A stretch of DNA of 64,000 nt. Origin: Mustelus asterias. Its lineage: Eukaryota. Within the stretch, counting starts at the first letter, position 1, and each line of letters starts with the position of its first letter. The notes under the pieces are model-generated. The model did no database searches, had not been told where the DNA came from, and saw nothing but the letters and a program-made list of their open reading frames with translations. The position numbers and the translations under genes were made by a program. The stretch lies in assembly GCF_964213995.1 (NCBI RefSeq), contig NW_027590156.1, forward strand, positions 186,001 through 250,000. Reading direction: 5' to 3'. Shown here piece after piece: positions 1 through 64,000 of this stretch.

Positions 1-305
1 TGCAAAGTACGAACGATTGAGATGTTGTGTCAAGGTAAAATCTGTCTGGTAATCGGTCAGATTTTACCGTTTACACCGCCACTGAATTACGAAACTTTTC
101 CCTCACTCCGAATTGTAAAGTATTTGGAAATATTTCTTTCCTGTTTCGAACCATCGGAAGCGAAAGTGATAATTGTACTGCAACGTTCGTTGTTTGAAAA
201 TGATCCACAGGTCAGTTTCGTGACAAATGTGCGAAAAATTCTGAAAGCCCAATCACTCTGAAATTGATAACATTTGGAAATGTTTTTGTAAAAATAAAGT
301 ACTAC

Positions 306-505
306 TGATGCTGGAACCTGAAACACAAACAGAAAATAATGGAAAATCTCAGCAGGTCTGCCAGCACTTGTGATGAGAGAATCGAGCCATTGTGTCGAAT
401 CAAGAAGTCTGACGAAGGGTCATCCAGACTTGAAATGTTGGTTCCACTCTCTCCCCACAGATGCTATCATACCGGCTGAGTTTTTCCAGAAATTTCTGTT
501 TTTCT
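306..505. mobile_element. Short inverted-repeat (fold-back) element, probably Penelope-derived
   Basis: Arm aaacagaaaataatggaaaatctcagcaggtctgccagca (~327-367) is the approximate reverse complement of ~460-502; a related single arm occurs at ~59770-59885. Confidence 0.6.
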
Positions 506-1157
506 GGTAAATATTCCTGCCCCAGATCCAACAGGAACCCTTTTGCGTGTAAAGCGACCGTGATACCCACTACACTCCAGCAACGCTGCGATGCCCTGAT
601 ATTCGGAAACTGACGCCACAAACACGTCAATTGCCCACAGCAACTGTGATTTACATTGTGTCTGCTGGTATCTCAAATTAATCAGGTAACGGGGAAGTGG
701 TGGAAAGGATATTGAAAGAAGGAACATTGAATTAAAATTGTATCGAAATTAAAGACCAGTACGCCATTCCTATGTTACTGACTCTGAAATACAAATGGGT
801 GCCATCATTTAAATACTTCATTAAGGAATGGAACTATTTTGGAATTACCCTGTATTATTGCAGTGCTGTTAATAAAGTCAGTAATAGACTGTCTATTGCT
901 GGGAGTTTGATTATCTGCTGTCTGAAACCAAAATATTCAATATTTCGAGTGAAAAAGATGAACAAGGAAACACGTCAGTGCCGAATATTCCAGCTGGATA
1001 TTCACAGGAGAAAGTCTGTTTTCTAACACTTCCAGTAGAAAGAACAGAGAAAGATCCATCTGGAAGAAACCCTTCCATCATTTGTAAATATATTTCTAAT
1101 GTTGACAGGTTCCAACAGTCAGTTTCCATCACATTGAAGTCAACGGAAGGTGGGAGA

Positions 1158-1301
1158 TAGAGTCATAGAGTTATAGAATCATAGAGGTTTACAACATGGA
1201 AACAGGCCCTTCGGCCCAACTTGTCCATGCCGGCATTTTTTCTAAACCCTAAGCTAATCCAAATTGCCGGCATTTGGCCCATATCCCTCTATACCCATCT
1301 T
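1158..1301 (-). mobile_element. CR1 LINE 3' end fragment
   Basis: catagag tail repeats plus aaacaggcccttcggccc 3'UTR stem, matching the CR1 end at 9418. Confidence 0.8.
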
Positions 1302-1650
1302 ATTTTCAACATTTTCAACAAAATATTTTCAACAAAAACAGAATGGTTCAAAGTTCCAGAGTGAAATGTAACTTGATGTTACTTACATTAGTAGATTTAG
1401 GAAAGCCACACAAACATTTTCAGTCTGGAACTTTCACTCTCAGGAACAGCCCAATTTTACACCAATCTCGGATTTTACAGCACGTTTGCAGTATTCAACA
1501 TTGCTCCCCTGACTCCGAACACCGTTGTAAAGGAGCTTCTCTTCCGTGTCTCGGAGCTCTGAACCATGGAAGAGAGCGGCTCGCACACATTCCTTACACA
1601 CCTCAGGATTAACCTCCAAGTTCAGTCCTGGGCGTGAGTAACTGCAGCAA

Positions 1651-2218
1651 TGTAAGAAGTCTCGCAACACCAGGTTAAGATCCAACAGGTGTATTTGGAA
1701 TCACGGGCTTTCGGAGCGCTGCTCCTTCATCAGGTGCGTGAAGGTTAGTTCGCAAGCACAGCATATATAATTAAAGACACAAATGCAAGATAGTTACAGA
1801 TTGGTATGTGAAGAGTGATTTAATATGAGTCGTTACAGGAAAATATAAAGTAAATAATCAAGTTTTTATAGGTGCGAACCGTGTGAGTGGAGCGAGGGAC
1901 AATCACAAGTTAAAGGGGTATGAATTGCCTCAAACCAGGTCAGTTCGTAGGATTTTGCAAACCCAGGCAGTATGGTGGGGGTTACAAGTCGTGCGACATT
2001 CACCCAGGATCCCAGTTAAGGCCGTCCTCATGCATGTTGAACTTGGCTATCAGTTTCTGCTCGGCGATTCTGCGTTGCCATGTGTCTTGAAGAACGCTTA
2101 CCCGAAAACTGGAGGCTGAATGTCCTGGACTGCTGAAGTGCTCCCCAACTGGAAGGGAACACTCCTGCCTGGCGATTGTTGTGCAGTGTCCGTTCAACAG
2201 TTGCCGTCATGTCTGCAA
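1651..2218 (-). mobile_element. Penelope-like element, 3' part (GIY-YIG endonuclease C-terminus)
   Basis: ORF 2000-2197 (MNGHCTTIARQECSLPVGEHF...EQKLIAKF) is homologous to the GIY-YIG ORF at 17333-17791; terminal caccaggttaa..ccaacagg sequence is shared. Confidence 0.85.
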
Positions 2219-2249
2219 GGTCCTCCGTTCCCTAGAAAGAGGGCAAGGT

Positions 2250-2770
2250 CCTCCGCTCATTTGTGAATACGCTGGTGTGCCAGGAAGTGGTTGGAATCCC
2301 TTCCCACACTCAGAAAAGGTGAACGGCCTCTCCTTGGTGTGACATTGTTGGTGTGTGAGCAGTTCGGATGACTGAATTAATCCTTTCCCACTTTCCGGGT
2401 ATATGAACCGTCTCACTCCAGTCTGAAGCTGTTTTTGTATTCACATATACTTCTTGTTTTAAAGCTCTTTTCACAATCAGAACATTTAAAAGGACTCTGA
2501 TCACTGTGATCAAGTTTATGCTTAGTGAGCTGGGATGACTAAGCGAATCCTTTCCCACAAACAGAGCAGGTGACTGCATTCTCCTCTGTGTGAACTCATT
2601 CATGTGCCAGCGGGTCAGATGAGTAAGCAAATTCCTTCGCACATTTAAAACATCAGAACAGCTTCTCCCCAGTATGAACTTGCTGGTGTGTTGACAGAAG
2701 GGACAACTGATTATATCCATCTCCACACTTCGAGACAGTGAATGACCTCTCCCCAGTTTGACTGCGTTGA
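2250..2770 (-). pseudogene. C2H2 (Kruppel-type) zinc-finger gene remnant, about 6 fingers
   Basis: Minus-strand translation gives HTGEKLF*CFKCAKEF, HTEENAVTCSVCGKGF, PFKCSDCEKSF and HTKERPFTFSECGKGF, with stops and frameshifts. Confidence 0.85.
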
Positions 2771-3394
2771 TCATTTCCCAGTTCAAAGATTAAAGAGTAT
2801 AAATAGGGAAAATATTTTAATTTAATATGTTTTCCTTGAAGTTCTGTCTTTTTATTACAATGCCGTTTTAATAGGATTTCAACAAGTTTATTAGTTCATT
2901 TGTTTTACTAGTATATGAAAAATAGAAAACCGCTCTCAGACCTCACTGATTTCTATCCAAAGTGGAACCACAGGAAGGGGAGGCTCCACAAACATCCCCA
3001 CTCTCAATGATGGGCTCCAGCACATCACGGCCGTGTTTTGTGTTTACTGACCCGGATGTGTTATCAATGCCTTCCCTGGTTCCCAAGGCTTGGAAAGACA
3101 TTTTGGAAGGTATGAGTTCAACAGAATAGCTGAAGGTCCAAGAAATGAAATGATCTAGACAGTTAGAAAGGAGAAAATAATAAAGATGAAGCATTGAGTG
3201 ACAGGCAGTGACAGGTTAGCAATTAATCTGCTCCTATCCTGGAGAAATGAAGGAACTGACTCTGTGCCTGAAACAATATTAGTTCATTTGACACATATCG
3301 GAATATTCAAAAGCAGCAAGTTATGGAGATTATTAACGTCAGCATGAAGAAACGCCAGCTCTCAGATTGAACATTTTTCAGGTTTTGATGTGAT

Positions 3395-3583
3395 TAATCT
3401 GGAATTAAAAGTGTAATGATGACCATGAAACCATTATCAACTGTTGCAAAACCCCATCCGGTTCACTAATGTCATGGGGGAAGGAGATCTGCCATCCTTA
3501 GCTGGTTTGGCCTACATGTGACTCCAGAGCCACAGTAATGTGGTTGATCCTTAAATGTCCTCTCAAATGGAGGGCAATTAAGG
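3395..3583 (+). mobile_element. SINE fragment (second shark SINE family; same as 30593 and 35824)
   Basis: aatctggaattaa...ggttcactaatgtc...atctgccatcctta core is shared with the other two copies. Confidence 0.75.
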
Positions 3584-3593
3584 CTCCTCCCTC

Positions 3594-3670
3594 TGACGTC
3601 ATGGATTGGTGAACGAAGGCACTCTGAGCTGATTGGATGAAATGGAGGGTAATGAATCTGTGAGCTGATT
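3594..3670 (+). promoter_or_regulatory. V1 promoter: CRE palindrome TGACGTCA plus inverted CCAAT boxes
   Basis: TGACGTCA at 3594-3601, about 197 bp before the ATG; same motif and spacing in paralog V7 (27410-27417). Confidence 0.65.
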
Positions 3671-3797
3671 GGGTGTCTCCCGCTGGCTCTGTCAGGAACG
3701 AGCCAATCGCTTGAGGCCGGATATTTCTCAACATTTTCTGAACCCTGAAATAAATATGGAGCTTGAACTCACTGAGTTCAGATCCAGCATCATCTCT

Positions 3798-4328
3798 ATG
3801 AAGGCTTTGTGTGTTACTCTTTACCAGTTCCTCACAGCGTCAACTCTTTTAACTGGTAAGTTCCCAAGTTGCACATTCTGCCGCTTGCTCGCGATACTGA
3901 CATAGACACCTTTCCATTGAACTGTTTTTCCATCTATTTGTAATATATTCAATTACCTAAATCCCGTTGTTTCTGACAAAGTGAAAAGAAAAATTAAATT
4001 TCGTATTTCTATTCTTTTTTGCAGGTGTGAGTGCTGCAGGTTTTGTCTCCCAGGGACCGGTTACAGCGATAAGGTTTGAAGGAGAATCGGTGTGTATTGA
4101 TTTCAGCTATTCGACCACAGCTGCTGCATATTCTTTTCAGTTTTACCACCAGGACCTGTATAAAGTCCCCACATTCTTGATCTACATCCCCAATTACGAA
4201 GATGTTGTCAGAGCAGAGGGCGTGGGGCTCGATTTGCTGCATCTTTGAACACTTCGAAAAATCAGGGAAATTTCACCACGTGAGCTGCAGCTGTCTGACA
4301 GCGCGGTTTATTACAGCCGACTGAGAGA
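3798..4328 (+). pseudogene. TCR alpha/delta-type V segment V1 (pseudogene; family lacking Cys23)
   Basis: Leader 3798-3855 MKALCVTLYQFLTASTLLT|gtaagt; acceptor ttttgcag; V exon 4025-4328 GVSAAGFVSQ...FLIYIPNY, frameshifted in FR3, ending ELQLSDSAVYYSRLR next to an RSS. Confidence 0.9.
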
Positions 4329-4367
4329 CACAGTGACCAGAACCAGAGGAAGCCTCGTGCAAAATAA
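4329..4367 (+). other. 23-RSS of V1
   Basis: CACAGTG-23 bp-GCAAAATAA. Confidence 0.9.
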
Positions 4368-4649
4368 CTACCGCAGTGTGACAAAGGGAATGGCTGGGCA
4401 GAAGGGGAAAACCTGGAATTTCTAAACCTACCTGTAGGTTGCTATGATTTAAAATGAACCCAAATTATTAGCAAGTCGAGAGCAACAGGTACTGCACTGG
4501 GAAACGTTTCCTCTTTTCCATTTTTGTCGAATACATGAACATAACGTGAAGGTGAGATTGAAACAATCATTATTTTAAAATTAAAGATACTGTTATGAAA
4601 GAACTGTGGAAAATATTTGATATTTGACGTGTCGCAAGGAGAAATACGA

Positions 4650-4950
4650 CACAAGAAATGAAGCTAAGCAAATGGAAAGACAGTGAGTGAATCAAAAGCA
4701 GAGACCGTGGTAGATATAGGTACATAGATAGGGAGAGACGGATTGAGATTCGGGGAGGTAAAGAGGAAGCGGAATGATAGAAATGAGTGAGAACCAGAGA
4801 TAAATAGTGGGACTGACACGGAGTGAAAAAGAGGCGGAGGCAGGAAGGGAATTAGATTAAGAAACGGTGAAGAAACGAAGAGAGACAAGAAGGCTGTGAA
4901 CACGAGAAACAGAGAGCTATACAGTGAGAGAAACGAAGGGGCGCATTGAG
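4650..4950. repeat. Purine-rich low-complexity tract
   Basis: GA-rich decayed simple repeat; explains the spurious F/S/L-rich ORF 4664-4903. Confidence 0.6.
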
Positions 4951-5002
4951 AAAAGCAATGTCCAAAATTGATTCAGGAATTCCAGATGGAGAAATAAAAT
5001 AA

Positions 5003-5578
5003 CATAATATAGAAACATAGAAAAACTACAGCACAATACAGGCCCTTCAGCCCAGAAAGTTGTGTCGAACATGTCCCCATCTTAGCGATTACTAGGCTTA
5101 CCTATAACCCTCTATCTTACTAAGTTCCATGTACTTATCTAAAAGTCTCTTAAAATACCCTATCGAATCCGCCTCCACCACCGTTGCTGGCAGCCCATTC
5201 CACGCACCCACCACCCTTTGAGTGAAAAACTTACCCCTGACATCTCCTCTGAACCTACTCCCCAGCACTTTAAACCTGTGTCCCCTAGTGGCAACCATTT
5301 CAGCCCTGGGAAAAAGCCTCTGACTATCCACTCGATCAATACCTCTCAACATCTTATACACCTCTATCAGGTCACCCCTCATCCTTCGTCTCTCCAAGGA
5401 GAAAAGGCCGAGCTCACTCAACCTATCCTCATAAGGCATGCTGCCCAACCCAGGCAACATCCTTGTAAATCTCCTCTGCACCCTTTCTATGGCTTCCACA
5501 TCCTTCCTGCAATGAGGCGACCAGAACTGAGCACAGTGCTGCAAGTGTGGTCTGACCAGTGTCTTAAAGAGCTGCAAA
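5003..5578 (-). mobile_element. CR1 LINE, 5'-truncated
   Basis: ORF 5098-5607 LVRPHL...ERVQRRFTRMLPG...FFTQRVVGAWN (ORF2 C-terminus) plus tail. Confidence 0.95.
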
Positions 5579-5727
5579 TAGTTATATAGTCTGATATAAC
5601 ATAACACGTGATAAGGAAAGGGTGATTTCGGACAGCCGCTTGTCCCGCTGGAATACTAGACTAGCTGCAGAACCACAATATTATCGTTCCAGTACCCGCT
5701 GCAGTAAACAAACAAACATGGTGAGAC

Positions 5728-5742
5728 ACCGCCATCTGGTGG
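5728..5742 (-). promoter_or_regulatory. CTCF motif
   Basis: Reverse complement CCACCAGATGGCGGT fits the CCASYAGRKGGCRSY core at every position. Confidence 0.6.
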
Positions 5743-6269
5743 CTATGTGAGGCTAATTCCTGGAAAATCACCGAATTCTCAAGTTCCTGAAATATGTTGT
5801 TACAAGACTCTGCCGCATTATTCTTGCAAATATTGTTATTGTTGCAATGCAATGAACGTATACATGAGAGCCAATTCCACTTTTATCTTAAACACTGCCG
5901 ATTTATTGTAATGCCTCAGCCTCTCTGGATCACGAAGCTTGCTTTAGCGATATGAATCCGCCAAGGTCCCAATGAAATCCAGATTTTAAAACAACAACAC
6001 ATGCCAATTATGTAAATATACCCCCTGTTCACACATTCGTTCGAGATTTAAATGGTACAGTTTCAATTTTAGTTTCTTCGGTTGGCAGCAAACTGGGAAA
6101 ATAATGTCGGAATTAATATTAAATAGTAAGCGTAACAAAAGTGAAATGATGAAAAAGGCATAAGCATCAGGAATAATAAAATCAAAACAATAACATCCGT
6201 AATACTCTGGCATGGTAATATTTTAGAATGCTGCAATATTCGAGAATAATTGGGTTTACGCAAATCATT

Positions 6270-6284
6270 CCACTAGGTGGCGCT
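6270..6284 (+). promoter_or_regulatory. CTCF motif
   Basis: CCACTAGGTGGCGCT fits the core at every position. Confidence 0.6.
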
Positions 6285-7760
6285 CCAGAAACTTTTATTT
6301 GACCGAAAGTACGTAAAACTGCAGTTCACCGCTCTCACAGGTGACAGCTGTAAATTACAGGAAATAATGTTGTGATGTGACACTTCACTGTGAACAGTGG
6401 CATATTTAGGACAAGCACCCGTCGATGAATTGTCAATGTTATGGCAAAGGAGACTTGGAGAGTGAACTTTGCAAACCATTGCATTTCATGGTGCATGGTC
6501 ACAGGGTTTACTGAAGGAAAAAATCAGCGCAATGTTTCTAATTAATAGCGTTGATCAGTGAGAAGGACAGCAAAAGAGAGAGAGGGAGGGTATGTCTGTG
6601 AGAGAGAGGTGGTGCGGGTTCCCATGCTTGTGATGTAAGATTTTGGTTACGATTGTTCACAAACACAAAGTATCCAGAAAATACAAGGACTGACAAATCT
6701 CTTCATTTCGCTATGCGCGTCAGAGAGACAACTCTTTGTGGCGGTGATCCACAATGCCCCGTGTCCTCTGTATAAATAATGTTTCAAACAGCACACACAG
6801 CGGCTGCACTGGAAATAAACTTCCATCATTTGTAAAGTGCTTTCAGATGTCCAGAATCCATCAAGGACGCTAGACCAGTAAAAAAAACTTTTATTTCACT
6901 TGAAGAGTAATAGTTGATTCCAAAGGTTAAACATGTTATCCGGCCGCTTCCATCAGGAGCCGCAAAGGTTGCTGCTTTAAATTTCCGTTTCTTTATTTTA
7001 ATCCATGATTGGGTTGATGAACAGTCACTAACTCCCGGGATATCCAGGATTCAGTCTTCAGTCTATTCCGAGATTCTTTCCTCCCCACAAGACACATGGA
7101 TTCTTTCAGGAAAAACAATGCCAGAAGGTACTTGGGTGACGCTGATGGAAAGTGACTGAGGCATCGAGAAGTTGCTCCTATCTATCTCTCAGTTATCAGG
7201 CTGATCACCTCGATTAACCGTTGCATCAATCCGGCATGTGTAAATATAAACTATATATTAATTGTCAAAACAGTGTAAATACCTCAGAATTAACAATATA
7301 CGCGCTAATCTACACACAACGCTTGCCAGGCTAGGTTCCGTTGTTATTTTTACCGCCTATGAAGCAGAAGATTTGAGGAGACTCTAGTCGCAGGATCTAT
7401 TCAGATGCGGCCGTGCACTCCGCAGCGGATGGTGAATTGTCAAAGGTACCGAATGAGATGTTAAATCGAGGGCACCGACTGCCTTCTCAGATGGACGTGA
7501 TAGTGCGCAAGGACACTATTTCGAAGAAGAGCAGTAGAGTTGCTCTAGTCAATAACTACCCAAGAATAAACGTCCTGAAACAGGCTATCCATAATAATGT
7601 TATTTGAAGGACCATGGTGGGGGCCAACTTGGCTTGTGTTTTTTTCATTCATCGTATCAGTGACATTAAACACATTGTGTGACATCAGGTAAGTCGGCAT
7701 ATAAATATTCTATAATGATTCACTCAACAGCCACATTTGAATGTTGAGTGACGCTCTGAC

Positions 7761-7799
7761 AGTTTTTGTACAGGTTCAGCACATTTCTGTGTCTCTGTG
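7761..7799 (-). other. 23-RSS of V2
   Basis: CACAGAG-23 bp-ACAAAAACT. Confidence 0.95.
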
Positions 7800-8569
7800 G
7801 GTCTCAGTGCGCAGTAATACACCCCGGAGTCTGCCAGCTCTATCTTAGACACATTCAGCGGAATGGTGCTCTTCATAAAGTCAAACTCTGCAGAGAAACA
7901 GTCCCCTCGGAATCTTTCTGTGTTCCCACTGTACCTACTTTTCTGATACAGAAACTCCATGGACCCGCTGGGATACTGACGATACCAGAATAGATTAGGG
8001 TCGTCGCTGGTTGTAGCTGTAAAGTTACAGATCAACTGACCGTCACGTCCTTCACTCACTGTGATTGCAGCTGGTGTCTGTGTAACAGAGTCTCCTCCAC
8101 AATATCCTGAAAGTATTCAGAGTAACAATACATTAAATGATGTCAATCAACTACGTTTATCACACAGAATCTGCATTTTGCCCTGTGCAACAGCCGGATA
8201 AATAACTTGGTGCAACGAAAGTGAAACATATTTCCAACATCTCAGGGATTATAACTTGATTATATTTGAATCGAATAATAAAATTTCTGGAATGCACATT
8301 TGGCGCCATCGATCGGGTTCACTTCCCCTCTCGCGTTTCCTGCAATTTGAAGGGGAAACTGACAACTGTCCATAGGTTTTCAAGTCCACTGTTTGTCACA
8401 GGGTGTGTGGCGGTAAAGTGCTGAGGGTTAATTTATGATCAATCCATTGTTACCGATGTGATGATGCCATGTGTGGTAAATATATGAAACACAGCTTTGT
8501 GAAACTTGTGAACTGACCGGTTAACAGAGCAGCCGCTGTGAGGAATAAACACAAAGTGACAGGAGACAT
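7800..8569 (-). CDS. TCR alpha/delta-type V segment V2, apparently functional (leader 8569-8518, V exon 8106-7800)
   Basis: MSPVTLCLFLTAAALLT|gtcagt...tttcag|GYCGGDSVTQTPAAITVSEGRDGQLICNF...LFWYRQYP...DSGVYYCALRP; open frame with Cys23, Trp41, Cys104 and an intact RSS; CCAAT and TGACGCA about 100-125 bp upstream. Confidence 0.95.
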
Positions 8570-8912
8570 GTTTGCAGAGACCTCATAGCACAGTCAACAG
8601 CAATGGGCTGAGGCTGAAAGTTTTCACTCAAGAATTGAGAAGCGGGTGAGCAACACCCACTATTCTTCTGATTGGTTCTTCGCCGCGTGCGTCATCAGTT
8701 GACATTGAATCATCTAAAACAAATATGCGAACGATTCAACCAATAATGTCAAACTCCTTGGATCTTCAATTCCTACCCTCCACGCGGAGTGAAAGGTGAT
8801 TTTATTCATCTTAACCTGAGTACTCTCTGTGGAATAATTCCAACGTTGGTCCTTTAGCAGCTCAATCTGTACAGCGGAGTCAGAGAAGGGAAACAATGAA
8901 TGAAACAGTGAA

Positions 8913-9245
8913 TGTATGGCCACATTCCCCTCCAACTCAATTTTCAAGTTTGCTGATGACACCACCGTGGTGGGTCGGATTCCGAACAATGATGAGGCAG
9001 GAAAGAGATGGTGAATCTGGTGAACTGGTGCGAGGACAGTAGTCGCTCCCTGAATGTCAGTTAAACGAAAGAGATAGTCATCGACTTTATTAAGCGTAGT
9101 GGAGGACATGCACTATCGACATCAACGGGGATGAAGTGGGAATGGTCGAGAGCTTCAAGGTTTCTCGATGTCCAGATCACCAACAACTCGTCCTGATCCA
9201 TCCACGCCGGCGCTATATATAAGAAAGCCCACCAACACCTCTCAA
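8913..9245 (+). mobile_element. Rex1/Babar-type LINE RT fragment
   Basis: Translates KFADDTTVVGRIPNNDE...LVNWC...LNVS*TKEIVIDF, typical of Rex1/Babar RT. Confidence 0.7.
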
Positions 9246-9282
9246 GAGGCGAAGGGCTAGAACTTAGAACTATAACGTTTTC

Positions 9283-9417
9283 CTTTCACTGTCTCTAGGT
9301 CGAAATGCGGAGCTCTCTCCCGAATAGTTTTGTGTATATACTTACAACACATGGACTGCAGCAGTCCAAGACGGCAGCTCACTATCACTTTTACAAAGGC
9401 AATTAGTGAAGGGCAAT
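9283..9417 (+). mobile_element. LINE 3' end fragment sharing its tail with the second SINE family
   Basis: catggactgcagc...ggcagctca...ggcaattag...gggcaat tail resembles 36120-36150. Confidence 0.5.
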
Positions 9418-10650
9418 CATAGAGTCATAGAGGTTTGCAGCATGGAAAAAAGGCCCTTCGACCCAAATTGTCCATGCCACCCATTTTTTTAAACCTCTAA
9501 GCTAATCCCACTTGCCCGCATTTGGCACATATCCCTCTATACCCATCGTACCCATGTAACTATCTAAATGCTTTTTAAAAGGCAAAATTGTACCCGCTTC
9601 TACTACTACCTCTGGCAGCTTGTTCCAGACACCTACCACCCTATGTGTGAAACAATTGCCCTTCTGAAGACTTTTATATCTCTCCCCTCACACCTTAAAC
9701 CTATGCCCTCTAGTTTTAGACTCCCCTACCTTTGGGAAAATATATTGACTATCTAGCTGATCTGTGCCCCTCATTTTATAGACCTCTATAAGATCACCCC
9801 TCAGCCTCCTACGCTCCAGAGGAGAAAGTCCCAGTCTATCCAGCCTCTCCTTCTAACTCAATCCATCAAGTCCCGGTAGCATCCTAGTAAATCTTTTCTG
9901 CACTTCTTCGAGTTTAATAATATCCTTTCTATAATAGGGTGACCAGAATTGCACACAGTATTCCAAGTGTGGCCTGACCAATGTCTTGTACAACTTCAAC
10001 AAGACATTCCAACTCCTGTATTCAATGTTCTGACCGATGAAACCAAGCATGCCGAATGCCTTCTTCACCACTCTGTCCACCTGTGACCCCACTTTCAAGG
10101 AGCTATGAACATGTACCCCAAGATCTCTCTGCAACTCTCCCCAACGCCCTACCATTAACTGATTAAGTCCTGCCCTGGTTCAATCTACCTAAATGCATCA
10201 CCTCGCATTTGTCTAAATTAAACTCCATCTGCCATTCGTCAGCCCACTCGCCCAATTGATAAAGATCCCGTTGCAATTGGAGATAACTTTCTTCACTGTC
10301 CACTATGCCACCAATCTTAGTGTCATCTGCAAACTTAGTAACCATGCCCCCTATATTCTCATCCAAATCATTAATATAAATGACAAATAACAGTGGACCC
10401 AGCACTGATCCTTGAGGCACACCGCTGGTCACAGGCCTCCAGTTTGAAAAACAACTCTCTACAACCACCCTCTGGTTTCTGTCAATGAGCCAATTTTGCA
10501 TCCATTTAGATACCTCACCCTGAATCCCGTGAGATTTAACCTTATGCAACAATCTGCCATGCAGTACCTTGTCAAAGGCCTTGCTAAAGTCCGTGTAGAC
10601 AACATCAACTGCACTGCCCTCATCTACCTTCTTGGTTACCCCTTCAAAAA
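9418..10650 (-). mobile_element. CR1 LINE, 5'-truncated
   Basis: RT motifs [19 protein letters not shown] and FADD in ORFs 10163-10699 and 9853-10155. Confidence 0.95.
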
Positions 10651-10908
10651 ATACAGCTTTGACAATAACGTTCACTTTTACTAAAGATGAAAAGAACACA
10701 ACCGCTTACCCATTACGTCAATCAAACCAACAACTGAACCAAACTCCTCATGCCCCCTTCGGCGAATGCGTTTAAATTTCATGAAATTTAATTCAGAATA
10801 TGTGGGCGACTTGGGGTAACTTGCACCGACGAAAGACAGATAGAGATGAAATAGTAAATTACTGCAAACGACTGTCAGATTGTATGAATCGTTTTTTTTT
10901 TCACACTT

Positions 10909-11118
10909 GGCACAGTGGTTAGCACTCCTGCCTCACAACTCCAGGGACTTGGGTCACTGTCTGTGTGAAGTTTGCACATTCTCCCCGTGTCTGCGTGGAT
11001 TTCCTCCGGGTGCTCCGGTTTCCTCCCACAGTCTAAAGATGTGCGGGTTAGGTTGATTGGCCGTGCTAAATTGCCCCTTTGTGAATAGCCCGCACTGTAG
11101 GGATTCCATGATTCTATT
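10909..11118 (+). mobile_element. HE1-type tRNA-derived SINE
   Basis: ggcacagtggttagcact head; gggtgctccggtttcctcccaca central core. Confidence 0.85.
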
Positions 11119-11198
11119 TCACCGATGCTATAATGTATATTGGCAACTTCTGTCCTGCCAAGAGGCGAGGGTCTCTTGCCGTGAATCTAACTTTTTAT

Positions 11199-11760
11199 CA
11201 CTGAATGCCTCAGGGAGCAGAAATAAATTGCAGTGCCTCTCAGTTACAGCCCAGAGATGGGGAAAGTGAATTTTCTTGTCAAGCTGTTAAATTGCGCAAA
11301 AGAAGTATTTGGCAAAACCTGTCTCATCGCTGAACCTCCCGCGTATTTTATCAGAATAAGCTCTGGCTTTGTTTCAGGAATGTTGCCGGTAGCAGTATAA
11401 ATCATTGCAGTCGCTCGGTGCAGGATTATAGATGGAGGTTAAAGTCACCGCTTCTCCTTCTGTCTTAACTCCTGAGAATAGCAGCTGCTGATAGCGTTTC
11501 CATGACTCAGATCTGGAAAAAAAGATGTTCCAATGGTGATAGGTCAAACATGCGAGAATTTAAAAATCAGATTCGCAACATGTTGGAAGTAAAAGGACAA
11601 GTAAAATGTTTTGGATCCGCTCATGTCGTAATTTCCACCATTTTACAAATAAGAATACATTGTTTAGTGCGGTTAGGGGGAGAGTGGAGTATTAGTCGGG
11701 AGGAAATACTTACTGAGATGTTACAGAGTTAGCAGGAAGGAAAGAGATAGTTCCGAATGT
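11199..11760 (-). pseudogene. V segment V3, heavily decayed (same family as V5/V11/V12)
   Basis: Exon 11512-11206 KTEGEAVTL...DLYCYRQ...AIYFCSLR with stops and frameshifts; degenerate heptamer TTCAGTG at 11205-11199; leader-like donor gtaagt near 11713. Confidence 0.8.
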
Positions 11761-12435
11761 CGCTCCCGTTGTCTGTAACTCTGCAGACAATGAACCCCTC
11801 TGTCAAAGCAAGTGCTGGTCCCCAACCACAGAACTGCTCAGCCAACCGATGGCAGCCAGGGGATAGGTGCATCAATCTCACCACTTCAGAGACAAGGGCA
11901 GGCAGGTCAAATGGAAACTGTGAGAGGTCCGACAACTGGCGCTGTTATCCTCCTGGGGTCTGTGCTTAAGAAATGATCGCGCTGTTCTCACTTTCTATCT
12001 CGTGTTGAAGTATTTCTATCTGTGAAACAAATCAACCCAAAAGACAGATTCTGGCCGGTGTGACTCGCTACAGAGGGTCATGTGTTTCTCTCAATCAGCT
12101 CCCCACCCAAGTGTCTGACTGATACCTACAACAATATTGGATACATCATGTAGTAAAAACATTTCCTGCAATTTTACTCCAATTTTAATTGTAGAGACGG
12201 ACTCGGGAACACGGGTTCGAAGTGAAAAGTGCATTTCTGGGATAATATCGAAAAATGCTTCTCATTCACAGAAAGTGGTAAATGTGCGAAATAAATTTCT
12301 GGTTTCAATGGAAGGTGGCTGGAACCCTAGATATTTAAGGAGATGTTTGCAGATATATTCGTGGAGGGAGTTACTACATTTTCGTAAGTGGTTGCATGAC
12401 CTCCCTCAATCCCAGTGATCACATGAACTGGAATG

Positions 12436-13800
12436 AACAAAGAACAAAGAACAAAGAACAATACAGCACAGGAACAGGCCCTTCGGCCCTCCAAGCCTGC
12501 GCCACTTATGTGCCCAACTAGACCATTCGTTTATATCCCTCTATTCCCAGTCTGTTCATGTGGCTATCTAGATAACTCTTAAACGATCCCAGCGTGTCCG
12601 CTTCAATCACCTTGCTTGGCAGTGCATTCCAGGCCCCCACCACCCTCTGTGTAAAATACGTCCACCTGACATCTGTGTTGAACCTTGCCCCCCTCACCTT
12701 AAACCCGTGACCCCTTGTGTTCGTCACCTCCGACCTGGGAAAAAGCTTCCCACTGTTCACCCTATCTATGCCCTTCATAATTTTATACACCTCTATTAGG
12801 TCGCCCCTCATCCTCCGCCTTTCCAGGGAGAACAACTCTAGTTTACCCAATCTCTCCTCATAGCTAAGACCCTCCATACCAGGCAACATCCTGGTAAACC
12901 TTTTCTGTACTCTCTCCATAGCCTCCACGTCCCTTTGGTAGTGTGACGACCAGAACTGGACGCAGTATGCCAAATGTGGCCGAACCAACGTTCTATACAG
13001 CTGCAACATCATATGCCAACTGTTATATTCTGTGCCCCGTCCAATAAAGGCAAGCATGCCATATGCCTTCCTGACCAGCCTCTCCACCTGTGCTGCCACC
13101 TTTAAGGATCTGTGGACTTGTACACCCAGGTTCTGCCATTTATTGTACAGCTCCCCCTTACATTAGATCTACCGAAATGCATCACTTCGCATTCATCTGG
13201 ATTACATTCCATTTGCCATTTCTCAGCCCAGTGTTCCAGCCTATCTACATCCTGCTGTAATATCTGACAATGTTCATCACTATCCGCAACTCCTGCAATC
13301 TTTGTGTCGTCCACAAACTTACTGATCACACCAGCTACACCTTCCTCCAAATCATTTATATATATATCACAAACAGCAGAGGTCCCAGTACAGAGCTCTC
13401 CGGAACACCACTAGTCACAGACCTCCAACCGGAAAAAGACCCCTCCACTGTTACCCTCTGTCATCTATGGTTAAGCCAGTTCTCCACCCATCTAGCTAGC
13501 TCACCATTTATCCCGTAAAGTTTAAACTTTTGCACCAGCCTGCGATGAGGGACGCTTTACTAAAATCCATATCGACGACATCCACGGCCCTTCCCTCGTC
13601 AATCGTTTTTGTCACCTCCTCAAAACACTCAACCAAATTTGAGAGGCATGACCTCCCTCGTACAAAACCATGCTGTCTATCGCGAATGAGATTATTCAGT
13701 TCTAAATGCGCATATATCCTATCTCTAAGAATCTTCTCCAACAATTTCCCTACCACGGACGTCAAGCTCAGCGACCTATAAATACGCGCGGGTTATCCTT
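12436..13800 (-). mobile_element. CR1 LINE, truncated with internal deletions
   Basis: ORFs 13508-13765, 13102-13350 and 12518-13099 are RT and C-terminal pieces; gaacaaa tail repeats. Confidence 0.95.
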
Positions 13801-14309
13801 GACAAAAACACTATTCTGTTTCTCCTTATATTCCCGACGTAGAAACACTTTGTGTTCTTCTGCAACAGGGAAATAGTGTCCAAACTTTGCCAGTCTTGAT
13901 GTTATTCAGTAAATTGTCATACAAATCGATCTATGAATATTCATTTAAAATAAAACGAGATACATTGGATCATGCTGCTGTATTTTTCCAACTGATTAGA
14001 AATATCGGTTTACAGTAGCTGATAGAAATTGATGCTGCCGTTGCAGATATAGAACTGGAACCCACCATCACAACGAGTGATTCCACTGTCTGTTCAAATG
14101 TTCAGCAGTGAAAATTTCAATCATTCTCTTCTGTGTCACGACAGTAGTGAGTCAATAAGTCAATTCACTCAACAAAGCCAGAATCAGTCAATCTTTCTCG
14201 CAACTTTCAAACATGTTGTTATTCTCTACCAATTGCCATTGAGCTATACGAATAAGTGAATGCATTTGGTGATGGCAAAAATGTGCTTACCCTCTCGGGG
14301 AACACAATC

Positions 14310-15380
14310 ATATTGATGCACACACAAGGTAGGAATGGATTCCAAAGGCATGAATTCATGAAAAGAAAAAGGAAATCATGTCTGACTAATTTATTAGATT
14401 TCTTGGAGAAGTCCATCCCAGAGTGGATAGAAAGGGACCAGGGGATGTATTGTTTTTGGACTTCCAGAAGGTGTTCGACAAGGTACCTCGCAAAATGTTA
14501 ACTCGTAACATAAGAGCCCATGATGTTGGGGGTAGTATATTTGTCGGTAGAGAATTGGCTGGTGGCAGGAAGCAGCAATTTAGGATAAAGGGTTTTCAGT
14601 TTGGCGACGTGTAACCGTAGGGTTCCAGAGGGATTAATACTGGGATCACAACTGTTTACAATAAATGTTAATGACTTGGAGGGAGGAAGCAAATATATCG
14701 TAGAAAGTTTTTCAGACACAAAAATAGGTGGGAAGGCAAATTGCGACAGGGATACAAACAGTTGATATCGAGATTTTGATAGGTTATCTAAGTAGTCGAA
14801 AAGTTGGAAAATGAAATTTAATGCGGGGAAACCTGAAAGTGTTCAATTTGGATGGGAGAACAAACGAACAGAGTGCTATGCAAATAGGGAAACTGGATAA
14901 CACTGCCACACAAAGGGACTTAGGGGTACTTGTGCATGAAACACAGAAAGTTAGCAGACATGTGCAGCAAGTAATCAAGAAGGATAATGGGATGTTGACT
15001 TTTATTTCAAGGGTGTTGGAGTATAAGAGTAGCGAAGTTTTGCTGCAGCTGTACAAGGTATTGGTGAGACCACATCTGGAGTTCCGTCAGCAGCTTTGGT
15101 CCCCTTATTTAACGACATATCTTATTTCATTGCAGGTAGTTCAGGGAAGGTTTACAAAGCTGATCCCGAGTATGGAGGCATTGTCTTATGAGGAAAGATT
15201 AAACAGGTTGGGACACTACTCATTGGAATTTACAAAAATGACATGTGTCTTCATTGAAACATAGGATTATTGACGGCCTTGAGAGTCTAAATGCTGAGAA
15301 CATGTTTCCTCTCGTGGGAGAGTCCAGGGACAGAGGGCATAGTTTCAGAATAAACGAGTGCTAATTTATGAGTGAGATTA
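14310..15380 (+). mobile_element. Old CR1 LINE fragment
   Basis: Decayed QHEFMK..SCLTNLLDF, LDFQKVFDKVP and LYKVLVRPHLE. Confidence 0.9.
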
Positions 15381-15418
15381 TTTATTCTATTAGATTAAAC
15401 ACCCTGACATCCTCCATA

Positions 15419-15585
15419 GTAAGAAGTCTCACTACACCAGGTTAAAGACCAACAGGTTTATTTGGAATCACGAGCTTTCAGAGCGCTGTTCCCTCATCAG
15501 GCGAGTCACCTGTTGGACTTTAACCTGGTGTTGTGAGACTTCTTAACGTGTCAACACAAATTCAACGCCGGCATCTCCACATCAT
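15419..15585. mobile_element. Penelope-terminus-derived fold-back element
   Basis: taagaagtctcactacaccaggttaaagaccaacagg ... cctgttggactttaacctggtgttgtgagacttctta inverted repeat. Confidence 0.8.
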
Positions 15586-15600
15586 GGATCCTCCATAGCG

Positions 15601-16835
15601 CATAGACACTTAGAAACGAGAAGCAAGCGTCGGCCATTCGGTCCTTTTAACCTGCTCCGCCATTCATTTTGATCATAGCTGATTATCAAATTCAAAATCC
15701 TGATCCTGCCCTCCACCGATATCCCTTGATCCCTTTAAACCCAAGAGCGATATCTAGTTTCTTCTTGAAATCACACAAAGTTTTGACCTCAACTACTTCC
15801 TGTGGTAGTGAATTCCATGCATTCTCCACTCTCTGGGTGAAGAAATCTCTGCTCACCTCAGTCCGAAAAGGTTTAAGCCTTACCCTCCAACTGCGACTCT
15901 TAGTTCTGGACACCCCCATCATCGGGAAAAGTCTTTCTGAATCTATTCTGTCTCATCCTGGAAAGGGAGCAGGGCGAAGGTTTAACAGGCTGATTCCTGG
16001 GATGGCGGGTTTGTCATATGAAGAGAGACTAAATCGGTCAGGATTATATTCACTGGAGTTAGATGAGTGGGAGGGGGTCGCATAGAAACTTAGAAAATTC
16101 TAACAGGTTTAGGCAGGGTAGATTCAGAAAGAATGTTCCTAGTGATGGGGGAGTCCAGAACTAGGGGTCATAGTCTGAGGAAAAGGGGTAAACGTGTTAG
16201 AACTGAGGTAGGAAGAAATCTCTTCACCCAGAGGGTGGTGAATGTATGGAATTCACTACCACAGAATGTACTGGAGGCCAAAACGTTTTCTGATTTCAAG
16301 AATAAATTAAATATAGCTCTTGGGACTAAAGGGATCAAAGGGTATGAGAGGAAGGGCGAATCAGGATGTTAAATTTGATGATCAACCATGATCAAAATGA
16401 ATAGCGGAGAAGGCTCGATGGGCCGAATGGCTTATTCGGCTTCTAACTTCTGTGTGTCTTTGTAATCCTCTTATGAGGTTTCTATGAGAACTCCTCTCAC
16501 TCTTTTGAACTCCAATCAATACAATTCTAACTGATTTATTCTCTACTGAAATGCCAAACCTAACATCACAAGAAACAGCCTGGTAAACCTTCTCTGCACT
16601 CCCTCTGTAGCAAGGACATCCTTTCTCGGATGAGGACGCCAAAGCTACACGCAATACTCCAGGTGTGGCCCCAACAATGCCCGATAGAATTGCAGCAAAA
16701 CATCCCTATTCCTGTGCTCAAATGCTCTTGCTATGAAGGCTAGCATATCATTTTTCTTCTTCACTGCCTGCTGTAACTGCACGTTTACTTTCAGCGACTG
16801 ACGCACGAGGACACCAGGCTCTCGCTCAGTATCCA
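15601..16835. mobile_element. Patchwork of three CR1 fragments (minus 15601-15960, plus 15975-16460, minus 16460-16835)
   Basis: ORFs 15692-15922, 16133-16372 and 16645-16836 are CR1 ORF2 C-terminal pieces. Confidence 0.9.
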
Positions 16836-16859
16836 TCTCGCTCCTGCTTTATCACTTTG

Positions 16860-16994
16860 GCGGGATAACAACTGCAAGCCCAAATGTTGAGATCAAAGTT
16901 TAGTACAACTACCAAGATCACCGAGTTAACGATTAGCAAAGTCCTGATCTCCGACACAGCTGTGTATTTCAGTGCCATGAGTCCCCACACTGCT
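16860..16994 (+). pseudogene. V segment V4, 3' remnant (FR3 plus heptamer), RSS split by a Penelope insertion
   Basis: KFSTTTKITELTISKVLISDTAVYFSAMSP followed by CACACTG at 16986-16992. Confidence 0.8.
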
Positions 16995-17731
16995 GTGGAG
17001 ATGCCGGCGTTGGATTGGGGTAAACACAGTAAGAAGTTTAACAACACCAGGTTAAAGTCCAACAGGTTTATTTGGTAGCAAAAGCCACACAAGCTTTCGG
17101 AGCTCCAAGCCCCTTCTTCAGGTGAGTGGGAATTCTATTCATAAAAAAGGCATATAAAGACACAGACTCAATTTACAGAATAATGGTTGGAGTGCGAATC
17201 CTTACAGCTAATCAAGTCTTTCAGAAACAAAACAACGTGAGTGGAGAGAGCATCAAGACAGGCTAAAAATATGTGTATTGTCTCCAGACAAAACAGCCAG
17301 TGAAACTCTGCAGGTCCAGGCAACTGTGGGGGTTACAGATAGTGGGACATGAACCCAATATCCCGGTTAAGGCCGTCCTTGTGTGTGCGGAACTTGGCTA
17401 TCAGTTTCTGCTCAGCGACTCTGCGCTGTCGTGTGTCGCGAAGGCCGCCTTGGAGAACGCTTACCCGAATATCAGAGGCCGAATGCCCGTGATCCCTGAA
17501 GTGCTCCCCAACAAGAAGAGAACAGTCTTGCCTGGTGATTGTCGAGCGGTGTTCATTCATCCGTTGTCGCAGCGTCTGCATAGTTTCCCCAATGTACCAT
17601 GCCTCGGGACATCCTTTCCTGCAGCGTATCAGGTAGACAACGTTGGCCGAGTTGCAAGAGTATGTACCGTGTACCTGGTGGAGGGTGTTCTCACGTGTGA
17701 TGATGGCATCTGTGTCAATGATATCTTGATA
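16995..17731 (-). mobile_element. Penelope-like element (5'-truncated) with 13-bp TSD tccccacactgct
   Basis: ORF 17333-17791 NVVYLIRC...WYIGET..LRQRMNEH (GIY-YIG); direct repeat at 16982-16994 and 17732-17744. Confidence 0.9.
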
Positions 17732-17735
17732 TCCC

Positions 17736-17775
17736 CACACTGCTCCAGAGATGCATCGGGTCCCAGTCAAAATCC
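17736..17775 (+). other. Displaced RSS of V4 (now abutting the Penelope element)
   Basis: CACACTG-23/24 bp-(G)TCAAAATCC. Confidence 0.7.
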
Positions 17776-17799
17776 CACAGCGACAATTCAAGTGACTAC

Positions 17800-17814
17800 G
17801 CAGCAGAGGGCGCT
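17800..17814 (+). promoter_or_regulatory. CTCF motif 25 bp downstream of the V4 RSS
   Basis: GCAGCAGAGGGCGCT, one mismatch to the core. Confidence 0.5.
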
Positions 17815-18278
17815 CTCACACTGGTGAAGAGCAGCAATAATTCACTCAGCGGCGTGAGTGCCAGAGGGATCTTTCTCAACCTGCAAATAATACAAAGCAC
17901 AACAATAGATCTTGAGGTCCACTCGTAGAACTATATTACTTTATGATTTCAATTCGCAACATATTAAAAATAGACTCCATAAGTACATCTGTGGAGCCTT
18001 AATTGTTTACATGTTAATTGACCTCGTTCCTTTCAATTTATTTTCCCACTCTGTTCCTTGCCACCTCCAGTTTCAACTTTTCACCTGTAATTGCTTTACT
18101 TTCTTCCAAGATTTAGTTTAACGGTTCAGAACCTAATTTTCCGCTCGGCATCTTAAATCAGTCTGGCAAAACTCCACTGAGCCACAAAAGGAAACTATCA
18201 GGCGGGGCCAATGAATAACCAAAGATTCTCTCCTCTTCTGTCCACCGCCATCGGAACACTTCTCCGAATAGGCACCAG

Positions 18279-18695
18279 TGGGCGGCACGCTGGCACTGCT
18301 GCCTCACAGCGCCAGAGCCTCTGGTCACTGCCTGTGTGGAGTTTGCACGTTCTCGTCCGGTTTCCGGAGGAAGAGGGTAGCTAAAGAGAGGGTGGGTCCA
18401 CACAAGCACAGTGGAGAGAATTTGTGTGTGGAGCCAGATGAGGTGGGTGAGGTCTTTAGTGACTACTTTGCATCAGTATTCACAAAGGAGAAGGATGTGC
18501 TGGATGGAGAGTGTAGAAAGGAGGGATGTTGACATTCTAGGACATGTTGAGTTGATTGGCCATACTAAATTGCCCCTTAGTGTTCGGGGGACTGGTAGGA
18601 TAAGTAGGTGGGGTTATGGGGTAGGGCCTCGATGGGATGGCGGAGGGTGCAGACTTGATGGACCAAATAGCCTCCTTCTGCAATGTATGCAATGA
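18279..18695 (+). mobile_element. HE1-type SINE interrupted by a CR1 fragment (~18365-18545)
   Basis: SINE head 18279-18360, CR1 peptide GEVFSDYFASVFTKEKD, then SINE 3' half. Confidence 0.8.
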
Positions 18696-19544
18696 TAATT
18701 TAAATGCTTGAACTCAATTTGCCTCAATGTTTTGAAGAAGATAAAGTGGTCAATAATCATTACAAAAACATCCACATGTAGAAGGATTGGAGCCCGATAT
18801 TGGTCAGAGGCCAGAGCGAGTGAGAGAAGGTGTGTCTGATGTGGAAAAGGCTGTCAAAATATGAATGAAAAACCCACATTGAGAGCGGCTTTCTGAATTA
18901 TTACACTGCAATCATTTCAACTATGTTCATTTCTTTTATGAATGGAAGTGGCACTGAAAGGTTTACCTAGCCGGCTGGTAATGAATTGTAGGTAATGAGG
19001 ACAAGCTTTACATATCCTCTGGGGACTGTAAACTTGCTGTCTGAACTTTGCTCTCGTGTTTTGAACACATGATTGGCGCTGACATTATTATCAATTAAAC
19101 AAATTCCAAACTCCGAGAGTCGTGGCTTATTGAATATACGATAACTAACCCGATTGAAGTTAATAATTTTAAACAGAGGTTCCATTGAGAGAAATCCTGC
19201 GTACAATAGTGGAAATGTTTATACTTCAAGATTGTTGCACGGAATGTACAGTGACAGCCAGTACCTTTGCTCCAAAGCGGCAGGTATACTTTTTAAGGAT
19301 ATCGTCACAAAGACATGTGTCTTCCTTTGAACTATGGTGGGAAGGATTCCATAACTGATTATCCGACCGCTGAACGGCGGCATAACCGCTCCTTCCTTCT
19401 CCAAAAGATCCTCGCTTTAGCCTTGAATTGGGAGTTTCTCTTCAAACGACAGGGACGCTGGCAATGTGGTGAGTCAATCAGCCACTCCGACACAAAATGC
19501 AATAATTGTTCAATAATTGCCTCAGTGCTTCAAGAGGGAAATTG

Positions 19545-21088
19545 AGTGGTTGGTAAACTGATAGAGAAGATCCTGAGGGACAGGATATATGAGCATTTAG
19601 AAAGGTTTAGTATGCTCAAGAATACTCAGCATGGCTTTGTCAAGGGTAGATCGTGCCATACGCGCCTGGTGGAGTTCTTCGAAAAGATCCAAAGATCTGC
19701 GGGTTAGGTTGATTGGCAAGGTTAAAAATTGCCCCTTAGAGTCCTGTGATGCGTAGGTTAGTGGGATTAGCGGGTAAATATGTGGGGGTAGGGCCTGGGT
19801 GGGATTGTGGTCGGTGCAGACTCGATGGGCCAAATGGCCTCCTTCTGCACTGTAGGGTTTCTATGAGTTCTATGAGTTCTAAAATGTGACTAAACACATT
19901 GACGAAGGGAAGGCGGTAGATGTGGTTTATATGGATTTTAGCAAAGCGTTCGATAAGGTCCCCCATGCAAGGCTTCCAGAAAAAGTGAGAGGGCATGGGA
20001 TCCGAGGGGCTGCTGCCCGGTGGATCCAGAACTGGCTTGCCCAAAGGAGGCAGAGAGTGGGTATAGATGGGTCTTTTTCTAAATGGAGGTCGGTCACCAG
20101 TGGTGTGCCCCAGGGATCTGTTCTGGGACCCTTGCTGTTTGTCATTTTCATAAATGACCTGGATGAGGAAGCGGAGGGATGGGTTGGTAAGTTTGCCGAC
20201 GACACGAAGGTTGGTGGGGTTGTGGATAGCCTGGAGGGATGTCAGAAGTTACAGAGGGACATAGATAGGATGCAAGACTGGGCGGACAAGTGGCAGATGG
20301 ACTTCAACCCAGATAAATGCGTCGTGGTCCATTTTGGGAGGTCAAATGGGATGAAGGAGTGCAATATAAAGGGAAAGACTCTTGGTACTGTAGAGGATCA
20401 GAAGGACCTTGGGGTCCGGGTCCATAGGACTCTAAAATCGGCCCCGCAGGTGGAGGAGGTGGTTAAGAACGCGTATGGTGTGCTGGCCTTTATCAATCGA
20501 GGGATTGAGTTTAGGAGTCCGGGGATAATGATGCAGCTATATAAGACCCTCGTCAGACCCCACTTGGAGTAATGTGCTCAGTTCTGGTCGCCTCACTATA
20601 GGAAGGATGTGGAAATAATTGAAAGGGTACAGAGGAGATTTACAAGGATGTTGCCTGGATTGAGTGGCATGCCTTATGAGGATAGGCTGAGGGAGCTCGG
20701 TCTTTTCTCCTTGGAGAGACGAAGGATGAGAGGAGACCTAATAGAAGTGCATAAGATGTTGAGATGCATAGATCGGGTGGACTCTCAGGGGCTTTTTCCC
20801 AGGGTGGAAATGTCTGCTACGAGAGGACACAGGTTTAAGGTTCTGGGGGGTAGGTACAGGGGAGATGTTAGGGGTAAGTTTTTCACACAGAGGGTGGTGG
20901 GCGAGTGGAATCGGCTGCCGTCAGTGGTGGTGGAGGCGAACTCAATAGGGTCTTTTAAGAAACTCCTGGATGAGTACATGGAGCTTAATAGGATGAAGGG
21001 TTATAGGTAGGTCTAGAAGGTAGGGATGTGTTCGGCACAACTTGTGGGCCGAAGGGCCTGTTCGTGCTGTAGTTTTTCTATGTTTTTT
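19545..21088 (+). mobile_element. CR1 LINE, 5'-truncated; near-identical subfamily to 37822-39326
   Basis: ORFs 19886-20572 and 20609-21010. Confidence 0.95.
19686..19880 (+). mobile_element. Headless HE1-type SINE inserted in CR1 (TSD aaaa)
   Basis: Interrupts CR1 ttcgaaaa|tgtgac; absent from the sister copy at 38100. Confidence 0.85.
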
Positions 21089-21363
21089 CTACGAAATATC
21101 GCAGTCATGGCTGAGCCATTCCCCCGATGGTAAGGCTTAAACGGACTGATCCTGAATGAACCAAATCCTGGACCAAGCTTGAGTTTGACGGCCACAATAA
21201 TCAGAATCGGGTTACATGTCACCATCTGCTGTGTAAAACCGTAATATCCCCCCCCAATAAAGCACTGACTGTTACGCAGCTCTGAGCGTTTCCAATCATT
21301 GGCAATCAGCCAATGGCAGCCAGCTCACCAGCCTGCCTATTCTCAATGTCACTGGGAACGTCA

Positions 21364-21436
21364 GAAAGTGAAGTGAAAACATCCTGAGACTCACAGCTGA
21401 TTACTGAGGGCGGGGTTGAGAACGGGTGTCTTCAAA
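21364..21436 (+). promoter_or_regulatory. V5 promoter core (ETS/IRF-like gaaagtgaagtgaaa plus GC box)
   Basis: About 37-110 bp upstream of the ATG; conserved in V12 (45974-46045) and partly in V11 (GGAAGTGAAA 36323-36332). Confidence 0.65.
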
Positions 21437-21472
21437 ATCCCCAACTCCTCTTCTACAGAGCGGACAGAGACA

Positions 21473-21938
21473 ATGCGGCTGCTCAGCATCTGGGTTGCGT
21501 GGGCAATTTTTCTGACAGGTAAATGTGGACCAAACACATTTCAACTTTTTTGTTACATTTTTGAAACATGGTGTCAAACAAAATTTTCAACAGTCGCCGG
21601 TCAGATCTTTTTATATTTGTTTTTTCAGATCTTATTCGTGGAGATTCTGTCACTCAGTCGCCGTCCTCAGATGTTAGGACAGAAGAAGAAGAAGCGGTGA
21701 CTTTAAATTGTAAATATGATACTGAAGCGAGGTACTACGATCTATACTGGTACCGGCTGCACCCAGACTCACAGCCTGAGTTTATATTGCGGAAATACTC
21801 AGATGGCGGTGAAGGTAAAGCCGGTTTTGCCAAAGGACGTTTCTCTGCTAAGCTCCAGACCGAGAATAAATTCACCAGTTTAACCATCTGGGGTCTGAAG
21901 CTGGCTGACACCGCCGTATATTACTGCGCTATCAGACG
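21473..21938 (+). CDS. TCR alpha/delta-type V segment V5, apparently functional (leader 21473-21518, V exon 21629-21938)
   Basis: MRLLSIWVAWAIFLT|gtaaat...ttcag|DLIRGDSVTQ...VTLNCKY...LYWYR...DTAVYYCAIR; open frame. Confidence 0.97.
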
Positions 21939-21977
21939 CACAGTGACAGAAAACAAGCTCAGTCCTGTACAAAAACT
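21939..21977 (+). other. 23-RSS of V5
   Basis: CACAGTG-23 bp-ACAAAAACT. Confidence 0.97.
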
Positions 21978-22129
21978 GCCTATCACTACAGAATGAAAAT
22001 CGCGGTAGATGTAGCCACAATGTACAGCGAAAGGAAACCAAGCCAACCTCGAATGAAACTGTTCCCAGAAGCAACTGCACAAACAAACTGCTGATTTCAA
22101 TCCGACAAACAGATCAGCACAGAGTCATA

Positions 22130-22203
22130 TTTGAAGATACCCGTTCTAATCCCCGCCTTTAATAATTTGTTCTCAACCCTCGGGATGTTCATGCCTCACT
22201 TCC
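22130..22203 (-). promoter_or_regulatory. Inverted copy of the V5 promoter core, downstream of the RSS
   Basis: Reverse complement matches 21364-21436 at 31/37 and 18/25 nt in two blocks; function inferred only. Confidence 0.6.
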
Positions 22204-23427
22204 ATGTGTGACTCTTGTTCTGTGAGAGCACTTGGTGGCGATCTGGTGCTGACATGGAAATAAAAGCGTCCGAGCCTGGCTACAGTCATGTCTTGATCGG
22301 GAACGGCCGAAATTTCAGAGACTGGGGGAGGTGGAAGAGGTGGTCGGGGAATGTAATCCTGGTCTGTATATTATCATTAGAAAAAATTGGATTGTTAGTG
22401 CTGACAGAAACCACACCAGCCTCCAGGAAACATTCTGAAGCTCACTGGGCACTAGGGAAAATCTACTTGGGGTTGGTTTAAAGATCACAGTCACCACTTT
22501 GCGAAATCTGTTCAATGTCTATAAGTTTTCTCTGTTTAAATAAACTGCGAGAGCTCCAGAAAACTGGGAGGGGATATGGAGAGAGGATTGTTCAATGTTA
22601 CAGTCACGGAAAATACATCGAAAGGAAAAAAGTAATTGGAGTAATGAAGTAGATTACTAAAGGTTGCTCTCAGTATAACTGGAGTTAACTAACACAATTC
22701 CGCAAGTATTCCTGACGTTTTTGTTTTGAGACTGCCGGTTACTCTGACTTTGTAGGCGGAGTTTTTGATTTTGTTTAGCAATGAGAGCGCTGTCTGGAAC
22801 TCCCTGTGGGGTTTTTGTCCCGAATCTGCGACTTCTCTGCTGGCTGCGTAGCACAGAAATGCGGCGTCAGAGAAAACGTCTCCCGTGATTTTTCAAGGGA
22901 CGGTTTGGTTTCCTTTGTGAAAATCAGCAGAGATCTTGCCTTGCACGTTTGGAGACCTGTTTTCAGCCCTCAGCAAAGGAGAGAGTCTGGAGAATGCATC
23001 CACAAGACAGATCCCATCAGCTCCGAACAGAGGAGTTAGCTGTCAGGCTCACTTCAAACTGAGGAATTGCGTGCAACCCTTAAACGTGTATTTGATAAAC
23101 TATCCTTTTTAACATATTCATTTTCACCTATTCACTGTCATTGTATTTCCACACTCTGTCTGCTATGGCACTATCACAGAGAACACCTGAGAACATCTTC
23201 CTCATCGACCCCCGTCTCAAACTCAGTCTGATTAGTAACAGTGACTCAAATTCTAGGAACAGCTTCATCCACATTCAACACTTGCATTTCATTCTTCAAG
23301 GCGATTTCTTTCAGTTCAATTGAAGGTAAACCTGTCTCTTAGCTCAATTAGGATCAAGCTGGCTGTCTTTACTCGCCTCGAGTTTATCGTCAATGTCTCA
23401 GTTCTCTGTAATCAGCGTTTAAGTTAG

Positions 23428-23444
23428 TGACGTCAGACCAATCA
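23428..23444 (+). promoter_or_regulatory. V6 promoter: TGACGTCA plus CCAAT
   Basis: agTGACGTCAgaCCAATcag about 160 bp upstream of the ATG; paralog V10 has TGACATCA at ~33377. Confidence 0.65.
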
Positions 23445-23593
23445 GATCCAGCGATCTCTGCTCTTCCTCCCATAGGTTCTGTAGGATGTGACGACGGATC
23501 AGCCTCAGCCAATGCTCTCAGCATTATCTTGTTCGATATTTTGCAGCTTTCGGAGACACAAGAAGTCCCTGGAATTCAGGAGCAGCACTAGGA

Positions 23594-25662
23594 ATGCGGA
23601 TGCCGGTTCTCACTGTGAACTGGGTGACAGTCATTGTCGGTAAGAAGTTTAAAACTTGAAAAAAGCGTAAACTGAGTTTAAGTTCTGGAGAAAAAAAGCC
23701 AATATCGGGCCTGTCATACGTCTTTGCTCTTGGCTTTTACTTTCAGGAGTATAGTTTGGCGAAACGCACAGCAAACCGATACCAAAATTGGGAGATGACA
23801 TCATCAGAAAGCAATGTAAACGTTGTGGTTAATTTTTACATAAGAACATAAGAAATAGGAGCAGGAGGAGGCCATCTAGCCCCTCGAGCCTGCCCCGCCA
23901 TTCAATAAGATCATGGCTGATCTGAAGTGGATCAGTTCCACTTACCCGCCTGATCCCTATAACCCCTAATTCCCTTACCGATCAGAAATCCATCTATCCG
24001 TTATTTAAACATATTCAACGAGGTAGCCTCCACCACTTCAGTGGGCAGAGAATTCCAGAGATTCACCACTCTCTGAGAGAAGACGTTCCTCCTCAACTCT
24101 GTCCTAAACGGACCCCCCTTTATTTTGAGGCTGTGCCCTCTAGTTCTAGGTTCCTTTCTAAGTGGAAAGAATCTCTCCATCTCTACCCTATCCAGCCCCT
24201 TCATTATCTTGTAGGTCTCTATAAGATCGCCCCTCAGCCTTCTAAATTCCAACGAATACAAACCCAATCTGCCCAGTCTCTCCTCATAATCAACACCCCT
24301 CATCTCTGGTATCAACCTGGTGAACCTTCTCTGCACTCCCTCCAAGGCCAATATATCCTTCCGCAAATAAGGGGACCAATACTGCACACAGTATTCCAGC
24401 TGCGGCCTCACCAGTGCCCTGTACAGATGCAGCAAGAATCTCTGCTTTTATATTCTATCCCTCTTGCGATATAGGCCAACATCCCATTTGCCTTCTTGAT
24501 CACCTGTTGCACCTGCAGACTGGGTTTTTGCGTCTCATGCACAAGGACCCCCAGGTCCCTCTGCACGGCAGCATGTTGTAATTTCTTTCCATTTAGATAA
24601 TAATCCAATTTGCTATTATTTCTTCCAAGTGAATAACCTCGCATTTGTCAACGTTTTCTCCATCTGCCAGATCCTCGCGCACTCACTCAGCCTGTCCAAA
24701 TCTCTCTGCAGACCTTCTACGCCCTCCACACGATTCACTTTTCCACTTATCTTTGTGTCGTCTGCAAACTTTGTTACCCTACACTCAGTCCCCTCCTCCA
24801 GATCGTCTATATAAATGGTAAATAGTTGAGGCCCCAGTACCGATCCCTGCGGCACGCCACTAGTTACCATCTGCCAACCAGAAAAACACCCATTTATTCC
24901 GACTCTCTGCTTCCTGTCGAGAAGACTAAAGCATAACCTGACTGGTGTATTTACAGTGATGAAGAGGTTTGACGTGGTGAACGGGGAGAGAATGATTCCA
25001 CTTGGGCAGGATTCCATACCCATGTCCCATAAATCTAAGTGAAACAAAAAGATTAAGAAGAATTACAGAGAATCTTCTTTAGAAAGAGTTCTGTAGAAAG
25101 TGACTCACATTAACACAATGAACACTTGAGGAGAGGAGTAAAAACACAGTTGGGTGAACTAGATAAAACAGCTGAGAGAGAAAGGGACAGAGGCATTTGA
25201 CATGAGGCGAGAGGGAGGATTCTACTGGGGATTGTAAACGGGGACGAAAAATCAGTTGGAACGAATGTATTATCATTTAATGTTTATTTTTATGTTACAC
25301 CGTCTGCGAATTTCCACCCCCAGTGCAGTTTAATGTTTTTCTTTGTTTAAACGTGATTTCCAGATATGAGCAATGGAGATTCAGTTCGTCAGCCGGAATC
25401 CTCACTCACACGGTCAGAGGGAGAAGATGTCACTTTAAGCTGCACCAATACGGACAATGCTTATTATTTATTCTGGCACCGTCAATACCCAGGCAAACAG
25501 CCCGAGTTGGCGGTCCGGAAGGACACGAGCGGCAGTTATGAATTTAAGGCGGATTTCGCTCAGACCCGGTTTCCTGATACAATTCAGCACTCAGAAAAGT
25601 TGCATGACCATCTCGGAGCTGCTGCTGTCTGACACCGCGGCCTATTACTGTGCACAGGATCT
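23594..25662 (+). pseudogene. V segment V6 (leader 23594-23639, V exon 25364-25662; one frameshift in FR3; CR1 in intron)
   Basis: MRMPVLTVNWVTVIV|gtaaga; DMSNGDSVRQ...VTLSC...LFWHRQYP..., frameshift, then TISELLLSDTAAYYCAQD. Confidence 0.92.
23838..24920 (-). mobile_element. CR1 LINE in V6 intron (related to the full-length copy at 39579)
   Basis: ORFs 24616-25047, 24408-24644 and 24001-24435. Confidence 0.95.
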
Positions 25663-25701
25663 CACAGTGATGAGAATTAGTGCAATCGTCGTGCAAAAAC
25701 T
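25663..25701 (+). other. 23-RSS of V6
   Basis: CACAGTG-23 bp-GCAAAAACT. Confidence 0.95.
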
Positions 25702-26694
25702 GCCGCAGGTTTCTGAGTCACGGTTGCAGTCTGCTGAGTACCGTTTACAACAGCGGGTCTGACACTGACACGTAAATATATCCCCGTGAACGCAAACCCC
25801 GAGAACAATCCACATAAACACCATTTAAAATCGTTCACATCGAAGACAGATTCCTTCTGATTATTACATTCACTGTGCGAGGGCAGAATTGGCTGCAGTT
25901 TGTTTGGGGTTCACTGGGAACTCGGCACTAACATTGAGAATTCAAAGCGAAGCATCAGTCAATAGTGTAAACTGAAGCCCGCCAGCTGAGGCAAATCCCA
26001 ATAACTAATCGTGACTAAACACCTCTCACTTAAATTCACTTATGAAGTGAGAATGGTTAACATAAGATTTGCAAAAGGATTACTTCCAGTCATGATGAGG
26101 AGCGATTAGTAGAGTAAATGATTTAAAACGAAATAATTGGCGTGGCTTAAGCACTGGAACGGATGGTATGAAAACCGACTAAGTACAGAAGCTGGATTGA
26201 CAAGAGCTTCAGAAAGTTTTCTAAAATCTCCAGAAGCGCTTTGGGAAATCGGAACAAGCCAGAGAATAATTTATGCCCACAAAATATGGATTCGTTTTCC
26301 TGCACTTCCCTCAGTGTTATTTACCTACTGTTACATTTACCTGTTGCCCGTACCTCCGTTAACATCTGGAACACAATAACAAATATTTAACACAGCAATT
26401 ATGTCACAAAATCTCCAATTTGCCAATGAGTATCAATTCTCCATTCACGTCTTTGCATTAATGTATTCGTTGTAAATGGAACAGAGGAAATATTCGCCAG
26501 TGCTGAATCTGTTAGTCAAGGCTTGTTAATATTTTGTATCTCTTTTAAATGAGAACAATTCGCTGATGGATTTAGAAATTCCAGTTGCTCAGTCCCCACC
26601 CCCACCACACGTCCCCCCGCCACCCGCCCCCCCCCCCGACCCCCCGGCCCCCGGAGACCCGTTCCTTTGACCCTCTATTCCCTTTGTCACACTG

Positions 26695-27211
26695 TATATC
26701 TGTTCAATATTTCCTCTGGTTTCAGTCACTGTGTCTCTCAGTCCGCAGTAATACACTGCGCTGTTAGACAGTCACAGCTCACGTATGGCGAAACTCCCTT
26801 CACTTTTTGAAGTGTTCATAGATGCAGAAAATTGAGTCCCCACTCCCTCTGGTCTGGTCTGAAAACATCGCCATATATAGGGATGTAGATCAAGAATGGG
26901 GGGCTTTTCCCCCACATCATTCTGAAATCATTCATGAGCGAATCTCCTTCAAACGTTGTCGTAAAACGGCTCCTGTGAGACAGAATCTGAGTCGATAACA
27001 CCTAGCAACAAATTAAAAATACAGATTTTTTAAAAAAATTGGCAATGATATCAAGTTAACGGAATTGTTTGCAAACAGTGGAGAAACAGATAATGGGTGA
27101 TTTCCAAGTCCGGATCACGAGCAAAGTGAAAATTATTCAACCTAGGAACTTGACAGTTAAGAGCGCTGAAGCTGAGAGAATTTCTGCAAAGGTAACAGTT
27201 AACATGTTCAC
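26695..27211 (-). pseudogene. V segment V7 with RSS (inverted paralog of V1)
   Basis: Leader 27211-27154 with ATG>GTG and a dead donor; exon 27001-26734 ..FEGDSLMNDF..FLIYIPIYGD..SAVYYCGLR with a CDR1 deletion; RSS CACAGTG-23-ACAGATATA at 26733-26695; TGACGTCA at 27410-27417. Confidence 0.9.
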
Positions 27212-27973
27212 AGAGCTGATGCGGGATCTGAACTCAGTGAGTTGAAGCTCAATTTTTCCAGGACAGAGTTCACAAAATGTTGAGTCATATCGGCCTCACT
27301 AGCAGTTGGTTCATTCCTGACAGAGCCAACAGGAGACACCCAATCAGCTCACAGCTCCTTTGTCGTACATTTCATCTAATCAGCTAAGACTGTCTTCATT
27401 CTACAAACATGACGTCAGAGCGAGGAGTATGTAACAATTTGAATCTGTTCTTAGAACAATTAACTGGACAGAAGAACATCAGAGAATAGGAACAGGAGTT
27501 GGAGTGGACCATTTGCTCCTTTATTAGCGTCCGCTAGCTTCAGTAAGATCATGGCTGCTTTTCCTCACATCCATCTTCCTGCAATATCCGCATATTCCTT
27601 ATTTGCCTATCGTCACCCTTGTTGAATAACTATGTCTCTCTGTGATCGAGAATAGTAATGATGGGCATTAAAAATAATTGTGTTTCTTTATCTTTGCGAT
27701 GGGTCACTTACAGGTAATAGTTCAAGTTGTTCCGATAACAGTACCAAAGTTTACCTGTCAATGAGCTGCTCGGTGATCTGGAAAACTACTATAAAGACGG
27801 GTTTTACAGAGAACGACACAGATTCAGCGCCGCAGAAATAAAACATTCGGGCAAGTTGGCTTTTTTAAATGTGTTTCTGTTATATTAACAGATCACAGTC
27901 CAGATCACAGATCTGATTCAGTAAGAAGAGGTGAGAGTGCCTTTGCTGTTTGTTGTAGACTGACTGTACCTCT

Positions 27974-28866
27974 AGAGGGAGAGGTAGTATTGAGGAAGCA
28001 GGGGAGTTGCAGAAGGAATGGAACAGGTTAGGAGAGTGGGCAAAGAAGTGGAAGATGGAATACAATGTGGAAAATTTTGAGGTTATGCACGTTGGAAGGA
28101 GGAATGGAGGCATGGACTATTTTCTAAATGGGAAAACGCTGAGGAAATTTGAAACACAAAGGGACCTGGGCGTCATTGTTCAAGGTTCCCTTAAGGTTAA
28201 CGTGCAGATTCAATCGGCAGTTAAGAAGACAAATGCAATGTTTTGCATTCATGTCGAGAGGGCTAGAATACAAGAGGCTGTATAGGGCTCTGGTCAGAAC
28301 CCATCTGGAATATTGTGAGCAGTTTTGGGCCCCGTATCTAAGGAAGGATGTACTGGCATTGGAAAGGGCCCAGAGGAGGTTCACAGGAATGAACCCTGGA
28401 ATGAAGAGCTTGTCGTATGAGGCACGGTTGAGGACTCTGGGTCTGTACTCGTTGGAGCTTAGAAGGATGAGGGGGGTGGGACGAACTTATTGAAACTTAC
28501 AGAATACTGCGAGGCCTGGATAGAGTGGATATGGAGAGTATGCTTCCACTCGTAGGAAAAACTAGAACAAAAGGGCACAACCTCAGGCTGAAGGGACGAT
28601 CCTTTAAAACAGAAATGACGAGCAATTTCTTCAGCCAGAAAGTGGTGAATCTGTGGAACTCTATGCCACAGATGGCTTTGGAGGCCAGGTCATTGAGTGT
28701 CTTTAAGACAGAGATAGATATCTTCTTGATTACTAAGGGGATCAGGGGTTCTGGGGAAAAGGCAGGAGAATGGGGGTGAGAAAAAAAATCAGCCATGATT
28801 GAATGGCGGAGCAGACTCGATGGGCCGACTGGACTAATTCTGCTCCAGTGTCTTATGGTCTTATGG
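27974..28866 (+). mobile_element. CR1 LINE inserted inside the V8 RSS spacer
   Basis: ORFs 28007-28285, 28149-28493 and 28525-28779; cttatggt tail abuts the spacer. Confidence 0.92.
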
Positions 28867-28875
28867 TCTCTGTAA

Positions 28876-29308
28876 CAGTGTGGTGTTCAGCGCACAGTGA
28901 TACACGGCAGAGTCAGAGTCAAAGACCTCGGTGACATTTAAAGGACTTGTTTCCTTGTCTATGTACAAATCAGCAGAAAACCGGTCAGGACAACCGGGAG
29001 ACTTATTCCCCTTCCCCTTGCCGTAACTCCTCAGTAAATATCTCGGAGCTTCCCCGGGACACTGGATGCATCAAAAAAAAGTATTGTTTCGTAAGTGGGA
29101 GTTCAATATTACCGTCTGCCCTTACTGAAACGTTAATTCAGGCGGCTTCTGGGAAACTGAATCTTGGCCATTGGTTCCTGTAACAACATATAGAATGTGC
29201 GAGAAATCTGTGAGTAAATATAACCCATGAAACACACACTGAGGATTTGAGCTCAGGCTCATCGGGCAGCATGACTATTATTATCAGTAAAGCACACAGG
29301 GGACACAT
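28876..29308 (-). pseudogene. V segment V8 (leader 29308-29263, exon 29177-28883, heptamer 28882-28876)
   Basis: MCPLCALLIIIVMLP with donor gt>at; GTNGQDSVSQKPPELTFQ*GQTV...PGEAPRYLL...DRFSADL...DSAVYHCALN then CACACTG. Confidence 0.9.
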
Positions 29309-30201
29309 GGTTCCAGATTGGACAATAAACAGCGACACTGTTTAAAATATGTTGCTCCTTCTATTGTATCACAGAGTGAACTCAGATCAGAGGCAGCTTC
29401 TCTAATCGGGACACTGAATGGCGAATCTTTGTGCTGCGATTGGCTGGTCTCTTCGCTCTGAAGTCAGCTAAGGGCCAATCACGGTTAGTTGGTGGTATAA
29501 TGGCTTACACTCTCCAATCAAATTCCATCCCTTGCCCTGTCTCCCATTGTCAGCCATTTTGTTATTGACTCGGTTCAAATCCTTTTCCTCTGAACTTAAT
29601 GACCATCCCTTTCTCCGAAATGAAGGTAGAAGTTCAAATAAATATATTAAAGTAAGTCTCGATGCGCCGGAGGCCTTTTCTGCGCAATATACCTCTAAAA
29701 TACTACAACTATATGACTCAATTCCCAGGGATATTTAGTGCTTGAACTTAATCAACAGTTTAAACCTTTTCAAAAGTACTGGGGATATTTAGTCACCCAA
29801 CTCCACATCGAGACGCAGTTCCACTGGCGCTGTTCTGGTACTGCCAAAATATTGATTACAGTTAATCATTATTTCTACCCACGAAAATGTGACAACGCTG
29901 AAATTAGACCGCTGATAAACTGTGTCTCCTGATAGATTGTCAGGTGATCCAGAAATAATTTTACATGTACAGATTGATTGATCCAGGATATCTGCGGGTC
30001 TGTGCGAATGGGATCGGGAAATGATTGAATCCCACCCTGGAGTAATATGTCATCTTTCCCAACAGTGACAATCATTGGGTTCAGCGAAAGAAAGCCTCTC
30101 AGATGGGGCTGCATTGGTGCCTTCATTATCTGTACATATTATTTGAAATTCAGCCCCATGTGTTGCCCTGATCCGAAACTCTTGATTATCAATCAGCACC
30201 T

Positions 30202-30520
30202 GAATTTTGTGTGAGGCCTGCGGGAACCTCATTCACTGTGGGTCTCAGTGCACAGTAATACATGGCGCTGTCTGTCATCTTCAAGTTTCTCACGGACAAG
30301 TGAGATTCCCGCTGTGCTGTCGAAAGCCGGGAGCCGCCTTCTGAAATCCATAACTATTGGCCCTCAGCAGATACTGAGGAGGTCGTTGTGGACACTGGCG
30401 ACAGCAGAATAGACCATATTCTCTCGCTGAGCTCGGTACAGAGTAGCTGCAGGGTATTGATGAATCTCCACCCTCTGCTGCTTCAACTCCTTGACTGGGT
30501 GACGTCTCCGTTACTCATTT
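30202..30520 (-). pseudogene. V segment V9 with intact 23-RSS (30240-30202)
   Basis: EGGDSSIPCSYS...RQCPQRPPQYLL..., frameshift, SHLSVRNLKMTDSAMYYCALRP; CACAGTG-23-ACAAAATTC; acceptor decayed and leader not found. Confidence 0.9.
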
Positions 30521-30592
30521 GGGAAAATGAGCAGCAGGCAAAGAACGGGTTAGAAGGAGGGACATGAGGCGGATGAGCACCCAGAGATGGAT

Positions 30593-30925
30593 TTTTAAAA
30601 ATTCATTCGTGGGACCTGGGCGTCGCTGATCGGCCAGCATGTATTGCCCACCCTAGTTGCCCTTGAATGAACGATTTGCTGGGCCATTTCAGAGTGCAAT
30701 GGCGTTTTGCTGTGGTTCTGGAGTCACATATAGGTCTGACCAGGTAATGATGGCAGATTTCCTTCCATAAGGGGCATTAGTGAACTAGATTGCTTTTTTT
30801 TTCGATTATCGACAATGGTTTCCTGGTCATCAGTAGATTCTTAATTCCAGATTTTTTTAAATTGAATTCAAATTCCATGATATGCCGTGGCGGGATTCGA
30901 ACCCGAGTCCGCAGAACATTGAAAT
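30593..30925 (-). mobile_element. SINE (second family)
   Basis: B-box-like gggttcgaatccc and the core shared with 35824-36188. Confidence 0.8.
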
Positions 30926-31096
30926 GAGAATAAATATGAGGATTGGCTAATTTAGAGCAGAGGTTCAAATTGACCGACCTGTGATTAGAACAATAAACAG
31001 AGGCAGACAGAATTCCACCCCCATGATTCCAGTCTGAAATCCGGAAACAAAGACAGTTTCTGTACTAGACCTGTAATTGGAGATTTTCATCAGCCC

Positions 31097-31127
<31 letters not shown>

Positions 31128-31774
31128 GAGGAGGTGTGGAGTTAATGAGTCGAATGCGATTTATTTCCTCCACATATCTTCATGTCTTCAAATAGTGGCT
31201 TTCCCGAGGAGGGGATCGTGATCGCTCATAACTGATCGGAGAGCACCCTCCTGTGGACAGAATGACCGTTGGAAGCAGATGCACACGTGTAAAGATCTCC
31301 ACGCATTGAGATCCACATTTGTCAGCGACAATAATTTTGCTTCCTTGGGTGCCGAGGAGGGATAAATGACCGAGTCAGCGTGAATGTTCACAGGCAAATC
31401 ATTGAGCGTGCAGCGTTGTTATACTGAGAAAAATAAGGGGGATTCCATGTGTTGAATTAAATGCATTAAATTCTGCTCGTTCAGTCCAAATGTTTCAACG
31501 GAGAGGAGGCACAAGATGAAAAGCTTGTGACCAGCGTAGAAATATTTTGACTGAATTCAAGTGCCATGTTTTTGTTTAATGGAATCTTCTGGCATTCATA
31601 TTTGGTGGATTTATTTATTTTTACAGTCGTGACTGTCTATCCATTCCACTATATATACAGCACTTCTATTTACCAATCAATTGTTGCACTACTTCTCTCT
31701 ATTGTTGATCCCAAAGTATCTATGTCTTTAGGTATCTCTCGCATCCCGTCAACCTATCAAAAATATCCCTATTT

Positions 31775-31875
31775 CCCCCTCCCTCCCTCACTCCCTCCCT
31801 CTTTTATCCTCCCTCCATCCATCCATCCCTCCATCTATCCCTTCCTTCCTCCCTCCCTCCCTCCGTCCATCCAAT
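31775..31875. repeat. (TCCC/TCCA)n microsatellite
   Basis: Direct reading. Confidence 0.85.
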
Positions 31876-32190
31876 TGGCCCATCGAGTCTGCACGACCAT
31901 TCAATAAGATCATGACTGATCTGATGTGATGGTGCTCAACTTTACTTTCCTGCCTTATCCCCATGACATTTGATTGCCTTGCTGATTGAAATCTACCTTT
32001 TTCAGCCTTGAACATACCTTTTACAATCCCCTGCGATAAGTAATTCCACAAATGCACTGCCCTATCAGAGTAGAATTTCCTCATCGTCTCTGTTTTAAAT
32101 TGGCTACCCTTCATTCTGAGATCATGGCCTCTGGTCCTAGACTCTCCCACAAGGGAAAACAATCTCTCAACATCTACCCTGTCCAACTTC
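31876..32190 (-). mobile_element. CR1 3' fragment
   Basis: ORF 31788-32186 DRVDVERLFSLVGESRTRGH. Confidence 0.85.
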
Positions 32191-32258
32191 TTTGAAAATA
32201 CGATACGTCAAATAGACGGTAAACTGCGTCTCAGGTTAATTTGAATTCAACTGCCCAG

Positions 32259-33375
32259 AAGTGATGAAAGTGAGGAGGTGTGGAATAGAGGGAAAGTTGG
32301 CCGATTGGATAGGTAACTGGCTGTCTGATCGAAGACAGAGGGTGGCGGTGGATGGAAAATTTTCGGATTGGAGGCAGGTTGCTAGCGGAGTGCCACAGGG
32401 ATCAGTGCTTGGTCCTCTGCTCTTTGTGATTTTTATTAATGACTTAGAGGAGGGGGCTGAAGGGTGGATCAGTAAATTTGCTGATGACACCAAGATTGGT
32501 GGAGTAGTGGATGAGGTGGAGGACTGTTGTAGGCTGCAAAGAGACATAGATAGGGTGCAAAGCTGGGCTGAAAAATGACAAATGGAGTTTAACCCTGATA
32601 AATGTGAGGTGATTCATTCTGGTGGGACTAATTTAAATGTGGATTACAGGGTCAAAGGTAGGGTTCTGAAGACTGTGGAGGAACAGAGAGATCTTGGGGT
32701 CCATATCCACAGATCTCTAAAGGTTGCCACTCAAGTGGATAGAGCTGTGAAGAAGGCCTGTAGTGTGTTAGCTTTTATTAACAGGGGGTTGGAGTTTAAG
32801 AACCGTGGGGTTATGCTGCAACTGTACAGGACCTTGGTGAGACCACATTTGGAATATTGTGTGCAGTTCTGGTCACCTCACTATAAGAAGGATGTGGAAG
32901 CTCTGAAAAGAGTGCAGAGGAGATTTACCAGGATGCTGCCTGGTTTGGAGGGTAGGTCTTATGAGGAAAGGTTGAGGGAGCTAGGGCTGTTCTCTCTGGA
33001 GCGGAGGAGGCTGAGGGGAGACTTAATAGAGGTTTATAAAATGATGAAGGGGATAGATAGAGTGAACGTTCAAAGACTATTTCCTCGGGTGGATGGAGCT
33101 TACAAGGGGGCATAATTATAGGGTTCGTGGTGGGAGTTATAGGAAGGATATCCGAAGTAGGTTCTTTACGCAGAGAGTGGTTGGGGTGTGGAATGGACTG
33201 CCTGCAGTGATAGTGGAGTCAGACACTTTAGGAACATTTGAGCGGTTATTGGATAGGCACATGGAGCACACCAGGATGATAGGGAATGGGATAGCTTGAT
33301 CTTGGCTTCAGATAAAGCTCTACACAACATCGTGGGTCGAAGGGCCTGTTCTGTGCTGTACTGTTCTATGTTCTA
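32259..33375 (+). mobile_element. CR1 LINE, 5'-truncated
   Basis: ORFs 32261-32578, 32582-33115 and 33093-33299; gttctat tail. Confidence 0.95.
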
Positions 33376-33545
33376 AGTGACATCAGATCAGCTCTTTCTG
33401 CATTGAACTTCTGCAGGAAGTAATATCAAACCAGTCCAAGCTCTGAGGATGTATTGTCCTTCATGTGGTGACAGCTGCTCTTATTTATTGAATATTCTAC
33501 AACTTGCTCAGCTACAGAAATCCTTCGAATTCCGGAGAGGCAGGA

Positions 33546-34648
33546 ATGCGGCTCCTGGTTCTCGCTTTGTTCTGGATAACACTCATTCTGGGTAAGAAGG
33601 TTAAAATGTGAAAAACAGGAGAATCACATAAAAAGGAAGACATTTAAAAGGCAAGGAGCACATTTTAACCTCCAGCCTAAATCTGGTTAGACTTCATTAA
33701 AAGTGTTTGTAAAATAATACAAATACGGAGGTGAAACCAGAAAATGCGGTTTATAAGGATACAGTCAAATCTCAGGTTAAAAGGAATTATCCGAAATCAT
33801 TGTACATGCTAGGATTGTTATCTCGAGCAAAGGGAGCAATGCGTTAACTTGGGAGAAGTCTTTAAAAATGTTGATGATGTTTCAGAATCCTGAAAAGGAG
33901 TCGCCCCCCTCCCCCCCCCCCCCCGCACCCCCCCCCCCGCCACCCCCGCCCCCACGCACCCCCCCCCACCCCCCCCCCACCCCCAAAGTAGACGATTTTA
34001 AAACGCGGTATATAAAAGCTTTCAATGAGTCTGACAAAGATTCCAGGAAAAAGATCCAACGCAGAGAGTGTCTCCAATGTGGAAATCATTATCACCGGGA
34101 GGTTGCGGGTCATTATTATAACTTAAATGAAGGAGAAAATTAATGAGAAGATTATGGAGAAAGCAGAAGATGGAAATTTTCCGAGGGTGAGATGAAAACG
34201 CTTGCAGGAGGCTCCTTGAAGTGTTAACCAGACATCAGTTGTGTCGAATGAAGGTTCATTCTCGGCTCTCATTCTATCGAATGTAATAGAAAACTGACCT
34301 CCATGTTTCACCCGTTACAGTTTGGAACGATGGAAATTCTATTACTCAGCGGGAATTCTCAGTCATACAGACAAAGGGAGAAGATGTCACTTTAGCCTGC
34401 ACCTATACTGGCAATTATTTGCACTTATTCTGGTACCGTCAGTACACAGCCAGACAGCCCGAGTTTGCAGTCCAGAGATACACCAGCGGCCGTTCTGAAT
34501 TGAAGCCGAATTTCGCTTGGAACCGGTTCAGCACTCAGACAATTTATTGACCATTTCGGAGCTGTGGCTGTCTGACACCGCGGTCTCTTGTGCACTGTGC
34601 ACTGAAACTCAGAGTGATGGGAACGAGTGAAATTCTCATCTAAAAACT
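33546..34648 (+). pseudogene. V segment V10 (paralog of V6; leader 33546-33591, exon 34321-34609, dead RSS 34610-34648)
   Basis: MRLLVLALFWITLIL|gtaaga; WNDGNSITQ...VTLACTY...LFWYRQY...; FR3 deletion and stop; heptamer CAGAGTG-23-CTAAAAACT. Confidence 0.92.
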
Positions 34649-35234
34649 TCCGCAGATTTCTGGGTCAAAGCTGCTGTCGTTGGGAGTTGTTTACAAGAGC
34701 GGGTCACACAATGACACATGAATACATTCCCGTGAGCGCAGACATCGAATGCAATCTACGTAAAAGCCATTTAAATCAATTCACATTGAATCCTGACTCT
34801 GCCCAATGATTGCATGCATTGTGGGAGGGCAGAATTCGCTCTTTACCATCCGCATTAATAAAAAAATAAACTCTAGTTGTTTTCCCAAAACTAGTTCGCT
34901 TTGTTTAGCTGATTCATTGTGGAAAGATGGACGCCAGCTGAGGAGCCTTATATCGTCAAAGAAGCGCCCCTTGTTCAAATATATTCATCTGCTTCACCGA
35001 TAACGTACCCTCCATCATAATATTGGAGTTTGGGATCGTTGCCGACGATTCCACAATGTTCTGAATCATTCGGGACTTCTGAGAAACTTAAGCAGTCAAT
35101 TCCGGTATGTAACAATATCGTTGACGAAGTTGTGGCAAATATCATTCATGCCCCAAATGTGGCAGGAATTGAGCATTTCCGGATCAAGTGCCTTCGCATC
35201 GCTGACCGGTAACAGTAAAACTAACCGTGCCTAC

Positions 35235-35575
35235 CCATAAAACTCTGGCTACGAGAGCAGGTCAGACACTGGAATTTTTCTTGACTCCCCAATGTCTGTC
35301 CGCTAACTGCCAAACACAGAGTGTGTTGACCTGCTCTCCACTTACTTGGATAAGTGGATCTCAAGCAATACTCCAGAGGCTCCACAGTAGCTCGGGCTCC
35401 GTGCATGGTACACCACATTCACTCCTTCCACGTACAATGCTAGCAGTGTGCACATTATACAAGATAGAATGCAGCAACCTGCTAGGCGCACTTCGACAGC
35501 AGCTTCCAAACCCGCGACCCCTACCGCCCGAAGAGAAGCACAATAGGGGCATGGGAATCACACCATCTTCAAGAT
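35235..35575 (+). mobile_element. Decayed non-LTR retrotransposon fragment
   Basis: ATRAGQ.L...LTPQ.LS...SPL.W pattern of a LINE ORF2 C-terminus; clade not determined. Confidence 0.55.
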
Positions 35576-35823
35576 CCCTAACAAGATTGCAACTGTGTAA
35601 AATGGAAGCTCGCTTATTCCTGCCCGAGATCAAGTAGGGCAACATATTCCAGCATCGGTTGCGACGTTGAAGTCCCTTGAAAGTGTGAACAAAAAGCTTT
35701 AACTTTGAAGGGGATTCACCAGTCTCTGCAAGGGAGCTAAGGGAACTCAAGAGTACAAGTTGGCCCAGAATAAAACCAAAACTCGAGCTATGGGCTCAAT
35801 GTAACCAGACAGTGTTTAACATC

Positions 35824-36188
35824 GTGGAGGCGATGGCCGAGTGGTGTTACCGCTGGACTCTTGATCCAGAAATTCAGCTAATCCCGCCAAGGCAGGTGAT
35901 GGAATTAGAATTCAGTGAAAAAAATCTGGATTAAATTAAACTTTATAAAAGAATATCGGGAATTAAGAACCTACTGATGACTATTAAACCATTTCCGATT
36001 GTCTGATAACCCCATCTGGTTCACTAGTGTTCTTTAGGGAAGGAAATCTGCCATCCTTACCTGGTCTGGCCAACATGGGACTCCAGAATCAGAGCAAAGT
36101 GATTGACTCTCAACTTCCATCGGGCAACTAGGGATAGGCAGTAAATGCTGGCCAGTCAGCGACGCCCATGTCCCACAAATGAATATAC
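35824..36188 (+). mobile_element. tRNA-headed SINE (second family), near full length
   Basis: A-box-like tggccgagtgg head, shared core, and gggcaactagggataggca..aatgctggcc tail. Confidence 0.8.
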
Positions 36189-36427
36189 CGAAACAGAGTC
36201 ACGCTGTTCTTTCATTCCGGAGTCACAAACACAGAACGGGTGACGACCGTCATGCAACACGGGTTTCAAATTATTCATAACTGACTCACGACCGCCAGTC
36301 TCACAGCGCCCCCAGCGATACAGGAAGTGAAATGTTGACATCCCGATACTCGGCGGATAAGTGGGGACGGGATTTAGAACAGATTCTACCAAATTGCCAG
36401 CTCCCTTTTGTAGAGCTGACAGAGACA

Positions 36428-36924
36428 ATGCGGCTGCTCAGCATCTGGGTTGTGTGGGTAGCATTTCTGGCAGGTAATTTGGGATTAAGTGCATTTCGTT
36501 TTTTCTCTCATTTGTCAAGCAGGGTTGAAATCTTTCCACGCTCTGGCCTGGCCTATTACTATGTGATCACCTTTTTCAGATCTGACTAATGCGGATTCTG
36601 TCACCTAGCGGCGCCCCGCACATATTAAAACAGAAGGAGAAGCGGTGGCATTGACCTGTACTTATGATACAACAGAAAGAAGCTATAGATTATACTGGTA
36701 CCGACAGTGCACAGATAATCAGCCTGAGTTTATAGTGTGGAAAAGCTCCGGAGGCTTTGAATATAAAGCAGAGTTACTAAGATCCGTTTCTCTGCTAATC
36801 TCCTGACCGAGAATAAAGTCACCAGTTTAACCATCTTGGGTCTGCAGCTGAGTGACATTGCTGTGTATTACTGCGCTTTCAGACTCACAGTGATAAAATA
36901 CAGTCTCACCGCGCTACAGAAGCT
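36428..36924 (+). pseudogene. V segment V11 (family of V5/V12; leader 36428-36473, exon 36580-36885, RSS 36886-36924)
   Basis: MRLLSIWVVWVAFLA; DSVT* nonsense codon plus FR3 frameshift; ...DIAVYYCAFR; CACAGTG-23-ACAGAAGCT. Confidence 0.93.
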
Positions 36925-37094
36925 CTAGATAAGAGCTCCATCTGCTGCGGGTTCTTCGGAATCGCGGGATGTTTCAGCAACAGAGAACAGCTCCGCCGTC
37001 AGCCGTTAAAACACAGTGAGAAAAAACCAGATTAACCTCGGATCAAACTGTCACTCAACAGTTCCACGAGTGGCTGAGAACACAAACTACACAA

Positions 37095-37815
37095 TCTCTG
37101 CTGTACAGAGGGACCTAGGTGCCTTTGTGCAGGTATCTCAAGGAGTTGGTCTGCAGGTGCAGCAGGTAATAAAGAAGGCAAATGGAATTTTGTCCTTCAT
37201 TGCGAGAGGGATGGAGTTAAAAATTATGTTGCAGCTGTATAAGGTGCTGGTGAGGCCACACCTGGAGTACTGTGTACACTTTTGGTCGCCTTACTTGAGA
37301 AAAGATATACTGGCACTGGATGGGTTGCAGAGGAGATTCACAAGGCTGATTCCGGAGTTGAGAGGGTTGGCTTATGAGGAGAGACTGAGTAGACTGGGGC
37401 TATACTCATTGGAATTCAGAAGAATGAGGGGAGATCTTATAGAAACATATAAGATTAAGAAGGGGACAGATAGGATAGAAGCAGGGAAGTTGTTTCCACT
37501 GGCGGGTGAAACTAGAACTAGGGGGGCATAGCCTCAAAATAAGGGGAAACAGATATAGGACTGAGTTGAGGACGAACTTCTTCACACAAAGGGTGGTCAA
37601 TCTGTGGAATTCCCTGCCCAGTGAAGCAGTTGACGTTACCTCATTGAAGGTTTTTAAGCAAGGATAGATAATTTTTTGAACAGTAAAGGAATTAAGGGTG
37701 ATGGCGAGCGGGCTATTAAGTAGAGCTGAGTCCACAAAAAGATCAGCCATGATCTTATTGAATGGCGGAGCAGGCTCAAGGGGCCAGATGGACCACCCCT
37801 GCTCCTAGTTCCTAT
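37095..37815 (+). mobile_element. CR1 LINE, 5'-truncated
   Basis: ORF 37016-37531 C-terminal domain plus 3'UTR. Confidence 0.93.
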
Positions 37816-37821
37816 GTTCGT

Positions 37822-39326
37822 AAAGATCATGGCGATGATCTTTGCATCGTCGATGGAGACGGGAGAGGTGCCGGAGGATTGGAGGATTGCGGATGTGGTT
37901 CCTATTTTCAAGAAGGGGAATAGGGATAGCCCAGGTAATTACCGACCGGTGAGTCTAACCTCAGTGGTTGGTAAACTGATGGAGAAGATCCTGAGGGACA
38001 GGATAGATGAGCATTTAGAGAGGTTTAGTATGCTCAAGAAAACTCAGCATGGCTTTGTCAAGGGCAGATCGTGCCTTACGAGCCGAGTGGAGTTCTTCGA
38101 AAATGTGACTAAACACATTGACGAAGGGAAGGCGGTAGATGCGGTTTATATGGATTTTAGCAAGGCATTCGACAAGGTCCCCCATGCAAGGGTTCTAGAA
38201 AAAGAAAGAGGGCATGGGATCCTAGGAACTGCTGCCCGGTGGATCCAGAACTGGCTTGCCCAAAGGAGGCAGAGAGTGGGTATATATGGGTCTTTTTCTA
38301 AATGGAGGTCAGTGACCAGTGGTGTGCCTCAGGGATCTGTTCTGGGACCCTTGCTGTTTGTCATTTTCATAAATGACCTGGATGAGGAAGCGGAGGGATG
38401 GGTTGGTAAGATTGCCGACGACACGAAGGTTGGTGGGGTTGTGGATAGTCTGGAGGGATGTCAGAAGTTACAGAGGGACATAGATAGGATGCAAGACTGG
38501 GAGGACAAGTGGCAGATGGACTTCAACCCAGATAAATGCATCGTGGTCCATTTTGGTAGGTCAAATGGGATGAAGGAGTACAATATAAAGGGAAAGTCTC
38601 TTAGTACTGTAGAGGATCAGAAGGACCTTGGGGTCCGGGTCCATAGGACTCTAAAATCGGCCCCGCAGGTGGAAGAGATGGTTCAGAAGGCGTATGGTGT
38701 GCTGGCCTTTATCAATCGAGGGATTGAATTCGGAGTCCGGGGATAATGATGCAGCTATATAAGACCCTCGTCAGACCCCACTTGGAGTACTGTGCTCAGT
38801 TCCGTTCGCCTCACTATAGGAAAGATGTGGAAAAGATTGAAAGGGTGCAGAGGAGATTTACAAGGATGTTGCCTGGATTGAGTGGCATGCCTTATGAGGA
38901 TAGTCTGAGGGAGCTCGGTCTTTTCTCCTTGGAGAGACGAAGGATGCGAGGAGACCTAATAGAGGTATATAAGATGTTGAGAGGCATAGATCGGATGGAC
39001 TCTCGGAGGCTTTTTCCCAGGTTGGAAATGTCTGCTACGCGAGGACACAGGTTTAAGGTGCTGGGGGGCATGTACAGGGGAGATGTTAGGGATAAGTTTT
39101 TCACACAGAGGGAGGTGGGCGAGTGGAATCGGCTGCCGTCAGTGGTGGTGGAGGAGAACTCAATAGGGTCTTTTATGAGACTCCTGGATGAGTACATGGA
39201 GCTTAATAGGATGGAGGGTTATAGGTAGGTCGAGAAGGTAGGTACGTGTTCGGCACAACTTGTGGGCCGAATGGCCTGTTTGTGCTGCAGTTTTTCGATG
39301 TTTCTATGTTTCTATGTTCTTTTGTT
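37822..39326 (+). mobile_element. CR1 LINE, 5'-truncated
   Basis: ORFs 37814-38746 (RT) and 38746-39228. Confidence 0.95.
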
Positions 39327-39668
39327 CTAATGTAAATAGAACAGAGACAAAGCACAGAACCATAGTTCCAACCAGACCTTCTCATTCCCACCGTCAACAA
39401 ACCTCGGTCCTCTGAAGCCTGTCGGGGGTGAGCTGCATCTTAATGAATGGAAACTTTCCCGGCTGGGTTGCAGACAAACTCCCTGCAGGTACCCATCCAG
39501 ACGCCTCTTAAATGTTGCTAATGTGCATGCTTCCAAAACAGCGGCGTGTTCCAGGCACCCACCACCTCCCCCGCAAATAAGAACATAAGAAACAGGAGCA
39601 GGAGTAGGCCATCTAGCCCCTCGAGCCTGCCCCGCCATTCAATAAGATCATGGCTGATCTGACGTGGA

Positions 39669-42600
39669 TCAGTACCACTTACCCGCCTGATCCCCATAAC
39701 CCTTAATTCCCTTACCGATCAGGAATCCATCCATCCGCGCTTTAAACATATTCAGCGAGGTAGCCTCCACCACCTCAGTGGGCAGAGAATTCCAGAGATT
39801 CACCACCCTCTGGGAGAAGAAGTTCCTCCTCAACTCTGTCTTAAACCGACCCCCCTTTATTTTGAGGCTGTGTCCTCTAGTTTTATCTTCCTTACTAAGT
39901 GGAAAGAATCTCTCCATCTCCACCCTATCCAGCCCCCGCATTATCTTATAAGTCTCCATAAGATCCCCCCTCATCCTTCTAAACTCCAACGAGTACAAAC
40001 CCAATCTCCTCAGCCTCTCCTCATAATCCAAACCCCTCATCTCCGGTATCAACCTGGTGAACCTTCTCTGCACTCCCTCCAATGCCAATATATCCTTCCT
40101 CATATAAGGGGACCAATACTGCACACAGTATTCCAGCTGCGGCCTCACCAATGCCCTGTACAGGTGCATCAAGACATCCCTGCTTTTATATTCTGTCCCC
40201 TTCGCAATATAGGCCAACATCCCATTTGCCTTCTTGATCACCTGTTGTACCTGCAGACTGGGCTTTTGCGTCTCATGCACAAGGACCCCCAGGTCCCTTT
40301 GCACGGTAGCATGTTTTAATTTGTTTCCATTGAGATAATAATCCCATTTGTTATTATTTCCTCCAAAGTGTATAACCTCGCATTTCTCAACGTTATACTC
40401 CATTTGCCATATCCTCGCCCACTCACTCAGCCTGTCCAAATCTCTCTGCAGATCTTCTCCGTCCTCCACACGATTCACTTTTCCACTTATCTTTGTGTCG
40501 TCTGCAAACTTCGTTACCCTACACTCCGTCCCCTCCTCCAGATCATCTATATAAATGGTAAACAGTTGCGGCCCGAGTACCGATCCCTGCGGCACGCCAC
40601 TAGTTACCTTCCTCCAACCGGAAAAACACCCATTTATTCCGACTCTTTGCTTCCTGTCGGATAGCCAGTCCCCAATCCACTTTAACACACTACCCCCAAC
40701 TCCGTGTGCCCTAATATTCTTCAGCAGCCTTTTATGGGGCACCTTATCAAACGCCTTTTGGAAATCCAAAAACACCGCATCCACCGGTTCTCCTCCATCA
40801 ACCGCCCTAGTCACATCTTCATAAAAATCCAACATGTGCGTCAAGCACGCCTTTCCCCTCATGCATCCATGCTGCGTCTGATTGATCGAACCATTTCTAT
40901 CCAGATGCCCTGCTATCTCCTCTTTAATAATGGATTCCAGCATTTTCCCTACTGCAGATGTTAAGCTGACCGGCCTATAGTTACCCGCCTTTTGTCTCCT
41001 TCCTTTTTTAAACAGCGGCGTAACATTAGCCGTTTTCCAATCAACCGGCACTACCCCAGAATGCAACGAGTTTTGATAAATAGTCACTAACGCATCCACT
41101 ATTACCTCTGACATTTCTTTCAATACCCTGGGATGCATTCCATCCGGACCCGGGGACTTGTCCACCTTCAGTCCCATTAGTCTACCCAGCACTGCCTCTC
41201 TGGTAACATTAATTGTATTAAGTATTTCTCCTGCTGCCAACCCTCTATCGTTAATGTTTGGCAAACTATTTGTGTCCTCCACCGTGAAGACCGACACAAA
41301 AAACTTATTTAAAGACTCAGCCATATCCTCATTTCCCACTATTAACTCCCCCCTCTCGTCCTCCAAGGGTCCAACATTCACTCTAGCCACTCTATTCCTT
41401 TTTATATATTTATAAAAACTTTTACTATCATTTTTTATATTAATTGCTAGCCTAGCTTCATAGTCTATCCTTCCTTTCTTTATCGCTTTCTTAGTCTCTC
41501 TTTGTTGTTTCTTAAATTTTTCCCAATCACTTGTTTCTCCACTATTTTTGGCCACTCTGTACGCAGCTGTTTTTATTTTAATACTCTCCTTTATTTCCTT
41601 CGTTATCCACGGCTGGTTCTCCCTTTTCTTACAATCCTTGTTTTTTGCTGGAATATGTTTTTGCTGAGAACTGAGAAGGATCTCCTTAAAAATCCTCCAC
41701 TGTTCCTCAGCTATCCTACCTGCCAGCCTGCTCTCCCAGTCTACCTGAGCCAATTCATCCCTCATCCTATCATATTTCCCTCTGTTCAAACAGAGGACAC
41801 TGGTTTGGGACCAAACTTTCTCCTCTTCCATCTGAATCAGAAATTCGACCATATTGTGGTCACTAGACCCAAGAGGGTCCTTCACAATAAGATCCTTAAT
41901 TCTACCTACCTCGTTACACAATACCAGATCCAAAATAGCTCGTTCCCTCGTCGGTTCCGTAACATGCTGTTCAAGGAAACTATCCCGACAGCATTCTAAG
42001 AACTCTTCCTCCATTCCACCCTTACCGACTTGAGTCTGCCAGTCAATGTGCATGTTGAAGTCCCCCATGATTATTGCCGTTCCGTTTTTACACGCATCCC
42101 TTATCTGCTTGTTTATAGCCCTCCCTACCTCAACATTATTATTTGGGGGCCTATATACCACACCTACTAGTGTCTTTCTCCCCCTACTATTCCTCATCTC
42201 TACCCATAATGATTCCACGTTTTGTTCCTCAGAGCCTATGTCATCCCTCAGTACTACCCTGATATTATCTCTTATTAATAGCGCGACCCCACCACCTTTT
42301 CCTTCCTGTCTATCCTTCCTAAACGCCTGATACCCCTGGATATTCATCTCCCAGTCCTGGTCACCTTTCAGCCACGTTTCTGTAATGGCCATCAGATCGT
42401 ACCCACTTGTGCTGATTTGCACCATCAACTCATTTACCTTGTTCCGAATGCTTCGTGCATTCAGGCAAAGTGTCCTTACTCCAGCTTTTATCTGGACCCG
42501 CTTTGATGAGTCGCGAACACCCTCTCCCTCTACTCCCTTACCTAAATTACCGCCTTCATTCACTTGCACCCTCTCCTCTACCATTAATTTTGTACTTCCC

Positions 42601-42674
42601 CTTACCCCTGCATCCTCCCCCCCATCAATTAGTTCCTTGATCCTAGTCAACTCTTCTAGCTCCCCTCCCCCCAA
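39669..42674 (-). CDS. CR1 ORF2: APE endonuclease plus reverse transcriptase (open for 1001 codons; true start probably a downstream ATG)
   Basis: LNARSIRNK, ITETWL, GDFN, SDH (APE); [24 protein letters not shown] (RT). Confidence 0.95.
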   Translation of the reverse strand: MGGGELEELTRIKELIDGGEDAGVRGSTKLMVEERVQVNEGGNLGKGVEGEGVRDSSKRVQIKAGVRTLCLNARSIRNKVNELMVQISTSGYDLMAITETWLKGDQDWEMNIQGYQAFRKDRQEGKGGGVALLIRDNIRVVLRDDIGSEEQNVESLWVEMRNSRGRKTLVGVVYRPPNNNVEVGRAINKQIRDACKNGTAIIMGDFNMHIDWQTQVGKGGMEEEFLECCRDSFLEQHVTEPTRERAILDLVLCNEVGRIKDLIVKDPLGSSDHNMVEFLIQMEEEKVWSQTSVLCLNRGKYDRMRDELAQVDWESRLAGRIAEEQWRIFKEILLSSQQKHIPAKNKDCKKRENQPWITKEIKESIKIKTAAYRVAKNSGETSDWEKFKKQQRETKKAIKKGRIDYEARLAINIKNDSKSFYKYIKRNRVARVNVGPLEDERGELIVGNEDMAESLNKFFVSVFTVEDTNSLPNINDRGLAAGEILNTINVTREAVLGRLMGLKVDKSPGPDGMHPRVLKEMSEVIVDALVTIYQNSLHSGVVPVDWKTANVTPLFKKGRRQKAGNYRPVSLTSAVGKMLESIIKEEIAGHLDRNGSINQTQHGCMRGKACLTHMLDFYEDVTRAVDGGEPVDAVFLDFQKAFDKVPHKRLLKNIRAHGVGGSVLKWIGDWLSDRKQRVGINGCFSGWRKVTSGVPQGSVLGPQLFTIYIDDLEEGTECRVTKFADDTKISGKVNRVEDGEDLQRDLDRLSEWARIWQMEYNVEKCEVIHFGGNNNKWDYYLNGNKLKHATVQRDLGVLVHETQKPSLQVQQVIKKANGMLAYIAKGTEYKSRDVLMHLYRALVRPQLEYCVQYWSPYMRKDILALEGVQRRFTRLIPEMRGLDYEERLRRLGLYSLEFRRMRGDLMETYKIMRGLDRVEMERFFPLSKEDKTRGHSLKIKGGRFKTELRRNFFSQRVVNLWNSLPTEVVEATSLNMFKARMDGFLIGKGIKGYGDQAGKWY

Positions 42675-42679
42675 CCTAT

Positions 42680-43618
42680 CTAGTTTAAATTCTCCCCAGT
42701 AGCCTTAGCCAACCTACTGGCCAGGATATTGGTCCCCGTCTGATTCAAGTTCCACCCGTTTTTTGTATACAGATCACCCCTGCCCCTAAAGAGGTCCCAA
42801 TGATCCAGGAACCTGAATCCCTGCCCCCTGCACCAGTCCCTCAGCCACACATACATCTTCCACCTCACTCCATTCCTGCCCTCACCTTCCCGTGGCACAG
42901 GCAGTAATCCTGAGATTACTACCTTTGCTTTCCTCTTTCTCAGCTGTCTCCCTAATTCCCTGTACTCCCTTTTCATGACCCCTTCTCCCTTCCTACCCAC
43001 ATCAGCGGTACCAATATGTACCGCTACCTCAGGCTTCTCTCTCTCCCACCTCAGGATTTCCGGGACGCGACTAGCGACATCCTGGATCCCGGCCCCAGGG
43101 AGGCAGACCACCATGCGAGAATCTCGCCTACCTCCGCAGAAACGCCTGTCTGTCCCCTTCACCATCGAGTCCACGATTAATACCGCCTTCCTCCTCTTTT
43201 CCTTAGCCCTCTGAGTTACAGGGCTGGACTCCACTGCGGAGACACGGCCACTGCTGCTTCCCCCAGGCGGGCTGTCCCCCCCAGCAGTACTCAAGCAGGA
43301 GTACTTGTTATGCAGGGGCAAATCCACCGGGGTGCTCTCAACCACCCTAGCCTTACCCTTCCTGGCCGTCACCCACTTGGCCTCCTCCCGTGGCCCTGGT
43401 GTGACCACCTGATGATAGCTCTTGTCTATCACCTCCTCATTCTCCCTCATCAGCCTAAGATCCTCGAGCTGCAGTTCCAGCTCCCTAACACGGTCCCTCA
43501 GGAACCGCAGCTCGACACACCCCTCACAGATGTGGATGTCCGGGAGGCCAGATGCCTCCAGGACCTCCCACATCCTACACTGGGAACAACACACTGGTTT
43601 CACACTCATACTGGACAC
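42680..43618 (-). CDS. CR1 ORF1: Cys-rich zinc finger / coiled coil plus SGNH esterase-like domain
   Basis: CSQC..CEGC, LRDRVRELELQLEDL, VLIVDS, CLPGA, HIGT; 312 aa open. Confidence 0.9.
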   Translation of the reverse strand: MSSMSVKPVCCSQCRMWEVLEASGLPDIHICEGCVELRFLRDRVRELELQLEDLRLMRENEEVIDKSYHQVVTPGPREEAKWVTARKGKARVVESTPVDLPLHNKYSCLSTAGGDSPPGGSSSGRVSAVESSPVTQRAKEKRRKAVLIVDSMVKGTDRRFCGGRRDSRMVVCLPGAGIQDVASRVPEILRWEREKPEVAVHIGTADVGRKGEGVMKREYRELGRQLRKRKAKVVISGLLPVPREGEGRNGVRWKMYVWLRDWCRGQGFRFLDHWDLFRGRGDLYTKNGWNLNQTGTNILASRLAKATGENLN

Positions 43619-45177
43619 TTTATGTCAAGTAAGACAGTGAAAAGTTAATAAGAGTGTAAGGAAACAAAAACTCACCCCTGCTCGTCCAAACCCTGTGAGC
43701 CAAAGCCCTGACAGCTCACTGAACTTCCCACTCACTCTGCTGCCCGCTACAATGCTGCCCGCTGTATACCTTGGTGCGCTTTTAAACCCTCCAAAAACTT
43801 CCCCAGGCCACTCCTGGCCCGACTTCCGGTTTTGAAAAAAACCTCCGATTTTAAACCCAAAATTAACTGAAAAAATAAATAATTAATTACAGTCAGAAAA
43901 CCCACTCTCTTACCCTCAGCCTGCTCCTGGGAACAAATCTCCCTCAAACTTCCCCTTGAACCAGTGCTCCCCTTGTAATTGACACGTCCACCCTGTCTAT
44001 GCCTCCAATAATGTTGTAGATCCAATCCAGGTCTTCCCTCAGCCTCTGTATTTCAGTAAAAACAGTCCTAGTCTATTCATACTCCTCATAGCCATCGCCC
44101 TCGGGATCGTGCAGCATCCTGGGGAACATTCTTTGAACTCTCTCCAAAGCTTCTAAGTCCTTTTGGTCGGACTGGGAGGTCCGGGGTGGATGTAACCCTG
44201 GTCTGTAGTTTATCGTCAGGAAATTCTGAATTGTTAGCGCAAAGTTCTAGAAGAACAGCGCCTCATTAACACTGGACTGCCGACATACGACAACCACAGT
44301 GTCCCAACTCTGACCTGTTCCTCCAGTATCTGCGGGAGCTCTGACACATTTACTGAAGGCAAACAGCTCTCGGAGTTACACTCGCTGCTGATTTTCACAA
44401 GGAAACAAAGTTGTCCCTTGAAATATCACAGGAGAAGTTCTCTCTGACATCGCCGTGCATGGTTGTGCTATGGAGCCAACACTGCTACAGAGAAGTAACA
44501 GATCCAGAACACAAAAAAAAACATACTCCCAGTATCCAGACAGCGCTCTCACTGCTAAACAGAGGTAAAAATTCCGCTTCCAAATGCAGAGTCACCTGGA
44601 ACTTTACAATAACAACAAAATTCAGGAAAACGTACGGAATTGTACTGGTTAAATCCAGTGCAGTTATGCTGAAATCAGCATTCAGAAATTTACTTCCTTA
44701 CTTGAATTTACTTCTTTTTCCTTCGATGTGTTTTCCGGGACTGTCTGTGACATTGAACAACCCTCTCCATCCCTCTCGCAGTTTCGTGGAGCCTTAGACC
44801 ACGGCCTGTTAACACGATTTATTTAATCAGAGTGCGTTGCTGGATCAAAGAAAACTTATAAACACTGAATAGATTTCGCAAAGGGGTGACTATCATCTTT
44901 AAAACAACCCCAAGGAGATTTTCCTCAGTGAGCACTGAGCTTCAGAATGTTTCCTGGAAGCTGGTGTGGTTCTTGTCAACACGAACAATCCGGAATTTTC
45001 TGATGATAATTTACAGACCAGACTTACATTCCCCGGCCACCACTTCCTCCTCCCCAGTCTCTGAAAGTCCGGCGATTCCCCTGTCAGGGCACTGCCTGTA
45101 ACCAGGCTCGGACACTTCTCTTTCAATATCAACCCCAGATCACCACCAACTGGCCTCAGAGAACCAGAGACAGACAC

Positions 45178-45251
45178 GGAAGTGAGGCAAGAGCATCCCG
45201 GGGGAAGAGGACAAGTTATTAAGGGCGGGATTTCGAACGGGTGTCTTCTAA
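45178..45251 (+). promoter_or_regulatory. Inverted copy of the V12 promoter core, downstream of the RSS
   Basis: ggaagtga...catccc...ttattaagggcgggatttcgaacgggtgtcttc matches the V12 promoter read on the minus strand. Confidence 0.6.
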
Positions 45252-45429
45252 TGTGATTCTGCGATGATCTGTTTGCCTGATTGAATTCTGAAGTTTGTTT
45301 TCTCAGTCTCTCCTGGGAACAGTTTCATTCGAAGTGAGTTTGGTTTCCTTTCGCTGCACATTGCGGCTGCATCTACTACAATCCTTCACAGACCCCAACA
45401 GACAGCAGCTGCACTCTGCAGTGAAATAC

Positions 45430-45468
45430 AGTTTTTGTACAGGGCTGAGCTTGCTTTATATCACTGTG
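45430..45468 (-). other. 23-RSS of V12
   Basis: CACAGTG-23 bp-ACAAAAACT. Confidence 0.97.
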
Positions 45469-45937
45469 CGTCTGAAAGCGCGCAATAATACACGGCGGCG
45501 TCAGTCAGCTTTAGACCCAAGATGGATAAACTGGTGAATGTATTCTCTGTCTGAAGCTCAGCAGAGAAACGGCTTTTGGCAAAATTGGCTTTTTCTTCAC
45601 TGCCGCCCGAGTATTTCCACAAAATAAACTCGGGCTGTGAGTCTGGGTGCTGCCGGTACCAGTATAGATAGTAGTAGCTAAATGCAGGATCATAGTTACA
45701 GTTTAAAGTCACCGCTTCTCCTTCTGTCCTGACATCTGAAGACAGCGACTGAGTGACAGAATCTCCATGAATCATATCTGAAAAACAACATTCAAATATC
45801 AAAAGATCTGACCGATAACTGTTGAAAATTAAGGTTTACGTCATGTATGAAAATTGAAAGACAAGTAGAAATGTGTTTGGTCCACATTTACCTGTCAGAA
45901 ATATTGCCCACACAACCCAGATGCTGAGCAGCGGCAT
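45469..45937 (-). CDS. TCR alpha/delta-type V segment V12, apparently functional (leader 45937-45892, exon 45777-45469)
   Basis: MPLLSIWVVWAIFLT|gtaaat...ttcag|DMIHGDSVTQ...VTLNCNY...LYWYRQ...DAAVYYCALSD. Confidence 0.97.
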
Positions 45938-46387
45938 TGTCTCTGGCCGCTCTGTAAAAAGGGAGTTGGGGATTTTGAAGACACCCGTTCTAAACCCCGC
46001 CCTCAATAATCTGCTGATGCCTCAGGATGTTCTCACTTCACTTCCTGGTGTTCCCAGTGACAGTGTGAACAGGCAGGCCGGTGAGCTGGCTGTCAGAGCT
46101 GGGTAACAGTCAGTGATTTATGGGGGGAATATTTCCGTTTTACACAGCAAATGGTGACAGTTAAATCCGATTCTGATTATCGTGACCGTCAAACTCAGGT
46201 TTGCTCCAGGATTTGGTTCATTCAGGATCAATCCGTTTATTGAAGTCTTACCATCAGGGGAGTGGCTCAGCCGTGAATGCGAGTTTTCCCTCATGAAACT
46301 CCGAGGCAATTGTTGAACAATTATTGTATTGTATGTCCGCGTGGCTGATTGACTCACCAGGCTGTCTTGTGACACATTGGCAGCGTC

Positions 46388-47615
46388 AAAGAACAAAGAA
46401 CAGTACAGCACAGGAAACAGGCCCTTCGGCCCTCCAAGCCTGTGCCGCTGCTTGGTCCAACTAGACAAATCGTTTGTATCCCTCCATTCCCAGGCTGCCC
46501 ATGTGACTATCCAGGTAAGTCTTAAACGATGTCAGCGTGCCTGCCTCCACCACCCTACTTGGCAGCGCATTCCAGGCCCCCACCACCCTCTGTGTAAAAA
46601 ACATCCCTCTGATATCTGAGTTATACTTCGCCCCTCTCACCTTGAGCCCGTGACCCCTCGTGATCGTCACCTCTGACCTGGAAAAAGTTTCCCCCTTCAT
46701 AATCTTGTACACCTCTATTAGATCTCCCCTCATTCTTCGTCATTCCAGGGAGAACAACCCCAGTTTACCCAATCTCTCCTCATAGCTAAGACCCTCCATA
46801 CCAGGCAACATCCTGGTAAACTTCTCTGCACTCTCTCTAACGCCTCCACGTCCTTCTGGTAGTGCGGCGACCAGAACTGGACGCAGTACTCCAAATGTGG
46901 CCTAACCAGCGTTCTATACAGCTGCATCATCAGACTCCAGCTTTTATACTCTATACCCCGTCCTATAAAGGCAAGCATACCATATGCCTTCTTCACCACC
47001 TTCTCCACCTGTGTTGCCACCTTCAAGGATTTGTGGACTTGCACACCTAGGTCCCTCTGTGTTTCTATACTCCTGATGACTCTGCCATTTATTGTATAAC
47101 TCCTCCCTACATTATTTCTTCCAAAATGCATCACTTCGCATTTATCCTGATTAAACTCCATCTGCCACCTCTCCGCCCAACTTTCCAGCCTATCTATATT
47201 CTGCTGTATTGCCCGACAATGCTCTTCGCTATCCGCAATTCCAGCCATCTTCGTGTCATCCGCAAACTTGCTGATTACACCAGTTACACCTTCTTCCAAA
47301 TCATTTATATATATCACAAATAGCAGAGGTCCCAGTACAGAGCCCTGCGGAACACCACTGGTCACAGATCTCCAGCCGGAAAAATACCCTTCGACCACTA
47401 CCCTCTGTCTCCTATGGCCAAGCCAGTTCTCCACCCATCTAGCCACTTCTCCTTGTATCCCATGAGCCTTAACCTTCTTAACCAACCTGCCATGTGGGAC
47501 TTTGTCAAATGCCTTACTGAAATCCATATCGACGACATCCACGGCCCTTCCTTCATCAACCGTTTTTGTCACTTCCTCAAAAAACTCCACCAAATTTGTA
47601 AGGCACGACCTCCCT
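46388..47615 (-). mobile_element. CR1 LINE, 5'-truncated
   Basis: ORFs 46730-47638 and 46461-46733. Confidence 0.95.
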
Positions 47616-48384
47616 GCCTTTCGAAGAGAAACTCCCAATTCAAGAACAAAGTGAGGACCTGTTGGTGAAGGAAGGAGTCGTTATGCCGCTGTTCCACGTC
47701 TGATATCAATTATGGACTCCTTCCCACTATAGTTCAAAGGAAAGAACATGTGTTTGTGGCAAGATGCTTCAAAAGTATTCCTGCCGCTTAACAGCAAAGA
47801 TACCAGCTGTCACTGTACATTCAGTTGTACAATCTTAAAGTATGAACACTTCCACTAATGAACGCAGGATTCATCTCAATGGCACCTCTGTTTAAAATTA
47901 ATATCTACAATCGGGTTAGTTATTGTTTTTACAAAGAGCCATGACCTTCGGAGATTGGAATTTTTAAAAGAGGGAATAATGTCAGCGCTTCCAGTAACTC
48001 GACACTCAGGTGTTCAAAGCACGGGAGCAAAGTTCAGACAGCAGGTTGACGGTCCCCAGGAGATATGCAAAGCTAGTTCTCATTAACTACAATTAAATAC
48101 CAGCCGGCTAGGAAACCCTTTCATTGTCACTTCCACCCATAAAAGAAATGAACAGAGTGCTGAGATGGTTACAGTGCAATAATTCAGAAGGCAGCTCTCA
48201 AAGGGGGTTTTCATTCACATGTTCACATGTGTTCCCATATCAGAAACACCTTCTCTCACTCGCTCTGCCCTCTGACTAATATCAGGCTCCAATCCTTCCA
48301 CATGCCGATGTTTTTGTGATGATTATTGACTCCTTTACCATCTCTAAAACATTGAGGCAAATTGGGTTCAAGCATTCAACTTAT

Positions 48385-48628
48385 CATAGACTCTCTTCAG
48401 TGCAGAAGAAGACCATTCGTCCCATCGAATATGCGCCGATCACAATCCCACCCAGTCCCTATTCCTGTAACCCCACATATTTCCCCTAATCCCGCAAACA
48501 CTAAGGCGTAATTTTCCATGGCGGATCAACCTAACCTGTACATTTTTGGATTGTGGGAGGAAACCGGAGCACTCGGAGGAAACCCATGAAGACACTGGGA
48601 GAATGTGCAAACCACACAGACAGTGACC
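48385..48628 (-). mobile_element. HE1-type SINE
   Basis: gtgggaggaaaccggagcac core in reverse complement. Confidence 0.85.
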
Positions 48629-48631
48629 AAT

Positions 48632-50088
48632 ACAAAGAACAAAGAACAATACAGCACAGGAACAGGCCCTTCGGCCCTCCAAGCCCGCGCCGCTCCCCGG
48701 TCCAGGATTGAATCCTGAATCCAGGATCCCGCCCAATTTTCCAGCCTACCTACATACCAATATCCTATCCACCGAGCTGTCCCTCACAGCTACGATGCTT
48801 TGTTCATTACAACCTATTAACTCACCCCCACCCCCCCATTCCAGACCATGTGATCTCCAGGGAGAGGCGAAAACCCAGAGTGAAAAACCCCAGGGCCAAT
48901 ATGGGGAAAAAAAACCTGGGAAATTCCTCTCCGACCCCCTGAGGCGATCGAAACGAGTCCAGGAGATCACAATGGCCCTGATCGGAAAATGCTTCCCAAC
49001 CCTAGTCATTTCCACTTCCACGAACACCATATGAATTCCCTGCCCCCGAGACAGGTTCCCAACTATTCGCAGTCTCGCTCTGTACTGGCACCAGCAAGAT
49101 GATCATAGAATGAAGCCTTGAAACGAGAAACAAGGAACAATTAGCCCGCGCCGCTCCCTGGTCCAAACTAGACCACTCTTTTGTATCCCTCCATTCCCAC
49201 TCCGTTCATATAGCTGTCTAGATAAGTCTTAAACGTTCCCAGTGTGTCCGCCTCCACCACCTTGCCCGGCAACACATTCCAGGCCCCCACGACCCTCTGT
49301 GTGAAATATGTCCTTCTGATATCTGTGTTAAACCTCCCCCCCTTCACCTTGAACCTATGACCCCTCGTGAACGTCACCACCGACCCGGGGAAAAGCTTCC
49401 CACCGTTCACCCTATCTATGCCTTTCATAATTTTATACACCTCTATTAAGTCTCCCCTCATCCTCCGTCTTTCCAAGGAGAACAACCCCAGTTTCCCCAA
49501 TCTCTCCTCATAACCAAGCCCCTCCATACCAGGCAACATTCTGGTAAACCTCCTCTGTACTCTCTCCAAAGCCTCCACGTCCTTCTGGTAGTGTGGCGAC
49601 CAGAACTGGACGCAGTATTCCAAATGCGGCCGAACCAACGTTCTATACATCTGCAACATCAGACCCCAACTCTTATACTCTATGCCCCGTCCTATAAAGG
49701 CAAGCATGCCATATGCCTTCTTCACCACCTTCTCCACCTGTGACGTCACCTTCAAAGATCTGTGGACTTGCACACCCAGGTCCCTCTGCGTCTCTACACC
49801 CTTTATGGTTCTTCCATTTATCGTGTAGCTCCTCCCTACATTATTCCCACCAAAATGCATCACTTCGCATTGATCAGGAGTGAACTCCATCTGCCATTTC
49901 CTTGCCCAAATTTCCAGCCGATCTATATCCTTCTGTAGCCTCTGACAATGTTCCTCACTATCTGCAAGTCCGGCCAGTTTTGTGTCGTCCGCAAACTTAC
50001 TGATCACCCCAGTTACTCCTACTTCCAGATCATTTATATAAATCACAAACAGCAGAGGTCCCAATACAGAGCCCTGCGGAACACCACT
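48632..50088 (-). mobile_element. CR1 LINE with extended 3'UTR
   Basis: ORF 49168-50064; extra 438 bp between 23-bp direct repeats in the 3'UTR. Confidence 0.93.
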
Positions 50089-50189
50089 AATGACCGGGAT
50101 TATACTTTAATTAGTCCCTGCTATAAACTTCATCCCGCTCCCTGAAAACTGGCTGAGGTTAAACCATAACGTTCACAACCACAGTATCA

Positions 50190-50352
50190 TATTTAACCTC
50201 AAGCCACATCATCACCGAGGCCAACTATTTCCACCTCAGTCACATCAGCCAATTCCGCCCTATTCTCAGCTGATCTTGTGCTGAAGGCATCACCCCTTTC
50301 CTTAGTTACCGCCAGACTTAACTATCTTATCACACTCTCACCTGCCTCCCCG
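50190..50352 (+). mobile_element. L2 LINE fragment
   Basis: YFHLSHISQFRPILS...AE....LVTARLNY pattern of the L2 ORF2 C-terminus. Confidence 0.65.
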
Positions 50353-50364
50353 GTAATCTTGAAG

Positions 50365-53078
50365 AAATCCAGAACAGATGGAGAATAATGGAGGAAAATG
50401 TGACCTTTTCCACTTTGGCAGAATAAACAGAAAAACAGGGTATTTTTTAAATGGCGAGAGATTGCCAAACTCTGCTGTACAGAGCGATCTAGGAGTCCTG
50501 GCACATACATCACAAAAAAGTGAGTAGACATGAGTAGACAGAATAGGATGTGCCTGAAAAAATGAAGGATAGGAAGGGTAGAATTCGAGAACCGTGGATA
50601 ACCAGAGAAATTGAGGGATTGGTCAAAAAGAAAAGAGAGGCGTACGTTAGGTCCAGGCACCTAAAAACGGAGGGAGCTCTGGAGGAATACAAAGAAAGTA
50701 GGAAAGAACTCAAACGAGGAATTAGAAGGGCAAAAAGGGGTCAAGAAGTGTCCTTGGCAGACAGGATTAAGGAGAATCCCAAGGCATTTTATTCATACGT
50801 TAGGAACAAAAGGGTTGTCAGGGAAAAAGTCGGACCTCTCAGGCACAAAAGTGGGGAATTATGCTGAGAGCCCAAAGAAGTCGGGGAGATCCTAAATGAA
50901 TACTTTGCGTCGGTATTCACAAAGGAGAGGGATGTGTTGACTGGGAGTGTCTCGGAGGGGAGTGTTGACCCGTTCGAGAAAATCTCCATTACAAGGGAGG
51001 AAGTGTTAGGTTTTTTTAGGGAATATAAAGACTGACAAATCCCCAGGGCCTGATGGAATCTATCCCAGGCTGCTCAGGGAGACGAGAGATGAAATCGCTG
51101 TGCCTCTGACGCAAATCTTTGTCTCGTCATTGGACACAGGTGAGGTCCCAGAGGATTGGAGGATATCTAACGTGGTCCCGTTATTTAAGAAGGGTAGGAA
51201 GGATAACCCAGGAAATTATAGGCCGGTGAGCTTGACGTCCGTGGTAGGGAAGTTGTTGGAGAGGATTCTTAGAGATAGGATATATGCGCATTTAGAAAGG
51301 AATAAACTCATTAACGATAGTCAGCATGGTTTTGTGAGAGGGAAGTCATGCCTCACTAACCTGGTGGAGTTTTTTGAAGAAGTGACTAGAATGGTTGACG
51401 AGGGAAGGGCCGTGGATGTCGTCTATATGGACTTTAGTAAAGCATTTGACTAAGTCCCTCATGGTAGGTTGGTGCAAAAGGTTGGATCTCATGGGATAAA
51501 GGGGAAAGTGGCTAGATGGGTGCAGAACTGGCTTGGTCACAGAAGACAGAGGGTGGTAGTGGAAGGGTCTTTTTCTGGCTAGATGCCTGTGAGTAGGGTG
51601 TTCCGCAGGGCTCTGTATTGGGACCTCTGCTGTTTGTGATTTATATAAACGATCTAGAAGAAGGTGTAACTGGGGTGATCAGTAAGTTTGCGGACGACGC
51701 GAAAATGGCTGGACTTGCAGATAGTGAGGAACATTGTCAGAGGCTACAGAAGGATATAGATCGGCTGGAAATTTGGGAAAGAAATGGCAGATGGAGCTCA
51801 ATCCTGATCAATGCAAAGTGATGCATTTTGGTAGAATTATACGATAAATGGCGGAACCATAAAGGGTGTAGATACGCAGAGGGACCTGGGTGTGCAAGTC
51901 CACAGATCCTTGAAGGTGATGTCACAGGTGGAGAAGGTAGTGAATAAGGCATATGGCATGCTTGCCTTTATAGGATGGGTCATAGAGTCTAAAAGTTGGG
52001 GTCTGATGTTGCAGTTGTACAGACCGTTGGTTCGGCCGCATTTGGAATACTGCGCCCAGTTCTGGTCGCCACACTACCAGAAGGACGTGGAAGCTTTAGA
52101 GAGAGAGCAGAGGAGGTTTACCATGATGTTGCCTGGTATGGAAGGGCTTGGTTATGAGGAGATATTGGGTAAACTGGGGTTGGAAAGACGGAGGATGAGG
52201 GGAGACTTATTAGTGGTGTATAAAATTACGAATGGCATAGATAGGGTGAACGGTGGGAAGCTTTTTCCCAGGTCGGTGGTGACGTTCACGAGCGGTCATA
52301 GGTTCAAGATGAGGTGGGGGAGGTTTAAAACGGATATCAGAAGGACGTATTTTACACAGAAGGGGTGGGGGCCTGGAATGCGCTGCCAGGCAAGGTGGTG
52401 GAGGCGGACACACTGGGAACGTTTAAGGCTTATCTAGATAGCCACATGAACGGAGTGGGAATGGAGGGATACAAAAGAATGGTCTAGTTGGGACCAGGGA
52501 GCGGCGCGGGCTTGGAGGGCCGAAAGGCCTGTTCCTGTGCTGTATTGTTCTTTGTTCTTTTTGTTCTTTGATTAGCAAGTGTTCCTTATTGCAAAGGGAA
52601 CAGGATGTGAAAGCAGGGATGTTTTATTGCAGTTGTACAGGGTGTTGGCAAGGCCATATCTGGAATAATGTACAGTTTTGGTCTCCTCACTTATGATAGG
52701 ATATAATTATATCAGAAGCAGTTCCGAGATGGTTCACTTGACTGATTTCTGGGATGAGGAAGTGTCTCAGGAGGAAATATTGGACAGATTGGGCTTGTAT
52801 CCATTGAAGTTCAGAAGAATGAAGCAATCTTATTGAAATGTTTAAGATCTTGAGGGGACTTAGCAGTATAGATGCTGAGAGAGTGTCTTCCCTTGTATGA
52901 GAGACGAGCACTTGAGGAGTTAGATTAAAAATACTGGGCCCAAGATGTAAGAAAGAGAGGAGGAGAAATATTTCCCCTGAGACGGTCATTAGTCTGTGGA
53001 ATTCTCTTCCCTGGAGAGCAGTGAAAGCAGAGTTATTGAATATTCTTTAAAGGCTGACTTAAATAGAGGCTTGATTAC
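50365..53078 (+). mobile_element. Older CR1 interrupted by a younger CR1 (~50540-52570)
   Basis: ORFs 50550-50867, 51100-51453, 51618-51821 and 51892-52437; the older copy resumes at ~52571. Confidence 0.92.
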
Positions 53079-53340
53079 CAGTATTGCTGTGGTTTCAAAT
53101 TGTGTAACACGAATGTCGTTTAACACAAAAGTTTAGGACATTCAAAACAGACAAAGCAATTGATGAGGATTCAAACTAAAGTTCGGATTATTTCCGTGCA
53201 TACGTCCATGTAAATTTAAGTATATTATAATAAGATTAATAGGAACAAGAAAAAATACAGCAGCATAATCCTGCAACAAGATCCTTCAGTGATCTGAGAA
53301 TTTACTGATCTCCCAAGCAGAGGCCATTTACCTCACGTCA

Positions 53341-53355
53341 CCACCAGAGGGAGCT
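53341..53355 (+). promoter_or_regulatory. CTCF-like motif
   Basis: CCACCAGAGGGAGCT, one mismatch to the core. Confidence 0.5.
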
Positions 53356-53397
53356 CTCTCACATGTTTTGTGTTCACTGTATCAGGAGCGGGTTCCA

Positions 53398-53852
53398 TTA
53401 CGCAGTGACATAGGGAGACATAAATCAGGAGAATTGGATTAATTATTGGATTACACAGTGTAATGTAGGAGTACTGCTTTAATTGTGGGATTACACAATG
53501 ACATGTTACAGAGCAGAAATCCAGAAGAACTGGATTAATTGTTGGATTAACAGTGATATGTTACAGAGCAGTAATACAGGAGAACTGGATTAATTCTGAG
53601 AATACACAGTAATATTTGACAGATCATTAATCCAGGGGAACTGAATTAATTGTTGGATTCCAATAATATGTTACAGAGCAGTAATCCAGGGGAACTGGAT
53701 TAATTGTTGGATAACACAGTGATATGTTACAGAGCAGGAATCCAGGGGAACTGGATTAATTGTTAGAATACACAGTGATATGTTACAGAGCAGAAAACAC
53801 GGAGAACTTGATTAATTGTTGGACTACACAGTAATATTTTACAGAGCAGATA
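53398..53852 (+). repeat. Minisatellite, 56-bp unit, about 8.5 copies
   Basis: Consensus ttacacagtgatatgttacagagcagtaatccaggggaactggattaattgttgga. Confidence 0.95.
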
Positions 53853-54468
53853 TGGATGCTGAATTTGCTGATGACACAAAGATAGATAGGAAAATAAATG
53901 GTGAAGAGGATGTAAGGAGACGATAAAGGTATATAAAAAGCTGAAGTGAGTGGGCAAAGCTCCGCCAAGTTGGCAAATGTGAAACTGTCCATTTTCGCAG
54001 GAAAAAAGTAAAATACGGTTAATATCTAAATGGTGAGAGATCACAAAATTCTGAGGTACAGTGAGACTGGGCTGTCCTAGGGTGTGAATAAAAAGGGGCC
54101 AATATACAGGTACAGCAATTAATTAGAAACGTCATAAAATGTTATCATTTATTCCGAGGGAATGTATTATAAAATAGGAAGGACCATAAATTCGTAAGAT
54201 ATAGGAGCAGGATTAGGCGATATGGCCCATCAAGTCCGCTCCGCCATTCAATCATGGTTGATATGCTCCTCATCCCTATTTTCCTGCCGTCTCCCCATAA
54301 CCCTTCAACCCATTACCAATTAAAAATCTGTCTAACTCCGCCTTAAGTTTACTCTGTGTCTCAGCATCGACCGCACTTTGGAGTAGCGAATTCCACAAAT
54401 TCAAAACCCTTTGGGAGAAGTAGTTTCTCCTCAACTCTGTTTTAAGTTTGCTACTCCTTCTCCGAAGA
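53853..54468. mobile_element. CR1 fragments (old plus-strand RT piece, then minus-strand 3' end 54182-54468)
   Basis: FADDT motif at ~53864; ccataa/gtaagatatagg tail and 3'UTR. Confidence 0.8.
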
Positions 54469-57186
54469 CAGGGGCCTCCAAACTTTTCAGGACGAGGGCC
54501 ACGTCGTATATTTTACACATTTTCGGGGGCCAAAGAAAAAAAATAGTTTTATAAATGAATGAATAAAATTTAAATGAATGAATAAGTTTTATTTGGATCA
54601 TCTTTGTAATCAGGATGATATGGTTCAGAACAAAAGAGAAATGTGACAATTACAAAGAAACAATGCCATGCTTACACTGAGAGAAGATATATAATGAGTA
54701 AAAATATCAAACATTAGCAAATGCTCTGACGAAATAATCAATTACTTAACTGCAGATGAGAAATGCAGGCTATTCATTTTTTGATTTATTTTATTTACTG
54801 AAATTTTACAAATGTTTACTTGAAATGAGAATTTGCCCAATTTTGTGGCACACAATGAGAAAAATAAACACAGCCCAAGAAAGAACTTCAGTAAAACAAG
54901 GCAAAGAAATTCAAAATAAACTTGAACCATTCATGAAGGTCGAACAAAAATAAATTGAGTCTGCACCTTTCTACACAATTCTGGCAATTGGAGTTTTCAT
55001 TCGTAACCAACAAATCATGAAGTTTTGCACAAGATTAATGGGAATGATGGAACTGCTTTTTAAATTTCAAAATATTGCTGAACTGAGGTTTCAAGCTTGA
55101 AATTTTTGAAAATGTTCGATGACACAGGTACGTTGTACCAAAAACTGATACAAACCCACAAGCAAATCGCTTCAAATTTGGAAACCGGTCAGGCTGCAAA
55201 GATTTATAAATTTGGATCAGATTTCCTTCTTTATACTTGTGTTTCAGCATGTCATCTGATTGGAGATCAATAATTTCCATTTGAAACTGACTTGGGAGTG
55301 TTTCAACATTGCAGCCAAATGGATTTTGAAACAGCTTTATTTCATCTGTGTTTCCATCAAGATCAGAACATCGTTCCTGAAATTGGTTTTGCAAGTCCTT
55401 AATGATTTATGTTGCAAATGAAGAAGGAAATTCTGCTTCAAATTCTTCATGAAATTTTTCACAACATGGAAAATGAACCAAGTTATGAACTTTCAGCTGT
55501 CCTTGAAATAGCACCAGTTTTGCCCTGAATGCCTTGACATCCGCGAATAGATCACAAATCAATTTGTTTCACCTTGCAACTTCAGATTCAATTGATTCAC
55601 ATGGCCTGTCACGTCTGCAAAAAATGTCAATTTCCAAAGCCAGTCAGTGTTTGATAAAAGTGGTCCGGGTCGATTCTTCTGTGTGAGAAAGGACCATGAT
55701 AGAACCTTTTCACAACTAAGCCATCGAACTGCTGTATAATAAGGCAAGTCACCGAACTCAGAATCAGTTTCTTTCAGAAAATCACGAAACTGGCGATGAT
55801 TAAGCCCATGAGATAGAATGAAATTCACTGTTGGAACAACAGGTTTCAGAACGCAAGACAGATCCACATATTTTCCACACAATGCTTGTTGATGGATAAT
55901 GCAATGCAGAAAAATAGGCTTTGAGAATTCACCAACCTCACAAGCTTTTGTGATTTGTCCAACCAAACCTTTCTTCACCCCAGATATGTTCTTTCCTCCA
56001 TCAATTGTCACGCATTGCAGTTTATTCCACTCCAGGTTACATGATAACACAGTTTTTTTGCAATTCTTTGAAGATGTCTTCTCCAGTTACTGTGCTGTGC
56101 ATGCTATGCACTGATGCTAATTCTTGTGTCACATTAAATTCACGGTCGACGCCACGGATGAATACTAGGAGTTGTGATGTGTCACACACATCAGTCGATT
56201 CATCCAGTGCGAGAGAATACAACTGAAAATGTCTTGCTTTGTCTGCAATTTGATGAATTATATTGCTTCCTATATCCTCAATTCTACGAGCAACAGTATT
56301 TGGTGCAAGAGCGATGATTTTGAACAGATTTGCTTTTACTGGGCATAACTCTTCCACTGCTTCCATTATACACTCTTTGATGAGATCTCCATCGGTGAAT
56401 GGCTTTTCTCTTTTAGCCAACACATAAGCTAGTTTGTAACTGGCCCTGGTTAAAGCTTCATTTTCAGTTATCTTCTGCGTAAAAAAAGTTTGTCGGGAAA
56501 GGAACCTGCTTTGCATTGATTCAATTTTTTCCGAACGCTGTGTTCCTGTGAATTGGGAATAACTTGGTTCATGTTTGGTCTCAAAGTGCCGAAGTACATT
56601 GTACTCCTTCAAAACTGCAACAGTGTCGTTGCATATGGCACACAAGGCTTTATCACCTGCTTGTACAAGGAAGTACTTTACACCCCATTCTTCATTAAAC
56701 AGGCGGCATTCACTGTCCACTTTTCTTTTTTTTTCCTTCCATAGCCGAATTGGTCTGAATTACCGCCATCATTGTCATTGTTCTCGCTCATTTCAGACAG
56801 CCGGAGCTTACGGATTGGATAAAGCAGCTGCCACTCAGTCACTGCAGAGCGGCAATTGGATAACAGATGTCTCAATTGCTGATTCGTATAATGAACTGTC
56901 AGTCACAGGACGGCAGCTCTGATTGGAGAATAGGCCGGTAAAGAGGGCGGGGATTCCTATGGGTCCATCAGACACCGTGCGGAGCGGCAGCAAATGTCCG
57001 GCCTGTGGCTTCCGTCCCCGCGTCCGGATCCTGAGTCAGCGGCGGGGTTCCGGACGCGGGAATGTTTTCGGCAGCGGGAATCCCGTCCCGCCCCACTGGC
57101 TGCGGGCCAGATGTAGCCCGCTGCGGGCCGGATGTGGCCCGCTGCGGGCCGGATGTGGCCCGCGGGCCGTAGTTTGGAGACCCCTG
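54469..57186 (-). mobile_element. hAT (Charlie/SPIN-like) DNA transposon, 2.7 kb
   Basis: 16-bp TIRs caggggcctccaaact and caggggtctccaaact; three subterminal gcgggccggatgtggccc-like repeats at ~57100-57168; no clear 8-bp TSD. Confidence 0.92.
55035..56742 (-). pseudogene. hAT transposase (GTF2IRD2/SPIN-like), frameshifted
   Basis: KVDSECRLFNEEW..CAIC..RHFETKH zinc finger, SLALDESTD, TIDGG, HCIIHQQALC, VRWLS and FGTTYLC split over three or more frames. Confidence 0.92.
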
Positions 57187-57426
57187 GCCGAGTTAAAACG
57201 ATAAAGTCAACCCCATTGCCACCCAGATTTTTCCTTGTATCCCCATCTCTATCGCCAGCGCTTTGCAGCCTATTACTGTCCTTCACTATCTGTGTTTGCT
57301 TTTGCCCTGTTGCTCATGTGACATTTCCAACTCGGACACAACATGACAAATCTCAATCTAATGATTCTCACTGAGCTGTTTCGATCAGGAAGCAATTCAG
57401 GTTTGTTAAACGGATTATCAAAAACT

Positions 57427-57498
57427 TTAAACTTGAGTATATCGAAGCCGATCTATGACCCTGAAAGTGTCGAATCCTAACTACTCGACCACCAGGGT
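57427..57498 (-). pseudogene. Decayed tRNA-Glu(TTC) copy
   Basis: ccctggtggtcgagtagttaggattcgacactttca resembles the tRNA-Glu 5' half; shares flank tcgatcaggaa with the 58152 copy. Confidence 0.6.
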
Positions 57499-57802
57499 CT
57501 TATCTTCCTCATTCTCCCAGATCTTGAGTACAGGAATATGCACTGTGCCAATCAAGCACAGTCGCATTCTCTTTCTAGTCTTTCGCACGTTGCTTAGCTT
57601 TGAAATTGTTCATCTTTTCACATTAGCTTCCAGCGTGCTAAAAAACGAGCTGTGATCAGCTCAAGTTTTTCAACAGGTTTACCACAATAAGTTTTATCAC
57701 AGAATGATGCTGACATTGCTCTTTATATGTGGTGAGCTACAATGAAGTTTAATGCAGTAGAAGGTATCTCACTTTTTCTGAGACGATGTACCAGCAATTG
57801 CA

Positions 57803-57990
57803 ATGATGTGAAGATACCGGCGTTGGACTGGGATGGGCACAACATGAAGTCTCATAACACCAGGTTAAAGTTCAACAAGTTTATTTGCTCCGGTAATAAA
57901 AGAAAATTGCTTTATTTTATCAGCACTCCGAAAGCTCGTGATTCCAAATAAACCTGTTGGACTTTAGCCTGCTGTTCTGAGACTTCTCAA
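57803..57990. mobile_element. Penelope-terminus-derived fold-back element
   Basis: gaagtctcataacaccaggttaaag...tttatttg / caaataaacctgttggacttta...gagacttc inverted arms. Confidence 0.75.
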
Positions 57991-58151
57991 TGTAAATACG
58001 AATTGTTGTCGATAAGTGACAGCATTGTGGAATAAGGCTGATTTCTTCCTCCCTGCTGCTCAACCTGGTAGAAGTATCACACCCGTTTTCGATCAGGAAA
58101 CAATTCCAGCTCCTCCTAATTCATGTGCTGCATGAGAGCAATGAATCATCA

Positions 58152-58223
58152 TTCCCTGACTGGGAATCGAAAACTGGCTGCGACGGTGAAATCGCCGAAT
58201 CCTAACCACGAGACCAACAGGGA
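58152..58223 (-). tRNA. tRNA-Glu(TTC), probable pseudogene
   Basis: 72 nt tccctgttggtctcgtggttaggattcggcgatttcacc...ttcgattcccagtcagggaa; B-box and anticodon-loop substitutions. Confidence 0.8.
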
Positions 58224-58376
58224 CATTAATGTGATCAGCACATTACTGGCCATGTGTGTGTGTGCGTCTGTGTGTGTGTGTGTGTGTGTGCGTGCATGGT
58301 GTGTGGGGCGGGGAAGGGGGGGAGGTGCGGGGAAGGGGGGTGGAAAAAGGCCTCATGCCCCAGAACAATCCATGCC

Positions 58377-58448
58377 TGTTTCATGGTGTAATGGTTAGCA
58401 CTTTGGATTTTGAATCCAGCCATCCGAGTTTGCATCTTGGTGGAACCA
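58377..58448 (+). tRNA. tRNA-Gln(TTG), probable pseudogene
   Basis: catggtgtaatggttagcactttggattttgaatccagc...ggtggaacc; T-loop mutated. Confidence 0.8.
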
Positions 58449-60562
58449 CTATTCTCATCGACCCTCCTCTTGTTTAAACTGGGACAGATGAATAGGTGAA
58501 GCCGTCAACCACTTCATCTCTGAACTTTTTGTGTTGTTGAGCAATCATCCTCTGGGGCTGCAGCAGTGGTGCCAGGAGAGTCACTCCCTACATCATCTGC
58601 AATGTGATCGCATTGCGATTTGCTGAAAGTTCCTATTTTTTTAAAACATCGACTTTTTGCGAATTTTAATAAAATGCCCTTCAGCAAACCGGTAAGAATT
58701 CTCACGACACCAGATTAAAGTCCAGCAGGTTTATTTGGAATCACGAGCTTTCGTCGCTCTCGCTGAGGATTCACCACATTGCTCTGCCTTTGACTGAAAG
58801 CAGTAGATGTCTCGTGAATTCCCCGGTATCCTGAGTGTCTGACACTGATTAACACAATGCACTGTTCTTAATGTGAAATTAAGCGGTTTGATTCCATGTG
58901 GAGGATTTACACTTACATACTTCCGGGAAGCTGGTGACATCGTGGTAAAATCAGTGGAGTATGAATCCTGTGGCCCAGGCTCAAACGTCCGGATCCCACC
59001 ACAGTCCAGAACTCAAAATGAAGTGAAAGCTAGTTTCAGTAAAATAAAACAACAAATGCAGTGTGCATAAAGCAAGTTGTAAAACAGGCTGCAAGCTGCT
59101 GCTCTGGTGGTTAGAGTTTGACACTTTCACTGCTGTTTAGATTGCAAGTCAGGAGATGGAGATTTGTTGCTCTGATCCAAACCGTAAAAACAAATGTCAG
59201 TTATTGCCTGGTGGAACATATGAAACCCAATCTCGCCTCGTGTCCTGAAGTGAAGAATGACTAAATTCAACAGGAGGTTTTTTTTGTCATTTCTGGCAGG
59301 ATATTGGGAACCAGACAAGGTTACGGGCAGTTTAAATGGTGCTGGTCCTTCACTGCAGCTCATTCTGTTTCTAACTGGATGGGATTCCAGCTTGTTACAC
59401 AGTTCAGGGTGAATTTATTCAGTGAAGGAGCAGGCTCAAGCCAACTGATGGACTTTCGCAGCTCCTTTGCTGCTAATGGATTTCAGTAACAATATCAGTA
59501 AAGGGCACAATTGCTTACGTGGTAGCTGAGCCGAGTCATGTAAACCGGTGGATTAAGGTCCAGTCCCTACGGAGTCGTTGGTTCGATTGCAGCCACTGCT
59601 AGAATGGATTTGGATTTTGGTCCAAGCAGCTGAAGTCCAGCATTTCAGTTTGAATGTAGGAGTTTGTGCCGTGTCACTTTTGGCATGAAGAAAGAGGAAC
59701 GACAGAGCAATGTAAACAGTTGTTGAGGTAAAGGAACGAGTGTGGAAGGACTGGAGCAAATTATCGTGGATTCTGGAATCAGAAACAAAGAGAGAAAATG
59801 CTGGAAAATCTCACCAGGTCTGGCAGCATCTGTAAGGAGTGAAGAAAGTTGACATCTCGAGTCCAGATGGCCCTTTGTCAAATCTGGGAGGAGTGGAGTT
59901 GCTTCGATAGAGAATACAAACGGGAACACCGGTTGAATGGCTCTCTGTCGAAATAAACAACAGGATTGCAAACATTGAGACTGCAGTCCCGGCCCAGGGG
60001 ATGGATTGGGATTTTCAAACTGAGGTTCAAATCCTGCCATGTGCGCTTCCCGTCATTCCTCATTGTGATTTTTCTTTTATTGAAGGTTATTGGAAATGAA
60101 GCAATGGGTGCAGAGATGATCAACTCATTGCAAATCTCTCACATCAGCGTCACTGAGGGTCCAGTAATCAGCGTCGGCGCCGTGACGTGGTTTCGATTTC
60201 CAGTCACGGAGTGAATAACTTTTTGTTCATTTCTTCATTTAATAAAAACAAGGCTCACAGCGTCTGTGAAGGGAGCAACATCTAAATCTTTCAGCTGGAT
60301 GAACTTGTATCAGAGCTGGAAAAGTCAGAGATGTAACATTAACGATAAACTCTGAAGAAGAACCACATGACACACACAAGATACATGTCAAGTACATACA
60401 CAATACACATGCCAAATCATGTCACTTTCAAGTTGTGTCTTTTAACTTCCTGCTCTCCACCTCAGACATTTCCACATTCATCAAAAACCTCCGACCTCAA
60501 ACTCCATCCTGGTCCTCTATCCACTGATAATGCTACACTTATGGGGCACGTGAGCAGCATTT

Positions 60563-60635
60563 GGCTCCAGAGCTCAGTGGTTAGACCACTGGTCTTGTAA
60601 AGCAGGCGTCGCGAGTTCAATTCTCGCTGGAGCCA
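60563..60635 (+). tRNA. tRNA-Thr(TGT), near-intact, possibly pseudogene
   Basis: 73 nt ggctccagagctcagtggttagaccactggtcttgtaaagcaggcgtcgcgagttcaattctcgctggagcca; U8, D-stem and anticodon-stem mismatches; no T4 terminator immediately downstream. Confidence 0.85.
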
Positions 60636-60839
60636 GTAGCAAAATTTAGCTGTTAGAAGCTGTAGGTGAGGGACTGGGAAACGAAATAGAGAGCTTTGAT
60701 GAGTGGAGGCTCAGATCGGGTTTAACTTTGGTAAGCGAATTGATATTCCCTCCTTGGTAAAAAAAAATAGAAAGAGCACGACATCTGTGAAGAGATGGAA
60801 AAAAATAAATGTCGATATTAAGAATAGGATAGTTGCGTT

Positions 60840-62065
60840 TTGTACAAGGAATGCATAAAGCGAGCATGTAGGTGCAAGCAATGATTAAAAGGGAAGTTAC
60901 ATTTTGGTCTTTATTGTCGGCAGACTGGGGTCCAAGAATAACGAGGTGTTGCTGCAGTTCATAGAAATCATAGAAACCCTACAGTGCAGGAGGAGGCCAT
61001 TCGGCCCATCGAGTCTGCACCGACCACAATCCCACCCAGGCCCTACCCCCCACATATTGACCCGCTAATCCCTCTAACCTACGCATCTTAGGACTCTAAG
61101 GGGCAATTTTTAACCTGGCCAATCAACCTAGCCCGCACATCTTTGGACTATGGGAGGAAAGATGTCCAAAGATGTGCAGGTTAGGTTGATTGGCCAGGTT
61201 AAAAATTGCCCCTTAGAGTCTTGAGATGCGTAGGTTAGAGGGATTAGCGGGTAAATATGTGGGGGTAGGGCCTGGGTGGGATTGTGGTCGGTGCAGACTC
61301 GATGGGCCGAATGGCCTCCTTCTGCACTGTAGGGTTTCTATGATTCCTATGAAACCGGAGCACCCGGAGGAAACCTACACAGACAGGAGGAGAATGTGCA
61401 AACTCCACACAGACAGTGACCCGAGCTGGGAATCGAACCCGGGACCCTGGAGCTGTGAAGCAGCAGTGCTAACCACTGCGCTACAGTTGCACAGGGTTTT
61501 GTTGATACCACATGTTGAATATTCTGTGCAGATATGATATTCACATTTAATAAAGGATATGTTTGCATTGGAAACGGTGCAGATAAGGTTCAGCAGATGA
61601 TCCCTGGGATGAGGGAGTTGTCGTATGATGAGAGGCTGAATAAATTGGGCTGAAATTCTCTGGAGTTTGGAAGAATGAGAGGCGATTTCATTCGACCTAC
61701 ACAAGTCTGATTGGGTTTGATAGGTTGGAGGCTGAGAGAGTTTTTCTGCTGGTCGGGAACTCTAACACACGGCAGCAGAGTCTCAGGAAAATGGGCTGAT
61801 CATTTCGGGCTAAGGTAAGGATAAATTACTTCACTGAAATGGTTGTGAACCTTTGGAATGGTCTATGCCAGACAGTTATGGAAGCTCCATCATCGAGTAT
61901 ATTTAAGGTTGGGATAGACAGGTTTCTGGCCTCTCGGGGAATTCAGGCATATGGGGAACTGGTGGAAAAACTGAGTTGTAGCCCAAGATCAGCCATAACG
62001 GTATTGAATGGCGGAACAGACTCGATGGACCAAGTGTCTACTCCTGCTCCGATTTATTGTGTTCA
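60840..62065 (+). mobile_element. Old CR1 fragment hosting nested SINEs
   Basis: LQLHRVLLIPHVEYSVQ; ORF 61839-62162 VVNLWN. Confidence 0.85.
60961..61480. mobile_element. HE1-type SINE (minus) containing an inverted headless SINE (plus, 61161-61350), forming a ~188-bp hairpin
   Basis: 60961-61148 is the near-perfect reverse complement of 61164-61350; gaaa duplicated at 61157-61160 and 61351-61354. Confidence 0.9.
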
Positions 62066-63917
62066 TGTGGATGATCAAACTAGTAATTCATGTTATAATA
62101 AAACGTTCTCAGAAGCTGTTGCGACAAATGTGAAGCAGACAGAGTCAAGGTTCCGAGTCTAATATGACTCTTATTAAACCAGCAACTGAGTGTGAGTTAC
62201 AGCATTGAGCACAATATCGAGACAGGGAATTGAATTGAATCCAGGCAGTGAAAGCCCTGAATTTAAACTCCTGTATTATTTCTGCAGTAGACTTGTTCAG
62301 GAAACGTGCTTGCCAATTGAAAGTGTGGAGGTTTGAGAGCACCCCGAGCCAAATGGACTCGCGCTATTCCTGTTTCTGCTTATATTCCCGACATATATTT
62401 ACTTTGTGCCCTTCTGTAACAGTGAAACATTGTCCAAACTTGGCCAGTCTTGCTGTTATTCATTAAATTACCATACTGTTATGACACAGAGGTTAATCCC
62501 TTTTATCTCACATCATAATCTGGAAAAACTATTTGTGAAGCTGCTAACTGTTCTTAATTAACGTTCAGAGGCTTATTAATTTTAAAAATGCCTGTTACTC
62601 ACTTTGAGTGAATAATTAACAAGCTATTTGTTTAAATAACCAAGAACTTTAAGTAAACAAGTAACATGTTAATTAAGGTACGGTTCGACTGAAATGCTGT
62701 TCAAATAATACTAGGAACATTCATTACCAAAACTGTACTCACAGAATTTTAGTCACTCTCAAAGAAATTACACAACCAGCTTTGATGGGATTCAGAAGAT
62801 TTTGGAGTCCTTCAGTAGTTGTGCGCAGTCTGTAATGTCTTTCTAACTCCATATCCTTATGTTAGATAGTTTTCTAAAGCGATTTTTAAACTAGCAGGGG
62901 TCGAGAACTGCTGTAGAGACAAATGTTTTTTTGACTGGCTGCCCTGGCCTCTGGAGATGTTCATCCAAGATATTATCTAGAGATGGCTGCTCCTCTGGCC
63001 TGTTTTATCTGCCATGACCTCTCAGTTTTCTTACACCACGATTGGTTTGATGCTGACAACAATAAAAAAATCAAAGCTGATAGGTTCCCTTGAGCTGAGA
63101 GTTTACTTTAAACTCATACGTTGTTAGCTGAGTGTCTTCTTTAATTCAAATCCTAACAGAAAGGAAAAACCTGTGGAGGCTGTTATTAAGTCAACCCTGA
63201 TGTTTGGTCCCTTGCAAACAAATGTTGCAACCTGAAGTCTGTGTGTACTCTACATTTTAGCACAGAACTCAAAAACAGCATTTAAAGGACTGTTTTCTTC
63301 CCTCTAGCATTTTTTACAACTCTTTTATATATTTACAAACATTATTTTGTATGTTCACAAACTCAACTTGAAACTGGCAGATACAAACCGGGGTGCTGGC
63401 TCTCATCTGTTTCTTTTCAGGATGGAATTCGTCTGGTCTTCATGCTCACTGAAGCACCAACACGGCAAGGAGACCATTTGCTGGTTCAATCCATCCGAGT
63501 AGTTCCACGGATCTGTACTGCCCAATAAGACATCGGTGTCCACGCGTGAAGGAGCGAGTCCAATTGAAAAATAGTGTTGAGAAAAATGTCAAGGAGAAAA
63601 AATAAGTGAGGTATGAAGTTTTATTTAACGTGAATTTGAACAGACAGTATATAGAACATGTTTATTTTGTTAGACTATTTGGAATGTGCTGTAAACCCAA
63701 ATAAAATTCGTATATTTGACCAAGCTACGTGTTAAGTTGGTTGTTCAGGAAGAATACTCAATTTCTTCACTCTTCACTCACCTCCTACTCAATTAGAACA
63801 TAGCCTTGTGATGAGTGCATTAATTTCAACATCATGTTTCTCATGAATGGCGATAGTTTTGTCGAGATATATGGTATAAGCGATGATAAAGGAACACGGT
63901 TCCCCCCATCACCAACA

Positions 63918-64000
63918 GTTGGGGCAGTACATTGGCACCGTGCTGCTTCAGAGCGCAGGGACCCATGTTCGAATCATGGCTTGGGTCACTGTCTGTGTGG
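63918..64000 (+). mobile_element. HE1-type SINE 5' part (runs off the window)
   Basis: gctgcttcagagcgcagggaccc..ttcgaatc..ttgggtcactgtctgtgtgg. Confidence 0.75.

Follow-up and report, generated by a model that had tools for sequence, protein, structure and literature searches.

An inverted promoter core behind the recombination signal of a shark T-cell-receptor-type V gene, probably the stump of an opposite-facing sister gene

The stretch of Mustelus asterias DNA described here (64,000 nt, referred to below as the window) holds a V array of shark T-cell-receptor type with genes on both strands. Eleven full-length V loci in the window were scored by nhmmer with a V model built from them, and among these open frames are found in V5, V12 and the V gene ending at 7802; broken V genes are abundant on both strands of the locus. 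In other V families (3545-3860, 27130-27450 and 23420-23650) the promoter is built differently and contains a TGACGTCA site together with several CCAAT boxes. Two V genes, those at 25366 and 34323, have their leaders far upstream (23600-25366 and 33550-34323, respectively), and the intron of the first carries a LINE-like insertion, a label that we apply here and below on the assumption that the translated frames of such insertions are those of LINEs. Elsewhere in the window we observed CTCF-like 14-mers differing by at most 1 mismatch from what we take to be the CTCF motif (5278-5291, 5729-5742, 6270-6283, 17800-17813 and 53341-53354), three of them within 1 kb and between two V genes; a 396-bp palindrome (60958-61353, 93% self-identity) whose repeat recurs at 19683-19875; and a tandem repeat array (53397-53853) containing a 12-spacer RSS-like match at 53771 that is probably due to chance (exact heptamer, 3 nonamer mismatches).

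All parts of V5 lie on the plus strand. Its upstream region (21093-21363), 87-89% identical to that of V12, is interrupted 5' by a LINE-like insertion that ends near 21085. A presumed promoter core follows at 21364-21436, 36 nt before the ATG, composed of blocks that we take to be ETS-like and GC-box motifs, separated by a spacer; we infer its promoter role from its position and its conservation (64/72 to the V12 core and 51/70 to that of Vk, the third member of the family). The first GGAA core (GAAAGTGA, 21364-21371) is missing from the V5 promoter and is kept in V12, in Vk and in both of the inverted copies described below, and given this missing site the V5 promoter may be the weaker one. 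The leader exon (21473-21518, ATG to GT donor) splices in frame, across a GT-AG intron, to an open V exon of TCR alpha/delta type (21629-21938; Pfam V-set E 6.8e-18), directly 3' of which is a 23-bp-spacer RSS (21939-21977) with an exact heptamer and one mismatch in the nonamer. The V exon is 61% identical to a Chiloscyllium protein, and its PDB matches frequently include TCR alpha/delta chains in the top 60, with antibody chains intermixed; by protein similarity only, the V5 chain would thus be TCR alpha/delta.

The first-pass annotation of this DNA had pointed to a reverse complement of the promoter core 152 nt past the V5 nonamer, and both the copy and its distance are borne out. The inverted promoter core (22130-22203, minus strand) has its ETS-like and GC-box motifs intact. 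Against the V5 promoter it matches at 31/37 positions in the GC block (arms 21400-21436 and 22130-22166, 37 nt, 84% complementary), at 18/25 in the ETS block as counted by eye, and at 53/73 over the whole core, with a local alignment score of 60 that lies far beyond the shuffles (mean 21 and maximum 31 in 300). The 152-nt gap itself (21978-22129) is a 3' flank of the V-family type, matching V12 at 120/152 positions and Vk at about 60%. The arrangement promoter>L-V-RSS<promoter, around an intact V5 leader, V exon and 23-RSS, is therefore as originally described. The copy was, however, taken for one of V5's own promoter, and it is in fact closer to that of V12 (58/72, ahead of 53/73). Identity peaks in the inner GC block, decreases outward through the ETS block and the sequence upstream of it, and breaks off abruptly at the inner edge. 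Out of register, 11 nt in the spacer of the V5 inverted copy (22164-22180, minus strand) perfectly match the end of the V5 GC block (21413-21423), a match that is not kept in the V12 copy. A CTCF-like 14-mer at 22228-22241 was rejected, its 3 mismatches to the assumed motif being at chance level (88 matches versus 84.8 expected). Rfam gave 0 matches at E up to 1 over 21000-23800, and metagenome scans with the V protein as query and with the core pattern found no match.

The copy had been delimited at 74 bp and proves longer. A diverged inverted promoter-upstream region occupies 22204-22310 (minus strand) in anchored alignments, and by eye possibly reaches about 22380. In anchored upstream alignments of 150 nt, the four V5/V12 pairs were equalled by 0, 1, 4 and 69 of 500 shuffles, the two pairs involving the Vk promoter by 221 and 347 of 500; a two-by-two upstream profile reached a local score of 26 (highest of 100 null scores, 22), its anchored form being not significant (27/100). 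Taken together, these alignments indicate that homology continues past the 74-bp core for ~100 bp or more upstream.

On its other side, by contrast with this upstream homology, the copy is followed by no leader, as had been noted. Without gaps, 20-23 of 82 positions are identical, anchored downstream (leader-side) alignments of six pairs were matched by 27 to 358 of 500 shuffles, and neither the V5 nor the V12 copy has a recognizable leader or V-exon remnant behind its inverted promoter. A V gene once attached to it is consequently something that we can only infer, and an inverted duplication of the promoter by itself fits equally well. A GT dinucleotide occurs 82 nt past the inverted core at both V5 (22047-22046, minus strand) and V12 (45334-45335, plus strand), the offset of the real leader donor in the sense gene; it looks like a good splice donor at V12, and a donor-like GT is also retained in the Vk 3' flank (about 37028, minus strand). 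The idea that it marks a decayed leader was rejected, the intervening identity being at chance, and for its position at the exact leader-donor offset there is no explanation beyond chance.

The same layout is indeed present at V12, as the first-pass annotation had it. The V12 promoter core lies at 45974-46045 (minus strand); leader, intron, V exon and 23-RSS (45430-45937, minus strand) are intact; and 178 nt past the nonamer lies an inverted promoter core (45178-45251, plus strand) that is a duplicate of 22130-22203 (61/74). V12 is nevertheless no second example: two pairs of segments, 21093-22933 with 46288-44382 (77.5% identity) and 18542-19455 with 48539-47611 (79%), show that V5 and V12 are one inverted segmental duplication, entire 3' flank included, and their layouts are not independent. 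The borders of the V12 reversal fall far outside the inverted-core arms. A further piece of the downstream block (44176-44240, plus strand; 48/65 to 22337-22401) may be part of the Vk unit, a provisional assignment. Between the Vk island described next and the V12 unit there is a LINE-like insertion (39577-44170, minus strand), apparently young, with a 1011-codon stop-free frame.

Vk (36323-36924, plus strand) is a pseudogene with an early stop, a frameshift and a weak nonamer. Its 3' flank matches those of V5 and V12 at about 60% as far as a LINE-like insertion at 37098 and, after 2.2 kb of insertions, picks up again at 39327-39490 (minus strand), an island flanked by LINE-like insertions and 2440 nt away from the RSS that holds a decayed inverted copy (nhmmer E 0.025). 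Its scores were matched by 0/500 shuffles against the V12 copy and by 1/500 against the V5 copy. About 46 nt of it, including the ETS half, are deleted, the GC box is lost, and its GC block matches the other copies at 20-22/37 positions. With a third copy behind Vk, the inverted element predates the Vk split.

A check on whether the copy follows V genes in general shows that it does not. The promoter region of each of the 11 V loci was compared with the reversed 700 nt behind its RSS, using 100 shuffles, and only V5 and V12 (2/11) beat all of them. No inverted promoter copy was found within 700 nt of the RSS at Vk or at 8/8 loci of other families, in a survey whose promoter windows are approximate for broken genes and in which insertions could conceal a displaced copy, as at Vk.

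What lies further along the opposite strand bears on where the copy came from. At 22810-22933 (minus strand) we identified the broken 3' end of a V gene of another family, similar to the pseudo-V whose end lies near 28885 (28907-28977 by blastn, E 2.7e-04; nhmmer with the V model, E 0.1), with an exact nonamer (22818-22810) and no heptamer. Its longer counterpart in the V12 unit (44267-44520, plus strand) carries an RSS remnant and scores E 4.6e-06 with the V model. In both units, the relic sits ~600 bp upstream of the inverted core and on the same strand. Read along the minus strand at V5, the order is V relic, RSS, about 500 bp, V5-family upstream region, promoter core, a break, and then the reversed V5 3' flank, which reads like a truncated array of V genes facing the opposite way. 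Neither six-frame translation nor the V model detected a coding relic in 22204-22800.

Contigs from other sequencing runs extend the picture beyond this assembly. In 4/4 runs examined, under four organism labels, contigs cover the inverted core (21 listed; 2-3 per run at 22175), so the unit is not private to this assembly, with the reservation that run X1 may be of the same species. The contigs span the V5 intron and are thus uninformative on expression, and comparisons between runs mix paralogs. Among the matches listed, contigs of runs X1, X5 and X18 contain what reads as the sense promoter of a sister gene, a loose end before the 5' UTR; in its X1/X5 string it matches the inverted copy at 23/25 positions, versus 19/25 for V5's own promoter (counted by eye, among the matches listed). 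An opposite-strand joint at 21450/22127 in X1 (short side of 40 letters, among the matches listed), the one candidate for a unit in the flipped orientation, is likewise read as the sister promoter. A promoter outside the window that is closer to the inverted copy than V5's own points to descent from such a sister gene.

Based on these observations, we suggest that the inverted 74-mer is a stump, the remaining 5' end of a sister V gene that faced the other way, and is drifting near the neutral rate, and we put the probability of this reading at roughly 0.65. An opposite-strand block, comprising a V gene from a different family with its RSS, some 500 bp of DNA and a V5-family promoter, would have been joined to an ancestral V5-family 3' flank; duplication of the joined unit would then have produced Vk and, at a later stage, V5 and V12. 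The break with the sister V would have fallen where the promoter core ends, with the stump drifting since, and residual binding of factors to it is possible but would be unselected. A relic promoter of a lost opposite-strand V had been the alternative offered in the first-pass annotation, and the homology upstream of the core, the V relic on the same strand and the shared duplication make it the better supported of its two proposals. Against a relic it can be held that there is no trace of a leader or V exon, so that the attached gene has to be supposed, and that the decayed copy sits behind a pseudogene, as a functional element's would.

Near-neutral drift is compatible with most of the divergence between V5 and V12, in comparisons that all have low power. 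Their inverted cores agree at 61/74 positions (82%) and their flanks at 692/874 (79%; Fisher p=0.55), and the difference between the sense cores (64/72) and the inverted cores is also not significant (p=0.35). The sense promoter plus leader (349/392), on the other hand, is better conserved than 21978-22310 (263/333; p=0.0003). As a neutral yardstick we used intron plus flank, with distances of 0.56 to Vk and 0.215 between V5 and V12, a clock that runs over four short alignments. Of the 48 columns on which the three sense promoters agree, 9 and 11 are changed in the inverted copies, for a neutral expectation of 23% (p=0.28 and 0.54); 7 of the changes at these columns are shared (15.5% expected, p=0.53) and 6 are private (18.7% expected, p=0.18). 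In the comparison proposed at first pass, motifs look better kept than the spacer. This pattern, however, needs selection on the sense side only, as the changes at conserved columns fit the neutral expectation: motifs would outlast spacers mainly because selection fixed them in the sense promoters, leaving one branch to drift there and both to drift in the spacer.

The GC block departs from this before the duplication. One change in its 37 nt is common to both inverted copies, versus about 5.7 expected (p=0.015, a nominal value for a block chosen post hoc as the best match, with a clock resting on four short flank alignments). After the duplication, 7/37 of its sites changed, as in the flanks (21%), compared with 2/37 in the sense promoters. 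The ETS block agrees at 20/22 positions between the two inverted copies, which is not significant relative to the flanks (p=0.28). On this evidence the whole inverted core is compatible with neutral drift, with the pre-duplication GC block deviating at its nominal p.

The deviation is one of several points in favor of a co-opted relic, in which the ETS and GC-box sites of the stump would have been kept and would open chromatin near the RSS, with or without short antisense transcripts, thereby raising use by RAG, in the manner of the PU.1 or PAX5/IRF4 sites near mouse V RSSs. The copies lie 152-178 nt 3' of the RSS, and being there they would, in standard V(D)J geometry, be excised on rearrangement. 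Behind the functional V5 and V12 the two GGAA cores and the two GC boxes are preserved, and the motifs are destroyed behind the pseudogene Vk; private changes at the conserved columns are fewer than expected, at the p-value of 0.18 given above; the unit recurs in all 4 runs examined; the donor-like GT is present at V5 and V12 and kept in the Vk flank; and sites on the RSS side of V genes have a precedent in mouse, in the available parts of PMC4914699 and PMC5698286. The post-duplication GC block, changing as the flanks do, speaks against this idea, as does the absence of the element from the other V families in the window. The X1 paralog, "same length, diverged" over 22122-22305 between flanks of 87-90%, is most diverged precisely over the core (among the matches listed). 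The cross-species pieces point in opposite directions: in X18 the core piece differs at 9/128 positions and downstream pieces by 11-14%, and in X6 at 19/130 and by 7-15% (both among the matches listed). In the mouse Igh locus, moreover, the portion of PMC4914699 available to us describes antisense transcription as no robust predictor of recombination. We therefore regard co-option as unlikely but worth keeping in mind. Its fullest form, a family-specific shark recombination element made from a backward V promoter, which would open the RSS through its ETS and GC-box sites, possibly aided by a short antisense RNA that is spliced, and would be discarded on joining, appears doubtful.

An improbable refinement, which would supplement rather than replace the sister-gene stump, is that a neutral relic was refreshed by gene conversion, the sense promoter having overwritten the inverted GC block over the intervening 700-bp loop not long before V5 and V12 were duplicated. 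Such an event would account for identity that is highest in the inner block, falls outward and has a sharp inner edge, and for a GC block in the V5 copy that is nearer the V12 promoter (33/37) than its own duplicate behind V12 (30/37). The signal, however, is a single post hoc block, and the sister promoter outside the window beats V5's as a match to the inverted copy.

The proposal put forward at first pass, a dedicated convergent promoter built into each gene that targets RAG and AID to the unrearranged V and whose repeats could flip the ~840-bp unit, has in its favor the geometry and the reported hypermutation of shark TCR-alpha (in the accessible text of PMC5931798), and is very improbable: the copy occurs at 2/11 V loci, of one family and from a single duplication, with a third copy decayed and divergence compatible with neutral drift; the AID step contains a logical gap, in that the element leaves with the signal end and, in the same part of PMC5931798, mutation was scored in rearranged clones with a common CDR3, from which it is gone; and flipping is unlikely between arms that are 73% alike (53/73), with longest perfect matches of 11 nt at V5 (out of register) and 14 nt at V12, where the reversal borders lie elsewhere.

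If the sister-gene stump is the right reading, the inverted core is ordinary V-gene duplication debris, relevant only to annotating the locus. If co-option were true, it would offer an experiment of nature on the origin of elements 3' of the RSS and their influence on V usage, with V5 and V12 (intact), Vk (destroyed) and the neighboring families (no element) as a ready test set, and it would mean that V promoters can give rise to elements on the RSS side of the kind found in mouse Igh and Igk. The functional reading would then be that of a known kind of element, and the novelty would be its origin from a V promoter.

Birth-and-death duplication leaves antigen-receptor loci with truncated relics of V genes and with duplicated V cassettes, and the inverted core resembles these in being part of a V gene left beside a live gene and copied along with it. 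It differs from them in that the promoter end is present alone, with neither leader nor V exon, and points toward the RSS of a functional member of its own family. We did not find a promoter-behind-RSS layout described in the literature that we searched, whose coverage of subscription papers is thin. The closest functional parallel is found in the mouse Vkappa locus, where PU.1 binding at the RSS predicts recombination and where, as here, ETS-type sites lie within 500 bp 3' of the V gene (PMC5698286, in the part available). For those sites binding and recombination were measured, whereas the shark copy is known from its motifs alone; they are also not presented, in that part of the source, as copies of V promoters.

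The mouse Igh locus provides a second comparison, which likewise draws on the available part of PMC4914699. Its VH genes have elements 3' of the RSS, downstream CTCF/RAD21 or PAX5/IRF4 sites, that lie, like the shark copy, on the far side of the V from the promoter and are excised on joining; excision on recombination, taken as new in the first-pass annotation, is thus already a property of these sites. The VH sites were defined by chromatin data and are not linked there to antisense transcription, whereas the shark element consists of motifs only. Transcription from the inverted core would run opposite to the unrearranged V, much as in the antisense intergenic transcription of mouse VH genes cited in the same paper. 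That transcription, unlike a promoter at each gene, is reportedly confined to a few domains (PMC4914699, same part), and the shark copy, which would stand behind individual V genes, is known from its sequence.
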